Shown one piece after another: positions 1 to 64,000 of a stretch of DNA of 64,000 nucleotides. How positions within the stretch are numbered: position 1 is the stretch's first letter; the number at the start of each line of letters is the position of its first letter. The stretch comes from a virus (lineage: Duplodnaviria > Caudoviricetes): the IMG/VR virus record IMGVR_UViG_3300046522_000316, positions 96,001 to 160,000 of that record, one strand, 5' to 3'. Made by a program: the position numbers and the translations under genes. Under the pieces are notes generated by a model. That model had not been told where the DNA came from. It did no database searches and saw nothing but the letters and a program-made list of their open reading frames with translations.

Positions 1-279
1 ATGCAAACTATCCTGAAATCCCCGTGCGGTCGTGACTTTGAAATTGCGCCGAAATCCCGCGAGCAATTTAACAAAGAATATATCGACGCCACCGAAATAG
101 AGCGCGAAAAGCTGTCGCCCAACGCCCCGGCGTTCCACGCGATGACTGTAGCGCCACGCTCCGCTTACGACCATTACAAAAGCTCGAACAATTATCACGA
201 ATGGAAAGACTTCAGCGTCGAGTGGCTGAACGTTTGCCAAATCGTGATCATCGGTTCCGAAGAAGAATTTCTCAATTAG
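1..279 (+). CDS. Hypothetical protein, may be truncated by window edge
   Basis: Open frame from position 1; codon usage matches neighbours. Confidence 0.55.
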   Translation: MQTILKSPCGRDFEIAPKSREQFNKEYIDATEIEREKLSPNAPAFHAMTVAPRSAYDHYKSSNNYHEWKDFSVEWLNVCQIVIIGSEEEFLN

Positions 280-292
280 GTAGCAATCCCCA

Positions 293-2398
293 ATGGCTGA
301 AAAGAAAGTGAAACCCAAGGCGAAGGCTGATCCAGCCGTCGAAGGGAAAAAGCTCAAGAAAACGAAAGTCGCTGAAGGCGTGGAAAAAACCACCAAAAAG
401 AAATCAGCATCGCAGGAAGATTTCACGATCCACGAAGGGCTGGCCGGTATCCGTGCGAAACCTTCCATGTACCTTGGCGAGCAAGGCGCACCGATGGCGT
501 ACCGCTGCCTGAAAGAAGGCGTGGATAACTGCTACGACGAACACATTGCCGGTCGCAACAAAGTAATCGAAGTTATTCTGGATTACGACACCGGTTGTTA
601 CATCGTGGCCGACCAAGCGGGCGGCATTCCTACCGATTTCATGAAGCTGAAATCTGGTGAGAAAATTTCGATCATGACTGCCGCGTATACCAAAACGCAC
701 GCAGGCGCAAAATTCAACGACAAGGCCTACAAAACTTCGGCAGGTACTCACGGTATCGGTATGTCCGCAGTTAACGCCGTGTCTGAGCGCATGCGTGTGT
801 GGACAACGTACAACGGCAAGCTGGCGACACAAACGTACAGCAAAGGCGAAATCGTTCCGGGGCCGAAAAAAGATTTGCATCCGTACATCGTCAAGGCGGT
901 GGACAAGGATGTAATGGGCCACCTGAAAGACAAGCTGCAAAAATACGGAACGATTGTCGCAATCGAACTGGATCAGACCGTCGTTTCTATCAACGCGAAA
1001 GCCGGTAAACTTCCGAAGACTTTCGAAGCGGCAGAACCGAACGCAACTGAAGTTGGCGTGTGGCTGAACAACGTCGCGATGCTCAACCCCGGTCTGGAAA
1101 TTCGTTTCTCCACGATCCGCAAGGGCAAGCGCAAAGACGAACTTTTCCTGAACAAAAAGGATTTGGCGTTCGTACCGAAAAACATGTGCGAATTGCGCGA
1201 CCTCACACCGCAGGGCAAGACGTTCATTTTCAAAAGCGACAACATCACTTGCGCGCTGGTTTGGTCTGACCACACCGACGCCGATAACTTCCTGACATTC
1301 GTGAACACTTCGCCAACCGTAGACGGTGGCTGGCACGTAACGGGTTTCACCGCTGCACTTTCCAAAGCCGTGAAAAAACACGTGCCGGAAAAGAAACCAG
1401 CGAAAGGAAAAGGCAAGTCGCAAGGTTACACCGGTTCCGACCTGCTGATCGGCCTGACGGGCATGTTCGACTGGCGTATGCACGGCGCTGCGTACACGTC
1501 GCAGGTAAAAGACAAACTCAGTTCGAAAGTGGACAAAGAAGTCGAAGACATTATGTTCCCGGCTTTCGATAAATACTTCACGGATAACCCGAAGGTCGCG
1601 AAAGACATTATCAAGCGCGCCTTGATCATGAACAAAGGCCGTGAAGAATTGGCCGCTGTCGTGAAATCCATGGCCGACGTGAAGAAACAAGGCAAGGGCA
1701 CACTGCCTGTCAAACTCGCACAGTCGCCACACTGCAAAGCGTGGGAACGTGAATTGTTTGTGGTGGAAGGGGATTCTGCAAAAGGCCCATCGGTTGACGC
1801 CCGCGACACGCACTATCAGGAAGTTTTGGCAGCTGGTGGTAAACCACTCAACGCCCTGAAAGCACCGATTGCGAAAATCATCACGCACAAAGATATTTCG
1901 GCATTCCTGATTGCCATCGGCGTTGATTTGAAATCGCTTGACCCGAAAGCAGAACGCCCGAAACTCAGCACCGAAAAATTGCGGATCAAATCCGTTCTGT
2001 TGCTGGTTGACCCTGACCCGGACGGCGGTCACATTGCGGTTCTTTATCTGGCCGTGATTTATCGTTTGCTTCCGGATCTGTTCAAAGAAGGCCGCGTGTT
2101 CTGCGTACAGGCGCCGCTTTATGCCGCGCTGGATTCGAAAGGTGCGCTTTACGGTGGTATGACCCACGCCGAGTGCCGTGGTGCTGCGCCGAAATCTGTA
2201 AAGGATCAGGACATTGTGCGTATCAAAGGTTGGGGGGAAGTTGGCCCGGAATATATCGGCCCGATTGCTTTCGATCCAAAATATCGCAAGCTGATTCAAA
2301 TCAACCCGTTCGCATCTGCTGCTGATGAACAGTGGTTCCGCGCCGTGGTTTCTGAAGACGCTGTGAACCGCCGTAAACTTCTCGGCCTTGAGGATTAA
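293..2398 (+). CDS. Type IIA DNA topoisomerase ATPase/TOPRIM subunit (GyrB/ParE-like)
   Basis: GHKL motifs EGVDNCYDE, DQAGGIP, HAGAKF, GTHGIGMSAVN; TOPRIM ELFVVEGDSA and DPDPDGGHI; C-terminal RIKGWGE. Confidence 0.95.
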   Translation: MAEKKVKPKAKADPAVEGKKLKKTKVAEGVEKTTKKKSASQEDFTIHEGLAGIRAKPSMYLGEQGAPMAYRCLKEGVDNCYDEHIAGRNKVIEVILDYDTGCYIVADQAGGIPTDFMKLKSGEKISIMTAAYTKTHAGAKFNDKAYKTSAGTHGIGMSAVNAVSERMRVWTTYNGKLATQTYSKGEIVPGPKKDLHPYIVKAVDKDVMGHLKDKLQKYGTIVAIELDQTVVSINAKAGKLPKTFEAAEPNATEVGVWLNNVAMLNPGLEIRFSTIRKGKRKDELFLNKKDLAFVPKNMCELRDLTPQGKTFIFKSDNITCALVWSDHTDADNFLTFVNTSPTVDGGWHVTGFTAALSKAVKKHVPEKKPAKGKGKSQGYTGSDLLIGLTGMFDWRMHGAAYTSQVKDKLSSKVDKEVEDIMFPAFDKYFTDNPKVAKDIIKRALIMNKGREELAAVVKSMADVKKQGKGTLPVKLAQSPHCKAWERELFVVEGDSAKGPSVDARDTHYQEVLAAGGKPLNALKAPIAKIITHKDISAFLIAIGVDLKSLDPKAERPKLSTEKLRIKSVLLLVDPDPDGGHIAVLYLAVIYRLLPDLFKEGRVFCVQAPLYAALDSKGALYGGMTHAECRGAAPKSVKDQDIVRIKGWGEVGPEYIGPIAFDPKYRKLIQINPFASAADEQWFRAVVSEDAVNRRKLLGLED

Positions 2399-2401
2399 AA
2401 A

Positions 2402-2704
2402 ATGCAAACCGAAATTACTTTGCAGCGCCTGCAACAAATGGTTGTGGACGCGCAACGCAACATCGAACAAAACCTGATGCCAGAAGTACGCATGCGCAGC
2501 ACTGACCCACGCGGCCCGCTGCCATCGTTCCCGAACCACACCGCAAGCGCCTGTCTGGAATCGCTGGAAAAACTCGCAGAGATTCACAAAGGCTACGTGA
2601 AATTCCTCGAAGAAAATCACGTGATGTTTGGCGAAGAACAGTGGAAACGCCTCGAAGCCGCGATGGATGAACTCGGCCTCGAATACCCGGAGGCGCAAGC
2701 TTAA
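2402..2704 (+). CDS. Hypothetical protein between the topoisomerase II subunits
   Basis: 100 aa ORF tightly packed between the two subunit genes. Confidence 0.7.
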   Translation: MQTEITLQRLQQMVVDAQRNIEQNLMPEVRMRSTDPRGPLPSFPNHTASACLESLEKLAEIHKGYVKFLEENHVMFGEEQWKRLEAAMDELGLEYPEAQA

Positions 2705-4297
2705 ATGGCAAAGGTGAAAACGAAAGAAGTAGCGAAGGTTAAAAAATCTTCGCTCACGAAAATGAGCAAGACGGAAGTAGCGAAATCGCCGGTGATTAAA
2801 TTCGTCACCGTCGCACGCGAAACCAAAATGCAAACCATCAACGAATTTTCTGATGGCGCCCTGCATATCTACGGTTCCTACGTGGTGGAAGATCGGGCCG
2901 TTCCCGACTTCCGCGATGGTCTGAAACCAGTTCACCGCGCCGTGTTGTGGGCACTCGATGGCCTCGGCCTGCATCACCACAAAGGTTTCAAGAAATCGGC
3001 GCGTACAGTCGGTGACGCAATCGGTAAATATCACCCGCACGGTGACAGCGCTTGTTATGGCGCAATGGTGACGATTGCAAATAGCAACCCGCCGCTGGTG
3101 TGGGGCCAAGGTGGCTGGGGCAAACCGGATGGCACGACCGCATCCGCATATCGTTACACCGAAGCGAAGAAATCGAAATTTGCTGATACCTTTTTGCTCG
3201 ATCAGCAATATCTGAAAGTTGTTCCGATGGAAAACAACTTTTCGAACGATGAAAAACTTCCGCTGTATCTGCCTGCGCTGCTGCCTACGCTTTTGTTCCT
3301 CACATCGACGCCGCCCCCGGCCTACGGTGTGAAAGTCGGCAACCCTGCGTTCTCGGTCGCCACGGTTTCGAAAGTCGTGGTCGATATGCTCAACGGCAAA
3401 ACGTACACCGCGAAGAAATTGGCGGAAACGTTGAAAATTGTTCACCCGTTCGGCTGCATCGACGTTTCGTCTGACGCGGCAATCGAAGACCTCATGGCGA
3501 CCGGTAAAGGTTCCGTGCAGTACATGCCGCTGATTGATTACGATATCGAAAAGCGCATCATTCGAATTCGTTCGTTCTGTCCGGGCACGCTGACCGGCGA
3601 AGAGGGTTTGGACAAAGCTCTGCAAAAGCTGGCGAATATCGACGGCGTGAAAAACGCGTCGAATACTTCCGGCAAAAAGAACAAACACGCTGGCCCATAC
3701 GGCGCGCATCTGGAAGTAGCTTGTCCGAAAAACATGGACGAAGAATCTTTCGATGAAGTATGCGCGAAAGTAGACAAAGCGGTGAAAAGTTCCGTCGCTT
3801 ATCGACTGGGTATCACGATCCGGAAATCCGGTGAAGAAACCAACCGCTTCAAATACGTGAACTACGTCGAATATTTCACGGCGTGGATCAAGTACCGGGT
3901 CAAGCTCGAAGAACGCCTGATCGACTTCCTGCTGGCGAAGGCTGCGCGTGAATTGCACTTGAACGAAGTGTATTTGTACGCGGTGCAGAATCGTGAAAAA
4001 TTGCTGAAAGCGTTGCCGAAAGTTCTGGCGTCGAAAACCCCGGCTGAAGTGCTGGCGAAGACTCTGAAAATGCCGGTGCCTGATGCGGAAATCATCCTTG
4101 AACGGAAAGTGCGCCAATTGGCAGCGCTGGAAGAATCCGATCTGAAGGCCAAGATCAAAAACATCAAGGGCGAAATCAAGGATTTGAAATCCGACCAGAA
4201 AGAACCGGGCAAGCGTGCTGCGCGTGACACAACCGAGCGCGTGAAAAACTACCTGAAGAAACCTGACCCGACTGTTTCGGGCATCAAGGTTGAGTGA
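2705..4297 (+). CDS. Type IIA DNA topoisomerase breakage-reunion subunit (GyrA/ParC-like), no C-terminal pinwheel
   Basis: RAVPDFRDGLKPVHR, KSARTVG, YHPHGDS, catalytic AYRYTE; only 530 aa. Confidence 0.95.
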   Translation: MAKVKTKEVAKVKKSSLTKMSKTEVAKSPVIKFVTVARETKMQTINEFSDGALHIYGSYVVEDRAVPDFRDGLKPVHRAVLWALDGLGLHHHKGFKKSARTVGDAIGKYHPHGDSACYGAMVTIANSNPPLVWGQGGWGKPDGTTASAYRYTEAKKSKFADTFLLDQQYLKVVPMENNFSNDEKLPLYLPALLPTLLFLTSTPPPAYGVKVGNPAFSVATVSKVVVDMLNGKTYTAKKLAETLKIVHPFGCIDVSSDAAIEDLMATGKGSVQYMPLIDYDIEKRIIRIRSFCPGTLTGEEGLDKALQKLANIDGVKNASNTSGKKNKHAGPYGAHLEVACPKNMDEESFDEVCAKVDKAVKSSVAYRLGITIRKSGEETNRFKYVNYVEYFTAWIKYRVKLEERLIDFLLAKAARELHLNEVYLYAVQNREKLLKALPKVLASKTPAEVLAKTLKMPVPDAEIILERKVRQLAALEESDLKAKIKNIKGEIKDLKSDQKEPGKRAARDTTERVKNYLKKPDPTVSGIKVE

Positions 4298-4304
4298 GGT
4301 CAAC

Positions 4305-4820
4305 ATGAGCAAAGAAAAAATCTACGTGCATGATTCGTCGATTGATTTCAACCTGATCGTGTACTGTTTCATGCGTGCGTATCACCTGCCGCAAATCGAA
4401 GGGCAGGAATTCCCGTTGAAAGATACGTGGTTCGCAATTCCTGCTGTGAAGCACGGCCCGATTGTCAGTCTGGTGAATCCGAATATCGAACTGACGGCGC
4501 TGATGATGATCGACGAAGAGGGCCGCGTGGTGAAAGCTGCGCGGGTAAACCCCAACATCGCGCCAACCCTGAGCGAATTCGAACTGAACGAAATTCGCAA
4601 AGAAATGTTCGACATTCCGATGTGGGAAAAGACGCAGCAGAAATCTTTCCCTTACGACACGATGTTCGACAAAGCTTTGGTGGCGACTCGCTTCAAAGAA
4701 TCCGGCGCTACACAAGCGACCGCGATGAACATTGATTCGAGCAACATCACCTATCAAGAAATTCGCAAGAAAGTGCAGCCGCGTCCGTGTACGACGTGTG
4801 GCGGGAGCAAGAAACGATGA
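4305..4820 (+). CDS. Hypothetical protein with C-terminal CxxC
   Basis: GAGGT RBS then ATG at 4305; ends CTTCGGSKKR. Confidence 0.7.
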   Translation: MSKEKIYVHDSSIDFNLIVYCFMRAYHLPQIEGQEFPLKDTWFAIPAVKHGPIVSLVNPNIELTALMMIDEEGRVVKAARVNPNIAPTLSEFELNEIRKEMFDIPMWEKTQQKSFPYDTMFDKALVATRFKESGATQATAMNIDSSNITYQEIRKKVQPRPCTTCGGSKKR

Positions 4821-5299
4821 ACACCGATTTCAACCCGGCTTCGAATTTGTACGATGAACTACGCCGGGTTTTGGGGATTGCAGCCGATCAAGAAATTCCG
4901 TTCGCTGCAATCCGTGAACGTTTCGCGAAAAAGAACGTGCCTGAATTGCCGGTGGCCTATATCGCACTGGCACTTCAAACGTATCCGAGCATGTATCAAG
5001 ACGGGATGATTTCGCCGGGCCAAGCGGACGCGATGTTTGCGCAAGGCTCTGCGATTTCGAATTACATCGACAACGTTCTGTCACAGGAACATCCGATGGA
5101 TAAACGTTTCCTGTTGCGCTACATGGAACAGGTCTGCATGCAGCTGGGCAACACCCGGCAAACAAGCGTCGGGTTCGGCCACGTAATCGTTTATAATCGC
5201 GAACCGTTTGTTGGTGAAGGATTCGAAACGTTCGACAATTCCCTGTACGTTCCGCCGCTGACCGGGTACTGGGCAATCGTCAAGCGAAAGGAAAACTAA
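4817..5299 (+). CDS. Hypothetical protein
   Basis: ATGA overlap with upstream stop. Confidence 0.7.
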   Translation: MNTDFNPASNLYDELRRVLGIAADQEIPFAAIRERFAKKNVPELPVAYIALALQTYPSMYQDGMISPGQADAMFAQGSAISNYIDNVLSQEHPMDKRFLLRYMEQVCMQLGNTRQTSVGFGHVIVYNREPFVGEGFETFDNSLYVPPLTGYWAIVKRKEN

Positions 5300-5345
5300 A
5301 CTGTAAATATATGGCAGGACAACGAATAATTGACTGCCATATTCC

Positions 5346-5615
5346 GTGAGGTGTGCGGTGAATACATACAGCTTGCGTCGATTGCTGGTTCAAGTAGAAC
5401 TCGCCATGGAAATGGGAAAAGCTTACGGCGAATCCGAAGAGGTAATCGCGGATAAAATGCGACACGCCGCGAAGTGTTCCATTGTGAACGGCCATATCCC
5501 ACGCGAAACGTTTGCTTATGCAGAAATGTTTATGCAGGCCAGTGACCCGGCTGCGTGTTTGCGTGGTGCCCGCCGATTGTTTAATCCGAATCCGTTTTAC
5601 GCGGGCCTCGTATGA
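5346..5615 (+). CDS. Hypothetical protein (start may be GTG 5358)
   Basis: ORF after motif at 5298; GAGGTG before 5358. Confidence 0.6.
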   Translation: MRCAVNTYSLRRLLVQVELAMEMGKAYGESEEVIADKMRHAAKCSIVNGHIPRETFAYAEMFMQASDPAACLRGARRLFNPNPFYAGLV

Positions 5616-6022
5616 AAATCATTCTGGCGACGGTTAATCGAGTTCGTAAAGGGGAAACCTTTTTGGAATCGGTGAACATGGAAGGCCCCGGCGCACAGCC
5701 TTTGTTGATCCAGCTGTTTCAGGATCGCGGCCACATGCTGATCACACACCACAAAGGGAAAACTGTTTTTCATAATTCAGAACTACTCGACGTTATGCCC
5801 GAGGTTGCCGACCGCGTACCGAAAGGGAAAGCCGCTGTCGGTTCTGTCGGAACGCACACGTTTGTTGTGGTGCCTTACGCAAAAGAACGGTTGGTTACTG
5901 CGTTAATTCGCAGCGCCCGCGCCTTCCGTATGGTGCGCAAGCCTGTACGGATAATCGACAACGTTGGCGACTTGCTGAATACACACGCGGAATTGCCAAG
6001 CGATCCCCGCTTCAAGGATTAA
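5612..6022 (+). CDS. Hypothetical protein
   Basis: ATGA-coupled 136 aa ORF. Confidence 0.65.
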   Translation: MKIILATVNRVRKGETFLESVNMEGPGAQPLLIQLFQDRGHMLITHHKGKTVFHNSELLDVMPEVADRVPKGKAAVGSVGTHTFVVVPYAKERLVTALIRSARAFRMVRKPVRIIDNVGDLLNTHAELPSDPRFKD

Positions 6023-6024
6023 CC

Positions 6025-6861
6025 ATGACTCTTTTATCAGTGGATGGCACGAACACAATGCACCGGGCGTATCACGCTATTCGCCCGTTGAGTTACCGGG
6101 GATTTCCCACGCACGTGATTAGCGGGTATTTTTCGATCCTGCGTTCCAATCTGAAAATCACGGGTGCGAAATTCTGCCTGAACTCGTTTGACCGCCCCGG
6201 TAGAAATTTCCGGCATGAATTGCTGGATAACTACAAAGGCGACCGTCCAAAAGACGAAGAGAAAAGTAAATCCATTGCAAAACAGTTGCCGGTGATTGTG
6301 GAACTGCTGGACGCGATGGGGTTTGCGATATTCGGGCGCGTCGGCGTAGAAGCTGACGACGTGATTGGTTCGACTGCTGCGAATTACACGGGCGGTCTGG
6401 CCTATATCCTTTCCAGCGACAAAGATTTCGCGCAGGAATTGATTCACAAACACGTTCGCCTGATCAATCCGAACAAACAGATGACCATTAGCCGTAAAAA
6501 CTGTAAAGAAATATACGGGGTTGAAGCAAAACGAATGATCGACTTCCTAATGCTGGATGGGGATAAGGTCGATTGCATTCCGGGTATTCCCGGCGTTGGC
6601 GGCAAAACCGCAATCAAGCTGATTGAGGAATTCGGAAAGGCGGAAAACATTCCCCATGACCGGTTTCCAAAGAAGGCGCGAGAAACTGTAAATACAAAGA
6701 AGATTCTGAAACTCAATCGACAGCTTGTAACCATACGGCACGACCTGTACGATGCGAATAAGGAATTGGATTTATCAATTTCTAAAGTGAACGTGAAAGC
6801 ATTCACGCGCATTTGCGATAAATATGGATTGGACTCGTTGAAAAAGTCCGTCCTGAAGTAA
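6025..6861 (+). CDS. 5'-3' exonuclease / flap endonuclease (Pol I N-terminal, T5 FEN-like)
   Basis: LLSVDG, FDRPG..FRH...YKGDR, EADDVIG, SSDKDF, GDKVDCIPGIPGVGGKTA helix-3-turn-helix. Confidence 0.92.
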   Translation: MTLLSVDGTNTMHRAYHAIRPLSYRGFPTHVISGYFSILRSNLKITGAKFCLNSFDRPGRNFRHELLDNYKGDRPKDEEKSKSIAKQLPVIVELLDAMGFAIFGRVGVEADDVIGSTAANYTGGLAYILSSDKDFAQELIHKHVRLINPNKQMTISRKNCKEIYGVEAKRMIDFLMLDGDKVDCIPGIPGVGGKTAIKLIEEFGKAENIPHDRFPKKARETVNTKKILKLNRQLVTIRHDLYDANKELDLSISKVNVKAFTRICDKYGLDSLKKSVLK

Positions 6862-6931
6862 ACGCGGGAACCATACCTGCAAACCACCCGGCAATAACGC
6901 CGACCATGCTGGAAAGTAAAGAGAGAAAATC

Positions 6932-7513
6932 ATGACCGAAGTAGCCGTAGTAAAACTGTCGAAGAACGAAACCGCCGCTGTCAAAGCCGTTGCCGCTGCT
7001 GCCAAAACTCTGGAAGGCCTGAAAGCCGACCTGAAAACCGCGCAGACCGTTGTTCGCTCGAACGCCAAGCTGGCTCTGACCACCGCGCCGAAAGTCGTGA
7101 GCAATCTGCAAAAGAACGTCGGTTCCGTCGTTGAAACTCTGCAACAGGCCGTACTGGCCGCGACCACCGAACTGAACGACGCGAAAACCGCGCTGACCAA
7201 CGTTCGTTCGACCGAAAAAGCAGAAGCCGCGCAGAAAGCAAAAGACGCCAAAGCCAAACAACGCGAAGCCGACAAAGCAGCCGCTGCCAAAAACAAAGCC
7301 GCCAATGCCAAGCCTGCTGCCGCCGCTGTCGTTGCCGCACCGGTCGTGAAAGCTCCGAAAGCAAAAGCTGTTGCTGCCCCGGCTGCTGCCAAAGCTCCGA
7401 AAGCAAAAGCTGCTGCCCCGGTTGCCAAAGCTCCGAAAGTTGCCAAGGCGCCGAAAGCTGCCGCTGTTGTTGCTGCGCCGAAAGCCAAAGCTGCGAAAGC
7501 TGCAAAGGCATAA
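6932..7513 (+). CDS. Histone H1/AlgP-like Ala-Lys-rich basic protein
   Basis: Helical N-terminus, C-terminal KAPKAKA repeats; strong RBS-like context and own terminator. Confidence 0.7.
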   Translation: MTEVAVVKLSKNETAAVKAVAAAAKTLEGLKADLKTAQTVVRSNAKLALTTAPKVVSNLQKNVGSVVETLQQAVLAATTELNDAKTALTNVRSTEKAEAAQKAKDAKAKQREADKAAAAKNKAANAKPAAAAVVAAPVVKAPKAKAVAAPAAAKAPKAKAAAPVAKAPKVAKAPKAAAVVAAPKAKAAKAAKA

Positions 7514-7549
7514 GCCTTAGATCCGTAGCGGGTCTGTAGCAAAACCGAA

Positions 7550-7577
7550 AGCGGCCTAGAAATAGGTCGCTTTTTTT
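7550..7577 (+). terminator. Rho-independent terminator
   Basis: AGCGGCCTA-gaaa-TAGGTCGCT then T7. Confidence 0.85.
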
Positions 7578-7596
7578 ATTTCTGCGGGAGAAAAAC

Positions 7597-8397
7597 ATGT
7601 TCAACGCTAGCGGAATTGTTCAAAACATTCTGAGTGGCAGCGTCACCTATTCTGAATTGCTGCGCGATATCGCCACTGTGCAGCAAATGAGTTCCAACGC
7701 CATCGGTGCAGATTACATTGTCAACATGCTGGCCGCTCTCGGTTGCCGTCTTTCTCTCGACGGTGAAAAACTTATCACCGTTCCTTTTGATGCCAGCGTT
7801 ACCGTTACAACTCCGAATCACATGCGTGCGGCTGGGAATGATCTTCCATTCATCAAATCCGAACCGTTCGTGTTGCTGCCAAACTGGCAGGATCTTTATG
7901 CACGCGTCGAAGTTATGCTGCCCGGCAAAACCGAATCGCTGTTGGTAATCGCCTATCGCGAAACCCTGAACATGCAAAACACGTTCGCCGCGCAAGGTCG
8001 CCGCGTTCCATCGCAAATGGTTTGCTTCCCTGTCATGTCGTTGAATGACGGCAAGGTCAAACTAGCGCGCATGTCGCTTTTCAGTTTCATGAAAGGTTCT
8101 GCGGCCTTCTTGAATGGTGGCGCCTGCACCATCGTCGGCCATCACGCACGCAAACGCATTCAAGCGTGCGCCGCGCAACTGAATCACAGCCATGACCCGG
8201 TTAAAGCAATGGCCGAGGCCGAACAGGCGTTGAATGCATTGCGCGCCGACTACCAACAGCCGAACACCCTTACATATGAACAGGGCTGCATGCTGCGTAC
8301 CTTGCTGGACACGCGCAAACGCAATGCAAAGGCCATTCAGGCGGGTATGGGCACCATTCATAACGAACCAAAGGGGCAAGGCGCTAATGGCGCTTGA
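7597..8397 (+). CDS. Hypothetical protein
   Basis: 266 aa ORF with GGGAG RBS. Confidence 0.75.
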   Translation: MFNASGIVQNILSGSVTYSELLRDIATVQQMSSNAIGADYIVNMLAALGCRLSLDGEKLITVPFDASVTVTTPNHMRAAGNDLPFIKSEPFVLLPNWQDLYARVEVMLPGKTESLLVIAYRETLNMQNTFAAQGRRVPSQMVCFPVMSLNDGKVKLARMSLFSFMKGSAAFLNGGACTIVGHHARKRIQACAAQLNHSHDPVKAMAEAEQALNALRADYQQPNTLTYEQGCMLRTLLDTRKRNAKAIQAGMGTIHNEPKGQGANGA

Positions 8398-8422
8398 CCC
8401 TATGAAGGCCCTTTGATACCTT
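8394..8422 (+). promoter_or_regulatory. Host sigma70-type promoter with extended -10
   Basis: TTGACC-N17-TACCTT, TG at extended -10 position; near copy on minus strand at 63127-63156. Confidence 0.6.
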
Positions 8423-8614
8423 AAAGGCCTTCCGTAACGTTTTGTGCCTGATGCATTAGCGCTCACGGAATAAGGGAAGTTTGTAGTTGCTGCCTTATAT
8501 AGGCATGCGCCACCGCCTGTTCTGCGATGTGCGTTTGCCGTTGGTAGTTCGCCGCCCTCGGCAAAAAATGCACAGTCGATAAACGACACTAACGAAATTT
8601 GGAAAGTTGGAGAT

Positions 8615-10531
8615 TTGGAAATGACTATTCTTAAAGGCCAGACCGTAAACGTTAACCACGGCAAGAAAGGCGTATTCAAAGAGACGGTGAAAATCGTCCT
8701 GAAGAACGGCACCGTTCGCACCGAGGAAGGTTCCGAGTTCAACACCGCCGACATGTACAACAAAGGCAAAGGCAAATTCGTTGACCTGAAAGGCGGCGTC
8801 GTGAAGAAAACCGCCGCTGCTGCCGCTGCCCCAGCTGCAAAAGCTGAACGCCCTGCACCGCCGACCATCACTTTCAAAGAACTGGAAGAGAAAGCGCGCA
8901 AAATCAACGGCATCGAAATCGAAAGCCTGAAGCGCAAAGACGGCATTGTCATTCTGGCCGATGGTTCGTCGGTTGCAATCGGTGACATTTCCCGCAAGGG
9001 CAAAGGTTACGGCGCTGACGTTGTGACCCCTGCGCCGAAAGCTGGCAAGAAACCTGCCGCTGTTAAAGCTGCGACCGAAAAAGCCCCGGTGAAAACTTCC
9101 GGCGTTAAGCCAGCTGCAAAAACTGCTGCCCCGGCAAAAACTGGCGGCGCAGTGAAGAAAGTAAAAGCGGCCCCGGCTGACGAAAACGCATTTGACGAAG
9201 GCGCGCTGTATGGCCCGGCTGGTCAATACGAAACTTCCGACGTTCGCGGCAAGACCATCGACTTCAACGGCGACGACGTGAAAGTGGTTAAAACCTTTTC
9301 GTCCGGTCGTTGCGTTCTGGAAAACGGCGAAGAATTCCAAGCCGACGAAATCCGCAAACGTCACGATGGCCGTTTCTGCGTGTATTCCGATGAATACATC
9401 GACGAACTGAAAGAACTGCACGAACAAGCCAACACCCGTGCGAAGGCAATTCAAAAGGCCAAAGACACGCCGAAGCCTGTAACGTCGCGCAGCTTCAAAA
9501 AGAACGTGACTCAAGTTCTGGTCGGCAAGAAAATGCAAATTGTTGAACGTATCCTGACCACTGGCGTAATCGTCATGGATTCCGGGTTGCGTATTGCAAT
9601 TGCTGACGTTGAACAGCAAGGCGCAAAACTGGTTTACGTCGGTGCTGCATCGACCAACCAGAAAGCCGGTGGCGCATTGCCGAAAACCCGCGAAGTTCCG
9701 CCGTTCGAGAAAAAGATCGTTCGCGTTTCTGAATTCGACGACGACACCGCGCAAGACATTTGCGATTTGCTCGAAGAAAACGTGCGCAAAATCATGGCGG
9801 GCGAATATGACGTTCAACTGGTTTCGTCGTTCGCCGGTCGCGGCACCGAATTCTGCACCGTTGCATTCAGCTTCGCGATTGCCGACGCTGACCCGGCGCG
9901 CATTCAGGAAATGGTTGCACGTCAACGCGCTGAAAACTTCGCGGACGACGAAGGCAGCGACCTCGACCCGCACCAGCTGACTCCGAACGCCGACGACATT
10001 CCTGAAGAGGAAGAGGAAGAGCAGGAAGAGGAAGAAGAACAGGAAGAAGAGGAAGAGCAGGAAGAGGAAGAAGAACAGGAAGAAGAGGAAGAGCAGGAGG
10101 AAGAAGAGGAACAGGAAGAAGAGGAAGAGCAGGAGGAAGAGGAAGAGGAACAAGAAGAATTGGAAGAGGAAGAGCAAGCCGACTTCCCTGAAAACCAAAC
10201 CTTCGCCGCTGCCGAAACTTCTTTCCCTATCGACACCTCGGAACTGGTCGGTGACGCTTCGGCCCGTATGGCGAAAATCGTTCCTACTGCCAAGTATCAA
10301 GGCGCAATGCGCAAAGCCGCTGCTGCGTGGTACGAATCGCAAGATGCGTACACCAATTTCGGTTATGCCATTGAACCGGGTTCGACTATCGAAGACGCAG
10401 GTCAAACCTACCTGTTCATCGGCCTGCGCGGCGATGCGGTCGGCCTGATCAACGTTGCGAGTGAAACCGTTCGTTCGGTGGACTTCGAAAAATTCGTTGA
10501 GATTTGCGAAGCCAACGGCATCGAAATCTAA
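8615..10531 (+). CDS. Large modular protein: four ~35-40 aa beta-type repeats, Ala/Lys linkers, (E5Q)n tract
   Basis: Internal repeats aligned by eye; strong codon bias; GGAG RBS. Confidence 0.8.
   Translation: MEMTILKGQTVNVNHGKKGVFKETVKIVLKNGTVRTEEGSEFNTADMYNKGKGKFVDLKGGVVKKTAAAAAAPAAKAERPAPPTITFKELEEKARKINGIEIESLKRKDGIVILADGSSVAIGDISRKGKGYGADVVTPAPKAGKKPAAVKAATEKAPVKTSGVKPAAKTAAPAKTGGAVKKVKAAPADENAFDEGALYGPAGQYETSDVRGKTIDFNGDDVKVVKTFSSGRCVLENGEEFQADEIRKRHDGRFCVYSDEYIDELKELHEQANTRAKAIQKAKDTPKPVTSRSFKKNVTQVLVGKKMQIVERILTTGVIVMDSGLRIAIADVEQQGAKLVYVGAASTNQKAGGALPKTREVPPFEKKIVRVSEFDDDTAQDICDLLEENVRKIMAGEYDVQLVSSFAGRGTEFCTVAFSFAIADADPARIQEMVARQRAENFADDEGSDLDPHQLTPNADDIPEEEEEEQEEEEEQEEEEEQEEEEEQEEEEEQEEEEEQEEEEEQEEEEEEQEELEEEEQADFPENQTFAAAETSFPIDTSELVGDASARMAKIVPTAKYQGAMRKAAAAWYESQDAYTNFGYAIEPGSTIEDAGQTYLFIGLRGDAVGLINVASETVRSVDFEKFVEICEANGIEI
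10004..10177 (+). repeat. Coding 18-bp tandem repeat (EEEEEQ)n
   Basis: GAAGAGGAAGARGARCAG-like units, about nine copies. Confidence 0.9.
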
Positions 10532-10598
10532 TCGCGCCTGTTCCCACGCGGGGGAGCAATAAGAATCCCCCGCAAATTTAATTCCGAGGTAAAAGATC

Positions 10599-11735
10599 AT
10601 GAACGAATTTTTCAGCCGCTTGGTAGGATCTGCACACGTTGCAATCGCTGCCTTTTATCAGAGCCTGTTTTCGCAAGCTCTCAGTACCTCCGCCGATGAA
10701 TTGGCAGACTGGTACAAACTCGATCCGACCGAAGTCGATCTGGAAGACGGCGCAGAAATTTACGCCAAACGTATTTCGCTGCCGATTTGGGATTTGGTGA
10801 ATCCTGATCATGCGGCGGAAATTGCCAGTGACATGATGCTGGAACTCGAAGCCAAGCACGATATGCATTTGTGCAGTTACACCGGCGACGGCGAATTCAT
10901 CGTTTACATCACCAACGAAGAAATCGAACTCGACGCTTTGCGTTTGGCTTTCGACGACCTCGAAGAACTGGAAGAGGAAGAGGAAGAACTCGAAGAACTC
11001 GACGGTTCCGAACTTCAGCAACAACCGGAAAGCGGTCGCGTTCTTTCCATGGTTCCGCGCATCGACCAATCGGCCCCGGCCCATGCTGCGCCAGCCGTTG
11101 AAATCGAAGCGGATTTCCCCGAGGAAGATTTCCCCGAGGAACCGTTGATCGAAGAACCGGCCCCGGTCGCCGCTGTAGCCGCGCCAGCCGAGATTGCAGA
11201 CGCCGATCTGGTAGAGGAAGAACCTTTGCCCGAGGAAACGCCTGTAAACGAAGCACAGGCCGTTGCAGCGCCAACCGAAACCAACGCGCAAGCCGAAGCA
11301 CTGGCGAACGCATTGAATGGCGAACCAGCACAGGCCGTTGAACAGCCCGCGCCAGCACCAGCAGAAACCGAAGCCTCGGCACCGGTTGCAGAAGCCGCAC
11401 CAATCGACGACGTTGTTGATACCGGCCCGGTAAAAGAATCGCCGGAAATCATCGCGGCAATTCACGCGGAAAAAATGCAGCAACTGATGGGCATGTTGCC
11501 GTCTGACACCATGTCTGAAGTTGATGACAATACCGGCGTGCTGTCCCTGATGTACAGTCGTGACGTGAACGGCGAAAATGTGGATTACATCCGCAACATT
11601 CGCCTTGTAAATGAAAACTTCCAAAACATTCGTTATGTGGACGTTTTCTATGTCGAAGACGAAGCGGGTAAAGTGCTGCACCGCACGTCGAGCGTACAGA
11701 GCATTATCCAGCACTTGGATCATCTGAACGCGTAA
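10599..11735 (+). CDS. Acidic Glu/Ala/Pro-rich protein with long disordered centre
   Basis: GAGGT RBS; EEEEEE and EAPA-rich stretch between folded-looking termini. Confidence 0.8.
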   Translation: MNEFFSRLVGSAHVAIAAFYQSLFSQALSTSADELADWYKLDPTEVDLEDGAEIYAKRISLPIWDLVNPDHAAEIASDMMLELEAKHDMHLCSYTGDGEFIVYITNEEIELDALRLAFDDLEELEEEEEELEELDGSELQQQPESGRVLSMVPRIDQSAPAHAAPAVEIEADFPEEDFPEEPLIEEPAPVAAVAAPAEIADADLVEEEPLPEETPVNEAQAVAAPTETNAQAEALANALNGEPAQAVEQPAPAPAETEASAPVAEAAPIDDVVDTGPVKESPEIIAAIHAEKMQQLMGMLPSDTMSEVDDNTGVLSLMYSRDVNGENVDYIRNIRLVNENFQNIRYVDVFYVEDEAGKVLHRTSSVQSIIQHLDHLNA

Positions 11736-11756
11736 CGCGAAACTGTAAATCAGAAT

Positions 11757-11787
11757 GGAAGGGCTACCCTGTGGCCCTTCCTTTTTT
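11757..11787 (+). terminator. Rho-independent terminator
   Basis: GGAAGGGCTAC-cct-GTGGCCCTTCC then T6. Confidence 0.8.
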
Positions 11788-11801
11788 CATTTCTGGAGCC
11801 T

Positions 11802-12263
11802 GTGCATATGATTCACCGCAAACGCAGCGAAAAAATCGAAAACATTTACATGGCGTTGGGCATGCTGGAAAAAGATCCGCGCCGTGAAAAATTCGAAATG
11901 GACATGACCCTCACTTCCCTAATCGGCCCGAACATCGCGTTGAAAACTTCGCACTACGAAGCGGTTATCACCGTTCCGTTCGAAGGGCAGATTGTCATTC
12001 TCGAAATCGACGGGGCCAAACAGCGCTTCGCTGATTACGCCGCGTTCCTCGAATTCTTCCTGCGCTCTTTGGAGCCTGCCCGCCCGGCTACCCTTGCCCT
12101 TGCTGCTGTAATGCCCGATGGCGTCCGCTTGGGCAACTCGGTGGCGTTTGAGCGCAACGGCGTGCGCTACCTGTGCGTTGAAAAAGACGGCCAGTTCGAA
12201 GTGCGTTACAACAGTCAAATGATGGTAATGCCGCACGACGACATTGCCGCCGTTTTCGGTTGA
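11802..12263 (+). CDS. Hypothetical protein
   Basis: GGAG then GTG start. Confidence 0.7.
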   Translation: MHMIHRKRSEKIENIYMALGMLEKDPRREKFEMDMTLTSLIGPNIALKTSHYEAVITVPFEGQIVILEIDGAKQRFADYAAFLEFFLRSLEPARPATLALAAVMPDGVRLGNSVAFERNGVRYLCVEKDGQFEVRYNSQMMVMPHDDIAAVFG

Positions 12264-12280
12264 TCATCCGAGGGATAAAG

Positions 12281-12583
12281 ATGGAACTGGCAGAATTTGT
12301 TTCGCACGTTTTGCAATTTGCAGAACATGACGAAATTGCAATTACGAACCATCCCCTTGATATGCATCCTTTCGAGGCTGCTATCGCCCTCAACAGCGCG
12401 TTGGCCCTTGTGCCCGATGGTGAAGCCGTAAAAGTTTTCGGCACCACTGGCGACACACTTATTATCGTGCGCGTGTCGGCCATTCCTGAATATCGTGAAG
12501 CCATTGAATTCGGTTGCGATAAACGACACGCTGAAGAAATCAAACAAATTTGCGAGCGCCCGAACAATGCAGCTACTGACTAG
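12281..12583 (+). CDS. Hypothetical protein
   Basis: GAGGGA RBS then ATG 12281. Confidence 0.65.
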   Translation: MELAEFVSHVLQFAEHDEIAITNHPLDMHPFEAAIALNSALALVPDGEAVKVFGTTGDTLIIVRVSAIPEYREAIEFGCDKRHAEEIKQICERPNNAATD

Positions 12584-13853
12584 CACTCTCCATCACCTGT
12601 ACGAAAAAGGAATTCTCAAAACGTGCGAACCAACGCATGATTTCGAGTCGTATTCGTATGAGTACATGGGCCGACTGGTTAAGCAGCCCGTTACGGTTGG
12701 TACGCGTATGAAAAAATCAGACCTGTTGAATATCGTGCGCAGTGCGTGCGATGGAAACCTCGAAGACATGGCAACCGTCGCCATGCTTTACAACGTAGGC
12801 TTTGGCCTGCCGTTTGATCGTGAACGCGCCGTAGCGTGGATGCAATATTCGTTGGTGAATCCATCGAGCCAGTTCGACGCCGAATGTGAGTACGCGATTA
12901 AATGCGCAGAGGAAGCGCCGGACGTTTCCTATCCGGACTCGCTGATTTATCCGTGTCTGGATATCGTGCGCAAAATTCACGATCATAAAAACACTGGCAC
13001 CATTCGCAAAGGCTGTTCGGTTCTGCCGCGCTTTAAAGGCGTGCGCGTGTATTTGATTTATCGCACGCAGCCCGGCGTAACGCCGCATCTGTACGCAGGC
13101 TTTTATCATGACAAGGAGAATTATTTCCTTGCGCTGGATAAACTGGTTGCGTTGGGTGCGCCGCGCTATTTCGGTGAACTCCGGGGCCGCGTAACGATTC
13201 CGGAATACACGCCGTTCGGCCACAATGCGATGTATGTAATTGCTGGCACCGTTTACATTCCCGAATCGAAACGGAATGGCGACAAGATCAGCAAAGTGTT
13301 CAAAGAATTCCTGACGGATGAAACGCCGCAGCTGACACCGCAACACTTCAGCGTTGACGACACTGTTGCCATGCTGGAAGAGGCGCAGAAAACTGTAAAT
13401 ACTATTACACGGTCACAGAGCCGATTGGCGGAACAAGGTAAGGCCATTCCTTTGGAGTCGCTGCAACAATTGCAGAAGGCAAACAAACGAGTAGAACAGC
13501 TTACGGCACAGGTAAAGAACGCCAACCCGGAAGCCGAGTATCAGGCCTATCTCAAATCGCGCCCTGAAGCCCGTCTGCGCTTCGTTGCGACTGAAATGTA
13601 CCGCTGGAACCGGGACGGACTTAAAACCGTTCCAATGGGACGCCAGCAGCACCAGCAAATGCAATCGTTAGGGTTTCACAGCCTCACGCATCCAGCCCTC
13701 GAATTCGTTGGTCATGTCGCAGACACAACCGACGTGCGTGAAACTGTAAATAAATTCGAGAAGGCTATGGACGCAAAGGTATCTGCCTTAATCATTCAAC
13801 CCGGCCCCGAATCGACGGTTCGGTTTGTAGACGTTACGAGGATTGATCTGTGA
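12567..13853 (+). CDS. Sel1-like repeat plus degenerate NAD-ligase adenylation-like domain
   Basis: AMLYNVGFGLPFDRERAVAW (Sel1-like); LPRFKGVRVYLIY, IAGTVYIP, LRFVA, QSLGF parallel LigA motifs but KxDG is RFKG. Confidence 0.45.
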   Translation: MQLLTSTLHHLYEKGILKTCEPTHDFESYSYEYMGRLVKQPVTVGTRMKKSDLLNIVRSACDGNLEDMATVAMLYNVGFGLPFDRERAVAWMQYSLVNPSSQFDAECEYAIKCAEEAPDVSYPDSLIYPCLDIVRKIHDHKNTGTIRKGCSVLPRFKGVRVYLIYRTQPGVTPHLYAGFYHDKENYFLALDKLVALGAPRYFGELRGRVTIPEYTPFGHNAMYVIAGTVYIPESKRNGDKISKVFKEFLTDETPQLTPQHFSVDDTVAMLEEAQKTVNTITRSQSRLAEQGKAIPLESLQQLQKANKRVEQLTAQVKNANPEAEYQAYLKSRPEARLRFVATEMYRWNRDGLKTVPMGRQQHQQMQSLGFHSLTHPALEFVGHVADTTDVRETVNKFEKAMDAKVSALIIQPGPESTVRFVDVTRIDL

Positions 13854-14788
13854 GCAATGACATTTCGTACAACGAAGCACATGAGCAACAATTGAAATCG
13901 AGCGAGCGCCAATTGGGCACCGCTACCGAACCGGAAAACGTTACACGTTACAAAGAAAATATTCCGGTTAAAGTTGCCGGTGAATTCCCGGTGCGAATTG
14001 TGCCGCGTGTTGAAGTGGTATTCGGCGCCGTGCTGAATACTGTAAATGAAGTAATAGAACAGCACAAAACGCTGACGCCTTTGATCGGCCACGACAACGG
14101 CGTAGTGGAAGAGGAAGACAATTCGGTTTCCCTCTACAGTCCGCTTTCGCGCAAATACAACGGCGCAGCATTGCAGCCGCTGGAATCGCTTTACGAATTC
14201 CTTGCAGCCCTTGAGCTTGAGCAATATTTGATTGTCTGCGAAGACTCGGTATTGCAGCAGCGCATTCAAGGTCTGATCGACACCCTGCATTCGCAATTGC
14301 AGGATACGTTCGGTGGCCCGGCCTTCGAACAACACGGCCTCGATTTTTCCGTGGCCCGCAGTGATTATTTCTCTACCAGCGTCACGCAGTACACGGTGGA
14401 AGAGAAAACTGTAAATAATATTCATCTGGTGATTCGTGTGTACATTCACGCGGCCAGCTTGACGAATACCCCTGACGATCCTGTCGAAGCTATTAACAGC
14501 GCATTCGGTGCGCCTTACCGGCAAGTGATCAAAAACTTCGCGACTGCAACCAAGATCAAAACGCAGATTGCAGTTGCATTTGATGTTTCTAATTTCACTG
14601 TACGGCCTAACCTTCTGACTCTGTTCACCGCGCTTTGCGCAGAACCGGGCGCACAAGCGGACGCTGTAAACAAAGACGATCATATCGACGCAAACGTAAT
14701 TGTTTCCGTCGCGCTGACAAACCCAAACGCCAAGGTGAAGACTGCCCCGAAAAAGGGTGTGGCACCGGCAAAACGCAAAGGTAGTTAA
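13850..14788 (+). CDS. Hypothetical protein
   Basis: 312 aa ORF coupled to upstream stop. Confidence 0.75.
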   Translation: MSNDISYNEAHEQQLKSSERQLGTATEPENVTRYKENIPVKVAGEFPVRIVPRVEVVFGAVLNTVNEVIEQHKTLTPLIGHDNGVVEEEDNSVSLYSPLSRKYNGAALQPLESLYEFLAALELEQYLIVCEDSVLQQRIQGLIDTLHSQLQDTFGGPAFEQHGLDFSVARSDYFSTSVTQYTVEEKTVNNIHLVIRVYIHAASLTNTPDDPVEAINSAFGAPYRQVIKNFATATKIKTQIAVAFDVSNFTVRPNLLTLFTALCAEPGAQADAVNKDDHIDANVIVSVALTNPNAKVKTAPKKGVAPAKRKGS

Positions 14789-14793
14789 ATCTC

Positions 14794-15351
14794 ATGGCAA
14801 AGCCAGAAAAAACCGTTAAAGCAAAAGCACGCACCAAAGTTTCCCGTCTCGACAAAGCCCTGCGCAAGCTGACCGGCACCAGCGCCAAAACCCCGTTCAG
14901 CATGAAATCCGGCGTGTTCACCGTGACCGGCTTCAGCGTTGTTCCTGCCGAAGTTCCGGGCTACCTGATCGACCGCACCGCGACCCACACCATCTATCGC
15001 CACAAGGCCACCAGCGCCTCGAAGAAAATGGTTGTGTCCGTGTTCGCAAACTCCGACGTTCTGCAACTGCTGGGCGGCAAGGAAGGCGGTAGCGTTACCG
15101 TTCGCCGTCGTTCCGCTTTCACCAGCGCAACCGGCACCCTGAAATTCGACGGCACTTCGGTTATCGTTACCGACACTGACGGCGGTGTTGCCGTGTTCGA
15201 TCTGGCCGCTGGCGATTACGAAATCAAAGCAGCCGATACCGAAGGTTCGCAAACTTCCGGTCGTGGCGTGAAATCGTCTTCCGACGAAGGCAAGAAGAAA
15301 AAGAAAGTCGTCGATATCAAAGAAGGCGGCAAGAAAAAAGCAAAAAAGTAA
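14794..15351 (+). CDS. Basic hypothetical protein with Lys-rich termini
   Basis: Strong codon bias; ends GKKKKK...GGKKKAKK. Confidence 0.75.
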   Translation: MAKPEKTVKAKARTKVSRLDKALRKLTGTSAKTPFSMKSGVFTVTGFSVVPAEVPGYLIDRTATHTIYRHKATSASKKMVVSVFANSDVLQLLGGKEGGSVTVRRRSAFTSATGTLKFDGTSVIVTDTDGGVAVFDLAAGDYEIKAADTEGSQTSGRGVKSSSDEGKKKKKVVDIKEGGKKKAKK

Positions 15352-15494
15352 CTAACACCCGGTACATGGGCGACCTCGACTGAGCGCGCCCGTGACCACC
15401 TCGCAGTAAACTGTAAATACACTGTACAAGATGTGCAGTGCAGAAAACTGTAAATCTCTTTCAGCAACATCAATCAATATATCTGGAGTTATTC

Positions 15495-16001
15495 ATGGCT
15501 AAGCCAGCACCAAAGAAATCCGCCGCCAAATCCAAGCCAGCCCCGAAGAAAGCCGGCAAGAAAAAATCGGCTCCGGAAATCACCGCTGACGATCTGAACC
15601 TGATCAACATGGATGTGCTGTCGCAAATCCTGATCGCGTTCCAAGACAAAGGCTTCGAAACCATCGAAGACGTGATCGGCGCCGTGCAGCAACTGATCGA
15701 AAGCGAAGAGGAAGAGGAAGAAGAGGAAGAAGAGGAAGAAGAGGAAGAGGAAGAAGAGGAAGAGGAAGAGGAAGAGGAAGAGGAAGAAGAGGAAGAGGAA
15801 GAGGAAGAAGAGGAAGAGGAAGAGGAAGAGGAAGAAGAGGAAGAGGAAGAAGAGGAAGAGGAAGAGGAAGAGGAAGAGGAAGAAGAGGAAGAGGAAGAAG
15901 AGGAAGAAGAGGAAGAGGAAGAGGAAGAGGAAGAGGAAGAGGAAGAGGAAGAGGAAGAGGAAGAGGAAGAGGAAGAAGAGGAAGAGGAAGACGACGAATA
16001 A
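15495..16001 (+). CDS. Basic-head / poly-glutamate protein (95 consecutive Glu)
   Basis: GGAG RBS, ATG 15495; Glu codons 15705-15989; two upstream promoter-like motifs and downstream terminator. Confidence 0.8.
   Translation: MAKPAPKKSAAKSKPAPKKAGKKKSAPEITADDLNLINMDVLSQILIAFQDKGFETIEDVIGAVQQLIESEEEEEEEEEEEEEEEEEEEEEEEEEEEEEEEEEEEEEEEEEEEEEEEEEEEEEEEEEEEEEEEEEEEEEEEEEEEEEEEEEEEEEEEEEEEEEEEDDE
15705..15989 (+). repeat. GAA/GAG homopurine coding repeat
   Basis: 285 nt made only of GAA and GAG codons. Confidence 0.95.
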
Positions 16002-16065
16002 TCGTCTCTGATCTTCTGATCTGAACCGCTTCGAAATTCTCCGACTTCTTTCGATCTGAGAATTC

Positions 16066-16097
16066 AAGAAACCCGGTAAAATCGCCGGGTTTCTTTT
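16066..16097 (+). terminator. Rho-independent terminator
   Basis: AAGAAACCCGG / CCGGGTTTCTT stem with T-rich tail. Confidence 0.75.
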
Positions 16098-16141
16098 CGC
16101 CTAAAATCGGCATTCTGAAAATTTAAGGGAACACGAACATC

Positions 16142-16747
16142 ATGGCTAAGAACGATCTGACCATTAACGGCAAATCCGAAATCGGTCGTCTGCGCAAGCA
16201 GCAGCGCGCTCTGGAACAATCCAGCAAAGCGCAAGAAAAAGCACTGGAAGTAACCAACGGCCAAGCAACCGAAGTTGCTGAGCAAATCGCTACCCTCGAA
16301 GCTCAACTGAGCGGCGAGCCGGTCAAAGCTGCCAAAGGCGGCAAGAAAGCCAAGGGCGACGACAAGCCAGCCAAAGGCGGCAAGAAAGCCAAGGCCGAAG
16401 AAAAGCCTGCCAAGAAATCCAAAAAAGACGCCGAAGAAAAACCGGCCAAAGGCGGCAAGAAAGCCAAAGCTGAAGACGTGAAGCCTGCCAAGAAGTCGAA
16501 GAAAGCTGACAAGGAAGACGCGGCCCCGGCCAAGAAATCCAAGAAAGCCGACAAAGACGAAGCTCCGGCCAAGAAGTCCAAAAAGGCTTCGAAAGAAGTA
16601 GAAGCGCCGAAGAAAAAGAAAAAATCCAAGGACGTTGAAACCGACGCTCCGAAGAAAAAGAAAAAGTCGAAAGACGCTGACGCCAAGAAAGTGAAAAAAG
16701 GCGACAAGAAAAAGAAATCCAAAGACTTCGACGAATTCGAAGACTAA
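16142..16747 (+). CDS. Histone-like Lys-rich protein with coiled-coil N-terminus
   Basis: KPAKGGKKAKA and KPAKKSKKA repeats; APKKKKKSKD twice. Confidence 0.75.
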   Translation: MAKNDLTINGKSEIGRLRKQQRALEQSSKAQEKALEVTNGQATEVAEQIATLEAQLSGEPVKAAKGGKKAKGDDKPAKGGKKAKAEEKPAKKSKKDAEEKPAKGGKKAKAEDVKPAKKSKKADKEDAAPAKKSKKADKDEAPAKKSKKASKEVEAPKKKKKSKDVETDAPKKKKKSKDADAKKVKKGDKKKKSKDFDEFED

Positions 16748-16776
16748 TCTGGATCGCCGTCTAGGCTAACAGAACG

Positions 16777-16795
16777 GGGGCCATTGGCCCCTTTT
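16777..16795 (+). terminator. Rho-independent terminator
   Basis: GGGGCC-att-GGCCCC-TTTT. Confidence 0.65.
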
Positions 16796-16800
16796 CTCGT

Positions 16801-17559
16801 ATGCACTGGCTGCACTCGTTAGACCACATCGTTTATCGCTTAGGGGCCGCATGCTTCACACAAACGGAATTCGCACGCGTACTATACGAACTTCGCGAAG
16901 ACCGTAAGCATGCCATGGCAATCGCCTTTGCAGAATCCCATCGCAGCGCCTTCCGTCAAACAGTCGCTAACTTGTCGCTGGATGACAAAGAAGAAACGAA
17001 GGCAAACAGGCTGCGCGCTCAAGCTACGATTATGGAAGACGGCGCACGTTCGTTGATCGCTCGCCCGGCTTTCGTTGCCGCACAAATCGAACTCAAGGCA
17101 ATCGAATATATCCTGAGTCTCGTTGAACCAAATGTGGCAAACATCCCCTACGATTTCATCGCCGTTCAGCGCACAGAAAACACCCTCGCGCTCTACTGGA
17201 AAGCATTTGTCGAAATGCGATCCTACAACGGCCAAATCAATTTCGATACCCGCTCGGAAATTCTCGGACGTGGCCTCACTCTGCCCAAATTCGATGGAAT
17301 CGAAACCCGCGACAACTTCCTGCACGAATTCAACCGGGGCGACCACAAAGCGCTGACGCTGCGTGACCTCGAATTTTTCTACATCACGGCATTGCAACAA
17401 ATCGAAAAATCGCCGCTCGTAAATTCCTACATGGAAGCGCTGACCGATGCCAACAACGATCCCGCTTTTCTCGGAAGTCTTCCGGAAAGCATCCGAACTC
17501 TTGAGCCAGTTGCAGACTGTAAAAGACTCAATAGTGACGTACCAAACTCTCGGGTATGA
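16801..17559 (+). CDS. Hypothetical protein
   Basis: 252 aa ORF. Confidence 0.7.
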   Translation: MHWLHSLDHIVYRLGAACFTQTEFARVLYELREDRKHAMAIAFAESHRSAFRQTVANLSLDDKEETKANRLRAQATIMEDGARSLIARPAFVAAQIELKAIEYILSLVEPNVANIPYDFIAVQRTENTLALYWKAFVEMRSYNGQINFDTRSEILGRGLTLPKFDGIETRDNFLHEFNRGDHKALTLRDLEFFYITALQQIEKSPLVNSYMEALTDANNDPAFLGSLPESIRTLEPVADCKRLNSDVPNSRV

Positions 17560-17741
17560 CGAACAGATTTTTACGTTCGTTGCCAGCCTCGATACCTCGA
17601 ACAATTCTGTGCGTCTCATTTATGACGTGACCCTGAATAACGAACCTGTCCGCTTGCTGGCCGAATTGCCGCCCACGGTGTTAGCGGACTACGGAATTTT
17701 TATCAGCCGCGTTCAACATTGGGAAAACGGCGGTGAAATGC

Positions 17742-18422
17742 ATGAGTCACTTAGACACGATGATTAACCATTTTAATTGTGGCTGCGTAGTGGTCGGGGA
17801 TATCCCTTCAATCACACGGTGCGAAGAGCATGGCGGTTGCATTGTCGCCTTCCACAATCAGAATGTGCCTGCACGCCGCTGGAGTAATGAGGCACAAGAC
17901 CTCAACGTGTGGCAGGGAACACTGCTGCACAATCTCCGCAAAATCAAAGACGAATGTTTTTCCTACATTTTCGCATACCCGGAACTCAACGCGCTCGGCC
18001 CCATGAATTTTCTACGGCCCGAAGCTTGGCGGAATGCGGATATGGAAATGATGCGCCACCTGAAACGCATTTTAAAACCGGGCGGCTACATTTCCTTTGT
18101 CGTTGATCCAAGCGTGCTGCATACAGTGACCTATCAAGTCAGCAAATTGAAAATGAAAATCGACGTGCGCGGTTGCATTCTTGATCGCTTCGACGCTTCC
18201 CCATCTTCGACGCTGGCCTACTCGGTCGCAGATGCCAAAGTGCATCTAATCGTGTACAACGAATATCGGGATAAAATCCCAAAATCGGGTAGCCGCATTC
18301 TGGATCTTAGCGGGCTGAAACTATCCTACGTTTTGAAACGGAAAAGGAAAAACAAATTACTGGTTCTAGCAGGACACCCGTACCACTTTGATAAAGTGAC
18401 GGCGCGTCTAGAGGACGCCTAA
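17742..18422 (+). CDS. Zn-ribbon plus degenerate DNA methyltransferase-like protein
   Basis: CGC...CEEH; YIFAYPEL where LIFxDPPY is expected; LKRILKPGGYI. Confidence 0.35.
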   Translation: MSHLDTMINHFNCGCVVVGDIPSITRCEEHGGCIVAFHNQNVPARRWSNEAQDLNVWQGTLLHNLRKIKDECFSYIFAYPELNALGPMNFLRPEAWRNADMEMMRHLKRILKPGGYISFVVDPSVLHTVTYQVSKLKMKIDVRGCILDRFDASPSSTLAYSVADAKVHLIVYNEYRDKIPKSGSRILDLSGLKLSYVLKRKRKNKLLVLAGHPYHFDKVTARLEDA

Positions 18423-19084
18423 TGGCAGTCAAGACGAAAAAGGTGAAGGTACAGTCGGTTAAGAAATCGAAAATCATCACCAAACCGAAAAAGACACAGG
18501 CCACACGCGAAGCAGAAAAGACCAAAGAGCGAAAGCGTAAATCGACAGCGGCCCCGGTGCGCTCTGCCGGTCGAATTAAAGTGGCGGGCATTCCGTACAA
18601 GCTGCGTAAGTTCGAAAACTTGGGCGCTCGCCCGATGCCCGAAACGTTCTTCACACGACAGGGCAAAAGTCTCAAGGATCTAATCCGAAATACGTTCCGC
18701 ATTTGCATCAACAATGCCGTGGACGTTGAGGCGCACCGTTACCAAAGCACCACGACGAAAGCCGGGCGCAAAGCCGTCAAAGGGATCATGTGGACGAATG
18801 ACCCGTTCCGCCCTGACCGCGTGCGTCGATACCACGAAACGTACATCGTGGGTCTGGATAAAAACGGCGAAAATAAACCACTGATGAAACACAAGCGGGT
18901 GCTTGTGCAATGCACGTGTGAAAACTACGTGTACTGGTGGGAATATGCGAACGCCCGTTGCGGTGCTGCGTACCTGATTTATTCCAACGGTGAACCGCCC
19001 GTGTGGACAAACCCCGGCATGTCGGTAGGCCTGTGCAAACATCTTGTGGCCCTGTCGAAAATTGTCATTGAAGAAAACCTCTGA
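18422..19084 (+). CDS. SWIM-type zinc-finger protein with Lys-rich N-terminus
   Basis: VQCTCENYVY ... GLCKHLVAL. Confidence 0.7.
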   Translation: MAVKTKKVKVQSVKKSKIITKPKKTQATREAEKTKERKRKSTAAPVRSAGRIKVAGIPYKLRKFENLGARPMPETFFTRQGKSLKDLIRNTFRICINNAVDVEAHRYQSTTTKAGRKAVKGIMWTNDPFRPDRVRRYHETYIVGLDKNGENKPLMKHKRVLVQCTCENYVYWWEYANARCGAAYLIYSNGEPPVWTNPGMSVGLCKHLVALSKIVIEENL

Positions 19085-19091
19085 GGTATTC

Positions 19092-19514
19092 ATGAGCGAA
19101 ATTCAAAAAGAACTCGACGCAAAAGTCGCGGCACTTCCTGCAATGATCCGCAGTGTGTTCGGTCGCGACGGCGGCGTACAGTGGCCCATCATCGACACGC
19201 AGGCGCTTTCGTTTGATCTGGTCAACGAATTGCGCAACAAAACCCACGGCGATTTGTTTCTGATCGGCGTCGAAGTTGCTGACCACATTCGCTACACCAA
19301 CAGCGAAGCATATTTCACCGAGAACGATGGCAAGGAAGGCGCGCTGTATCCTTTCTTCGACGTTTCGTTTTCTGCATCGGGCCGTGAATCCGGCTTTGTC
19401 GGCACCCTGTTCGGCATGGACGTTTTCACGCATCCCGATATCGTGCCGAATGTTTTCGCGTGCGTGAAACAGGGCAACAAACCAATGGCCGTTATCGGTT
19501 ATGTGAAACTCTGA
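19092..19514 (+). CDS. Hypothetical protein
   Basis: GAGGT RBS then ATG 19092. Confidence 0.7.
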   Translation: MSEIQKELDAKVAALPAMIRSVFGRDGGVQWPIIDTQALSFDLVNELRNKTHGDLFLIGVEVADHIRYTNSEAYFTENDGKEGALYPFFDVSFSASGRESGFVGTLFGMDVFTHPDIVPNVFACVKQGNKPMAVIGYVKL

Positions 19515-19528
19515 AAAAGGAAACAGAA

Positions 19529-20020
19529 ATGACGCAAACAATTCTGGCGCAACTCACGACTGATCGTGACACCGCCCGCCTGCAAAGCCCGAAAGAAACT
19601 TACCCGATTCTGACTCGCGTACTGGGCGATTACGAACTCGGCGCCAAGGCCAAGAAACCACGCACGGGCGACGACGCTCTGCTGCTGATCATCAAAGGCC
19701 TGATCGCTGGCAACACCGAAACCATCGGCCTGCTGAAAAAGTCGCAGGGCGGCGAAAGCGAACACTCGGCTGAAATCCTGCGTCTGGAAAATCAAAGCCG
19801 TCTGCTGGCGAAATACATTCCGGCCAAGGCTGAAAAAGAAGTGTCCGACAACCCGGACATTCTGACCGAAGAGCAGTATCGTGAAATTCTCGCGAACAAC
19901 ACTTTCGCCGCGCTCGGCCAGTTCCACAAATTCCTGAAAGACAACTTCGCCGGTCGCACTGAAGGCGCTGTCGCTACCCGCGTTTTCAACGCTGTGCAAA
20001 AAGAAAAGGCTGGTGCGTAA
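19529..20020 (+). CDS. YqeY/GatB-domain-like protein
   Basis: DDALLLIIK...ETI, LLAKYIP, LTEEQ, LGQFHKFLKDNFAGRTEG fit the YqeY helical pattern. Confidence 0.6.
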   Translation: MTQTILAQLTTDRDTARLQSPKETYPILTRVLGDYELGAKAKKPRTGDDALLLIIKGLIAGNTETIGLLKKSQGGESEHSAEILRLENQSRLLAKYIPAKAEKEVSDNPDILTEEQYREILANNTFAALGQFHKFLKDNFAGRTEGAVATRVFNAVQKEKAGA

Positions 20021-20508
20021 TGGGCATGCCAACGCTTGCCGAAATTTACGCAATGCCGGAACCGATGCTGAGCGACAATTTCGACCTGCACGCAATCGGC
20101 GGTTGTCCGGAAGCGCTGGTCGCGTTGCCTAAATTCTTTCTGGATAACCACAAAGCATTTTCGCATCTGCATCGTACCTGCATCCGTGCCGAATGGCGCA
20201 AAGCCGCTGAAGGCGACCGCAGTGCGTTGACGCTGGTGTTCTTCGATATTCAAGGTGATCAAGAATATCTGGATACTCACGAAGCGTTCTGCGCTGACAT
20301 GGGCCAGCTGACTCTTCAGCAGTACGACCAAAAAGGCGAAGCAATTCGTCAGGTTATTTTCTCTGACCTGAAGTTTTCCGACGCTGTACAAAAACGCGAT
20401 GCTTCCGAAGGCCGTACCGGTGAACGCGCTGTAACGTTCAAGTACACGTCTGAACGAGTCGTCACGTTTGAATTCGCCACCGTCAAAGAAATTGCTTTGG
20501 ACAAGTGA
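20020..20508 (+). CDS. Possible tail-tube (gp19)-like protein
   Basis: QLTLQQYDQKGEAIR ... D.S ... VTFKY resembles tube-protein C-terminal half. Confidence 0.35.
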   Translation: MGMPTLAEIYAMPEPMLSDNFDLHAIGGCPEALVALPKFFLDNHKAFSHLHRTCIRAEWRKAAEGDRSALTLVFFDIQGDQEYLDTHEAFCADMGQLTLQQYDQKGEAIRQVIFSDLKFSDAVQKRDASEGRTGERAVTFKYTSERVVTFEFATVKEIALDK

Positions 20509-20711
20509 GCGTAACCCGTCCGCGTAGCACTCCTTGCATTGGCAAATGTTCTCACAACGTTGGGGACGCCATTTGCAAGGGGTGCAAACGCACCATCGCA
20601 GAAGTCAGGGATTGGAATCGGTTTTCTCCCGACGAAAAAGTGCAAAGGATGGAAGAATTAAAGGTGCGCGACATTACGACATTCGTGATACCTGTGGAAC
20701 AACTCGACTAG
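20505..20711 (+). CDS. DUF1289-family Cys-rich protein
   Basis: TPCIGKCS...CKGCKRTIAEVRDWNRFSPDEK. Confidence 0.8.
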   Translation: MSVTRPRSTPCIGKCSHNVGDAICKGCKRTIAEVRDWNRFSPDEKVQRMEELKVRDITTFVIPVEQLD

Positions 20712-20723
20712 CGAGAAAAATTC

Positions 20724-20984
20724 ATGAATCACCTGCAAATCGTGCTGGATGAATTCAACAATTTGGGGCGTGTTGCTGAAGCAGCTGGTAGCTCCACTGG
20801 CAACGGCGGTGATTTCCTCGGCCCTATTTCGGTTAGCGAATACGACGCCTGTGTAAGTGCAGCGCAAGTATTTTCCGGGCAGGTAGATGCAGACGTTATT
20901 CATCTGCTTGACGTTCGTGTGACCGAGGCTTCACCGGGTGTATACATTGCTCGCCTGACGGTTGTGTTAACCAAGGAGGCATAA
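20724..20984 (+). CDS. Hypothetical protein
   Basis: 86 aa ORF in packed operon. Confidence 0.6.
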   Translation: MNHLQIVLDEFNNLGRVAEAAGSSTGNGGDFLGPISVSEYDACVSAAQVFSGQVDADVIHLLDVRVTEASPGVYIARLTVVLTKEA

Positions 20985-20988
20985 AAAT

Positions 20989-21153
20989 ATGTTCCGAAAT
21001 AAACAACGTGGCTACATCGACTTCAGTGGTATCGGTACATTTCTGATTTGCGTGGGCGTCGTCGGTGGCATTTTGATCGGCGGCATTATTTTCAAAGTCA
21101 TTCCGTGGCTGTGGGATCTTTCGAAACCGTGGCTGCACCAAATCACAGGGTGA
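20989..21153 (+). CDS. 54 aa membrane peptide with prepilin-like leader (below ORF-track cutoff)
   Basis: AAGGAGG RBS; MFRNKQRGYIDFSGIGTFLICVGVVGGILIGGIIFKVIPWLWDLSKPWLHQITG. Confidence 0.7.
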   Translation: MFRNKQRGYIDFSGIGTFLICVGVVGGILIGGIIFKVIPWLWDLSKPWLHQITG

Positions 21154-21158
21154 AGACT

Positions 21159-21668
21159 ATGCAACATCGCAGTATTACCGATGAAGACTTGCGCGACTTT
21201 CTGGAAGACGAAAACATCACCGACATTTCTTTCGTGGCGCAGGGCCAAGTCCCGTACCACAACGGTGTGCAGCTTTTCGAAAAAGAATACGTCGGTCAAG
21301 GCCCTGACGTAGATTCCGCAATTGAAGGCGCCATGGCTACGTTCAGTGCTGAATATCGCGGCGAACGCGTCTACACTCGCGGCGTTCAGTTGTCCTCTAC
21401 TGACTCCGGCATTCTCGCTGTGTTCGTCGCGGCGATTCGTCCGGCTCCGAAAAACTTCAGCCAAATCCTCAACGATTTGAAGAAAGGCGCACAAGCCCGC
21501 CGCGCTGGCTGGAACGGTGCAGGCCAGTGTGTTTATCTGGAACGCTTCGCAGATTTCGACGTGAGTTTCGAACCGTGTTTCGTTCTGCATAACGCGCAAG
21601 GCAAATTGCAACCGGGTTGGATTCCGTCCATGGGTGATCTGCTGGCCGAAGACTGGGAAATCGCGTAA
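21159..21668 (+). CDS. N-terminal unknown domain fused to DUF2829 (Tad2-like) domain
   Basis: FSQILNDLKKGAQARRAGWNG...GWIPSMGDLLAEDWEI. Confidence 0.75.
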   Translation: MQHRSITDEDLRDFLEDENITDISFVAQGQVPYHNGVQLFEKEYVGQGPDVDSAIEGAMATFSAEYRGERVYTRGVQLSSTDSGILAVFVAAIRPAPKNFSQILNDLKKGAQARRAGWNGAGQCVYLERFADFDVSFEPCFVLHNAQGKLQPGWIPSMGDLLAEDWEIA

Positions 21669-21910
21669 TGATCAAAATCACCAGCGTTGCCGCCTCGGAA
21701 TTGAATGCACACATTGAAAAAATGAATGCCGCAACCCGTGACTGGACAGACCGGGCGGCACGCGGTGAATGCAGTTGGATTTGTGCCGACTGCTGCTGTA
21801 CTTTTCCAAATGGTATGCCTGACGATTGCGCACACGGGCACGACTTCTGCACACAGATAATCCAACGCGACAAACAGCGCGCCATGCGTGACGGTAATGA
21901 ACCATCTTAA
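21668..21910 (+). CDS. Small Cys-rich protein
   Basis: CSWICADCCC...CAHGHDFC. Confidence 0.65.
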   Translation: MIKITSVAASELNAHIEKMNAATRDWTDRAARGECSWICADCCCTFPNGMPDDCAHGHDFCTQIIQRDKQRAMRDGNEPS

Positions 21911-21921
21911 CGGAGGAAAAA

Positions 21922-22935
21922 ATGTCTGCTGATAAAAATATGACCGGCGAACAAATTCAGCAGATTATGGATATGTTTCTGTACAAGGCACTCGAACCAC
22001 TTGTCCTGTACACGAATATTTTCGATCCGCAAGTTGAGTATCTGTTGCTGCTGGTAGCGACCAACCGTAAACGCAAGCTGAGTTCGTTGGATCGTGGTGA
22101 AGCCGTGGAAAAGCTCGCGGCCTATCTCAGTGTTCAGGATCGCAAGCAGAAATTCGAGTTCATTCGTGCGGCTCGCGTGGAAAGATTTTTCATCCACAAG
22201 TTTCTGATTTCGTTCACTGAACAAAACATGGGCTACGTGAAACGCTACAAGGAATTCTTGCTGAATCCTACCAAGGAAAAGAAGATTGCCCTTGACCGTG
22301 ACGCGGTGCTGATCGGGATGTGTGAGCGCTCGGCACTCTACAACACCCTGCAAATTTGCAACGCGTACCTGAAACGTTTTTACGTGTACCGAAATTCTGT
22401 CGTTGACCTGTACGTGAAGAACGCCAACAAGTGGGCGAAGGCTCACGTGATCGGTGCGCAAGGCCGGTCGAGTTTCAAAGACCTTGTGCAGTCGATTATC
22501 AAGGCTGTAATCACGGCGATGGATAAATACGACAGTCGAAAAGGTGCCTTAACTTCCTACGTCACGTTCTGGACAAAAAACGCGATGAAGGCGAGTAAAG
22601 AACACGAATATGGCGTGGCTTACACTGTGCCGCAAGCGCAGAAGAAAAAGCTTTTCGAGGGGACTAGCCACCACGTCAATTTCAGTGTGAGCCTCGACAC
22701 GATTTACGGCGACGATGACGACGAAGGTTCAAGCATGGCCCTGCATTCTGTTCTGGCGCCGGGCCACACGCTGGAAAAAGGAATCGAAGTCGAACAAAGT
22801 CGCTCGCTTGTGCAGATGCTTGCGAAAAAAGTAGATCCGATGGGCATCGCTCGGTTGAGTCTGGATATTGGCGAGCATTTTACGCCAGAAGAACAGGCAA
22901 TTATGCGCCAGCACATGCTCGAAGAAAAACTGTAA
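21922..22935 (+). CDS. Phage sigma factor (sigma70 regions 2-3, no recognisable region 4)
   Basis: FKDLVQ...AMDKYDSRKGALTSYVTFWTKNAM matches regions 2.2-2.4; VSLDTIYGDDDD matches region 3.2. Confidence 0.8.
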   Translation: MSADKNMTGEQIQQIMDMFLYKALEPLVLYTNIFDPQVEYLLLLVATNRKRKLSSLDRGEAVEKLAAYLSVQDRKQKFEFIRAARVERFFIHKFLISFTEQNMGYVKRYKEFLLNPTKEKKIALDRDAVLIGMCERSALYNTLQICNAYLKRFYVYRNSVVDLYVKNANKWAKAHVIGAQGRSSFKDLVQSIIKAVITAMDKYDSRKGALTSYVTFWTKNAMKASKEHEYGVAYTVPQAQKKKLFEGTSHHVNFSVSLDTIYGDDDDEGSSMALHSVLAPGHTLEKGIEVEQSRSLVQMLAKKVDPMGIARLSLDIGEHFTPEEQAIMRQHMLEEKL

Positions 22936-22944
22936 ATAAACTGA

Positions 22945-23139
22945 GTGATGTTCATGAAAGAAAAAAGCAAAGTCGCAGTTGTCGATTTCCAAAATCCGCG
23001 TGACGCACAGGGCAACATCGTGCTTTTCCTGACGACTGAAGAACGCGCCCAACAGATTGCAGCAGAGGCCTACGAAAAGGCACTTAAAAACGTACTGGAA
23101 CGCGCAGCCTCTGTCTACTGGCCGGGCGATCCGACATAA
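22945..23139 (+). CDS. Hypothetical protein
   Basis: 64 aa ORF after motif at 22927. Confidence 0.55.
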   Translation: MMFMKEKSKVAVVDFQNPRDAQGNIVLFLTTEERAQQIAAEAYEKALKNVLERAASVYWPGDPT

Positions 23140-23151
23140 AGGGATTACACC

Positions 23152-23778
23152 ATGAGCAATTTGCTTGCACACGCTGACCGTGAATTCGCAATCACCATGC
23201 GGAACATGCGGGCCAATCCGGAAAACGACGAAAGCGATTTGACGATGCAGGAACACATGCATCAAAACGTGCGTGAAATTCTGGAAGTAGTTTCCCGTCA
23301 GGGGCACACCGGTTTCAGCATCAATTTTCTGTTCCAGATGGTTCAGAAAGTTGGAATGTTTGAACCGCTTTCTCCGATCCTCGGCACCGACGACGAATGG
23401 GTTGACGTTGCCAATATCAGCGGCGGGCAACCGATGTTGCAGAACGCTCGCTGTGGTCACATTTTCCGTGATGGTGATTCAGGGGCTTACGATTCCACCG
23501 GTCGCATTGTCGTTTGTGAAGACGGCCAGACCGTGACGAATTATCAGAGCCGGGTTTACATCGAATTTCCGTATGTGCCGACTCGGGTTTACGCCCCGCA
23601 TGGTGAAGACCTAGAACGTTTCACCCGCGCCGGTATTGTGGTTGGTGACGACTACAAAACTGCCGACGAAGTTCGCGAACTTTACAAGGTTCTGAAACGC
23701 ACGGAAGAATTGCGCGAAGCTGGGCAAGCATTTGTTGCAGAAGTAGCGGCAACCGGCCTACCCAACGTAGACGAATAA
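23152..23778 (+). CDS. Hypothetical phage protein
   Basis: AAGGGA RBS; 208 aa. Confidence 0.75.
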   Translation: MSNLLAHADREFAITMRNMRANPENDESDLTMQEHMHQNVREILEVVSRQGHTGFSINFLFQMVQKVGMFEPLSPILGTDDEWVDVANISGGQPMLQNARCGHIFRDGDSGAYDSTGRIVVCEDGQTVTNYQSRVYIEFPYVPTRVYAPHGEDLERFTRAGIVVGDDYKTADEVRELYKVLKRTEELREAGQAFVAEVAATGLPNVDE

Positions 23779-23846
23779 AACTGTAAATAATACTCAGGAG
23801 AGAAAAGCTTTCCGGGTATTCGACTTGAATCTAGAGGAACAACCGC

Positions 23847-25097
23847 ATGGCGACCGCCGTTTTTAAAGGCATGGGCAGCATCCGCACCAACAGTGGCAAG
23901 GGTGATTCGCTCCGCTTGGACGAAGTTGTTGATATCATCCAGTGGCCGAAAAACAAATATTTCCTGTTCCGCATTTTGCCGATCATGCCGCTGCAAGTGC
24001 GTCAGGTCTGGATCAAACTGTGGGCCGGTGGCAAGGGCAAAGAAAAACGCGAAGTGAACATTCCGCGTTACGCTATCGACTTCGATCCGAACGATCCGGA
24101 AACCCCGAAAAAAGGCGTGAAGTGCCCGTACATGGCGCTGGCCGACAAGTTCAAAGGCCAGAAAGAAAAGCCGGTGCGTGCGTCCGACTTCTGGTTGTTC
24201 AACGTGATCGACCGCGACATGCAGGAAGAAGGCCCGCCGCGTAAAGCGTCGAAGCCAACCAAGGAAGAAAAGAATTCCGGTTTCAAGGATATCAATTCTG
24301 AAACTTGGACTCCGGTTCGCGTTGCGCGTCTGACCATGACTTCGATCAACCGACTGCAAGAACTGTCGGAAGAAAACAAAATCAAGTCGAAGAAATCCGG
24401 CAAAACCGCGCAGTACGACGTATCCGATGCGAAGTATGGTTTCGACACCAAACTGAAATTCAAACCGGACGCAGCGGGCACCGACAAATACACCATCGAC
24501 AAAGCGGACGGCCCTACCCCGCTGAGCGACGAAGAGCAAGGCTATCTGACGTGGAACCTCACTGAAGAACTTCTGGACGCCACCGGTCGCATGACCGAAA
24601 AGGCTGCGAAGGAAGACGTTAAGCGTATGGAAATCATCGGCGGCGAAGAACTCGACGATGATGACGAAGACGAAGACGAAAAGCCGAAGAAAAAGAAAGG
24701 CAAATCCACTTCGCTCGACGACGATGACGACGAAGACGAAAAGCCGAAGAAAAAGAAAAAGAAATCTTCCATCGACGATGACGATGATGAAGACGAAAAA
24801 CCGAAAAAGAAAAAGAAGTCCAAGTCCATCGACGACGATGACGACGAAGACGAAAAGCCGAAGAAAAAGAAAAAGTCTTCGGACAAAGACGCCAAGTCTT
24901 CCAAGGTGAAAAAGAAGTCGAAGTCGGACGACGATGACGACGAAAAGCCGAAGAAGAAAAAGAAGGCCAAGGAAGAAGAAGCTCCGAAGAAAAAGAAAAA
25001 ATCTTCGGACAAGGACGAGAAAGGCGGCGCCAAAAAGAAAGTGAAGAAAGACGCCAAGAAAGGCAGCGGCAAGAAAAAGAACGCGTGGGATGACTAA
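23847..25097 (+). CDS. Probable ssDNA-binding protein (gp32-like) with charge-block repeat tail
   Basis: LFRILP...CP...FWLFNVIDR core; adjacent to recA; DDDDEDEKPKKKKK repeats. Confidence 0.5.
   Translation: MATAVFKGMGSIRTNSGKGDSLRLDEVVDIIQWPKNKYFLFRILPIMPLQVRQVWIKLWAGGKGKEKREVNIPRYAIDFDPNDPETPKKGVKCPYMALADKFKGQKEKPVRASDFWLFNVIDRDMQEEGPPRKASKPTKEEKNSGFKDINSETWTPVRVARLTMTSINRLQELSEENKIKSKKSGKTAQYDVSDAKYGFDTKLKFKPDAAGTDKYTIDKADGPTPLSDEEQGYLTWNLTEELLDATGRMTEKAAKEDVKRMEIIGGEELDDDDEDEDEKPKKKKGKSTSLDDDDDEDEKPKKKKKKSSIDDDDDEDEKPKKKKKSKSIDDDDDEDEKPKKKKKSSDKDAKSSKVKKKSKSDDDDDEKPKKKKKAKEEEAPKKKKKSSDKDEKGGAKKKVKKDAKKGSGKKKNAWDD
24652..25000 (+). repeat. Coding repeat of alternating acidic and basic blocks
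   Basis: GACGATGACGACGAAGACGAAAAGCCGAAGAAAAAG-like unit, five to six copies. Confidence 0.85.
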
Positions 25098-25164
25098 TCG
25101 GTAACTGCCGACCGGGCCTAGATTCTTAGGCCCACTTCCCTGATCTACCTGCTGTGGAGAATGC

Positions 25165-26724
25165 ATGGCAAAAACCGCCGTAAAGACCAAAAAGCTCGAC
25201 CTTTCCGAAAAGGTTCTGAAGACTTCCAAGTCGAAAGTTCCAGCCGTCGTTGAGAAAAAGACTTCCAAGTCGAAAGCTCCGGCAGTGAAAGGCTCTAAGA
25301 GCAAGGATGTAGCCGTCGCGGCCAAGCCCGACAAATTTGTCTTCAACCCTTACGCATCATTCGAAGACGAAATTGATAACATGGAAAAAAAGGTCGGTCT
25401 GACCTCCATGTCTGTCAACGAAAAAGAAGACCGGTTGGGAACAGGCAGTCTCTGTCTCGATCTGCAAATGGCCGGTGGCCTTCTGGCCGGTGGTTGGTAC
25501 ACCTTCTACGGTGCGGAACAGTCGTGTAAAACCACGCTCGCCACAACCGTGATGGGTTCCATTGTTCGCAAAGCATCTTTCCTCGGTAAAGCGTTTTTCT
25601 TCGACTACGAAGGTTCGTTCTCCGCTGAATATGCGAACGCGATGTGGAAATACAACGGCGGCGGAAGTGCCGGTACTGTTGAGCAAGTTTTCGGTCTGGC
25701 TGGGAAAGACGGCGACTGGATTATTCGCCCACGTATCCGCAACTATGCGCCAGCAGTTGGCGAAGACTTTTTCGATGCGTTGGCTAGCACACTGAAAAAG
25801 CTTCCGTCTGTTCTGAAACTCGATGGTGATTTCTTCTACATTTACGAAAACACCAAAGCGAATCAGAAGCTGTGCAAAGGTCATTACGACGTTAAATATT
25901 TCAAGAAGACCAACAAGTTCAAAGTCCCGGCGCCACACGGCTTGCCGCAGGCTGTGTTCCTTGTGGACTCTTACCCGGCAATGCTTTCGCGTCGTGCAGA
26001 CGATAGCGAAGAGGGTAAAGACGGTCTGGCCTCGCAAGCGCGTATGTTCTCTGACGGGATCAAACGTGTTAAAGGCCGCATGAAAGAAAAACGCGTTCTG
26101 GTTCTCGGCATCAACCAATTGCGTTCTGTTCCGATGGCGATGTACGGCCCGACCGAACAGGAACCTTGCGGCCAAGCGCTGAAGTATTTCTCTGACGCTC
26201 GTTTCCGTATGTCTCCGATTGCGATTCCGCACGCGAAAGGCATGATGGAAGAAGAGCCGTCGATTAGCGGCGTCGGTGTTGATACCTACCGTTACATCAA
26301 GTGCCACGCTTTCAAAAATAAACTCGGTGGCCCGCAAAAATCCAACATGATCATGCGTCTGTATGTGTCGAACGAAAACGGCGAAGGCCTCGGTTTCGAC
26401 CGCGTGTGGGATACGTGGATGTATCTGAAAGAAACTGGCCAAATTTCCGGCCAGCGCAACAAAATGAAATTCGCAGAAGGTACACCGTTCGCAGGTCACA
26501 CCCTGTCGTACATGGATCTGAAGAAATTGGTCGATGGCAAAAAAGAATTGATCAAATCTTGCTGCGAAAAAATGAAGGTCAAGCCGCTGCGTATTTACGA
26601 GTGGTGCCGCAAGCAAATCGAATCCGGCAAGGGTTACGATTTGTACCTTGATCAAATCAAAGCAACCCACACCAAAAAGGCAGCGAAAGCCGCAGCCAAA
26701 GGTGACGGAGAGGACGAAGAATGA
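25165..26724 (+). CDS. RecA/UvsX-like recombinase
   Basis: TGSLCLDLQMAGG, YGAEQSCKTT, FDYEG, LVDSYPAM, INQLR, GQALKYFSDARF. Confidence 0.9.
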   Translation: MAKTAVKTKKLDLSEKVLKTSKSKVPAVVEKKTSKSKAPAVKGSKSKDVAVAAKPDKFVFNPYASFEDEIDNMEKKVGLTSMSVNEKEDRLGTGSLCLDLQMAGGLLAGGWYTFYGAEQSCKTTLATTVMGSIVRKASFLGKAFFFDYEGSFSAEYANAMWKYNGGGSAGTVEQVFGLAGKDGDWIIRPRIRNYAPAVGEDFFDALASTLKKLPSVLKLDGDFFYIYENTKANQKLCKGHYDVKYFKKTNKFKVPAPHGLPQAVFLVDSYPAMLSRRADDSEEGKDGLASQARMFSDGIKRVKGRMKEKRVLVLGINQLRSVPMAMYGPTEQEPCGQALKYFSDARFRMSPIAIPHAKGMMEEEPSISGVGVDTYRYIKCHAFKNKLGGPQKSNMIMRLYVSNENGEGLGFDRVWDTWMYLKETGQISGQRNKMKFAEGTPFAGHTLSYMDLKKLVDGKKELIKSCCEKMKVKPLRIYEWCRKQIESGKGYDLYLDQIKATHTKKAAKAAAKGDGEDEE

Positions 26725-26939
26725 AACCCGACGACGTAGTAACAGAAAACACGGCAGCGCACGCGGCAGGTATGACGGCTGCGTCGTTGGAATTCCTCAA
26801 GACCAATCTGGAAGCGCTCATGAAATTGCAGGCATATTTGCAGGCAAATAAATTGGGCGGCGGTCGGGAAGTCGCATTGTCGATTACCAACCTGCAACAA
26901 AGCATCTTCTGGCTGACTGAAGCCAAAATCAAAATCTGA
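26721..26939 (+). CDS. Acb2/Tad1-like helical hairpin protein
   Basis: REVALSITNLQQSIFWL resembles the RExSLAxTxLEEAxxW family pattern. Confidence 0.5.
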   Translation: MKPDDVVTENTAAHAAGMTAASLEFLKTNLEALMKLQAYLQANKLGGGREVALSITNLQQSIFWLTEAKIKI

Positions 26940-26955
26940 TGCGGTAAAAGAGACG

Positions 26956-26976
26956 GGGGCCTTTTGGCCCCTTTCT
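26956..26976 (+). terminator. Probable terminator
   Basis: GGGGCC-tttt-GGCCCC-TTTCT. Confidence 0.55.
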
Positions 26977-27024
26977 CCATTCTTGGGCCTGCAAATCAAT
27001 CCGATTTTAATCGTGGAGTAGACC

Positions 27025-27510
27025 GTGGAACAAAAAGCTAAATCCAAAGAAGTCCTGATCGTGCTGCGCAACATGGCGGGCTTTGTGCTGAAAGCTTATC
27101 GCGTGATGGTGCCGCAATTTGGCGAACCAGATTTCAACAAAGAGATTCGCACGCGCACAGGTTTTACGAATCGCGAACACAAACGCCGGGAACAGAAAAA
27201 GGCGAGCGCAATTTTTATCGTGCATCACGACCTGCGCGACTACGAATCTTTTCAAGGTGGATGGGAACGCACCTGCGCAATTCTCGACGGCAGTGTTCCA
27301 CAACGTAGTACCAACCCAAATTTTATTCGGATTCACAACGCGCTGATTCCGTACCCAACTTTCCAAGGCATGTTTGAGTTCTACAAAGAAATCGGCTTCG
27401 ACCACAAGCGCAATAAATTCGATCCCGATAGCTACGCGATGAAACTGGAAAACGACGTAGAATTTCAGCGCACGGAATTTCATCGTGCGTCATTTAATGC
27501 GCGTGCATAA
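27025..27510 (+). CDS. Hypothetical protein
   Basis: GGAG then GTG start. Confidence 0.7.
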   Translation: MEQKAKSKEVLIVLRNMAGFVLKAYRVMVPQFGEPDFNKEIRTRTGFTNREHKRREQKKASAIFIVHHDLRDYESFQGGWERTCAILDGSVPQRSTNPNFIRIHNALIPYPTFQGMFEFYKEIGFDHKRNKFDPDSYAMKLENDVEFQRTEFHRASFNARA

Positions 27511-27651
27511 CCCCGTGACGCTCGTCGGATGCCGGGGCAACCTAGCGGTCGGGTAGTTGACAGTCGCGGCCCCAGTGTGCTAGGCCCCAGCCCTGCCCAA
27601 GCCCCGCAGCCCGTGGGCGTCTCCGGGCATAACTTCCGATATCGCGTGAGC

Positions 27652-27680
27652 TTGCCTAAGTGCTTGATTTTCGGTAGAAT
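27652..27680 (+). promoter_or_regulatory. Host sigma70-type promoter
   Basis: TTGCCT-N17-TAGAAT upstream of GNAT gene. Confidence 0.6.
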
Positions 27681-27784
27681 TGACGGGTTCAGCGCGGTCG
27701 TGCTGAGCAACACACTAACGGAATATGGGAAGTTTCATTTCCCTGAATGCCATGCATACAACCAGCAGTTTGAAGGATCGGTAT

Positions 27785-28258
27785 ATGGATATCGACTATC
27801 AGTCATTCGAGTCCGGGGATTTTTCTTGCCTACTCGTAATGTCTAACGGATGCGCAGATTCAATCGGTTATATTGCAGACCACATCCCGCGCAAAGACAG
27901 CGTGCTTGTGGTGGCGTCTCATAAGAATGTTGAGTCGTCGGAAACGGAAGTGGCCGGGTACATTATGGCTACTGCAAATGATCAGGGCATTTATATTCAC
28001 AATGTTCTGGTGCTGGACAATTTCCAACGCAAAGGCATCGCTACAAAGATGCTGATGGAAATCGAAAAACTGATTTGGGAAGGCACTGCGTCATACCCGA
28101 TTATGCTTTTTACAGGCGAAGAAAATAAAGCGGCAATGAATTGTTATGCGGGCGCTGGTTATACCGTTGCGTTACGCATTCCGAATTGTCGCGACTCAGG
28201 CGAAGCACGAATAGCACTGCGTAAAGACAGTGGCGTCGGCTATCATCTGGCCTCATAA
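27785..28258 (+). CDS. GNAT acetyltransferase
   Basis: YIHNVLVLDNFQRKGIATKML; ENKAAMNCYAGAGY. Confidence 0.85.
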   Translation: MDIDYQSFESGDFSCLLVMSNGCADSIGYIADHIPRKDSVLVVASHKNVESSETEVAGYIMATANDQGIYIHNVLVLDNFQRKGIATKMLMEIEKLIWEGTASYPIMLFTGEENKAAMNCYAGAGYTVALRIPNCRDSGEARIALRKDSGVGYHLAS

Positions 28259-28341
28259 AAAGCAGTAGGAGCGAATGGTAATTTTATATTACCGGGGCAG
28301 CATTTAGGCCCTTGCTACGTCTATAATCGGGGATTTACATA

Positions 28342-29592
28342 GTGGCTCATTCTAAATTTGACGACCTGATCAAAGCGCTCAATGCCTTTGAATCCGGTAT
28401 GGCAGAAAATACGCTCACGCGTAAAAGCGACATTATCAAACGGCTTGATGAAATTTCTAACCAAGCCACTATCCTGTTGAATCAGGGTAGCCTCCCAACG
28501 GGTAGCAAATCGACGCTTCTGAAGATCCGGAAACTGGTCAAAGAAACCGCCGAAGGTTTGCGCACCGACGTGTTCAGTTCCTTGGGGCCGATCCGTCGTA
28601 TTTCTCGCGATCATTTGGGCACGCTTCACTCTGCATTGACTTTGCAGCTTGGCGGCGGTCTGACTGCTGAAGAGAAAACGCAAATCCGCGAAAGCTACGC
28701 CTCCGACGAAGACACCGCCAGCGAAGTCGAACGCCTCATTGAAGCATTCGATCCCGGCTCGTTGACCATCGGCGGCACGAAAGTCGATCTGCAATTGGCG
28801 CTGAATCATGTTCGCCAATTTCTGGATCAGAATTTCACGCTCTCGCAATTGCGCTCGATCCAGCCTTACAAATCCGGCGAATTGACTCCGGGCGGAAAGC
28901 CAGTCAAAAATCCTGACTCTGTTTGGAATGACCTCACGTACAGCGAAGTGCTGGCCGCGTCCGAGGAAACCCCAAAAGGCAAAACCCGTCTGGCCGCTCT
29001 CAAGCGCGAACTGGTCAAAAAACACGATGATGATTTGGCGACTCTTTCCGAGTCCTACAAAGAATTGTCGCGTCGTATGCCGCGAACCCTGAAACATCCC
29101 TTTGCCCCAATCTATTATCCTGTTGTTCCGATTTTCCAAGACATTGGCGTTTACAAAAATCCAACCCGTTTGGAAAACGCTGGCCTCAAGGTGACTCGCA
29201 TTGGCGACCACTTTATCGTTCTGGAAAACCAACTGCTGCTGTGCATTGATCTTGATCGCATCGGCATTAAAGACGGCATTCGTTTGACCAAAGACGGCCA
29301 GCGGATGAAAACTGTAAATAATAACAGTGCGTTGGAAACCGAAGTACACAAGATCGTTGGTCACATCAACGAAACGGCTCGCCACTCCGGCACTTCGTTT
29401 GCTGTTGCATCCGATACCATTGTGCGCAATCCGAACAACCCGCGAATCGCTCTCGTCTGGTTGATTGAAGAAAAAGTTCGTAAGAAACTTGCCAACACGT
29501 TGACCAACACAAAAGTTCAGTGGGATATTCCGCGCCATCAAATGGAACCCACGCGCCTTAGCAAACGCCCTGCGCCAGCACGGACGAAGTGA
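28342..29592 (+). CDS. Hypothetical protein
   Basis: 416 aa ORF. Confidence 0.75.
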   Translation: MAHSKFDDLIKALNAFESGMAENTLTRKSDIIKRLDEISNQATILLNQGSLPTGSKSTLLKIRKLVKETAEGLRTDVFSSLGPIRRISRDHLGTLHSALTLQLGGGLTAEEKTQIRESYASDEDTASEVERLIEAFDPGSLTIGGTKVDLQLALNHVRQFLDQNFTLSQLRSIQPYKSGELTPGGKPVKNPDSVWNDLTYSEVLAASEETPKGKTRLAALKRELVKKHDDDLATLSESYKELSRRMPRTLKHPFAPIYYPVVPIFQDIGVYKNPTRLENAGLKVTRIGDHFIVLENQLLLCIDLDRIGIKDGIRLTKDGQRMKTVNNNSALETEVHKIVGHINETARHSGTSFAVASDTIVRNPNNPRIALVWLIEEKVRKKLANTLTNTKVQWDIPRHQMEPTRLSKRPAPARTK

Positions 29593-30098
29593 CAGAAAAG
29601 TACAATGAGGGAGACTGCACGATTTGCGAAAAGTATCAGTCGCTTTTGCACTGGCACCACACAATTCCGCAATCGCTTGGCGGTAAAAACAGCCTGCAAA
29701 TCCCTCTTTGCGCTCAGTGTCATAACCTTCTGCATGCACATGCGTTGGCTATTTACGCTAGAACTAAAACAGGCCGAGCAATCCAGAAAAAATACTGGGC
29801 GACTCCGGCCATGGAACACAATGCAGGCCAGTGGTTAAAAATACTGGTAGAGGCAATTTTGTCTGACGAAGCTGTTGTGGGTAAACAGTACGTCATGCAA
29901 TTCAAAGCGTCCCCTGCGTTGCACACAGCACTGCAACTGTTCAAATCGGACAGCAACGTATCGTCGCTAGAGAAAGCGATGATATTAGCAATTAGTGATC
30001 ATTTAAGAAATAGGGGCTACTTGGATAATGAGCGTTCAATCAGGGATCAAAGCACGGGTAACAAAGGCACTCCGCGAAGTAAGCCCAACCTGTGGTGA
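29589..30098 (+). CDS. HNH endonuclease with possible C-terminal DNA-binding domain
   Basis: CTIC...HHTIPQSLGG...LCAQCHNLLH. Confidence 0.8.
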   Translation: MTEKYNEGDCTICEKYQSLLHWHHTIPQSLGGKNSLQIPLCAQCHNLLHAHALAIYARTKTGRAIQKKYWATPAMEHNAGQWLKILVEAILSDEAVVGKQYVMQFKASPALHTALQLFKSDSNVSSLEKAMILAISDHLRNRGYLDNERSIRDQSTGNKGTPRSKPNLW

Positions 30099-30993
30099 TT
30101 GCAGCGGCCTACAAGACGACGTACTGGTCGAAGGAAATACGGTTCCATGTGGGGTGGTTCCGAAGGGTAATCTGACCAAGAAAAGTGCGACGGAAAAAGG
30201 TAATGTTTCGGCTAAAGAGTCCGCAAAAAACCGCGAACCAAAAACCGAAGCGTCTAGTATTTGTCCAAAGTTTTCGCCAAACACTCGCCCTGTCGGGGCG
30301 CTAGGCGATAACAAAATTGCTGAACTGGCTGACCTGATCGGCAGCATTGACGCTAAGGCCCTGCGTGCCCTTGGCGTCCTGATGTTTAACGAGCCTGCGA
30401 CACGTGATCAAGGCATGACCTTTATGCAGAAGGTTTATGTTCGTTATCGCGGCGCAGCAAATCGCAATTACATTTCCAATTTCATGCAAGCGTATGTCAT
30501 GTACGCGACTTCACAACAATACAAACTCATGAGCGCCGATGGCCGCTGCGTCCTGACCTACGGGCCGCATTGCCGTCCGGTAATTCACACCGAAGCCGAA
30601 TTTAAACCCATGCATGACAGCATGATGGCGAAAGGTGCATTGCTCGACCCTGATGCAACTACTTTGATTTCCCGGCGCTGGCGCCACGAAGAGGAATTCA
30701 ATCTCGGCATTTCCGACCTTGGCGATAAAATGGCTAAAGACGGAATCGGTGTTTCGACGATTGACGATGTGTTTACCTCAAGTGGTGTTCGGAAAGGTCG
30801 CAAAAAAGGTTTGCCGGATCTTATCAGTCTGGTGGCCGACGCGGCAGCTGGTTACGACGTGGACGGTCAAGCCGCCAACTTTGTGGAACGCGATGTTAAG
30901 CGTGACAAAGGCGACGACGGTGATGATGACGCGCCGAAAAAGAAACGTGGTTCCGGGGTTAAAGTTCGTAACGTTCGTGGGGGTGCAGAATAA
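30028..30993 (+). CDS. Hypothetical protein with Cys-containing N-terminus
   Basis: CGDC...CG...CPKF. Confidence 0.7.
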   Translation: MSVQSGIKARVTKALREVSPTCGDCSGLQDDVLVEGNTVPCGVVPKGNLTKKSATEKGNVSAKESAKNREPKTEASSICPKFSPNTRPVGALGDNKIAELADLIGSIDAKALRALGVLMFNEPATRDQGMTFMQKVYVRYRGAANRNYISNFMQAYVMYATSQQYKLMSADGRCVLTYGPHCRPVIHTEAEFKPMHDSMMAKGALLDPDATTLISRRWRHEEEFNLGISDLGDKMAKDGIGVSTIDDVFTSSGVRKGRKKGLPDLISLVADAAAGYDVDGQAANFVERDVKRDKGDDGDDDAPKKKRGSGVKVRNVRGGAE

Positions 30994-32099
30994 TGCTGGG
31001 TAAATACATCACTCAAATCGGAATTGATCCTCAGTCCCATGATGGGCAACGTTTGGTCGAGGAATGTATTCTCTGTTTGTCCGGCGTAAATTCTGCTTTC
31101 GATTTCCAGCGCAACGTCAAAACCATCGACCTGACCCCTACAGGTATGAGCGGAAAAGATGTGCGACTCGGCCTCATGGAAAAAAGCTATCTCACGGTCA
31201 ACGTGAAGTATGCAGCTTTGTTCCTCGCGCTTGTCCCAAACAATGCAGACGCCTACAACAAGCTCCAAGCGTATTTGAACGCGGAAGACATTGCGATTTT
31301 CCGTCATTACTTTACGCGCCGTTCGTTCAAGGCCAACGTTAAGGCCTACGCCACTGCGCGTGGCCTGTGTGCCCGTGACGTTTCGATTGTGGCAATGCGC
31401 CGGGACAAAAAGGCGTTCGATGAACTGTTGGAAAAAGCGACCCGTCACATTAAATCCCGTGTGCGGAAAAAACTTAGTTTTGTGGTGAAATCTGACAACG
31501 GCACCAACAACGATTTCAACGGCGACCTGACTTGCAAAGTCCTGCGCGCTTACCACTCGCTGATCCCGACAAAGCAGCCTGAAGCCTACATCGTCAATTA
31601 CCTGCGCCGTTCCGCGTCCAACGAGACGACGAACCTGTGCAAGAAGCACACGACCGGCAAGCGGGGCCGTATGGTGGCAACCGGTGACGACGGCTACGGC
31701 GGTCAGAACTATGAGGTTGTTTGCCGTTCGGAAAACCAGACTCACAAAGGCGCAGATGGCGAATCTGAATTCGACATGCTGATGGGTACTCAGATTGAGG
31801 ACTCGACGCCAACAATTGAATCGTCGATTTTAATGAGCCGTTTGTTCGGCAAGTTCAAAGGTCGCAAACTCAAAGTGTTGGAAATTTTGAGTGGGCACAT
31901 CGACGAAGGTTTCACGCGGTTCCTGAAACGCAACAATAAACTTGGCCGGGGCATCGACCATACCGACTACCAACGTCGTGTTCCGCACCAGACCTTTCTG
32001 AATACACTCGCTGAATATGTCGGCGTTTACCGGGAAGCGTTCATGCGTTTTGTGCAATACATCGGTGGTGTACTGACTGCACATAAGGAGTTTGCTTAA
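30993..32099 (+). CDS. Probable second, ECF-like sigma factor
   Basis: FDELL...DLTCKVLRAY...YIVNYLRRSASNETTN (region 2-like); LAEYVGVYREAF (HTH-like). Confidence 0.5.
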   Translation: MLGKYITQIGIDPQSHDGQRLVEECILCLSGVNSAFDFQRNVKTIDLTPTGMSGKDVRLGLMEKSYLTVNVKYAALFLALVPNNADAYNKLQAYLNAEDIAIFRHYFTRRSFKANVKAYATARGLCARDVSIVAMRRDKKAFDELLEKATRHIKSRVRKKLSFVVKSDNGTNNDFNGDLTCKVLRAYHSLIPTKQPEAYIVNYLRRSASNETTNLCKKHTTGKRGRMVATGDDGYGGQNYEVVCRSENQTHKGADGESEFDMLMGTQIEDSTPTIESSILMSRLFGKFKGRKLKVLEILSGHIDEGFTRFLKRNNKLGRGIDHTDYQRRVPHQTFLNTLAEYVGVYREAFMRFVQYIGGVLTAHKEFA

Positions 32100-32452
32100 T
32101 GGATGTGAAAGTCCACCTCAAGGACATGGAAGCAGACGCGCTGACCCTGTGGAAAGTGGATGCTCCGATTACCTACAAGCGCCAGATTATGAAAGAGCTT
32201 TACAATCTGATCCGGCTGCAACCAAACCAAACTGACGTGCGCCTTTTTAATGATCTGAAGCGCACGTGCTACAACGTGACACGCGTCGAATTTGACTGTG
32301 CATTGGCCTCGCTGAAATATTTCGATGTGATCGGGATTCATCCCGTACCACTGGCAGAAGGCGATGTTTTCCACGTCAACCGGAAACGCCGCAGTGTCCC
32401 GCTTTGGAGAAAATACTTAAAACAACTTGGGGCCGCTTCCGTGGCATCGTAG
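32099..32452 (+). CDS. Hypothetical protein upstream of helicase
   Basis: TAATG-coupled ORF. Confidence 0.7.
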   Translation: MDVKVHLKDMEADALTLWKVDAPITYKRQIMKELYNLIRLQPNQTDVRLFNDLKRTCYNVTRVEFDCALASLKYFDVIGIHPVPLAEGDVFHVNRKRRSVPLWRKYLKQLGAASVAS

Positions 32453-32462
32453 TAGGTAAACT

Positions 32463-33980
32463 ATGCAGATTCACAGTCAGACCGCTGAACTCCGGGCGTT
32501 GCTAACAGTAACGACCAAAAAGATGAACGAAGAACAGCGAACACTGTGGCTCGGCAAACTCAACAAGGATCATTTCTTCACGCCGGTGATGCGACAAGCT
32601 TTCGAGCGAATCACATCGCTGGCGCGGAAGCGTTTCCAAATCGTCAGCTGGAAAAGTCTGATTGAAGACCCAAGCCTCGACGAAGACATTCGCGATATCT
32701 TGTCAGAAACCAAGGAAAAACCTTGTCTCAAGAAATCGCAAATGCGGGAGACGCTGGAAACTCTTGAAGAGTTCCGCAAAATTCGAGTCATGCGAGACGT
32801 TGCGAATCTTATTTATGAATCGCTCGAAGGCACGGCAGTTGATGCTGAAAACCTTCTGAACCGCGTCCAGCAGAACATTACGAAAGCCACCGCCGCTAAG
32901 CATCAAGACATTTCTTTTCTGCGCTTCGGTAAGGATGCAAACAGTCGCGAAGTAACCGACCGTATCTGTCGTAACGAAACCATGCCCCGGATTAAAACGG
33001 GCATGGCCGCTTACGATTTGGCGAACGGCGGGTTTCCGGATTCTGGTGTGGTGTTTCTGGCCGCAACAACTTCCGGTGGTAAATCGACAGTCGCGATGAA
33101 CATCGCGCTGCACATGTTTTTGAATGAAAAGCTTAGCGTTTTCCGCGTCTCTCTCGAAATGCAGGAGATTCAAGAAACGCAGCGGATGTATTCCCACTTA
33201 ACCGGCATTCCGCTCAAGCGGTTCAAGCATGCCGTGTTGACCGAGGAAGACAAACGCAAAATCCGCAAGGTCGAAAAGGATCTTGCAAAGCATGGTGAAA
33301 AGCACGGTATCCACCAGACGATCCACTGCCCGAAAGGCGGATTGTCGATGGAAGAAACTTTGCAACTCGCCAAGCCGTTCGGCTACAAAATCATCGTGAT
33401 CGACTACATCGGTTTGTTGAACGAAGACAGCGGCAAAGATCAGTGGAAATCGCTGATGGATGCGGCGCGTATCGCGAAGAACTACACGCAAGAAACTGGC
33501 GCCCTCGTTATCCTGCTTGCACAGTTGGATGACGAAAAAGAAAGCATGCGTTATTCCAAAGGTATGAAGGAACACGCCGACGTTGTAATCCAGTGGAACT
33601 ATACCCGTCCGGAAAGTCGCGAAGTGCGCCTGATTCCAATGTTCGTTTCCAAAGACCGGGACGGTGAAACAAACTTCGGTTACGACCTCGAAGAACGTTT
33701 CGATATCATGACTGTATTTAACCCCGGCACGCAAAACGGCGGATCGGGTGGAGGAAACCTTGAGTTCGAAGATGACGACGGAGACAAAAAGCCGAAAAAG
33801 AAAAAGCTTAAAGACGGGTCAAGCAAAAAGCTCAAAGACTCCGACGACAAGCCGAAAAAGCTCAAGAAAAAAGGAACCAAGTCACTCAAAGAAGAACTCA
33901 ACCCCGGTAAAAAGAAAAAGAAATCTAAATCCAGCCCCAAATCCATCGGGTATGACGATGGGCCTGCCGCGCTCTCTTGA
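32463..33980 (+). CDS. DnaB-like replicative helicase with Lys-rich tail
   Basis: LAATTSGGKST, SLEM, IVIDYIGLL, LLAQL. Confidence 0.9.
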   Translation: MQIHSQTAELRALLTVTTKKMNEEQRTLWLGKLNKDHFFTPVMRQAFERITSLARKRFQIVSWKSLIEDPSLDEDIRDILSETKEKPCLKKSQMRETLETLEEFRKIRVMRDVANLIYESLEGTAVDAENLLNRVQQNITKATAAKHQDISFLRFGKDANSREVTDRICRNETMPRIKTGMAAYDLANGGFPDSGVVFLAATTSGGKSTVAMNIALHMFLNEKLSVFRVSLEMQEIQETQRMYSHLTGIPLKRFKHAVLTEEDKRKIRKVEKDLAKHGEKHGIHQTIHCPKGGLSMEETLQLAKPFGYKIIVIDYIGLLNEDSGKDQWKSLMDAARIAKNYTQETGALVILLAQLDDEKESMRYSKGMKEHADVVIQWNYTRPESREVRLIPMFVSKDRDGETNFGYDLEERFDIMTVFNPGTQNGGSGGGNLEFEDDDGDKKPKKKKLKDGSSKKLKDSDDKPKKLKKKGTKSLKEELNPGKKKKKSKSSPKSIGYDDGPAALS

Positions 33981-34707
33981 TAAGCTCACACGCGGCGAAC
34001 ACATCGACATTGTTGCAGGCAACACCCGCATAGGAACCCATGACGTTTTTCCAACGAAAAATGTTTTCCTTGTCGAACATCGACCGGTGCCAAACGGAGT
34101 CTTCCGTGCTGACCCGACCATCCCGCCATGGCGTTATGCAGACGCACTTGCCATGGACGTTCCATACGATGCCCCGCGCACTCGCCACGAAAATATTCAC
34201 TACTACGAAGAAAAAGAATCTCCGCTCGCAATGAACGAGTTCGAGGTTCCTGACTCTGAATTAGTGGATTTCAATTCGGAAGCATCGCGGGAACTGGAAC
34301 GCTACAAAAAACTCTTTTATAAAAACGCCGCGTCTCTCAGTGCTTTGCACGATGCGGCGGAATATGTTGAGGCTGCTTTGAGTAGCGGCCTCGATATCGA
34401 ACTCGACATGGACTTGGCGTTGCTCAACGCCTTTGTCCCGCTGTCCCGGCTCGACGCAATCGCAACCATGGCGCGTTCCACTTCTTTGACCGGAACGCAG
34501 CAAGAATCCTACATCGAAAAAGTCACTGCATTCCTTGCTGAAAAAACTGTCCACGCTCTCGATAAATACGACGCGGGTGTGGCTGCACGCAAGGGATTCG
34601 AACATGCTAAGGAACTGTATGCACGCGTACTTACGAAAGAACAGCAAACTACGCAGAATGCCGATCATCCGCAAACGATGTGGGGCATCCGAGGTACACG
34701 CAAATAA
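33952..34707 (+). CDS. Hypothetical protein, possible small terminase by position only
   Basis: TAATG-coupled directly upstream of large terminase; helical C-terminal half. Confidence 0.5.
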   Translation: MTMGLPRSLDKLTRGEHIDIVAGNTRIGTHDVFPTKNVFLVEHRPVPNGVFRADPTIPPWRYADALAMDVPYDAPRTRHENIHYYEEKESPLAMNEFEVPDSELVDFNSEASRELERYKKLFYKNAASLSALHDAAEYVEAALSSGLDIELDMDLALLNAFVPLSRLDAIATMARSTSLTGTQQESYIEKVTAFLAEKTVHALDKYDAGVAARKGFEHAKELYARVLTKEQQTTQNADHPQTMWGIRGTRK

Positions 34708-37607
34708 TGAAGATGAAGAAATCGAAAGGGGGCTTATTAGTCCCCGACAAGCGCATCATGGTGGCGCAGGATAATCCGTTCGATTACCTTCTGAATTTGA
34801 AGGAACACGGACGGGTTCCCGCCCACGATGACATTGAACACATGGGCAAGTCCGCCGCATCCATGATTACAAGTCTGGATGTGGATTCGGAAATCAATAT
34901 TTCGAAAACCATCCGCGAATTGATGGACTCGAAAGTTGTAATCCCGAAGGACATGAAAATCGACGACGGCGATTTGCCAGTCGCGAAAAACTTTTACGAA
35001 TGGGTCACGCAAGACAAATTCGGCACCATCGGTGATGAACGTCCATTCCTCGAACAATTGATTTGGGGCCTGATCGGATTCAACGACGTTTGTTATCAGT
35101 GTTCCGATATGCAGTGGTTGTTGCACGACCACAAAGTTGACGACACGTATTCAAAACTCGAACGGAAAGTCGCGCTGCTGGAAGAGGGCGTGTGTCCTCA
35201 CTGTCACCGTGGGCGCTCTGAAGCCGTCAACGCGGGCGTGATGCCGTACTACAACGAACTGGCAATCAACGCCGGGCAGCGTTGCGTAATCGGCAGCACA
35301 CCAGTTCTATCGCAGCATGGCCTGCTGCATATCGACGAAGTTTATCCGGGGGCACCAAACGGATTTACTGAATTCGAAACACCAATTCACAACGGCCAAC
35401 AATTTGAAACCACGTCGCATTATTTCGTCGCTGAGCCAGAAATGGTTTATCGGGTTAATACTGCACGTGGTTTTGCTGTTACTGGCACAGCTGATCACCC
35501 TATCGACACGGAATTTGGTTTCGTGAAAATTGGTGAACTGGTGCCGAACACGCAGCTGGAAATTCACTACGGCCAAAGGATCTTCGGCCAAGGTGTGTTG
35601 CGTGATGCTCGCCAAATGGGCAGCAACTTTTTCAATACAATTCTTCCGCTGCGAATACGCACATCGTGCGAAGCGGATGTAATCAAATTTCTGCAAGGCC
35701 TCTTCCGCGAAGCGCGGCGCGTATTTGTGGGCACCGAAGCCCTACGCGACGTTAGCGCACTTCTCCTGAATGCTGGTTATCCTCACACGATTGACGGCCC
35801 AGCAATTCAACTCGAAAACGCCACGTTCGAAAATCTGAAAACAGATGCTTGGACTTCCGGCACATTCACCGATCAAATCACAGAAATTTCTGAGTTCGGC
35901 GTTCTTCCTACCTACGATTTCACTCTGCCGGAAACGCACCAGTTCATCACTGGCGGTATTCTTTCGCACAACTCCGGTAAATCCCACACCGTGGGCACGT
36001 ATCTAGCGCCCTATCACTTGCACCGATTGCTGAAGCTGCAAAAGCCTGCGCAGTTCTACGGCCTGTCGCGTACCACGATGCTGCAAGGCACGTTCGCGGC
36101 CCTGACCTACACGCAAGCAAAGGATACTTTGTGGACGCCGTTCTATGGCGCGCTCATTGAGTCCGCATGGTTCAAGCAATACCACGGGATGCTCAAGCAT
36201 TACGAAAACGTTTATGGCGAACGTCTTTTCAAACTGACGGATACCTTCGTTGACTACCGCGTTCGGGGACTCCAATATCACCCGATGGGGCCAGACAAGC
36301 GGGTAATGCGGGGACGTACTCGCGTCTTTTTCTCAATCGACGAAATTGCATACTTCGACGCTGAAAAAGATAGTGGCAAAGTGAAAATCAACGCCTACGA
36401 AGTTTACGATGCATTGGCGAACAGCTTGCTTACCGTGCGCGGTGCGGCTGAACAGTTGATTCAACGTGGCTTCGACGACGTGCTAAGTGCCTACGCGATG
36501 AACGTAAGTTCTCCGACCGCAAAAAACGACATGATTCACGTGCTGTTGGATCGTGCGAAAGAATCCCAATCCATTTACGGGATTCACAGGCCAACGTGGG
36601 AAGTAAACCCGAACTTCAAACGCACTTCCAAAGTTATTGTCGATGCATACCGCAAAGATCCGGAATCTGCTGAAAAGAACTTTGGCGCAAACCCTCCGCT
36701 TATTGCAAACCCATTCCTCGCGAACCATAAATTCATCATGGATACCGAGGACACGACAAGAAAGAATCCGATTCGACTTGTCACGCGTTTCAAGAACAGC
36801 AAGAAACTCGGCCAGTCGCAGATGTACGCGGAAATCGCGAAAATCAAGAAGTGTGGTCGGCCTTCCATTCTGGCTATTGACGCCGGGGAAAAAGACAACA
36901 GCTTTTCGATGTGCGGCGGCACCCTCGACGAAGACTTTAATTTAAACGTAGACCTTGTTTGCGAAATCATTCCACTGCCCGGCTATCGGATCAACTTTTC
37001 GATGGTTTATTCGGAAGTGATATTGCCAATCATGCAGGCACGTAACGTAAAGGTGTTGCTGGCTGACCGCTGGAACTCCCGAACGTTTTTGAGTGATGCG
37101 GAAGGCGATATGGGTGATCCGGACGACGATTCGGACACACCGAGTTTTATTGCTAAACAATACAGCCTGAAATACGTGGACATGGTGGGCGTCAGAACAC
37201 GAATGGAACAGGGCCAAGTCCGCTTACCCAAATCCGAAATCAAGGTTAACACTTTGATCGACGCAATTGATTCAAACTACCGTGAGTTCTACCACGAAAA
37301 ACCAGTGGCTCATTTGTACAAACAGATGTTTACCATTCGCGACCAATTAAAAGGTGTTGGTAAAGGCGATGGGTATACCGATGATAACTGGCGAGCGATG
37401 GCCCTGCTGTTGTGGGGTTTGATGGAAGAGGAATTTATGGCTCTGCTTATGGCGGAACCTATCAACATGACTCTAGCGCGCCCTAACGCATTGGCTGCTT
37501 CGAAACTTGGCGCAGGCGGTGGCGGATCGGTTGGCAATGGTGGCGGGGGCCTGACCACACAAAACGGCGCACCACTCATGATCATGAGTTCCGGTCGCGG
37601 TCGTTAA
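34707..37607 (+). CDS. Large terminase subunit containing an intein
   Basis: Walker A GQR|SGKS after intein removal, FSIDEIA Walker B, SSP, nuclease AIDAG and TDD. Confidence 0.88.
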   Translation: MKMKKSKGGLLVPDKRIMVAQDNPFDYLLNLKEHGRVPAHDDIEHMGKSAASMITSLDVDSEINISKTIRELMDSKVVIPKDMKIDDGDLPVAKNFYEWVTQDKFGTIGDERPFLEQLIWGLIGFNDVCYQCSDMQWLLHDHKVDDTYSKLERKVALLEEGVCPHCHRGRSEAVNAGVMPYYNELAINAGQRCVIGSTPVLSQHGLLHIDEVYPGAPNGFTEFETPIHNGQQFETTSHYFVAEPEMVYRVNTARGFAVTGTADHPIDTEFGFVKIGELVPNTQLEIHYGQRIFGQGVLRDARQMGSNFFNTILPLRIRTSCEADVIKFLQGLFREARRVFVGTEALRDVSALLLNAGYPHTIDGPAIQLENATFENLKTDAWTSGTFTDQITEISEFGVLPTYDFTLPETHQFITGGILSHNSGKSHTVGTYLAPYHLHRLLKLQKPAQFYGLSRTTMLQGTFAALTYTQAKDTLWTPFYGALIESAWFKQYHGMLKHYENVYGERLFKLTDTFVDYRVRGLQYHPMGPDKRVMRGRTRVFFSIDEIAYFDAEKDSGKVKINAYEVYDALANSLLTVRGAAEQLIQRGFDDVLSAYAMNVSSPTAKNDMIHVLLDRAKESQSIYGIHRPTWEVNPNFKRTSKVIVDAYRKDPESAEKNFGANPPLIANPFLANHKFIMDTEDTTRKNPIRLVTRFKNSKKLGQSQMYAEIAKIKKCGRPSILAIDAGEKDNSFSMCGGTLDEDFNLNVDLVCEIIPLPGYRINFSMVYSEVILPIMQARNVKVLLADRWNSRTFLSDAEGDMGDPDDDSDTPSFIAKQYSLKYVDMVGVRTRMEQGQVRLPKSEIKVNTLIDAIDSNYREFYHEKPVAHLYKQMFTIRDQLKGVGKGDGYTDDNWRAMALLLWGLMEEEFMALLMAEPINMTLARPNALAASKLGAGGGGSVGNGGGGLTTQNGAPLMIMSSGRGR
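35283..35972 (+). mobile_element. Intein (230 aa) with degenerate LAGLIDADG remnant
   Basis: Starts CVIGSTPV, ends TYDFTLPETHQFITGGILSHN followed by Ser; FLQGLFREA remnant. Confidence 0.92.
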
Positions 37608-37609
37608 AT

Positions 37610-37646
37610 ACGGCGCTCCATTTGGGGCGCTGTTTACTTTCTTTTT
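37610..37646 (+). terminator. Probable terminator after terminase
   Basis: ACGGCGCTCC / GGGGCGCTGT stem and T-rich tail. Confidence 0.6.
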
Positions 37647-37699
37647 GCTGGTGACTATTATGAAAACTTTGCATCCCAAGATTTTCGAGGAATTCCCTA

Positions 37700-38716
37700 A
37701 TGTCACTAAACCTGACGCAGTTCAAATGGTTTCAGTATGACGAAAAAGCGGCGGAACTGGTTTTCGATCAGGATCGCCACAACGAAGACTACGTGCTGGA
37801 ACTTCACCCCGGAAATATCTACGGTGTAAAGAAACGCGCACATGGCATTTTCGTCGTACACAAAAACAGTCCTGATATTCAGTTCTCGCTGAACGATCAG
37901 GAATACACGCGCATCGTTATGCATTCCAAGGGCTGGTCTGGAAAGATCAAGCGCCAAGAAGTGAAAGCGGGCGTCGGTGGACTCGACAAACCCGTAACCG
38001 AACTGCCTGCCGGTTGGGTTCGGATGGACGTTGATAGCTCCAACCTCAACACCGTTATTTACGACAAGAAACGAAAAGTTTTGTACGTTGCATTCCACAA
38101 CGGCGCGTCGTGGGCCTACGAGAATGTTTCGCTGAAAGAATACAAGGAAATGGAAGCCGCTGAATCGCGTGGCCGTTTCTTTATTTACCGAATCAAATAC
38201 GTGAAGCCTCAATACAAACTGGGGAACAACTTCGACCAACCGCCATACGACGTTGAGAAAACCAGCCCGAGCATTATGGTTCCGAATCCAGCCGAGAAAA
38301 ATAAACCGGTGGAAGAAAAATCTGTAAAGGAACCTAAGAAGACTGCGAAAAAACCGGCTGCAAAACCGGGTCACGCAGCTTTGAAAATTCCGAAGGGCGC
38401 ACTCGATACGTGGATGGGTTCTGAGGAAGGTTCGTTCGAGGATCACCACGTCGGCAATAAGCCACCTGATCACCACGTTTTTAAAATCTTGCAAAGCGGC
38501 AAGATCGAAAAAGAAGCTGACGTTTTCGCCCTGTTGAAATCCCTGAAGAACAGTTCGTTTGTGGCGGCAGATAAGCGCGCATTTAACACCGCCGCTAAAT
38601 CGCTGCTGTCGATTACCGACGAATATCCTTTCTCGGAAGCAGGCGTGAAAGAGTATCGCGCAGCACGCAACACGATTCTGGATATGATCAAGAAATCCGC
38701 ACTCAATTTTATGTAG
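37700..38716 (+). CDS. KTSC-domain protein
   Basis: SSNLNTVIYD...LYVAFHNG..WAYENV...Y..M..AESRGRFF. Confidence 0.85.
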   Translation: MSLNLTQFKWFQYDEKAAELVFDQDRHNEDYVLELHPGNIYGVKKRAHGIFVVHKNSPDIQFSLNDQEYTRIVMHSKGWSGKIKRQEVKAGVGGLDKPVTELPAGWVRMDVDSSNLNTVIYDKKRKVLYVAFHNGASWAYENVSLKEYKEMEAAESRGRFFIYRIKYVKPQYKLGNNFDQPPYDVEKTSPSIMVPNPAEKNKPVEEKSVKEPKKTAKKPAAKPGHAALKIPKGALDTWMGSEEGSFEDHHVGNKPPDHHVFKILQSGKIEKEADVFALLKSLKNSSFVAADKRAFNTAAKSLLSITDEYPFSEAGVKEYRAARNTILDMIKKSALNFM

Positions 38717-38723
38717 GAAGAAA

Positions 38724-39362
38724 ATGCCAATCCTAGCCGATGCACTGGTTGAGCCAATCAAAGAAGACGAAGGCCGTTATTTGCAGATGATTGCAGACGG
38801 CGACCTTGAAGAGTCCGAGCCATTTGGTTTTATGGGAATCGGATACAAACTTTACGTGGGCACTGATCGTTACGTTCCGGGCCTGTCGAACTGTCGGTTG
38901 GTCGTCCTGTTCAAAGGCGAAGATTGTGTTTATTCCTGCTATTTCAAAATGGCGGAAAACCAATACTTCGGAAATCGCGTGGTGCAGGTTGAGGTTCGGC
39001 AGTCTCCATCGTTGCCGGGCCTTGCGCGTTCCATGATGCGCAATTATTTCCTGCGTTTTTATGATTCGATTCGCACGGATCTTTCAAGCACACCGCAAGG
39101 CCGCAATATGTGGCAGCAGTTCTACACGGATTATCGGAAAGCCGGTGACGTGTATTTTTATCAAGGGTTGGTAAATATCGACCTGCGCAAATCGGACGGG
39201 TCGAATAATCAAGATGCATCCTGTCCAGAGGTGGTAACTCACTTGCGCGCCATGCGCAACGCCTGCACCGTACTGCGTGAAGGGATGTGGCACGACAATA
39301 AAGAGGGTAACGTTATTGTTATCTACGCATCCAACAAACCTCTATGGACAAAAGATCAATGA
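38724..39362 (+). CDS. Hypothetical protein, possibly GNAT-like fold
   Basis: VQVEVRQ...GLARSMM...STPQGRNMW. Confidence 0.5.
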   Translation: MPILADALVEPIKEDEGRYLQMIADGDLEESEPFGFMGIGYKLYVGTDRYVPGLSNCRLVVLFKGEDCVYSCYFKMAENQYFGNRVVQVEVRQSPSLPGLARSMMRNYFLRFYDSIRTDLSSTPQGRNMWQQFYTDYRKAGDVYFYQGLVNIDLRKSDGSNNQDASCPEVVTHLRAMRNACTVLREGMWHDNKEGNVIVIYASNKPLWTKDQ

Positions 39363-41299
39363 AACTACGAAAAACGAACCGGGTTCCAATCGGTCAAGCG
39401 CCAGCTAATCGCGCCCCGCAAGCGATGGGTACTGCAAAGCAGTATTACCCGAAAACCAATCAGCAAAAGATTGACGATTATCTGGCAACGGCAGGCAGCG
39501 GCGGCAACGCGCAAATGTCTCAGATGCCGATTGAAATCGACATTGATCCGATGCTGAAAGATATCGTGTTTTCCGAAGACCTTGAACAGAAAAAACTGGT
39601 CATGCGGATTTACACGGACATGTATTACAACGATTCCATCGGCGGTTCCATTGTCGATATCAAATCGCAGCTGATGTTCTCCGACTTCACCATTTCCGGA
39701 ATCATGGATCGCCGGGTGATGGATGATTTCATGGAAAACGTTGATCGTCTGGATATCCGCAACCTGATGCCCGACGTGGCAATCGACTACAACGTAAAAG
39801 GCGGTTTCATCGGATCGCTTTTGTACAACGAAAAATCGCAAGTGTTCTCGCGGATCATGCCGCACGCGTATGAAAACACAAAGATCGACATGCTGCCTTT
39901 CCACGGCACCGATCCGCTGATCACTGTAGCGTTTCCCGAATACATCCGGGCGACCATGGCTTCCGATAGTCCGCGTGTAAAAGCACTGCGTGAATTCCTC
40001 GGCGCCGACGTGATGAAACAGCTTTCGAACGAAGCGTTAGAACTCGACCAGAAATCCACCGTTTACGTTCCGCGCCGTTCCGGTTCCAGTTCAACGGGCA
40101 CCAGTTATTACCGTCGAATCATGCCGTGGTATTTGCTGGAGAAAAACCTTTTCCGTGGCACGTTGGTACGAAGTGCAATGCGTCAAAAGGGTATTCTGCA
40201 CGTAACGCTCGACGGCGCTGGCGAATGGGAACCAACACTGGCCGACATGCAGGCCGTGATGGATATGTTCATGAACGCCGATGCTGACCCGGTAGGCGCC
40301 GTGGTTGCAACGCGTGGCGGTATTTCCACTGAGGAAATTCGTGACCCACAAGGCGGTTGGACAATCTTCGATAACAAAGATGCAATCGACTCGATTAAAA
40401 TGAAAGCACTCGGTATTTCCGATGCATTCCTTTCGGGTGACGCGACTTATGCGAACGGCGATACTTCGACCTCTTTCTTTATCGACGCAATTCGTACCGA
40501 ACGTGATTGGCTGACCCGCAAGACTTTGTACAGCCGCATTTTCCCGATGATTTCCGCGTTGAAAGGCTACACGCTGAACCGCGACGGGAAATTGATTACT
40601 CGCGGTAACAGCCTCGACAAACTCGATCCAATGGGCAGTTTCGAACGACTCAACGACGGCACCCGTTTGTTGATTCCGACGATCCATTGGGAAAAGACTT
40701 TGCAGCCTGAAGGCGATCAGCAATACATGGATATGCTGCAAGCCATGTCGGATAAAGGCGTACCGGTTCCACTGCGCGTTATGGCGGCAGCTGGTGGCCT
40801 GAACCTTGACCGTTTGTTGGCCGGTCAGGATTCCGATTTGTTGGCGCAAGAATCGCTTTATCAATACCAAAAGAAAATCAAAGATTTGAAAAAGAAATAC
40901 GGTATTGATGACGCTGGCGATATGGGCGGCGGTGGCATGGGCGGTGGCGGTTTCGCTTCTACTGCATCCAGCTACGATCAGCAATTGATGCACATGGCCC
41001 GCACTAATCCCGGTTTGTTCGAAGCATTCCGCGCACAGGCACAATCCATTTATAACCAGAACCTCGACAATACGCATTCCGATGTATTGGCCCGCAACAA
41101 TGGTCAAATCGTTGGTTTGGCGAATCGCGAATTCGGTGAAATGGGCGATGCTTACGGCTATTCGCATGACGGCAAAAAGAAACATTTGACCAATCAAAAG
41201 TTGGCGAAAGAACGTCAGAACGAAAAGATCGTTAAATTCCTTCGGGATCGTGATGCTCGTACCGGCGTCGGTGCAAAGCGTTCGCGCACTCGTTTGTAA
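39359..41299 (+). CDS. Portal protein
   Basis: Follows terminase; KALGISDAFLSGDATYAN...FF...R..L pattern typical of portals. Confidence 0.65.
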   Translation: MKLRKTNRVPIGQAPANRAPQAMGTAKQYYPKTNQQKIDDYLATAGSGGNAQMSQMPIEIDIDPMLKDIVFSEDLEQKKLVMRIYTDMYYNDSIGGSIVDIKSQLMFSDFTISGIMDRRVMDDFMENVDRLDIRNLMPDVAIDYNVKGGFIGSLLYNEKSQVFSRIMPHAYENTKIDMLPFHGTDPLITVAFPEYIRATMASDSPRVKALREFLGADVMKQLSNEALELDQKSTVYVPRRSGSSSTGTSYYRRIMPWYLLEKNLFRGTLVRSAMRQKGILHVTLDGAGEWEPTLADMQAVMDMFMNADADPVGAVVATRGGISTEEIRDPQGGWTIFDNKDAIDSIKMKALGISDAFLSGDATYANGDTSTSFFIDAIRTERDWLTRKTLYSRIFPMISALKGYTLNRDGKLITRGNSLDKLDPMGSFERLNDGTRLLIPTIHWEKTLQPEGDQQYMDMLQAMSDKGVPVPLRVMAAAGGLNLDRLLAGQDSDLLAQESLYQYQKKIKDLKKKYGIDDAGDMGGGGMGGGGFASTASSYDQQLMHMARTNPGLFEAFRAQAQSIYNQNLDNTHSDVLARNNGQIVGLANREFGEMGDAYGYSHDGKKKHLTNQKLAKERQNEKIVKFLRDRDARTGVGAKRSRTRL

Positions 41300-41317
41300 T
41301 TTATTCATAGCAGCCAA

Positions 41318-41329
41318 AAACTGTAAATA
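41318..41329 (+). promoter_or_regulatory. AAACTGTAAATA candidate phage promoter (this copy precedes the candidate RNA)
   Basis: Exact copies start at 5298, 6683, 13390, 13741, 14406, 15408, 22927, 23778, 29309, 41318; ...AAATC variants at 11740, 15445; all on +. Confidence 0.7.
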
Positions 41330-41333
41330 ATGT

Positions 41334-41542
41334 ACAAGGAGTTGAGAAACGTTCGACACTAGCCAGACCAAAGGGTTGGGGATCGGGTAACGACGCTACG
41401 GGCTTAGCTGGCCATTACATGATAGTCGTTGCCCACTTGACCGATAATGATATGTGGAACGTTCTCTCAATTTCTCCTTTGTTCAGGCAAAGGTGGTACA
41501 ACCCAACCGCGCCCTGTGAGCAATTGCACGGCGCGGTTTTTT
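41334..41542 (+). ncRNA. Candidate structured small RNA
   Basis: Long-range stem 41334-41354 with 41457-41482, inner stem 41385-41394 with 41425-41434; bounded by promoter motif and terminator. Confidence 0.5.
41505..41542 (+). terminator. Rho-independent terminator
   Basis: AACCGCGCC / GGCGCGGTT stem then T-tract. Confidence 0.75.
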
Positions 41543-41560
41543 CGTTTCTGGAGCCGAAAT

Positions 41561-41860
41561 ATGTGGGACGAATTAACACACGAAGAACAACTGAATTTTC
41601 TGATTGAATTGTGCGGAACATCTAGCGGATATCCGACGATTGATCACGAACTGGTTTTCCTGTGCGAAGCGGTATTGAATACCAAACAGCGCCGGGAATA
41701 CGTGGATCACATGAGCGGCACAATTGCCGATCACACCTATCGCCGGATTGATCCTGAACACCCGGACGCCGCGACTCAGTATTACTTCAACATGATGCAC
41801 GCTGCTGTTGAATTGCGTGCGAAAATGATTTGGTGTGCTGCAACAGGGAACGAACCGTAA
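41561..41860 (+). CDS. Hypothetical protein
   Basis: GGAG RBS then ATG 41561. Confidence 0.7.
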   Translation: MWDELTHEEQLNFLIELCGTSSGYPTIDHELVFLCEAVLNTKQRREYVDHMSGTIADHTYRRIDPEHPDAATQYYFNMMHAAVELRAKMIWCAATGNEP

Positions 41861-42636
41861 TGGCTGGTTCACCGATTAACTCGACAAAGCATTTGCAACG
41901 TCAGGGCCTCGATTCGAAAATCATTCACGCGGGCGTTGTGGTGGATAACCTCGACCCGCGAAAGAATTGCCGTGTGCGTGTGCGTATTCCCGGTATTTTC
42001 CCTGACACAATCCCCGACAATCATTTGCCGTGGGCATTGCCAATGAATCAGGACTACACGACCGACGACGATAAGCCGACGCGTTCCGGATTCCAGAACG
42101 TTCCTCCAGTCGGTGCAAAGGTTGGTGTGCGCTTCCCTAAAGGCGATCCACACAAGCCGGAATTAGCGCCGTATCCCGGTGATAAAAAGACGATTTCTTC
42201 GATTGCAAATACCAACTATCCGTTCCGCATGGTTATGGAATTGGAGAACGGTTGCGCAATCGTGGCCGACAAGAAAACGAACGAAGTATTCGTCACCAAT
42301 CCGGGCGATGCGCACTTTGTTTTCCTCGGTGATTACAGCAAAACAATCGTTGGTTCCTGCACCGAAATCATCACTGGATCGAAAGGCGATGTGCCCGGTT
42401 ATTTGACCAATGCCAGCAATACCAAAATCAGCGAGATTCAAGAAAAGTCGGCTGGTGGTGTGAGCAAAGGCAAAGGCAATAAATTCGAAAAGATCACCGG
42501 CAATTACACGCTGGAAATCGGTGGCAATCGCACGGTGAAAGTGAACGGCAATGACCAATTAACTGTTGGCCGTAACCGTGATGAAAAAGTCGGCGGCAAC
42601 CACAAAATTCAATCCTCCCGTTCTGATACGAACTGA
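41860..42636 (+). CDS. Baseplate hub/spike protein (T4 gp5 / VgrG-like)
   Basis: GVVVDNLDP...RVRVRIPG...LPWA OB-fold; C-terminal VxGNxTxxVxGN beta-helix repeats. Confidence 0.9.
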   Translation: MAGSPINSTKHLQRQGLDSKIIHAGVVVDNLDPRKNCRVRVRIPGIFPDTIPDNHLPWALPMNQDYTTDDDKPTRSGFQNVPPVGAKVGVRFPKGDPHKPELAPYPGDKKTISSIANTNYPFRMVMELENGCAIVADKKTNEVFVTNPGDAHFVFLGDYSKTIVGSCTEIITGSKGDVPGYLTNASNTKISEIQEKSAGGVSKGKGNKFEKITGNYTLEIGGNRTVKVNGNDQLTVGRNRDEKVGGNHKIQSSRSDTN

Positions 42637-42644
42637 GGCCCACT

Positions 42645-43265
42645 ATGCCAACTCCAATTGCTTCGCGATTCACGCGCACAGGCGATACCTATCTGCTGGA
42701 AGATACCGATCTGGCCGGTGGTTATCGCAGCGTTTCAACAATTGCAGCACGCGACAATATTCCGCTTAGCGCCCGGCGTATCGGTATGGCCGTTTATTGC
42801 ATTGCGGATAAAACCGAATATTTGCTGCTGAATGCGTTGACCAATGCAAGCTGGTCACAACGCCCGTTGTTCAGCGGCAAGGCCCATGCTGTGGCACAGG
42901 TTGTGGCGGTCAATCCATTGCAGCAATACACGCCGCTGACGTTTGAACAATACGCAATGGCAAAGGTGCGCGAATGGTTTAACGGCCTACCGGCTGCAAA
43001 TCGCGTACTGAATAAACCGATCTATTATTTCAAGATCGTTTGTGGAACAGGCACTGCTTCGCTGGCAGCTGGAACCATTCTCCCGCCGCCTGCTGAATAC
43101 ATCGGTGACGCGACTTTCATTTACGACAATGCGGCCAATACGCTTCCGGTAATTCTGGATAATGCGGCATTGGTTTGTATTTCGAAAACGTTGGTGCCAC
43201 TCGGTGACGCAGTAATTCGGGCGATGGACGAATACGCCGACCGTAAAGCAGCGGAGAACCCTTAA
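42645..43265 (+). CDS. Probable virion/tail-associated protein
   Basis: N-terminal LEDTDLAGGYRSV...RDNIPLSARRIGM shared with 43803. Confidence 0.55.
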   Translation: MPTPIASRFTRTGDTYLLEDTDLAGGYRSVSTIAARDNIPLSARRIGMAVYCIADKTEYLLLNALTNASWSQRPLFSGKAHAVAQVVAVNPLQQYTPLTFEQYAMAKVREWFNGLPAANRVLNKPIYYFKIVCGTGTASLAAGTILPPPAEYIGDATFIYDNAANTLPVILDNAALVCISKTLVPLGDAVIRAMDEYADRKAAENP

Positions 43266-43444
43266 TGGCAAACGTTGAATACACGCGCACGTTTCTTTCT
43301 GGTGAATTGCTGGCAGGTAATCGCCGTTCCGATCCCCACGGCGTGCGTTGGATTAAAGAACCAATTCCTACACAACAAAAACACAAGATGACTCGACAGG
43401 TTGGGCGTTACCTTTCTGATGACCCATCAACCTATTTGAAATAA
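43265..43444 (+). CDS. 59 aa hypothetical protein (below ORF-track cutoff)
   Basis: TAATG-coupled; stop just before terminator. Confidence 0.6.
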   Translation: MANVEYTRTFLSGELLAGNRRSDPHGVRWIKEPIPTQQKHKMTRQVGRYLSDDPSTYLK

Positions 43445-43465
43445 CCCACTTAATCGTGGGTTTTT
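43443..43465 (+). terminator. Rho-independent terminator
   Basis: AACCCAC-ttaatc-GTGGGTT-TTT. Confidence 0.65.
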
Positions 43466-43495
43466 GTGTTTTCCCGCTAATTTAATGGTAAGTTT

Positions 43496-43813
43496 ATGAC
43501 TAAACTATTCGAACCACGTGTGCTTGGTGCAGGCATTACAATTGAGGAAAAGCCAACGCAGCCAAACCATGGCGCTCGGCTGGTGGACGTTCAGAGCTAT
43601 GCCACGATTACGAAGGCGACACTGACCAACGTATTAGAGGTGTTGATTCCTGTTCGTTCTCCGGATTATATCGTTCAGTGTTTTGATCAAACGAAACATA
43701 TCTTTTATCCGGATAGTGTCCAAGAAGTCGGAGAGAATATCGAGATTAAATTCCTCGAACCTCAATCCGGCGAAGTAAGGGTGCTGTTCGTCGGAGGCGA
43801 CAGTGGCGACTAA
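43496..43813 (+). CDS. Hypothetical, probably structural
   Basis: Beta-rich 105 aa ORF among tail genes. Confidence 0.65.
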   Translation: MTKLFEPRVLGAGITIEEKPTQPNHGARLVDVQSYATITKATLTNVLEVLIPVRSPDYIVQCFDQTKHIFYPDSVQEVGENIEIKFLEPQSGEVRVLFVGGDSGD

Positions 43814-44630
43814 TATTTCGCAACGGTTTGTAAAAACCGGTGACTTTTTTCTGTTGGTGGATACTGACCTTCGCGGTGGTTTCCGGATTGTAAGCAGCTT
43901 GACCGAACGGGACGCAATTCCGATTCAAGCGCGTAAACAAGGCATGATGGTTCGCGTAATTGAGGCGACCGGAATCACTAACTGGGAACTGGGTTTCGGG
44001 AAACCGATTACCAACGCCGGTTGGGTTGAAGCGAGTCTCGGCGGCAAAGGGGATTATATTCCAATTGCTGGCGGTGCCCTCGAAGGCGAAATCAAAGCGA
44101 ACGAATTCGGTTCGGTAAATTTCAATGACACGTTGAAAATGGAATCGCTCGACGGGAATTTGCAGATGACGCGAATGACCCCGCAGGCACAGGATGATCC
44201 CGAACCGCGTGGCATGCTGACCTTCAACAACGGTCGTGAAAACACCGTCGAAATCAATACCGAAATCGGGCAAATGGTTTGCAAAACCGAAGTGGCGCTG
44301 TCGTCTGATCGCACACTGAAAACCGAAATCACGCGTATTGAAGGCGCGGTGAAAAAGATCCGCCGTTTGTACGGCTACACGTTCAAGAAAGTCGGCGCAG
44401 GTAATCGCCTGTTCATGGGCCTGATTGCGCAGGAAGTAAAACAGATTATGCCGGAAGCCGTGACCAACACCACGGACGGCAAACTGGCTGTGTTCTACGG
44501 ATCGCTGGCCGGTGTATTTGTCGAAGCTTTCCACGAAATCGACGACCGCCTGAAAGCAATCGAAAAATCGGTTGAAGAAATTCGTTTGCATCTTGACCTC
44601 GATAAGAGCGACGAAAGCGATGGGGTGTGA
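43803..44630 (+). CDS. Short tail-fibre-like protein with C-terminal peptidase S74 chaperone domain
   Basis: SSDRTLKTEI...GLIAQEV...PEAV...Y..L....VEAFHEID. Confidence 0.8.
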   Translation: MATNISQRFVKTGDFFLLVDTDLRGGFRIVSSLTERDAIPIQARKQGMMVRVIEATGITNWELGFGKPITNAGWVEASLGGKGDYIPIAGGALEGEIKANEFGSVNFNDTLKMESLDGNLQMTRMTPQAQDDPEPRGMLTFNNGRENTVEINTEIGQMVCKTEVALSSDRTLKTEITRIEGAVKKIRRLYGYTFKKVGAGNRLFMGLIAQEVKQIMPEAVTNTTDGKLAVFYGSLAGVFVEAFHEIDDRLKAIEKSVEEIRLHLDLDKSDESDGV

Positions 44631-45078
44631 ATACGGCCCCAGCCCAATTTTTACGGTCGTTGCTTCGGAGATTCCTAACTCGGGCAAACGACCAGACACA
44701 CCGAAACCAGAAATAAACGAAGTGGGCGAATCGGCATGCGTTACCGGGCTTTCCAGTCTGGCACAGCGCCTGACGCAGGATATTCTTGTGGCCCATGAGC
44801 GCGTGCATTACGGATTTCCAATGCCGCAATTTCTTTTGCTCGCCCATGAATCGGAATTCGATCATCCAGACTTGGCGATTGCACAGCAGCTGCACCAATA
44901 TGTGGAATTTCGGGATATCACAATCGGTTATCCGCTGTCGATCAATGCGTATTTGTATATCACTGATCCAGCGGCTTACGGATTGCCACGCGGCTTAACT
45001 GAGGAAGAGGTTCTGAATAGTTTTCTTCGGAATTCTGTGCGGATTACCTACATCGTCAAGAATACGGATTTAAAATAA
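44620..45078 (+). CDS. Hypothetical protein
   Basis: ORF filling gap, TAATG-coupled to next gene. Confidence 0.6.
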   Translation: MGCEYGPSPIFTVVASEIPNSGKRPDTPKPEINEVGESACVTGLSSLAQRLTQDILVAHERVHYGFPMPQFLLLAHESEFDHPDLAIAQQLHQYVEFRDITIGYPLSINAYLYITDPAAYGLPRGLTEEEVLNSFLRNSVRITYIVKNTDLK

Positions 45079-46403
45079 TGGCAAACTATCGCTACATGGG
45101 TGAGCGTGACCTCGAATACACGGACGCCAGCGACGAATATGATCTGCATTTTGTGCAAGGTGATTTGTTCACCATGTACCGCCACGGGCAGGTCTACATC
45201 GTTCAGCATTCCGACGCACCTGAAGTTATTTTCAAACTGAAACTGAAGCAGGGCAATGACCTGCACAACATGAGCGAAGAGCTTTTGTCGGTCGAAACCG
45301 ATCCGGACAATCCGCCGTACATGTTGTTCAAACCGTCGTTCGAAATGATGCCGTTGCTTTACGATTATTTCAACCGCACTTATTTCAACAACGAATGCCC
45401 GGTTGTGAAATTCCGCAAGACTACGAAAAGCACTGTGTGGGGAATGGCGCAGCTGGAATGGCTCGGTAAAAAACCGGTTTACACGTTCTTCGTGAATGAA
45501 AGCGCAATGATCGACCGCGTGCTGTTCTCGAATACCGTTCTGCACGAACAGATTCACCTTCGTAACTTCGCGAAGGGTTACAAGTTGATGGACATTGATC
45601 CAAGTTCGTCGAAGGATTATTTGCACGATGACCACGGCCCCCATTTCCAAGACGAAATGCGCCGCCTGAATGCGAAAGGCTTCCACATTCTGCTGGCCGC
45701 AACACACGAAGAATTCAAACGTGATGCAACGGAAGAATTCTACGCAATTGTTGCGCAGGAAACAGCGGGCGCTCGCGTCATGTCATGGAACGCGTGGTAC
45801 ACGGCGAAAGAACTTACCGCCGATGACGCCGAACGTCTGGCCGGGCAGCTGAAGGAAATCAACCCGCATGCGGAATACACGATTAAACTGATCAAGACAA
45901 AAGATCGGAACGTGACGCACGCGACCCACATCAAAGGAACGAAAACGTTTACCGATTCGACTTTGAAAAAGAAAATCCAAGGCGATATCGACCTGCGCAT
46001 GGCCGAGGTTTTGTACACGACCTATTTGCGTCCGTCGATTGCTGTGGAATTGCCTGATTACAAAGACGTGCCGGATCTGTACGCGTTGCCGCTGGATAAC
46101 TTCTACAAATCCATGCGTAGCTACACCGATGACCGAATGGTGTTGCGCGCAAAATGGATGAAGTTTCCGGGCAAGCTTTTGAGTTCCCAAATCGACAAGA
46201 AGTTCAGCACCTTGATTGGTCGCATGGGCCGGGACTCAATCCACGATGACGACGTGGTGAACATCCTGAACGATATCCGCGCAGCGTATGCGGATCGTTT
46301 TTCGTACCAACAATATGTGGACGCCATGCATGCGTTCATCAAGAAATATGATCGCAAAGGCCTGCTTGCAGAGTACGCCAAAATTATGCGACTGATTGCG
46401 TGA
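45078..46403 (+). CDS. SprT-like zinc metalloprotease domain protein
   Basis: YFNRTYF...WG.A...TVLHEQIH...HGPHF. Confidence 0.8.
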   Translation: MANYRYMGERDLEYTDASDEYDLHFVQGDLFTMYRHGQVYIVQHSDAPEVIFKLKLKQGNDLHNMSEELLSVETDPDNPPYMLFKPSFEMMPLLYDYFNRTYFNNECPVVKFRKTTKSTVWGMAQLEWLGKKPVYTFFVNESAMIDRVLFSNTVLHEQIHLRNFAKGYKLMDIDPSSSKDYLHDDHGPHFQDEMRRLNAKGFHILLAATHEEFKRDATEEFYAIVAQETAGARVMSWNAWYTAKELTADDAERLAGQLKEINPHAEYTIKLIKTKDRNVTHATHIKGTKTFTDSTLKKKIQGDIDLRMAEVLYTTYLRPSIAVELPDYKDVPDLYALPLDNFYKSMRSYTDDRMVLRAKWMKFPGKLLSSQIDKKFSTLIGRMGRDSIHDDDVVNILNDIRAAYADRFSYQQYVDAMHAFIKKYDRKGLLAEYAKIMRLIA

Positions 46404-46419
46404 CAAAAGGGGATTGACG

Positions 46420-46995
46420 GTGGCTTACACAAAGCGACGTAGAAGCAGCACGAAACAATCGCGTGCCAAAAAGGCATACGAAAAGAAAACAGCCCTTCCG
46501 GAAACAACAGTGAAAATGTCCCGCAGTGATATCACCAGCGCGCTTATGCAGGCGCTGACTTATTACTACGTGAAGAAAACCTGTTCGGTTCACAAAGAAG
46601 TGGGCGTGGTGCCATGGGGCCGGTCGCGACTTGATGCATTGGTTATCGACTATCCCGGCAATTTCCACGGGGTTGAAATCAAAAGCTGCTTGGCAGATTT
46701 CCGCGCTGATAAAAAATGGCGTGATTATTTGCCACACGTGAACAAGATGTATTTCTTGTTTGCACCGTCAATCACTCAATCGCGGTGCTATCCGGAAATT
46801 CGCGCAGAACTGAAAGCAGAGGGTGTGGGCATTCTGGTTCTGAGCGAAACCACCGGGCGTATTTCGTGCAGTCAGAAAGCGAAGCATCGGCCTGTCGCAA
46901 TCACTGCAAAATTTCGCATGTATCGCAAACTGGCTTGGCTCGCGGGTGACGCTAAGCACACCATTACCAGAACGCAGCGGGTGTTTTTGAAATGA
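46420..46995 (+). CDS. MmcB-like PD-(D/E)xK nuclease
   Basis: RLDAL...GVEIKSCLADFRADKKWRDYL...KMYF. Confidence 0.8.
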   Translation: MAYTKRRRSSTKQSRAKKAYEKKTALPETTVKMSRSDITSALMQALTYYYVKKTCSVHKEVGVVPWGRSRLDALVIDYPGNFHGVEIKSCLADFRADKKWRDYLPHVNKMYFLFAPSITQSRCYPEIRAELKAEGVGILVLSETTGRISCSQKAKHRPVAITAKFRMYRKLAWLAGDAKHTITRTQRVFLK

Positions 46996-47603
46996 TCGGG
47001 AAATTTATTGCACTGGAATCCATCGAAGCAGCCGGTAAAGGAACTGCCTCGATTTACGTTGGTGATCATGCAAAGAAACGCGGGTTGGAAATGATCTTTA
47101 CCCGTGAGCCGGGCGGCACTCCATTTGCTGAAGCGATCCGCACGCTAATGCTTGATAACGAAGGGAAAATTCCCGCGTTGTGTCAACCTTTCCTGTCGTA
47201 TGCTTCCCGCATTCAACATACCGAACATTTGATTCGTCCGGCGCTGGAACGTGGCGCGCACGTTTTCAGTGAACGTTATTACTGGTCAGCACTCGCTTAC
47301 CAAACGCGCACCTGTGATCAGACGTGGGCCATTCACGAAATGTGTTCGGAACATTTGATCAAACCTGATCTGACAATTCTGTTGGATCTGCCGCCAGAAG
47401 TCAGCTTCCAGCGTATGCACGAATCCCGCGTTGCAAAGGGAATCGCTCTCGATGAATTCGAGAAAAAACCTTTGTCTTATTTCGCTGAAGTGCGTGAGGC
47501 CTACCACAATCTGATTGATGATTCGTGGGTTGTGATCGACGCACAGCAACCCCTTGAAGAGGTGCAGCGCCAAGTATTGGCACTGATCGACCGAACGGTG
47601 TAA
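46992..47603 (+). CDS. tmk: Thymidylate (dNMP) kinase
   Basis: FIALESIEAAGKGT, TREPGGT, ERY..S.LAYQ, PDLTILLDLP. Confidence 0.88.
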   Translation: MIGKFIALESIEAAGKGTASIYVGDHAKKRGLEMIFTREPGGTPFAEAIRTLMLDNEGKIPALCQPFLSYASRIQHTEHLIRPALERGAHVFSERYYWSALAYQTRTCDQTWAIHEMCSEHLIKPDLTILLDLPPEVSFQRMHESRVAKGIALDEFEKKPLSYFAEVREAYHNLIDDSWVVIDAQQPLEEVQRQVLALIDRTV

Positions 47604-47605
47604 AA

Positions 47606-48031
47606 ATGAAAATGATGCTCGCATTAGCGGCCAGTGGTAAAAAGTATTTGTCGGGCGGGCTGATGATTCGGTTGGCCCGGAACTACCCGGATATTCGCGA
47701 CCTCGGTAATCGCCTGCTGCGTCTGCCCATTATCCCGCGTGGGAATTTCGTTCCCAAATTGCCTAAAGGTGATGACCACCTGATCAAGTTTGCAGAACAG
47801 AATAAGTTCTCGCTTTATTACGGTTATCGCGTGTACAAAAACGCAGAAGGCAAAGACCAAATGGAATCTTTGCTGATGTGCGTGGACGACAAGGGCCGCG
47901 TAGTTGAAACCGAAGAAAGCCGGTTGGATAACACGTCGAGTTATGTAGGAATGCGTATCCCGACTGACGATATCAAAAGCCGTCGCTACGCCAACAAATT
48001 CAACCGGATGGATTACCTAAAGGCCCAATGA
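47606..48031 (+). CDS. Tagged hypothetical protein (MKMMLALAA)
   Basis: Shared N-terminal tag. Confidence 0.75.
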   Translation: MKMMLALAASGKKYLSGGLMIRLARNYPDIRDLGNRLLRLPIIPRGNFVPKLPKGDDHLIKFAEQNKFSLYYGYRVYKNAEGKDQMESLLMCVDDKGRVVETEESRLDNTSSYVGMRIPTDDIKSRRYANKFNRMDYLKAQ

Positions 48032-49713
48032 TGGAAATGACAATTGCAGCCTCAGTATCGCCGCCCGGTGCAGCGGATGCGTTCATTAAACTTTTGATCG
48101 CGATTTACAAGGCGCCCGAATTCGACTACGGTACGAATTTTCAAACGAAATTGAAGAAGTGGAACGAACAAGCGCAGCCGTTCCTTGAGCAGTACGCGAT
48201 CAAGCGCACCTTTGCCAAAACTTTGTCGATGTTGGTCAATGGCGAAGACGTATCGAACGAGAAATATTCGATCATCGTGAAGGGCTGTTTCGACTCCCTG
48301 AAAAAGAAAAAGAAATCGTTCGATAAAGACAAAGGTTTGTCCAAGCTGCAATTGAGTTTCCTGAATGACGTGCGTCTGGCCTACAACGGATCGTCGGGTG
48401 CGGGTAATCGCATCATGCAGAACGTTGGCTATTTCAAAGATTCGCATATCAGCAAAATGTTTTTGCACGAAGGCGAACACGTTGACACTTCGGTGCAGCA
48501 ATCGCTTTATGATCGCCTCGAAGAACACGTGAAAACTCACGGCAAAGTGAAGGGCCACGTGATGCCGAATACCACGCTTGAGAAATGGCGTGATAAGGCG
48601 AAAGAAGTGGGCGGCAACCTGACGGAACACCAAGACTATTTGGACATGCGCCGCCAGCGTAAAGCCATCGCAGATAAAGCGATTGCGAATATAGTTCGGG
48701 CATCCGGTGAACACATTGTGGACGTGGACGTAATCCGCGAACAAATGAACGGCGTGCAGCACGATATTCCTGATTGGTTCGTCGGCAAGATCGACGACAA
48801 AGGGAATTACTTCACCACTGACGGTTTGCAACTGCTGAATAAACCGATTGGTGAAGGTTCGATGAACCCGAATTACAAAGCGGGATCGACCGTTTACTAC
48901 TGCCAGTACAAAGCACCATTTGCTGCAAATCTTTCGAACGTCTACACGATTGCAGCCCGTACCGAAGGCCGCGTGCAGTCTTTTAACGTCGTGCAAAACA
49001 TGCTGCCCGATGTGACGAAGTATGTGAAAAAATGGTTGCCTGATTTGGCTAAGGGGCCGGGATCGTTGCGTGGTGTTGCTGCTGCCGTTTGTGAGACGAT
49101 TTACCAGACAAGTGCGCGCATCGGTTCGACCCGTGGCAACACAGCCGGGGAAACGACCTACGGCATTTCTACGCTGCTGCGCAAACACATTCTGTTCAAT
49201 GATCAACGTGCGATTTTCAAGTACATCGGCAAGAAAGGCGGTGCGCAGAAACACGTGATCAAATTCGAAGATCAGCGGACGCAAATGCTGCATGCTGCAC
49301 TTGACGAATTCCTGTACGAGAAAAAGCCAGCGGAATATGTTTTCACTTTCCGTGGCAAACCTCTATCGAACAGCCAAGTGAACGGCTACCTGCGTGACCT
49401 CGGATTTCCTGAAGGTTTCAGCATTCACAAATTCCGTAAGCTGCGCGGTACAGCGATGGCGAAATTGCTGATGGACAAATGCCCGTTTGGTGCCCGCGCC
49501 CGCGATGCTGACGTAAACAAATGGATCGAAACGCAGTGTTTGAAAATCGGTAAGGAACTCGGTCATTTGGCCGGGGAGAAAGTGACGGCCACCACGGCAA
49601 TCGCGAACTATATCGACCCTTCGGTATTCCTGCCGGTCTACGAAAAAACGAACACGCGTCCAAACTCCAAAATCCAAAAAGCGATTGACCTCGCTACGAA
49701 GAGTGCAGAATAA
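48028..49713 (+). CDS. DNA topoisomerase IB with long N-terminal extension (MMEMTIAAS)
   Basis: SARIG (R), YIGKKG (K), IHKFR (R), ELGH (H), ANYIDP (catalytic Y). Confidence 0.9.
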   Translation: MMEMTIAASVSPPGAADAFIKLLIAIYKAPEFDYGTNFQTKLKKWNEQAQPFLEQYAIKRTFAKTLSMLVNGEDVSNEKYSIIVKGCFDSLKKKKKSFDKDKGLSKLQLSFLNDVRLAYNGSSGAGNRIMQNVGYFKDSHISKMFLHEGEHVDTSVQQSLYDRLEEHVKTHGKVKGHVMPNTTLEKWRDKAKEVGGNLTEHQDYLDMRRQRKAIADKAIANIVRASGEHIVDVDVIREQMNGVQHDIPDWFVGKIDDKGNYFTTDGLQLLNKPIGEGSMNPNYKAGSTVYYCQYKAPFAANLSNVYTIAARTEGRVQSFNVVQNMLPDVTKYVKKWLPDLAKGPGSLRGVAAAVCETIYQTSARIGSTRGNTAGETTYGISTLLRKHILFNDQRAIFKYIGKKGGAQKHVIKFEDQRTQMLHAALDEFLYEKKPAEYVFTFRGKPLSNSQVNGYLRDLGFPEGFSIHKFRKLRGTAMAKLLMDKCPFGARARDADVNKWIETQCLKIGKELGHLAGEKVTATTAIANYIDPSVFLPVYEKTNTRPNSKIQKAIDLATKSAE

Positions 49714-49715
49714 AT

Positions 49716-50000
49716 ATGGAAATGATGCTGGCAGTTGCCAACGAAAATCGCAACCCTGTTTCGGTAGACAAATTGCCGAAAGGTTCCAAGGTCACTCATT
49801 TTGTGCTGTATCACGAAGGCACTTTTAACATCTTGGGGCGTGGTCGTGCCGCTACCGCCAAACAGGCGACAAAACAAATGGATCGCCTTATGTCGCTGGG
49901 GATGAAAGCGGATCTTGCGCTTTACGCAGAAGACGGCGACCGCACGGTTTTGCTGCGCGAAACGTATATCCTGAAACGTACCGGCCCTGAGAAGGTTTAA
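49716..50000 (+). CDS. Tagged hypothetical protein (MEMMLAVAN)
   Basis: Shared N-terminal tag. Confidence 0.7.
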   Translation: MEMMLAVANENRNPVSVDKLPKGSKVTHFVLYHEGTFNILGRGRAATAKQATKQMDRLMSLGMKADLALYAEDGDRTVLLRETYILKRTGPEKV

Positions 50001-50003
50001 CAA

Positions 50004-50375
50004 ATGGAATTGCTGATCGCTGTTGCGTCGAACAAAATCGACAAAGGGAATTTGATTCCCGCCGATACGAAAATCCAAGCGTATTCGATCCACGACAACC
50101 ATTCGGAAAAATATCTGAACGCTGGTTCGCATGCGCCGTGCAGTGCGGCCCAAGCGCTGAAGAAAATCAAAGAATTCACCAAACAATACGGCGGCGTCAC
50201 CGTGCTGTTCGACCTGCTGGAACCTAGCGGGCGTACCATCCGCGCCAAGCGTTCTTATTCGATGAATTATGGCGATTTGATTCAGCCGTATCGCGGTACG
50301 GAAACCATCCTGCAAGATGTTATGGCACCAACGCCGAAACCTACGAATCAGGCAAAGAAAGTTCGTCACATTTAA
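50004..50375 (+). CDS. Tagged hypothetical protein (MELLIAVAS)
   Basis: Shared N-terminal tag. Confidence 0.7.
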   Translation: MELLIAVASNKIDKGNLIPADTKIQAYSIHDNHSEKYLNAGSHAPCSAAQALKKIKEFTKQYGGVTVLFDLLEPSGRTIRAKRSYSMNYGDLIQPYRGTETILQDVMAPTPKPTNQAKKVRHI

Positions 50376-50394
50376 TAAAAAGAGCGTGGGACAA

Positions 50395-50700
50395 ATGGAC
50401 GTATACGAAAGCGGTGTTTGTATTGGTCAGCGCGGCGAACAAGGCCCGGAAGGCCCACGCGGCCCCTGTGGCCCTACTTGCAAGGGGCCTGAGTGCGGCT
50501 GTGGCAGTGTGTGCGGGCCTATTGGTCAGCATGGCTTTCCGGGTGCAGATTGGAACGATGGAAAGGGAGGTGATCGTGGAATTCCCGGCCCCGACTACGG
50601 CGGCGATAACGCTGGCCCATCGAAGAAAGAAGCTCACGCTATGCCGTGGTATGTCGCACACGTAATGCGGCAAACGCGCCGTCAACAACGGGTGAATTAA
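50395..50700 (+). CDS. Small Cys-containing collagen-like (Gly-X-Y) protein
   Basis: GQR GEQ GPE GPR GPC GPT ... GPI GQH GFP GAD. Confidence 0.7.
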   Translation: MDVYESGVCIGQRGEQGPEGPRGPCGPTCKGPECGCGSVCGPIGQHGFPGADWNDGKGGDRGIPGPDYGGDNAGPSKKEAHAMPWYVAHVMRQTRRQQRVN

Positions 50701-51129
50701 ATGGAAGTGAATATCGCATTAGGTGCGAGTCCGAATCAGGTTTATTTGTTCTTCGATAAACTGCGTCTGCGCGGATTCGAATTGAGTGAATCCAAATACG
50801 GGCACCCGAAAGCCATCCGCAAATATTACGACTTGTCCGGGCATTACAAATGTTCGGTAAATGTCGGCACCTACAAATTCGGTGAAGGTGCAGGCTGGTA
50901 CGAATACACAGTGTGGGTTGAATCTGCTGTGAAAGACGCAGTGACCGGCGAGCCTGTGGCAGCGGAAGAACTGAAAAACGGTTATTCGTTTACCACGCAG
51001 GACAACGAACGCATTACGCTTTTCACTTATTTCCTCGACTCGATTCTGACGCAGCCTGAATGCGTTGGCCTACCAACTCCGCTTGCCGTGGATGAAGTCC
51101 GCGAAGGCGAATATCGGATTAAATTTTAA
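50701..51129 (+). CDS. Tagged hypothetical protein (MEVNIALGA)
   Basis: Shared N-terminal tag. Confidence 0.7.
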   Translation: MEVNIALGASPNQVYLFFDKLRLRGFELSESKYGHPKAIRKYYDLSGHYKCSVNVGTYKFGEGAGWYEYTVWVESAVKDAVTGEPVAAEELKNGYSFTTQDNERITLFTYFLDSILTQPECVGLPTPLAVDEVREGEYRIKF

Positions 51130-51395
51130 TGGAAATTCAAATGGCTTTGGCCGCGAATAAAAAGCTGGTTCCAACCGGCACCACCATGGCAGGTTTCGAG
51201 ATTCAAAAAGACGGTAGCCCCATGATGACCATCGGCGGCAAATCCACTTGGCCGAGGATCGAAACGCAATTGGCACAGCACATTAAACTGGTCGGTGACG
51301 TGCATCTGGTGATCTGGATTCGCGACAAAAACGGCGACATGACCACGACCAAAACCCTTTACGGCCTCGACGGCGATCAAGTGGTGGAAAAATAA
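51129..51395 (+). CDS. Tagged hypothetical protein (MEIQMALAA)
   Basis: Shared N-terminal tag. Confidence 0.7.
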   Translation: MEIQMALAANKKLVPTGTTMAGFEIQKDGSPMMTIGGKSTWPRIETQLAQHIKLVGDVHLVIWIRDKNGDMTTTKTLYGLDGDQVVEK

Positions 51396-51827
51396 ATGAA
51401 AATGGAAATCGCAACCGCTGCTGAACCGACAATGCTGCCGAGCCGCTACGCCATTGGCGAGCCTGTGTTTTTTCACCCGGCAATTCACGACTTCACGCCG
51501 GAACAAATCCAGAAAAACGCACTGAAAGCCAAAATCATGGGCGTGCGTTTCACCAAAGAAAAAGTGCTGTACGAATTGGCGTTGGATACCGCACTTGATC
51601 CGGGGCCTGCCGAATATTACGAAGCAATTCCACTGGCTGACGTGGATTCGTATTTCGTGCTGAACGCAGCCGATGCAATGGACGGCGACCGTTTGCTGGC
51701 CGACGTTTCCTACATGGCGACTGGCTCCAGCAAAACCCGTACACCACAAGAAATCCGCAAGTTCGCTCAATTCTTTTTGGCGGTTGCGGCTGACCTTCCC
51801 GAACTGCGTAAAGAACAGGGCAAATAA
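51396..51827 (+). CDS. Tagged hypothetical protein (MKMEIATAA)
   Basis: Shared N-terminal tag. Confidence 0.7.
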   Translation: MKMEIATAAEPTMLPSRYAIGEPVFFHPAIHDFTPEQIQKNALKAKIMGVRFTKEKVLYELALDTALDPGPAEYYEAIPLADVDSYFVLNAADAMDGDRLLADVSYMATGSSKTRTPQEIRKFAQFFLAVAADLPELRKEQGK

Positions 51828-51829
51828 AA

Positions 51830-52219
51830 ATGGAAGTGATGATCGCCCTCGGGGCCTCAATTAAAGTCAGTGACCGGGGCGAACATTTCGGTAAAGAATT
51901 TCGTTCCGAACACGGTTACATCTGCGTGAAAACAGGCGGGCAATTCTCGCCATGCAAACACAGCGTAACCGATTACGTGGTTAACGAAGAATCACGCGGA
52001 CAGGGCCACGGTGATTTCCTGCTGAAGGGAATTGTGCGCACGTATAAATCGGATATCGGCGGGCAGGTTAGCAGCATTGCCAGCCTGCACGTGTTCTACA
52101 AAAACGGGTTCCGACCAGCACTCAAACTCGATGCAACTTTGGAAGAGACGAAAAAGCTTTTCAAAGATGAATGGGGTAGCCTGCTGATGGTTTATAAACC
52201 GGCGAAGGATTTCACTTAA
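51830..52219 (+). CDS. Tagged GNAT-fold acetyltransferase (MEVMIALGA)
   Basis: YVVNEESRGQGHGDFLL...VFYKNGF. Confidence 0.7.
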   Translation: MEVMIALGASIKVSDRGEHFGKEFRSEHGYICVKTGGQFSPCKHSVTDYVVNEESRGQGHGDFLLKGIVRTYKSDIGGQVSSIASLHVFYKNGFRPALKLDATLEETKKLFKDEWGSLLMVYKPAKDFT

Positions 52220-53136
52220 TGGAAATGCAATTGGCGTTGGCCGGGAGTTCCGTACTCTATCATTTGATCCCGATGGAATACGCAATTGAAGCAATGCAAA
52301 AAGACCGCTTCCGGCTGATGCCAACCAACGAAGGCGTCGAGTCTGAATTCGGGGATGCTCAATATTTCCTGAGCCTTGCACGTTCGAAACTTTCCGATTA
52401 TTTCATCAAAGAAGCTGGCTCGACGCACGTCATTTTCGTGCTGGACGGCCAGAAGCTGAACGCGAATTACCAAATCAAAGCGGTCGATTATTGGGCGAGC
52501 CAAAAGCACGTTTCCAACGACGAAAAAGAAGACCGCCTGTTCGCAAACAAAATGTACATTCCGTGCATTCGATACATCAAAGAAATCCATTTCATGAAAG
52601 AAAGCGGCAAGTACAAGGAAAACGAATCGTTAACCTTGGCGCTGCTGGCAAAACGCAACAAGATCCAGCTGTTCCAGTACGACGATCAAAAGGCATTTGT
52701 GCGGCTTGATAAACGCAAGACAATCAAGCTGGAAGTTTCCAACATTAAGAAAAAGAAATTCGGTAAGAACGAATGGACGCCCGGCCCGGACTACACGCTA
52801 GAAGCGTGGTATGTCGCATCGCAAATCGTGTTCAAGGGTGACAAGCCGCATTACACGCAATTCATGGCCGGGGCCAAGCACAAAGAAGAACGCAAGGCCC
52901 GCGAACGTGTGGCCCGCGATATTCGAAACCTGATTAAATATCGGGATGTAGAAGCGGGGCCTGTGCGTGACTTCAATCAGTTGGCGGGGTTCCTCAAAGA
53001 TCCGCACGACGCCGAATTTCTGGAAAAGATCAAGCGTGTGAAACGTCGCCTGAAGACCGACACCAAAGGATTTCTTGATTACGTGCGCAAGCGCTGGATG
53101 ACTCAAGAAGAAAAAGAAATGCACGGCTTGGAGTAA
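52219..53136 (+). CDS. Tagged protein with possible ADP-ribosyltransferase fold (MEMQLALAG)
   Basis: LYH ... FLSLARS ... VDYW...DEKEDR. Confidence 0.4.
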   Translation: MEMQLALAGSSVLYHLIPMEYAIEAMQKDRFRLMPTNEGVESEFGDAQYFLSLARSKLSDYFIKEAGSTHVIFVLDGQKLNANYQIKAVDYWASQKHVSNDEKEDRLFANKMYIPCIRYIKEIHFMKESGKYKENESLTLALLAKRNKIQLFQYDDQKAFVRLDKRKTIKLEVSNIKKKKFGKNEWTPGPDYTLEAWYVASQIVFKGDKPHYTQFMAGAKHKEERKARERVARDIRNLIKYRDVEAGPVRDFNQLAGFLKDPHDAEFLEKIKRVKRRLKTDTKGFLDYVRKRWMTQEEKEMHGLE

Positions 53137-53140
53137 ACGC

Positions 53141-54952
53141 ATGGAAATGCAATTGGCTGTGGCCGCAGTACGACTTAGTGTTGCGCGCCCATTCGTAAAG
53201 GGCTGGAATAAAAACGGAATCGGTGTGAAAGCCGTCCGTAAATTCCTGCCTAAAAATAGCAAAGGTTATCGGCTGTATATGCCGATCAAGAAAACGAAGG
53301 CCGACCGCGTAGTGGTGCCACATGCGGTGTTCCACGCAATCCACGAAGCCGGTTACAGCATCGAAGATTACATCAACGGAATCGCGGTGGCTCCGGACGG
53401 TAAACGTCGCGTGCGTATCGGCAAGATTTTGCGCGATGCAGAAGCCATTAAAGAATTCGCAAACGATCCGCAACGTTCGGCCCACAAAGACGAATACACC
53501 TGCGTGATTTCTGCGCATCCTTACGATGTGATCGGAATGTCTACCGGGCGCCGTTGGGATAAGACGACCTGCATGCGCTTAGCAACGCCTGAGAACAAAG
53601 GTGACGCAGGCGAGAAGGCCGTAGAATTCATGCCGGGCACCGTTGCGGAAGGCACGTTGGTTGCCTACGTGATCAGCCCCAAAGATAAAAACATCAACAA
53701 GCCTCACGCTCGCCTGTTGATCAAACCGTACAAGAAAGCCGACGATCAATCTTTCGTTTATTTCAAAGTCGAAACCGCTGTTTACGGCCAGCCTATTCCC
53801 GGTTTTAAACGCACTGTTGAAAACTGGTTGAAGCGTGTGAACAAAGGCGCGCAGGCCGGTATCTACAAGCTGCACAACAGCGTGCATATCGACGGCTCTG
53901 ATGATAAGCGCACGGCGATCATCGCGGATTACGAAACGATCAAAGATAAAGACAATTTCATTCTGAAAAATATGTACCCGGCTGGCGGGCCGAAAGTCTG
54001 GCTGACCGCCGACAAACGTTGGTTGCCCGACATGCTGCGCATCACCACCGACATTCACAATCTGGAAGAAATTCTGAATGCTGCGCGTGGCCTCAACATG
54101 GGCGCGAAAAAGATCGGTGCGATTTACGATCAGGTTATTCCTGCTGACGATCTGCGCAATTACGATCTGGCCGAATTCCTGATGGGCACGCATGCACAGG
54201 AATTGTTCGAAACCAGTAAACACCTTGGTGATGCTGCGCACGAACAATTCGCGTGGAACGAAGACGAAGAACCTACCAACGCCGGTCATGCAATGAAATA
54301 CGGCCTGTACGATTCGCGCTGGCTGGCGAACGTTGACGATATCAGCACCGACCTTTTGCGGCAGGCTGCGCAGAAGTTTATTTATGGCGCTTACCACTGG
54401 ACGAAAGAACTGCAAGATTCTCGGACGCCGGGCGCTGAAAAGATTCGTCTGTATTTCGCATTTGTTTCGCACGGACTTCTGGCCGACACTGGCTGGCTCA
54501 CTCCGCGTGTGAAAATCCAGAACCTGAAAGACTTCGTGAAGAAATCGAAAATTCCTGCCGGTTGGGATGAAAAGATTGTGGACATTGTGCGGTCGTTTGA
54601 CTGGCACCCGAATTTCCGCAACTCGACCTCGAATAATCTTCAGGGTGAAGCCTGCGTGCTGAATGCGGCGCCGGACTGGGCAGCTGTGTTCCCTGAATGG
54701 ATTCCCGAAGCGCGTAAATACCTGAGCGAAAAAGCGGTTGGTGTTCTGGCTAAAATGGCGAAGCACAACAAAGCAATTCGCGAACAGTTGGTCTACTGGG
54801 CCTACGCGCAAAACCGCGATGCACTTTCCAACGGATACCACTGGTTCACCACACGTAAAAACGTGCGTGATTTTATTCACCGCGTAGCTGAATCCAAAGG
54901 CGATGGCGAAGCCGAAGTATTCGCCCAACGCATTCTGTCCCTACAGAGTTAA
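53141..54952 (+). CDS. Tagged large protein, paralog 1 (MEMQLAVAA)
   Basis: HPYDVIGMSTGRRWD..CMRL domain shared with next two genes. Confidence 0.8.
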   Translation: MEMQLAVAAVRLSVARPFVKGWNKNGIGVKAVRKFLPKNSKGYRLYMPIKKTKADRVVVPHAVFHAIHEAGYSIEDYINGIAVAPDGKRRVRIGKILRDAEAIKEFANDPQRSAHKDEYTCVISAHPYDVIGMSTGRRWDKTTCMRLATPENKGDAGEKAVEFMPGTVAEGTLVAYVISPKDKNINKPHARLLIKPYKKADDQSFVYFKVETAVYGQPIPGFKRTVENWLKRVNKGAQAGIYKLHNSVHIDGSDDKRTAIIADYETIKDKDNFILKNMYPAGGPKVWLTADKRWLPDMLRITTDIHNLEEILNAARGLNMGAKKIGAIYDQVIPADDLRNYDLAEFLMGTHAQELFETSKHLGDAAHEQFAWNEDEEPTNAGHAMKYGLYDSRWLANVDDISTDLLRQAAQKFIYGAYHWTKELQDSRTPGAEKIRLYFAFVSHGLLADTGWLTPRVKIQNLKDFVKKSKIPAGWDEKIVDIVRSFDWHPNFRNSTSNNLQGEACVLNAAPDWAAVFPEWIPEARKYLSEKAVGVLAKMAKHNKAIREQLVYWAYAQNRDALSNGYHWFTTRKNVRDFIHRVAESKGDGEAEVFAQRILSLQS

Positions 54953-54956
54953 ACAA

Positions 54957-57716
54957 ATGAAATTAGAAATGGCATTGGCCGCCGTGTCCATGAAAACGGC
55001 ACTGAAATATCGCCGCAATTGGGATCGCAATGCACCGATTGTGAAGCTGTTGCAATCCATGATGCCGTTCGGGCCGGGCAAGAAAGGGTATCGCCTGTAT
55101 TTCGATATCGGTGTGAACCATAAAGCGCACTTCACGGTTCCCCCGGCTGTGCGTTCGGCCCTGCAAAAAGCAGGCTATGCACCAACCGATTATCTGGCGA
55201 AGAAATGCGTCAAGATCGGTGACAAAGAACAGAAGAACGTTTTCAATATCGGCAAAGTAATTGCGAAAGATCCACACGCAAAAGCGGCGTTCGATAACGA
55301 TCCACAATTGCAGAACACCAAACAGGGTGCGTTGCAGGTCGTGATCAGCTGTCACCCGTATGACGTAATCGGTATGAGTACCGGGCGTGCGTGGGACAAA
55401 ATGTCGTGCATGCGCCTTGCTGATGGCGAACACCGTCTCGATCCCGGTTCGAACTCGCATTACGTGCGCAACGACGTTTCGGAAGGCACCTTGGTTGCCT
55501 ACGTTGTCGGCGCCGATGATTCGAATATTCAGCAACCGAAAGCACGCTGCTTGCTGAAGCCTTTCTACAACGAAAAAGGCGAAGTGCTTTATCGTCGTGA
55601 AACCCGCATTTACGGCAACCCGGTTCCCGGTTTCGATATTATTCTTTCGCGTTTTCTGCGTAAGATTAATGCGCACCTTCCGGAAGGCACGTTCCAAATG
55701 GCTAAGGGCCTTTACAACGACGGCATGGGCGATTACACGTACCACAAACCGAGCCATGACGATAACCTGTCGATTGAAGACGTGACGCTTGATCCTGCGC
55801 ACGCCGTGCAATACGTGCAGCAGCAAGTGAAAGCCATGGAAGATCATGCTTTCCGTGATGATCATATCGACAATATCATCACCTTCCTGAACAACGATGA
55901 AATTCAAAGTCGTTTGAAAGAAACGCAAATTGATGAAATCGTCGAAACCCTCAAAGGCGTGAAGGCCGCAGTTAACGGCATTCATTTGCTGGCCTACAAA
56001 GACCAGCCTTTGAGTACGGTGCTGGCCGAAGTCGGTCGCCGCATTGGTTCGTTCGAGAAAACGAAAGGCTTCACGAAAGAAATTCTGGCTGGTCTGGATG
56101 ACGACCGTGTTCACAACCTTTCGCACGGTGGGGGCAATCCCGTAATCGAAGCGCTTAGCCGCGTGGAAGATTTGAACGATTATGAACTGCGTGATAATTC
56201 CCGCATTTTCAAAATGATCCTCACTGGCAAAACTCCAGTGCCTTCGAAAGAAGAATTGGAAAACTTGCCGAATTGCGCACGCATTTTGAATACCGCTGCG
56301 CACGCTGCCCGCCACATGACGATGCTCAATGATGATTCGATGCAGAAAGGTGCATACGCAATTATCGACCTTGGAATTGATGTGGAAAACGCAATCTGGC
56401 TCGGCCCGGATGCAGCTGACATGATGTACGCAACTGGCGGCATTAATCTTTTCCTCGGTTATGTGATGGATAACGTCGGCAAACTGAGTTCGGATGCGTT
56501 GTGGGCCGCTGACCCTGCCGTAACCGCATTGGCGCTCGCGAATCGCCGGGTGTTCCGCTTCCTTGATAAACAGGAAGATCGCCAAATTGCATTCATGATG
56601 GATCATGTGAAAATGGAACAGGTTAAATATCTGATCCTGAATCCGAGTAAAGAACAACTTTTCAAAGACAACAAAGCGGCGCTCATTAAATACCTCGACG
56701 ATAACGAGGAAGTTATTCCGTCGATCCTCGGCAATGGTTGGGAACCGCAGTACGTGAAAAACTTGGCGAATCTCCATTTGCCAGCCGTAATGCATTTGAC
56801 CGAAAGCGATGGCATTTTCACTTCGGGACTAGCCGATACGATGCAGGGGATTATCCCGGCACTTATGGCATGGGACGGCCCGAAACTGGAACCGCTGACC
56901 ACCGATATCGAAAACGCATTGCAGATTATTGTGCAGGCCGGGAACCTTCTGGATAAACCGTTGCATTTGGAACGGAAAATCGACGAAGAACAATTCGAAA
57001 TTCGCGATATCACGGATGTTTCCGACAACTACGTGCAACGCGCTGGCGCCAATCGCTACACCCGCATTAAATCGTTCCCTGAATTGCTGTATAAACTGGA
57101 TTTCAACGGCGAACGTGCGGACATTACCCATTCGACCGAACTCATGGAACATTTGGGCGGCGATGCATTCGGTTGGGTTCCTACCGAGAAGCTTCCGGGC
57201 GAAGTTCGCGGCATGCTGAAACTGGTTCGTGAAATGGATTTAGATCCTGCAATTGATGCGCTCTACAGCCTGATCAACGCCACGCGTTTGCTTCCATTGG
57301 AAGAGGTGGATGCGGGCGTTGAACGACGCATGAATGATCGTGAAATTTTCATGCCCGACGATGACGTATTGGACGAAGACGCTTACGAAGAGGCGGATGC
57401 CGCCTACAATGAAATTCGTCAATCAATTGAAGATGAAATCATTGAGAACAATTACAAAACCCTTCGCCTCAATCGCAAGCTGTTGGAAGCGTTGGAAAAA
57501 GTGAAAGACTTCGTGGGCTACGACGAAGACGTTGATTATTTCGATGACGATGCACCACTCGCCACATTCGCCACCGATTTGACGAACGTTTCCGAAGACG
57601 ATTACGCTGACAATGAAGACCGCGTGCGTGATTTGCGGGCTGAGTTGAAAAGCGAATGCGAAAGCCGTCCGAACGAACAGCAGGAAATGGAAGACGACGC
57701 TGGTTTCAGCGAATAA
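54957..57716 (+). CDS. Tagged large protein, paralog 2 (MKLEMALAA)
   Basis: ATG 54957 follows upstream stop; shared N-terminal domain; acidic C-terminus. Confidence 0.8.
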   Translation: MKLEMALAAVSMKTALKYRRNWDRNAPIVKLLQSMMPFGPGKKGYRLYFDIGVNHKAHFTVPPAVRSALQKAGYAPTDYLAKKCVKIGDKEQKNVFNIGKVIAKDPHAKAAFDNDPQLQNTKQGALQVVISCHPYDVIGMSTGRAWDKMSCMRLADGEHRLDPGSNSHYVRNDVSEGTLVAYVVGADDSNIQQPKARCLLKPFYNEKGEVLYRRETRIYGNPVPGFDIILSRFLRKINAHLPEGTFQMAKGLYNDGMGDYTYHKPSHDDNLSIEDVTLDPAHAVQYVQQQVKAMEDHAFRDDHIDNIITFLNNDEIQSRLKETQIDEIVETLKGVKAAVNGIHLLAYKDQPLSTVLAEVGRRIGSFEKTKGFTKEILAGLDDDRVHNLSHGGGNPVIEALSRVEDLNDYELRDNSRIFKMILTGKTPVPSKEELENLPNCARILNTAAHAARHMTMLNDDSMQKGAYAIIDLGIDVENAIWLGPDAADMMYATGGINLFLGYVMDNVGKLSSDALWAADPAVTALALANRRVFRFLDKQEDRQIAFMMDHVKMEQVKYLILNPSKEQLFKDNKAALIKYLDDNEEVIPSILGNGWEPQYVKNLANLHLPAVMHLTESDGIFTSGLADTMQGIIPALMAWDGPKLEPLTTDIENALQIIVQAGNLLDKPLHLERKIDEEQFEIRDITDVSDNYVQRAGANRYTRIKSFPELLYKLDFNGERADITHSTELMEHLGGDAFGWVPTEKLPGEVRGMLKLVREMDLDPAIDALYSLINATRLLPLEEVDAGVERRMNDREIFMPDDDVLDEDAYEEADAAYNEIRQSIEDEIIENNYKTLRLNRKLLEALEKVKDFVGYDEDVDYFDDDAPLATFATDLTNVSEDDYADNEDRVRDLRAELKSECESRPNEQQEMEDDAGFSE

Positions 57717-57741
57717 AAACAGTAATTTTATAGTATGTTAC

Positions 57742-57777
57742 GCCGGGAAGGTTTAGGCTGACCCGGCTTTCTTTTTT
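57742..57777 (+). terminator. Probable terminator
   Basis: GCCGGG / CCCGGC stem then TTTCTTTTTT. Confidence 0.6.
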
Positions 57778-57791
57778 ATGGATCAAAAAAC

Positions 57792-60455
57792 ATGCTAATT
57801 GACTTGGCTTTCCTCGGTACAGCAGCGGTTTCAATGCGTAGTGCTTTGAAATACCGCCGCAATTGGGATAAGAACGGGCCGACCGTTCAACTGCTTCGCA
57901 AATTCATGCCGCGTGGTTCCAAAGGGTTTCGCGTTTATGTTCCCATTGGTCACGCACAAGTTACGAACAACGTGGTCATTCCGTTGCCAGTTCGTTTGGC
58001 CGTTCGCAAAGCCGGTTTCCGCATCACTGATTACCGGGCGAAACGCTGCGTTAAGCTGAACGATAAAGATCAGAAAAACGTATTCAATATCGGTAAGGTT
58101 ATTTCGAAAGATTCCGTGGCTAAGGCCGCATTCGACAATGACCCGCAATTGCAGAACAGTTCTACCTCCGAATTCACAATGGTTATTTCCTGTCACCCAT
58201 ACGACATTATCGGTATGTCCACTGGCCGTGATTGGGATGAAACCAGCTGCATGCGCATGGGCGATTATCGCGACGATTACAGCGATGGTTCCAACGTCAG
58301 TTATTTGAAACACGACGTGGCCGAAGGAACGTTGGTTGTTTACGCCGTGCGCTCTGATGATCCAAATATCACGAAACCGTTGGGTCGTTGCCTGTTGAAA
58401 CCTTTCCTGCGTGATGACGGATCGGGTTCTATTTTCTACCGTCGTGAAACCGATGTTTATGGCAACCCGGTTCCCGGTCTGGCTGAAACGTTGGCGCGCT
58501 TCCTGCGCAAATTGAATGCCGGTGTTCCTGCCGGGATTTATAAGCTCAACGAAAAGCTTTACAACGACGGCCTTGTACCGCGTGCAGAGAACGATGGTTC
58601 TTCCGAAGGGCCAACCGTTGACTGGGCAGTGGTTGACGATCAGCAGAAGCTGAAAGAACGCCCGGAAATGTTTGCAGATTTTGCGAACTATTTGATGAAA
58701 CGAAACGCGGAAGGAATCACCGACACCAGTGTGGTGATCAACATCCTGATCGACCATGCAAAAACGATCAACGCACGTTTCGTTAAACCAGCGGCCCGCG
58801 TACTTGCCAATCCGAAATTCGCTGCTGCATTCCTTGAACATGCTGCGTCTTCTTTCTCGGATTCCGATTCGGATAGCATCGCTAAATTCATGGCATCGCC
58901 TGAGTTCCGCCGTGCGCTGTTGCTGGCTGAACGCGAAGCAGAAGAGGCGCCGGATACCTACCGTTCGCTTTCGTTCCTGAGTCCGAAAAACGCACATCGT
59001 TATTTCGTGCGTGAAGTAAAAGACAATCCGGACAATTACAACTATGCGGCAATCAGCTACGCGTGCGGCACCGTTGACCTGTTGCCGGACGATGTTGAAT
59101 CCATTCCAGAACTGCACAAACTCGTATTTAAATATGCGGAATTGATTCGCGAAAGTTCTGTGTTTGGTTCGACTGCCTATCAGGAATCGGCACACCGCGT
59201 GCTGTCTACGGTTGAGCCGTACAAAGGCGATTACACGGAAGCGGAAATTCAGGATATCGCGGTAACGTTGGCCGGTGACAAAAAGACTTATCGCGCAATC
59301 ATCGCGTGGTTTATCAATTCCACCAGCGCAAACGACATTGTGACCTCTGATCTGCTGGCCGGTTTCATTCGCGAAGCCCGTTTCCGTTGGGCGCTGCGTG
59401 ATCGTCGGATGCGTAAACGAATTCTCGGCCTGAAAAACATTTCTGCAACAGCGCAAGAAATGGTTGTGCGGTCTATCGACGAACTGATGGACAACCACGA
59501 CGCACAGGATGCAGCCAGCATTCAACGTGACCTGATTGCCCATATGCGCCGTGGTGGTTTCGACTGCCTGACTGCGAAGATGTATATGCGCATTTTGGGT
59601 AACGCACCGCAGCTGTTTAAATCCATCTGGTATTCGCAGGAAAACGAACTCAATGCCAATCTGGTCGAAGAGCTTCTGACCCGGCCTTCGATGTTGAGCA
59701 ACTGCGTTCGTGAGAATCCAGATGCTGTGCCGCAAAACGAATTCCAGAAGAATATTTTCCGTGTGGCGAAAACGTTCGTGGTTGTAATCGGGGAACCAAC
59801 CGAGGAAGACAAAAAGATCGGCGTTGTCGATCCGGACGTAATGAAAATTCTGGTTAAATTCGGTGGTGGAATGCGTGCCCTTGGGCATTACATTATCAAC
59901 CTCGCGGATTACCCGGACTTGCTGAACGGTTCGACCTACGTTGGCGCCGGTATTTTCCCGCTGGATTTGATCGGTGAAGACAACGGCCACAAGTTCCTTG
60001 AATCGCTGCGAGAAAAAGATATCGACGCAACGCAAACCCTGTTGAAAGCTGTAGCGCACGATTTCGCGCAAATGGGTTTGTACGCGGGCGCAGCTACCCG
60101 GCAGAATCGCGTTCTCAGTAATGCCGGTGCCCCTAGCGGTATTGCAACGATGGCGAAATCCCCGCCAGAATTCGCGGTCGCGGCCCAAGGGCGTTACGTT
60201 GCGGCAATTCAGAAGGTGAACAGTTTTATCGAAAACTTCCCGGTAAACGGGACTATCGAAGACTGGGAAAAACTTCTGCCTCTGATGGATATGGAACATC
60301 TGCCAGCCTTCAACGAAATGGTGGACGGCATGCTGGATAATCAGCGGCAAGTTCAACAGACCGCGCAGATGTTTGCGATGTTTGCCCAAGGCGAAACGAA
60401 AGAGGCATTGAAGGCCGCGCTTCCGCCTGACTGGCTCACGATAAAGGATTTGTAA
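57792..60455 (+). CDS. Large protein, paralog 3 (variant tag MLIDLAFLGTAA)
   Basis: Shared N-terminal domain with 53141 and 54957. Confidence 0.8.
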   Translation: MLIDLAFLGTAAVSMRSALKYRRNWDKNGPTVQLLRKFMPRGSKGFRVYVPIGHAQVTNNVVIPLPVRLAVRKAGFRITDYRAKRCVKLNDKDQKNVFNIGKVISKDSVAKAAFDNDPQLQNSSTSEFTMVISCHPYDIIGMSTGRDWDETSCMRMGDYRDDYSDGSNVSYLKHDVAEGTLVVYAVRSDDPNITKPLGRCLLKPFLRDDGSGSIFYRRETDVYGNPVPGLAETLARFLRKLNAGVPAGIYKLNEKLYNDGLVPRAENDGSSEGPTVDWAVVDDQQKLKERPEMFADFANYLMKRNAEGITDTSVVINILIDHAKTINARFVKPAARVLANPKFAAAFLEHAASSFSDSDSDSIAKFMASPEFRRALLLAEREAEEAPDTYRSLSFLSPKNAHRYFVREVKDNPDNYNYAAISYACGTVDLLPDDVESIPELHKLVFKYAELIRESSVFGSTAYQESAHRVLSTVEPYKGDYTEAEIQDIAVTLAGDKKTYRAIIAWFINSTSANDIVTSDLLAGFIREARFRWALRDRRMRKRILGLKNISATAQEMVVRSIDELMDNHDAQDAASIQRDLIAHMRRGGFDCLTAKMYMRILGNAPQLFKSIWYSQENELNANLVEELLTRPSMLSNCVRENPDAVPQNEFQKNIFRVAKTFVVVIGEPTEEDKKIGVVDPDVMKILVKFGGGMRALGHYIINLADYPDLLNGSTYVGAGIFPLDLIGEDNGHKFLESLREKDIDATQTLLKAVAHDFAQMGLYAGAATRQNRVLSNAGAPSGIATMAKSPPEFAVAAQGRYVAAIQKVNSFIENFPVNGTIEDWEKLLPLMDMEHLPAFNEMVDGMLDNQRQVQQTAQMFAMFAQGETKEALKAALPPDWLTIKDL

Positions 60456-60881
60456 ATGGAACTTTTTATTGCACTAGCTGCCGAGGATGTGAGCGCACGG
60501 ATTTCTGACGGTGTGCGTTCCATTCTGAAAAAGTCGTACAGTTCGTTGTTTGCCAATGTGTTCGTGCGGGTTTTCGATATTGATGATCGGCACAAATCTG
60601 ATATCAAAATCGTTCGTGAAATGGCGAAAGAATTTGCACCGGTTTGGGTTACTGTCGAGAACGCACAGCACGATATCGTGACGTTTGTTTTCGCGGTGCC
60701 TACGCTGGCGCCTGTGCTGCACATTCCGAATCCGCCGCTGGCCTACGTGATCCACAACGAAAAAGTCGAGCAATTCAAACTCGAACCACGCGTTGTACAG
60801 GTTCGCGGTGCTGACTACGCAATCGCTGCTGCTGTCGCACGCCGGGCACCGAACTTTATCGAAATTGGAGTGAGCAAATAA
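60456..60881 (+). CDS. Tagged hypothetical protein (MELFIALAA)
   Basis: Shared N-terminal tag. Confidence 0.7.
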   Translation: MELFIALAAEDVSARISDGVRSILKKSYSSLFANVFVRVFDIDDRHKSDIKIVREMAKEFAPVWVTVENAQHDIVTFVFAVPTLAPVLHIPNPPLAYVIHNEKVEQFKLEPRVVQVRGADYAIAAAVARRAPNFIEIGVSK

Positions 60882-61105
60882 TGGAAATGATCCTCTCGCT
60901 TGCGCGGGCTGGATCGGCGGAACGGTGGGATGCAATTCCAGAAGTACGGTTCGACCGTGCGAAGGAAGGGCACTCACTGAATGCGTCCGGCAAACTCACA
61001 AAAAAGCGCCGCAGAAAACGCCTGAAAAGCGGACTGATCGACACGCCTCTAAAGGGCGCAGAGAAACGGCAAATGGATATTCAGGACACGGTTAGATGCC
61101 CGTGA
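60881..61105 (+). CDS. Tagged small basic protein (MEMILSLAR)
   Basis: Shared N-terminal tag. Confidence 0.65.
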   Translation: MEMILSLARAGSAERWDAIPEVRFDRAKEGHSLNASGKLTKKRRRKRLKSGLIDTPLKGAEKRQMDIQDTVRCP

Positions 61106-61112
61106 GGTAGAT

Positions 61113-61376
61113 ATGCCAAAGCTAACAATTAAAGGTCGTGCCAAACAATCGGATGGCGTGCAAAAACCTGAACACGATGGCGCTCGCATTTTACGTTGGG
61201 AAGACGACGACAAAATGATGCACGATGTACCGAAGGCTAAAAAAGCTTCGTTGCTGAAAGATCGCACGCGTTCCGGGCAGCAAGGCGCCATGGCTTTCCC
61301 GCACGATTACATCGACAAAATGCACGTGTCCAAATCGAACTGGTTGGGCCGTCGTGAACGGGGACGCCAACGATGA
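61113..61376 (+). CDS. Small basic hypothetical protein
   Basis: GAGGT RBS. Confidence 0.65.
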   Translation: MPKLTIKGRAKQSDGVQKPEHDGARILRWEDDDKMMHDVPKAKKASLLKDRTRSGQQGAMAFPHDYIDKMHVSKSNWLGRRERGRQR

Positions 61377-61999
61377 CCGAGATTACGATTGACGGGTGGG
61401 CCTGCGACAACGAAGACAAAGAACCAGTCGAATCGACCGGGCGTCTTCGTGATATTTTCGGTGATCCTTTTAAAGATTTCCGCGAAATGCAGGACGCGAA
61501 GAAAAAGAATCAGTGGCAAGAAATCGAAATTGATTTGAATCCAGAAGTGAACCCGCTGTCGCCCGAAGGTTTCGACCAGACGTTTCAGCAGGTTGCGCAG
61601 GCCACGAAACCGCGACCGAAAGGGATTGGTGAAGACTGGTTCCGTTCGTTGCTGCGCAAAGGCCTTCAGAACGCGCAGGCCAACAAAGAACGCAACGCAC
61701 TGGCAACCGCTAGCGATCCAACTGGAAAGCAGCAGCACGGCGACCACAAGGCCGATGGCAAGTTGGCACGCACGGCGAAAGTGGCACAAGACCACAAGAT
61801 GAAAAAGCAGCAAGCTTTGCGGGATCTGCAAAAGCGTTTGGCAACCGTCAACAGCAAACGCCCGAAAGATCCAACGAAGGTAAAAGCGTGGTCGGATCGT
61901 CGCCAAGCGCTGGTGAAAAAGATTGCAGAAAAACGTGAGTCGATGCGTTTCTCTGACAAGCGTGTGGCTGGTCTACGGGAGGAACGCCGTGGAAATTGA
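61373..61999 (+). CDS. Hypothetical protein
   Basis: ATGA-coupled ORF. Confidence 0.7.
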   Translation: MTEITIDGWACDNEDKEPVESTGRLRDIFGDPFKDFREMQDAKKKNQWQEIEIDLNPEVNPLSPEGFDQTFQQVAQATKPRPKGIGEDWFRSLLRKGLQNAQANKERNALATASDPTGKQQHGDHKADGKLARTAKVAQDHKMKKQQALRDLQKRLATVNSKRPKDPTKVKAWSDRRQALVKKIAEKRESMRFSDKRVAGLREERRGN

Positions 62000-62375
62000 A
62001 ATGGATTTTCAGAAACCGAATGGACTCGAATTAAGCACGCTGCACAATTTGGGGCAGATGCTTATCGAGTACATGCCGGACTGGTCGCCAAATTATATGC
62101 GCTGTGATTCGCCTGTCGATCTTCGGGGTTTCTTCCTGAATGGCAAAATGTTCACCCGCGCAACGTATCAGTTTTCCAAATACGGAAATGAATTCTTTAT
62201 TCACGTGGACTTCCGCGACACCGTGGAAATTTATGTGGTTCAGAAAAAGGTCGGGGAAGTTATCCGGCGCAAACTTTACACTGTGGATAGGCCGGATAGC
62301 CTGAAACTTTTCCGCATCATTACAGACGAATTGGAGACGGCTACTAATGCCTATCAAGAAAGCGAAGCCAATTAA
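61989..62375 (+). CDS. Hypothetical protein
   Basis: GGAGG then GTG 61989. Confidence 0.65.
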   Translation: MEIEMDFQKPNGLELSTLHNLGQMLIEYMPDWSPNYMRCDSPVDLRGFFLNGKMFTRATYQFSKYGNEFFIHVDFRDTVEIYVVQKKVGEVIRRKLYTVDRPDSLKLFRIITDELETATNAYQESEAN

Positions 62376-62787
62376 AAAGTCCAGCACCAAGTCTGGCAAG
62401 AAAGCAAAAGTCAGTGCGGTTGCAACGCGGGCGCGTAAGCTGGGCCTGACTTCGCACGGTTATGGTCGGTGGGGTAAAAACGGGCGTATCACGCACCGTA
62501 CCGCTGGCAATAAATTGGTCGAAGTTAAAGACAGCAAACACAACCGGGTAATGACTCGCGAAGGCAAAAGCAAAGCCAGTACCTTGCTTGCAAAAATGAG
62601 CGCCGACTACACGCAGAAAGCCGTGAAAATCAAAATGGCACTCAAGAAGGCAGAAGGCCGCGACGACAAAGAACAGGTTTCCCATCTGAAACAGTTGCTC
62701 GCCAAAGCTCAGAAAGAAATGGAAAAGGCGCGTGAGCGTACTTTGAAACTGCATGGCCGTCCGAAGAAACAAGCGGGCGCCGCGTAA
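62347..62787 (+). CDS. Basic hypothetical protein
   Basis: GGAG RBS; Lys/Arg-rich; LGLTSHGYGRWG. Confidence 0.7.
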   Translation: MPIKKAKPIKKSSTKSGKKAKVSAVATRARKLGLTSHGYGRWGKNGRITHRTAGNKLVEVKDSKHNRVMTREGKSKASTLLAKMSADYTQKAVKIKMALKKAEGRDDKEQVSHLKQLLAKAQKEMEKARERTLKLHGRPKKQAGAA

Positions 62788-62800
62788 ATTGACCACAAAC

Positions 62801-62845
62801 AAAAAAGCCCCCGAATCCAATGCGGAAACGGGGGCTTTTTCTTTT
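62801..62845. terminator. Bidirectional terminator at convergent units
   Basis: A6-GCCCCCG ... CGGGGGC-T5. Confidence 0.85.
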
Positions 62846-62848
62846 CTG

Positions 62849-63085
62849 TTACATGCTGAACAGTACGTTGCGGTCTAGGTCGTGTTTATCGCAGAACACT
62901 TGGGCTTCCCGTTCTGCATTAGCTGCTTCTGATGCGGTGTAGATACCAGATGCAGCGCGACGGGCCGCTAGTTCTGCCTGTAGATAATCCGTCATGAATA
63001 CCGCCAGCTTAACGGATGCGCCGTGGCAGATTTCAACGCCTTCAGCGGCCAATACACGGGCGATTGCGTCTTCTAGGTCGTTCAT
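62849..63085 (-). CDS. Small hypothetical protein
   Basis: AGGAAG RBS before ATG at 63085; behind sigma70-like promoter. Confidence 0.7.
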   Translation of the reverse strand: MNDLEDAIARVLAAEGVEICHGASVKLAVFMTDYLQAELAARRAASGIYTASEAANAEREAQVFCDKHDLDRNVLFSM

Positions 63086-63126
63086 TGTGGGGCTTCCTGA
63101 GTTGTGAAAGAGCGGGTGAAGGCCCA

Positions 63127-63156
63127 AAGGTATCAAAGGCCCGGCCTGCAAGTCAA
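63127..63156 (-). promoter_or_regulatory. Host sigma70-type promoter with extended -10
   Basis: TTGACT-N18-TACCTT; shares CCTTTGATACCTT with the 8394 promoter. Confidence 0.6.
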
Positions 63157-63165
63157 CCACAAACG

Positions 63166-63201
63166 AAAAAGCCCCGCAGGCACAAGGCTTTACGGGGCTT
63201 T
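63166..63201 (-). terminator. Rho-independent terminator
   Basis: GCCCCG / CGGGGC stem with T5 on minus strand. Confidence 0.7.
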
Positions 63202-63203
63202 GA

Positions 63204-63506
63204 TTACTCGACGATCAGCGCAGTTTTTTCAGCGAGCCTGATATAACACTCGACGCCGCGACTGCTGCCCGTCGAATGAATATACATGTGCAACGCATTC
63301 ATATGTTTCGGGAGGCCGTGTTCATTCCCCAAGAAAATATAATTGCTGAAATCTTCGTGAGGAATCCACTCGCTGACCAGACGTTTTAGTTCCGCTTCCA
63401 TTTCTGGCGTGCTGCGAAACGTCAATTTCGACCGGCCCCACAAATGCTTAAACGACGGGCCGAGTTTTCCACCTTCGAGAATTTGATGCATGGGCAACAA
63501 TTCCAT
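63204..63506 (-). CDS. Hypothetical protein
   Basis: AGGAGG RBS. Confidence 0.7.
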   Translation of the reverse strand: MELLPMHQILEGGKLGPSFKHLWGRSKLTFRSTPEMEAELKRLVSEWIPHEDFSNYIFLGNEHGLPKHMNALHMYIHSTGSSRGVECYIRLAEKTALIVE

Positions 63507-63514
63507 GACGCCTC

Positions 63515-63820
63515 CTAGATCGGGTAATTACCGCAGCAACTGACAATCAGGGTCTGGCCGTTTTTATCGCCGCTGGTGATAATCACGTCGTTGTTACGCA
63601 GGCCGTGAGAACCAGTCGCCAAGTTACGGAAATCGTCTTCACCGAATGCTTTGCAGTTGTCGAACTGCTTTGTGAATTCTGCGCGTGCGTCGAGACGTGT
63701 GCTAACCAACATCTGCACATCTGGAATACGCGCAATATAACCGCGAAACAGTTCCTCGATTTCGTCGAAGCTCATGGCGCCCATCTGGAAAAAGCATTGA
63801 TACGTGTCGATCTTTTTCAC
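63515..63820 (-). CDS. Hypothetical protein
   Basis: Coupled to upstream stop. Confidence 0.65.
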   Translation of the reverse strand: MKKIDTYQCFFQMGAMSFDEIEELFRGYIARIPDVQMLVSTRLDARAEFTKQFDNCKAFGEDDFRNLATGSHGLRNNDVIITSGDKNGQTLIVSCCGNYPI

Positions 63821-63999
63821 ATCAAATACTCGTTGACCGTGTAGCGTTCATGTTCCGCAACGTTTTTCCATTCCAGCCGGTTGACCATGATGTGGTGGAA
63901 GAACGACGGGTGTACTTTCGCATCACATTCGAACGTATCTTGAATGTGCGTCACGCGGACTTTATCCGCCCGTGGCAATGCGTCCTGAATCAGGCGCAC
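63817..63999 (-). CDS. Hypothetical protein, may be truncated by window edge
   Basis: Open to the window end. Confidence 0.55.
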   Translation of the reverse strand: MRLIQDALPRADKVRVTHIQDTFECDAKVHPSFFHHIMVNRLEWKNVAEHERYTVNEYLM

Positions 64000-64000
64000 A

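What the first reader, a model, noticed from the sequence alone, without database searches (positions are those of the whole stretch)
47606..61105. Cassette of ~14 unrelated proteins sharing an N-terminal MEMxIALAA tag: candidate capsid-cargo targeting system
Seen: starts MKMMLALAA, MMEMTIAAS, MEMMLAVAN, MELLIAVAS, MEVNIALGA, MEIQMALAA, MKMEIATAA, MEVMIALGA, MEMQLALAG, MEMQLAVAA, MKLEMALAA, MLIDLAFLGTAA (variant), MELFIALAA, MEMILSLAR. Similarity ends after about 9 residues, the bodies range from 74 to over 900 aa, synonymous codons vary (so conservation is at peptide level), most genes lack a Shine-Dalgarno and start just after TAA, and no gene upstream of 47.6 kb in the window has the tag. 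Too short and not basic enough for a Sec signal. Known: T4 internal proteins use a 10 aa N-terminal capsid-targeting sequence removed by the prohead protease, and T4 Alt is packaged and injected. Inference: a sorting or cleavage signal loading topoisomerase IB, a GNAT, an ART-like protein and three large paralogs into the head for delivery at infection.
Basis: partly seen in the sequence, partly recalled or inferred. Interest (0 to 1): 0.9.

Follow-up and report, generated by a model that had tools for sequence, protein, structure and literature searches.

The report
Shared leader marks phage head cargo
Fourteen neighbouring genes of a Lu11-like jumbo Pseudomonas phage begin with the same eight-residue leader, which matches the likely cutting site of the phage's head-maturation protease and most probably loads a mixed set of enzymes into the capsid, a new version of the phage T4 'capsid targeting sequence'.

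Summary
Fourteen adjacent + strand genes (47606-61105) start with M-(E/K)-x-x-(I/L/M)-A-(L/V/T)-(A/G); a six-frame regex finds it nowhere else in the window and never in shuffles. Codons vary, and the bodies are unrelated except for three large paralogs.

The window is a jumbo phage related to Pseudomonas phage Lu11, which keeps the tag as MKIQLAVA. The tag core, A-x-A-(S/A), recurs 15-18 times in the scaffold-like head protein of Lu11, HRDY3 and a near-identical metagenomic relative (about 1 expected), and twice in the capsid-protein N-terminus. Erwinia phage Yoloswag has SLSA tags, and its scaffold and capsid propeptide are enriched in S-x-S instead.

The lineage's protease models onto T4 gp21 (Z 7.0). 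The N-domain of the large paralogs defines about 2000 protein clusters. Their 8-9 residue leaders fall, in register, into A-x-A|A, S-x-S|A and T4-like L-x-E|A classes.

Two RsoM2USA proteins that carry a T4-like leader, one of them a homolog of the paralogs, are published abundant virion proteins.

Verdict: a lineage-specific propeptide that doubles as a capsid-targeting leader, a new variant of the T4 system. Cleavage, packaging and injection are inferred, not shown. Other first-stage notes on this genome made the same reading.

The parts
41321..41328 (+). Last copy of the Lu11-type middle/late promoter core CTGTAAAT upstream of the cassette, just after the portal gene. It probably starts the transcription unit that runs into the cassette.
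   Evidence: 13 copies in the window, all on the + strand, against 1.3 expected. The consensus CTGTAAATA....GTA comes from 19 promoters annotated in Lu11. Lu11 has one at the same place after its portal gene.
47606..48031 (+). Tagged protein 1, 141 aa, pI 9.7, MKMMLALA|A; function unknown
   Evidence: Orthologs: Lu11 gp202, and PaBG gp86, which has an S-type leader.
48028..49713 (+). Tagged type IB topoisomerase, 561 aa, with an N-terminal extension of about 300 aa; the leader in register is MEMTIAAS from 48031
   Evidence: Pfam Topoisom_I 5.3e-12, residues 348-490. Lu11 gp203 starts MNVHIAVAA and PaBG gp84 starts MHTSLSAV.
49716..50000 (+). Tagged protein 3, 94 aa, MEMMLAVA|N
   Evidence: Lu11 gp204 starts MKIMLATAA
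50004..50375 (+). Tagged protein 4, 123 aa, MELLIAVA|S
50395..50700 (+). Untagged collagen-like ORF inside the cassette (start uncertain)
   Evidence: Weak Pfam Collagen hit, below threshold. Its orthologs, Lu11 gp205 and the matching HRDY3 ORF, are also untagged.
50701..51129 (+). Tagged protein 5, 142 aa, MEVNIALG|A
51129..51395 (+). Tagged protein 6, 88 aa, MEIQMALA|A
51396..51827 (+). Tagged protein 7, 143 aa, MKMEIATA|A
51830..52219 (+). Tagged small GNAT-like protein, 129 aa, MEVMIALG|A
   Evidence: Pfam Acetyltransf_1 and Acetyltransf_7, E about 0.008, below the curated cut-off. The HRDY3 ortholog carries the tag MEMTLALAA; a GNAT label in the HRDY3 record sits on a different cassette ORF.
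52219..53136 (+). Tagged 305-aa protein, MEMQLALA|G; called ART-like by first readers, not confirmed
   Evidence: No Pfam or PHROG hit. The protein atlas gives only a sub-threshold DarT/PARP lead. Lu11 has three tagged paralogs, gp206, gp208 and gp212.
53141..54952 (+). Large paralog A, 603 aa: 8-residue leader MEMQLAVA|A, then a conserved N-domain of about 250 aa, then a variable C-terminus
54957..57716 (+). Large paralog B, 919 aa from the tag MKLEMALA|A (the ORF's first ATG is 54903)
   Evidence: In relative L012 a stop codon lies directly before the tag.
57792..60455 (+). Large paralog C, 887 aa, 11-residue leader variant MLIDLAFLGTA|A
   Evidence: Lu11 gp215 starts MKIALDFMGTAA.
60456..60881 (+). 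Tagged protein 13, 141 aa, MELFIALA|A
   Evidence: Lu11 gp216
60881..61105 (+). Tagged protein 14, 74 aa, pI 10.4, weaker tag MEMILSLA|R
   Evidence: Lu11 gp217 starts MNILLTVAK

Best explanation
The eight-residue leader M-(E/K)-x-x-(I/L/M)-A-(L/V/T)-(A/G) is an N-terminal propeptide that ends in the recognition site of this phage lineage's prohead protease. That protease is a gp21/assemblin-fold serine protease. Its preferred site appears to be hydrophobic-A-x-A followed by S/A/G, instead of the L/I-x-E of T4 or the A-x-E of SPN3US. The proposed mechanism is as follows. The cassette is made late, probably from the promoter after the portal gene. The leader lets each protein join the scaffold/protease core while the procapsid forms. 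The protease then cuts the scaffold at its 15-18 copies of the same motif, cuts the capsid protein's N-terminal arm, and clips the leader after residue 8. The mature proteins stay in the head with the DNA and are probably delivered to the next host. The cargo is a type IB topoisomerase, a small GNAT-like protein, three large multidomain proteins and eight small proteins of unknown function. Shown: the tag exists, it is conserved, it is identical to the scaffold and capsid-propeptide motif, the two covary between lineages, and the leader classes lie in register. Inferred: the scissile bond, the targeting role and packaging. More speculative: ejection into the host.
For: The numbers in brackets label the evidence lines and are reused in the Against line.

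(1) The tag is significant and confined to one cassette.

(2) Orthologous cassettes keep it. Lu11 gp202-217 carry MKIQLAVA. HRDY3 carries MEMMLALAA. IMG/VR relatives L012 and L013 carry it too. In whole Lu11 it occurs in six frames only in the cassette and in gp068, a 120-aa gene between the scaffold-like gp067 and the protease gp072. A DNA-pattern scan of complete relatives gives the same picture, with 0 hits for the reversed control pattern.

(3) A[VLTIM]A[SAT] occurs 16 times in Lu11 gp067 against 1.06 expected from shuffles. It occurs twice in capsid-protein residues 1-95 (0.14 expected) and not at all in the rest of that protein. HRDY3's scaffold has 9 + 8 copies. L025, a near-identical relative of the window phage, has 15, and L021 has 18. 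The capsid-protein site at residues 68-72 of 364 fits the roughly 20% mass loss reported for the PaBG capsid protein (PMC7412058).

(4) Covariation. Yoloswag tags read ME(K/I)VVSLSA. Its scaffold-like protein has 9 S-x-S-(S/A/G) motifs against 1.04 expected, and its capsid N-terminus has 2 against 0.09. The cross motifs are not enriched in either phage.

(5) The protease model's best structural match is T4 gp21 (5jbl_A; Z 7.0, rmsd 3.8 A, 132 residues). The next rows, at Z 3.5 or less, are herpesvirus proteases. A His and a Ser are invariant.

(6) The site has the same shape as the SPN3US site V-A-x-E|S (PMC10052503).

(7) The N-domain family has 1995 clusters. Among the best 150, leaders lie in register: 38 A-x-A|A, 32 S-x-S|A and 48 x-x-E|A. 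The last class resembles the T4 CTS MKTYQEFIAE (PMC8442874). The leader is disordered in a model with pLDDT 91.

(8) RsoM2USA ORF132 is a homolog of the paralogs and starts MKTFKQFLNTLME|A. ORF89 starts MKTFKQFLSE. Both are among that phage's 10 abundant virion bands (PMC8504454). PaBG gp83 starts MLIKINLLEAVAA|K, is encoded next to the scaffold gene, and is a virion protein (PMC7412058).

(9) In T4 the same three-way pattern is established: protease sites in the scaffold, in the capsid propeptide and at cargo N-termini (PMC5694885, PMC3012670).
Against: There is no proteomic or N-terminal data for this phage, for Lu11 or for HRDY3. The Lu11 record marks none of the cassette proteins as structural. 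The window phage's own head module lies outside the window, so lines (3) and (5) of the For line rest on relatives. The A-x-A and S-x-S patterns were partly defined after seeing the sequences. The repeated scaffold motif could be structural rather than a cleavage site. The protease model is only moderate (pLDDT 69, 10 sequences) and Z 7 is in the grey zone. Residues 1-4 of the leader are more uniform within a genome than a mere cleavage site needs, which is unexplained. The complex prediction of protease with a tagged protein gave no verdict. The PaBG and RsoM2USA proteomes cover only the most abundant bands and did not map N-termini.
Confidence: 0.72

Rival explanations
1. The leader is only a processing site. 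The prohead protease, or another protease, trims these proteins to activate or mature them. Incorporation into the head depends on other parts of the proteins, or does not happen for most of them.
For: The tag core equals the putative cleavage motif. In SPN3US about 80% of head proteins are not cleaved, so packaging and cleavage can be uncoupled (PMC10052503). The N-domain of the large paralogs could itself be the packaging module.
Against: Prohead proteases are normally active only inside the procapsid, so being a substrate implies being there. Eleven small, unrelated proteins share nothing but the leader. In T4 the equivalent 10 residues are sufficient for targeting (PMC8442874, PMC3012670). 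Residues 1-4 of the leader are conserved beyond what internal scaffold sites show.
Confidence: 0.15
2. The shared N-terminus serves gene expression or protein turnover: a translation-initiation context for genes without a Shine-Dalgarno, or an N-terminal degradation or stability signal. It has no link to the capsid.
For: Many tagged genes lack a clear Shine-Dalgarno and are translationally coupled. Codons 2-3 are often GAA ATG.
Against: Codons vary at the conserved Ala positions. Lu11 uses AAA ATC CAA for the same positions. The reading does not explain the same motif inside scaffold and capsid proteins, its covariation in Yoloswag, or the in-register replacement by T4-like leaders. Other genes of the window without a Shine-Dalgarno lack the tag.
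Confidence: 0.05
3. The leader is a relic of cassette shuffling. A shared 5' sequence serves as a recombination site that moves gene bodies in and out of the locus, without a function in the protein.
For: Cassette content differs between the window, Lu11, HRDY3, L012 and L013. T-even internal-protein loci are known to be hyperplastic (PMC3012670).
Against: Nucleotide identity within the tags is low while the peptide is kept. The peptide is retained across phages whose large paralogs are only about 30-40% identical, and a tagged gene sits far from the cassette, next to the protease.
Confidence: 0.04
4. The leader is an export or membrane signal (Sec, Tat or lipoprotein-like) that uses the A-x-A rule of signal peptidase I.
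For: A-x-A followed by a small residue resembles the signal peptidase I motif.
Against: The leader has only 8 residues, an acidic or variable residue at position 2, no basic n-region, no hydrophobic core of 10-15 residues and no lipobox cysteine. The cargo includes a DNA topoisomerase. The motif recurs inside a cytoplasmic acidic scaffold protein.
Confidence: 0.02

Closest known systems
Phage T4 capsid targeting sequence (CTS, MKTYQEFIAE) of internal proteins IPI-III, with the short propeptide of Alt, cut by prohead protease gp21
   Same: A leader of about 8-10 residues is the only thing shared by a diverse, clustered set of proteins. It ends in the prohead-protease site, which also occurs many times in the scaffold and in the capsid propeptide. 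The protease has the same fold family (Z 7.0 to gp21). The cargo includes enzymes. One protein family carries either the T4-like leader or this one at the same position.
   Different: There is no sequence likeness to MKTYQEFIAE. P1 is Ala, Gly or Ser instead of Glu. There are 14 or more cargo genes, including a topoisomerase IB and three proteins of 600-900 aa, against a handful in T4. The host and phage lineage differ (Lu11-like jumbo phages). Targeting and cleavage are not shown experimentally.
Propeptides of head and ejection proteins in phiKZ-like giant phages (SPN3US gp245, site V-A-x-E|S; phiKZ gp175, site S/A/G-x-E)
   Same: These are giant myoviruses with many internal head proteins. 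Their protease site has the same architecture: P4 hydrophobic, P3 small, P1' Ser. Sites are multiple in propeptides.
   Different: Those propeptides are mostly 20-254 residues long and are not a uniform shared tag. P1 is Glu. Most of their head proteins are not cleaved (PMC10052503).
Phage P1 Dar system (the N-terminal 30 residues of DarB act as a capsid targeting signal)
   Same: An N-terminal signal loads large anti-defence proteins into the head for delivery (PMC9024508).
   Different: The signal is longer and is not shown to be a shared tag or a protease site. There is no sequence relation.
Polyvalent proteins and MuF-type polymorphic toxins packaged in phage heads
   Same: The three large paralogs have a conserved N-terminal module and variable C-termini. 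Their family has about 2000 clusters, with lengths of 244-1844 aa.
   Different: The N-domain has no Pfam or PHROG match and only a weak GNAT-like fold likeness (Z 6.0 or less). Loading here would be through the leader.

Membership tests
T4-type capsid targeting sequence system | Short N-terminal peptide shared by otherwise unrelated proteins encoded in a cluster | tested here: met
   14 genes carry it. Bodies are unrelated except for three paralogs.
T4-type capsid targeting sequence system | The peptide ends in the prohead-protease site, which also occurs repeatedly in the scaffold and in the capsid-protein propeptide | tested here: met
   A-x-A-(S/A/T) occurs 15-18 times in the scaffold-like proteins of Lu11, HRDY3, L025 and L021, against about 1 expected, and twice in the capsid N-terminus. 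It covaries with the tags in Yoloswag. The test was done on relatives, because the head module lies outside the window. That the motif is a cleavage site is inferred.
T4-type capsid targeting sequence system | Prohead protease of the gp21/assemblin fold | tested here: met
   The model of the L025 protease (pLDDT 69) matches 5jbl_A best, at Z 7.0 over 132 residues. The next hits are herpesvirus proteases at Z 3.5 or less. No sequence-level hit was found. Moderate strength.
T4-type capsid targeting sequence system | Sequence likeness to MKTYQEFIAE and cleavage after Glu (L/I-x-E) | tested here: not met
   Leaders here read M-E/K-x-x-I/L-A-V/L-A, with no Glu at P1. The T4-like form occurs on homologs in other phages.
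T4-type capsid targeting sequence system | Cargo is present in virions with the leader removed | not testable with these tools
   Only indirect evidence exists: RsoM2USA ORF132 and ORF89, and PaBG gp83, are virion proteins (PMC8504454, PMC7412058). No N-termini were mapped.
T4-type capsid targeting sequence system | The leader is sufficient to package a foreign protein | not testable with these tools
   This needs a leader-reporter fusion in Lu11 or HRDY3.
Sec/Tat/lipoprotein signal peptides | Basic n-region, hydrophobic core of about 10-15 residues, then A-x-A or a lipobox | tested here: not met
   The leader has 8 residues with Glu or Lys at position 2, no h-region and no Cys.
ADP-ribosyltransferase (for the 305-aa cargo, 52219-53136) | Detectable ART/PARP/DarT domain | tested here: inconclusive
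   No Pfam or PHROG hit. The protein atlas places a DarT/PARP cluster only at rank 56 with score 0.80, which is within the chance range. The protein was not folded.
Type IB topoisomerase (48028-49713) | Topoisom_I catalytic core | tested here: met
   PF01028, E 5.3e-12, 46 bits against a cut-off of 23.7, residues 348-490.

The most novel reading that the evidence does not exclude
gp21-fold prohead proteases have switched P1 specificity at least twice (Glu to Ala, Glu to Ser). Each time, the whole set of substrates was retuned with them: scaffold, capsid propeptide and a dozen or more cargo leaders. The 8-residue leader alone would be a portable 'load into the capsid' address for Lu11-like jumbo phages. 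The cassette would be an injected take-over and anti-defence arsenal that includes a virion topoisomerase IB. Its large members would belong to an undescribed family of about 2000 clusters of head-packaged polymorphic effectors with a GNAT-like N-domain.
Probability: 0.45. Interest if true: 0.8.

Novelty: new variant of a known kind. Interest (0 to 1): 0.72.

Why it matters
This would be a second, sequence-unrelated class of capsid targeting leader, and the first outside T4-like and P1 phages. It makes several things directly testable. One is how giant phages choose what to pack beside their DNA. Another is how protease specificity and a whole substrate set evolve together. A third is what a phage gains from bringing a topoisomerase IB, an acetyltransferase-like enzyme and large multidomain proteins into the cell at the first moment of infection. 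It would also give a simple rule for predicting virion cargo from sequence in hundreds of uncultured jumbo phages: an N-terminal leader that matches the scaffold motif. Finally, it would give a tag for loading chosen proteins into Pseudomonas phage heads in laboratory strains, as the T4 CTS is used in E. coli.

Tried and rejected
- **Complex prediction.** The relative's protease (alignment A2) was folded with the 88-aa tagged protein. Score 0.01, no verdict. This is no evidence either way.
- **Family searches of the cargo.** Pfam and PHROGs gave nothing beyond topoisomerase IB, a sub-threshold GNAT and a sub-threshold collagen hit.
- **Protease by sequence.** The Lu11 protease has no Pfam hit and no match to solved structures by sequence. 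Foldseek on the protease model found nothing significant; only the VIA re-alignment singled out gp21.
- **N-domain fold.** Foldseek against PDB found nothing at E 1e-3 or better, and AFDB gave only uncharacterised clusters. The wide VIA search gave only GNAT-fold rows at Z 4-6, which I treat as a lead, not an assignment.
- **'ART-like' 305-aa protein.** The protein atlas gave no usable hit.
- **Published proteomes of close relatives.** The Lu11 genome paper is not held. The Dickeya jumbo-phage paper has no proteomics. PaBG lists only 14 Coomassie bands. Of its unknown virion proteins, gp83 has a leader-like start, while gp191, gp261 and gp263 do not convincingly.
- **Whole genome of the window.** Not held, so the head module had to be studied in Lu11, HRDY3 and IMG/VR relatives.
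- **Rejected readings.** Sec/Tat or lipoprotein signal, an mRNA-level signal, and plain paralogy. Reasons are given under the rival explanations.
Full report
**What the window is.** Nucleotide search finds patchy identity of about 78% to Pseudomonas phage Lu11 (280.5 kb) and to Pseudomonas phage HRDY3 (313.7 kb). The window holds the large terminase (34680-37607) and the portal (39344-41299), in the same order as Lu11 gp188 and gp191. It is therefore a Lu11-like jumbo myovirus. No whole genome is held for it.

**The observation.** A strict regular expression over the six-frame translation of the whole window hits 12 times, only on the + strand between 47606 and 60881, always at or near the first ATG of an ORF. 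It hit 0 times in each of 30 shuffles. The topoisomerase (MMEMTIAAS) and the 887-aa protein (MLIDLAFLGTAA) are variants. A looser N-terminal scan of all 164 ATG-ORFs of 70 aa or more again finds the motif only in this cassette. Codons at the conserved alanines vary freely. After trimming 12 residues, only the three large proteins are related to each other. Pfam recognises a type IB topoisomerase core (E 5.3e-12) and, below threshold, a GNAT and a collagen-like ORF. The collagen-like ORF is the one untagged gene inside the cassette. PHROGs gives nothing. The start of the 937-aa ORF is better placed at 54957, because a relative has a stop codon directly before the tag.

**Conservation.** In Lu11 the orthologous genes gp202-gp217 start with MKIQLAVA and close variants. 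HRDY3 has MEMMLALAA-type tags. Two IMG/VR relatives have 12 and 8 tagged genes. In the whole Lu11 genome a six-frame scan finds the tag only in the cassette and in gp068, a 120-aa gene between the scaffold-like gp067 and the head maturation protease gp072. A DNA-pattern scan of complete IMG/VR relatives gives the same picture and also picks up Lu11 gp219; the reversed control pattern gives 0 hits. Position 2 is Glu throughout the window phage, HRDY3 and L025, but Lys throughout Lu11, and this includes the gene next to the protease.

**The key result: the tag core is the head-protein motif.** Notes from other first-stage readers of this genome pointed to A-x-A-S repeats in its head proteins and to three more leaders in the head module. 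I tested this on relatives.
- Lu11 gp067 is a 634-aa acidic scaffold-like protein annotated 'ATPase'. It holds 16 copies of A-[VLTIM]-A-[SAT] against 1.06 expected from composition-preserving shuffles.
- The first 95 residues of the capsid protein hold 2 copies (0.14 expected) and the rest of the protein none.
- HRDY3's scaffold, split into two ORFs, holds 9 + 8 copies (0.38 and 0.89 expected).
- L025 carries exactly the extra leaders noted for the window's own genome (MEVFIALAAS, MIIALAWAF, MIISLAAS). Its scaffold holds 15 copies, and L021's holds 18.
- The first capsid-protein site ends at residue 72 of 364, which is 20% of the length. PaBG's capsid protein is reported to lose about 20% of its mass on maturation (PMC7412058).
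- The motif has the same shape as the experimentally mapped SPN3US site, V-A-x-E|S (PMC10052503), with Ala in place of Glu.

**Covariation.** Erwinia phage Yoloswag is a distant member of the same group. There the homolog of the large paralogs and another protein start ME(K/I)VVSLSA. Its scaffold-like protein has 9 S-x-S-(S/A/G) motifs (1.04 expected) and the capsid N-terminus has 2 (0.09 expected). A-x-A is not enriched there, and S-x-S is not enriched in Lu11. Two still more distant relatives have clusters of genes beside the protease that start MKI..S.S. PaBG has both motif types in its scaffold, and its leaders are of both types.

**The protease.** The lineage's protease (PHROG 'head maturation protease') has no Pfam hit and no PDB sequence hit. 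A model built from 10 sequences has pLDDT 69. Re-aligned to PDB chains, its best match is T4 gp21 (Z 7.0, rmsd 3.8 A, 132 residues). This stands well above the next rows, at Z 3.5 or less, which are herpesvirus proteases. A His and a Ser are invariant.

**A natural swap experiment.** Residues 1-280 of the 603-aa paralog find 1995 clusters among 1.84 billion representatives. The domain is almost always at the N-terminus of proteins 244-1844 aa long. I aligned the best 150 on the conserved Trp. The residues before the domain are leaders of median length 8-9, in three in-register classes: 38 A-x-A|A, 32 S-x-S|A and 48 x-x-E|A, the last mostly L/I-x-E. The Glu class matches the T4 rule and resembles the T4 CTS MKTYQEFIAE (PMC8442874). 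In the AlphaFold model of the domain (pLDDT 91) the first ten or so residues are disordered and outside the fold. The fold itself has only weak GNAT-like matches.

**Experimental anchors from the literature.** In Ralstonia phage RsoM2USA three unrelated genes start M(K/Q)TFKQFL.
- ORF132 is the homolog of the window's large paralogs. ORF89 is another of the three. Both are among the ten abundant virion bands identified by LC-MS/MS (PMC8504454). I checked their identity by locus tag and mass.
- The third of the three lies two genes from that phage's capsid gene.
- PaBG gp83 is encoded between the topoisomerase and the scaffold gene and starts MLIKINLLEAVAA. It is a virion protein (PMC7412058).
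[quoted passage not shown] The internal proteins are a diverse anti-defence set that share only the CTS (PMC3012670).

**Reading.** The leader is best explained as a lineage-specific propeptide that ends in the prohead-protease site and addresses cargo to the assembling head. The cassette lies downstream of the last Lu11-type middle/late promoter core, at 41321 just after the portal gene, which fits synthesis at the time of head assembly. Eight of the fourteen proteins are basic, with pI above 8.5. The scissile bond (after residue 8), the targeting role, the copy numbers and ejection into the host are all inferences.

**Limits.** There are no proteomic data for this phage, Lu11 or HRDY3. The head module was studied only in relatives. 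The motif definitions were partly made after seeing the sequences. The protease fold match is moderate. The complex prediction gave no verdict. The 'ART-like' label of the 305-aa protein is unconfirmed.

**Novelty.** I found no paper that describes this leader. A full-text search for 'capsid targeting sequence' returns T4, P1 and SPN3US work only. The comparative jumbo-phage survey mentions the Lu11 and PaBG topoisomerase I but no tag. I file the finding as a new variant of a known kind: it works like the T4 CTS system, but it is not a sequence member of it.

Noticed in passing
window 53141-53980, 54957-55750, 57792-58600: The N-domain of about 250 aa in the three large paralogs defines a very large unannotated family: 1995 clusters at E 1e-3 or better, with no Pfam or PHROG model. 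Invariant residues include a Ser-x-His-Pro-Tyr-Asp stretch and a Trp-x4-Cys. The model is confident (pLDDT 91) and its only structural likeness is a weak GNAT-type core (Z 6.0 or less). C-termini are highly variable, and some carry DUF4116 repeats.
   Followed up: partly
L011 8983-11007; L017; L018 (Ralstonia phage RsoM2USA): RsoM2USA has a T4-like capsid targeting sequence, M(K/Q)TFKQFL(S/N), on three unrelated genes. Two of them (ORF89, ORF132) are published abundant virion proteins, and the third (ORF385) lies beside the capsid gene. The paper that reports the proteome does not mention a targeting sequence in the passages retrieved.
   Followed up: partly
window 54903-54956: The 937-aa ORF has 18 in-frame codons upstream of the tag. 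Relatives have a stop directly before the tag, so the real start is probably 54957.
   Followed up: yes
window 50395-50700: A collagen-like (Gly-x-y) ORF without the tag sits inside the cassette. It is also untagged in Lu11 (gp205) and HRDY3. Its start is uncertain and it overlaps a longer ORF that begins at 50317.
   Followed up: no
window 5301-41328, + strand: The Lu11-type middle/late promoter core CTGTAAAT occurs 13 times, all on the + strand (1.3 expected). The last copy, at 41321, lies right after the portal gene. None lies within or just before the cassette.
   Followed up: partly
L004 39347-41251 (Lu11 gp067); L015 6230-8205 (HRDY3); L016 7918-9849 (PaBG gp82); L014 4184-4957 (Yoloswag gp142): These look like mis-annotations in public records. 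The acidic scaffold-like head protein is labelled 'ATPase' in Lu11 and HRDY3 (split into two ORFs in HRDY3) and '60S ribosomal-like protein L2-A' in PaBG. The Yoloswag homolog of the head protease is labelled 'putative endolysin'.
   Followed up: partly
Leaders in the window, HRDY3 (L008, L015), L025 and Lu11 (L001, L004): Leader residues 2-4 differ between genomes in a concerted way: M-E-M-x in the window phage, HRDY3 and L025, against M-K-I-Q in Lu11. The difference includes the tagged gene next to the protease. Internal scaffold sites show no such upstream conservation. This suggests either a second constraint on the leader, such as a receptor contact or initiation context, or gene conversion among leaders.
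   Followed up: no
L016 15445-16791 (PaBG gp89): The PaBG SprT-like protein starts MELAIAS, which is leader-like. Its homolog in the window (45078-46403) starts MANYRYMG, without a leader. Cargo membership may differ between relatives.
   Followed up: no
window 48028-49713 versus 54957-57716: There is a marginal BLASTP match (E 0.002, 59 residues) between the N-terminal extension of the topoisomerase IB (residues about 97-146) and the middle of the 919-aa paralog. It may be a small shared module.
   Followed up: no
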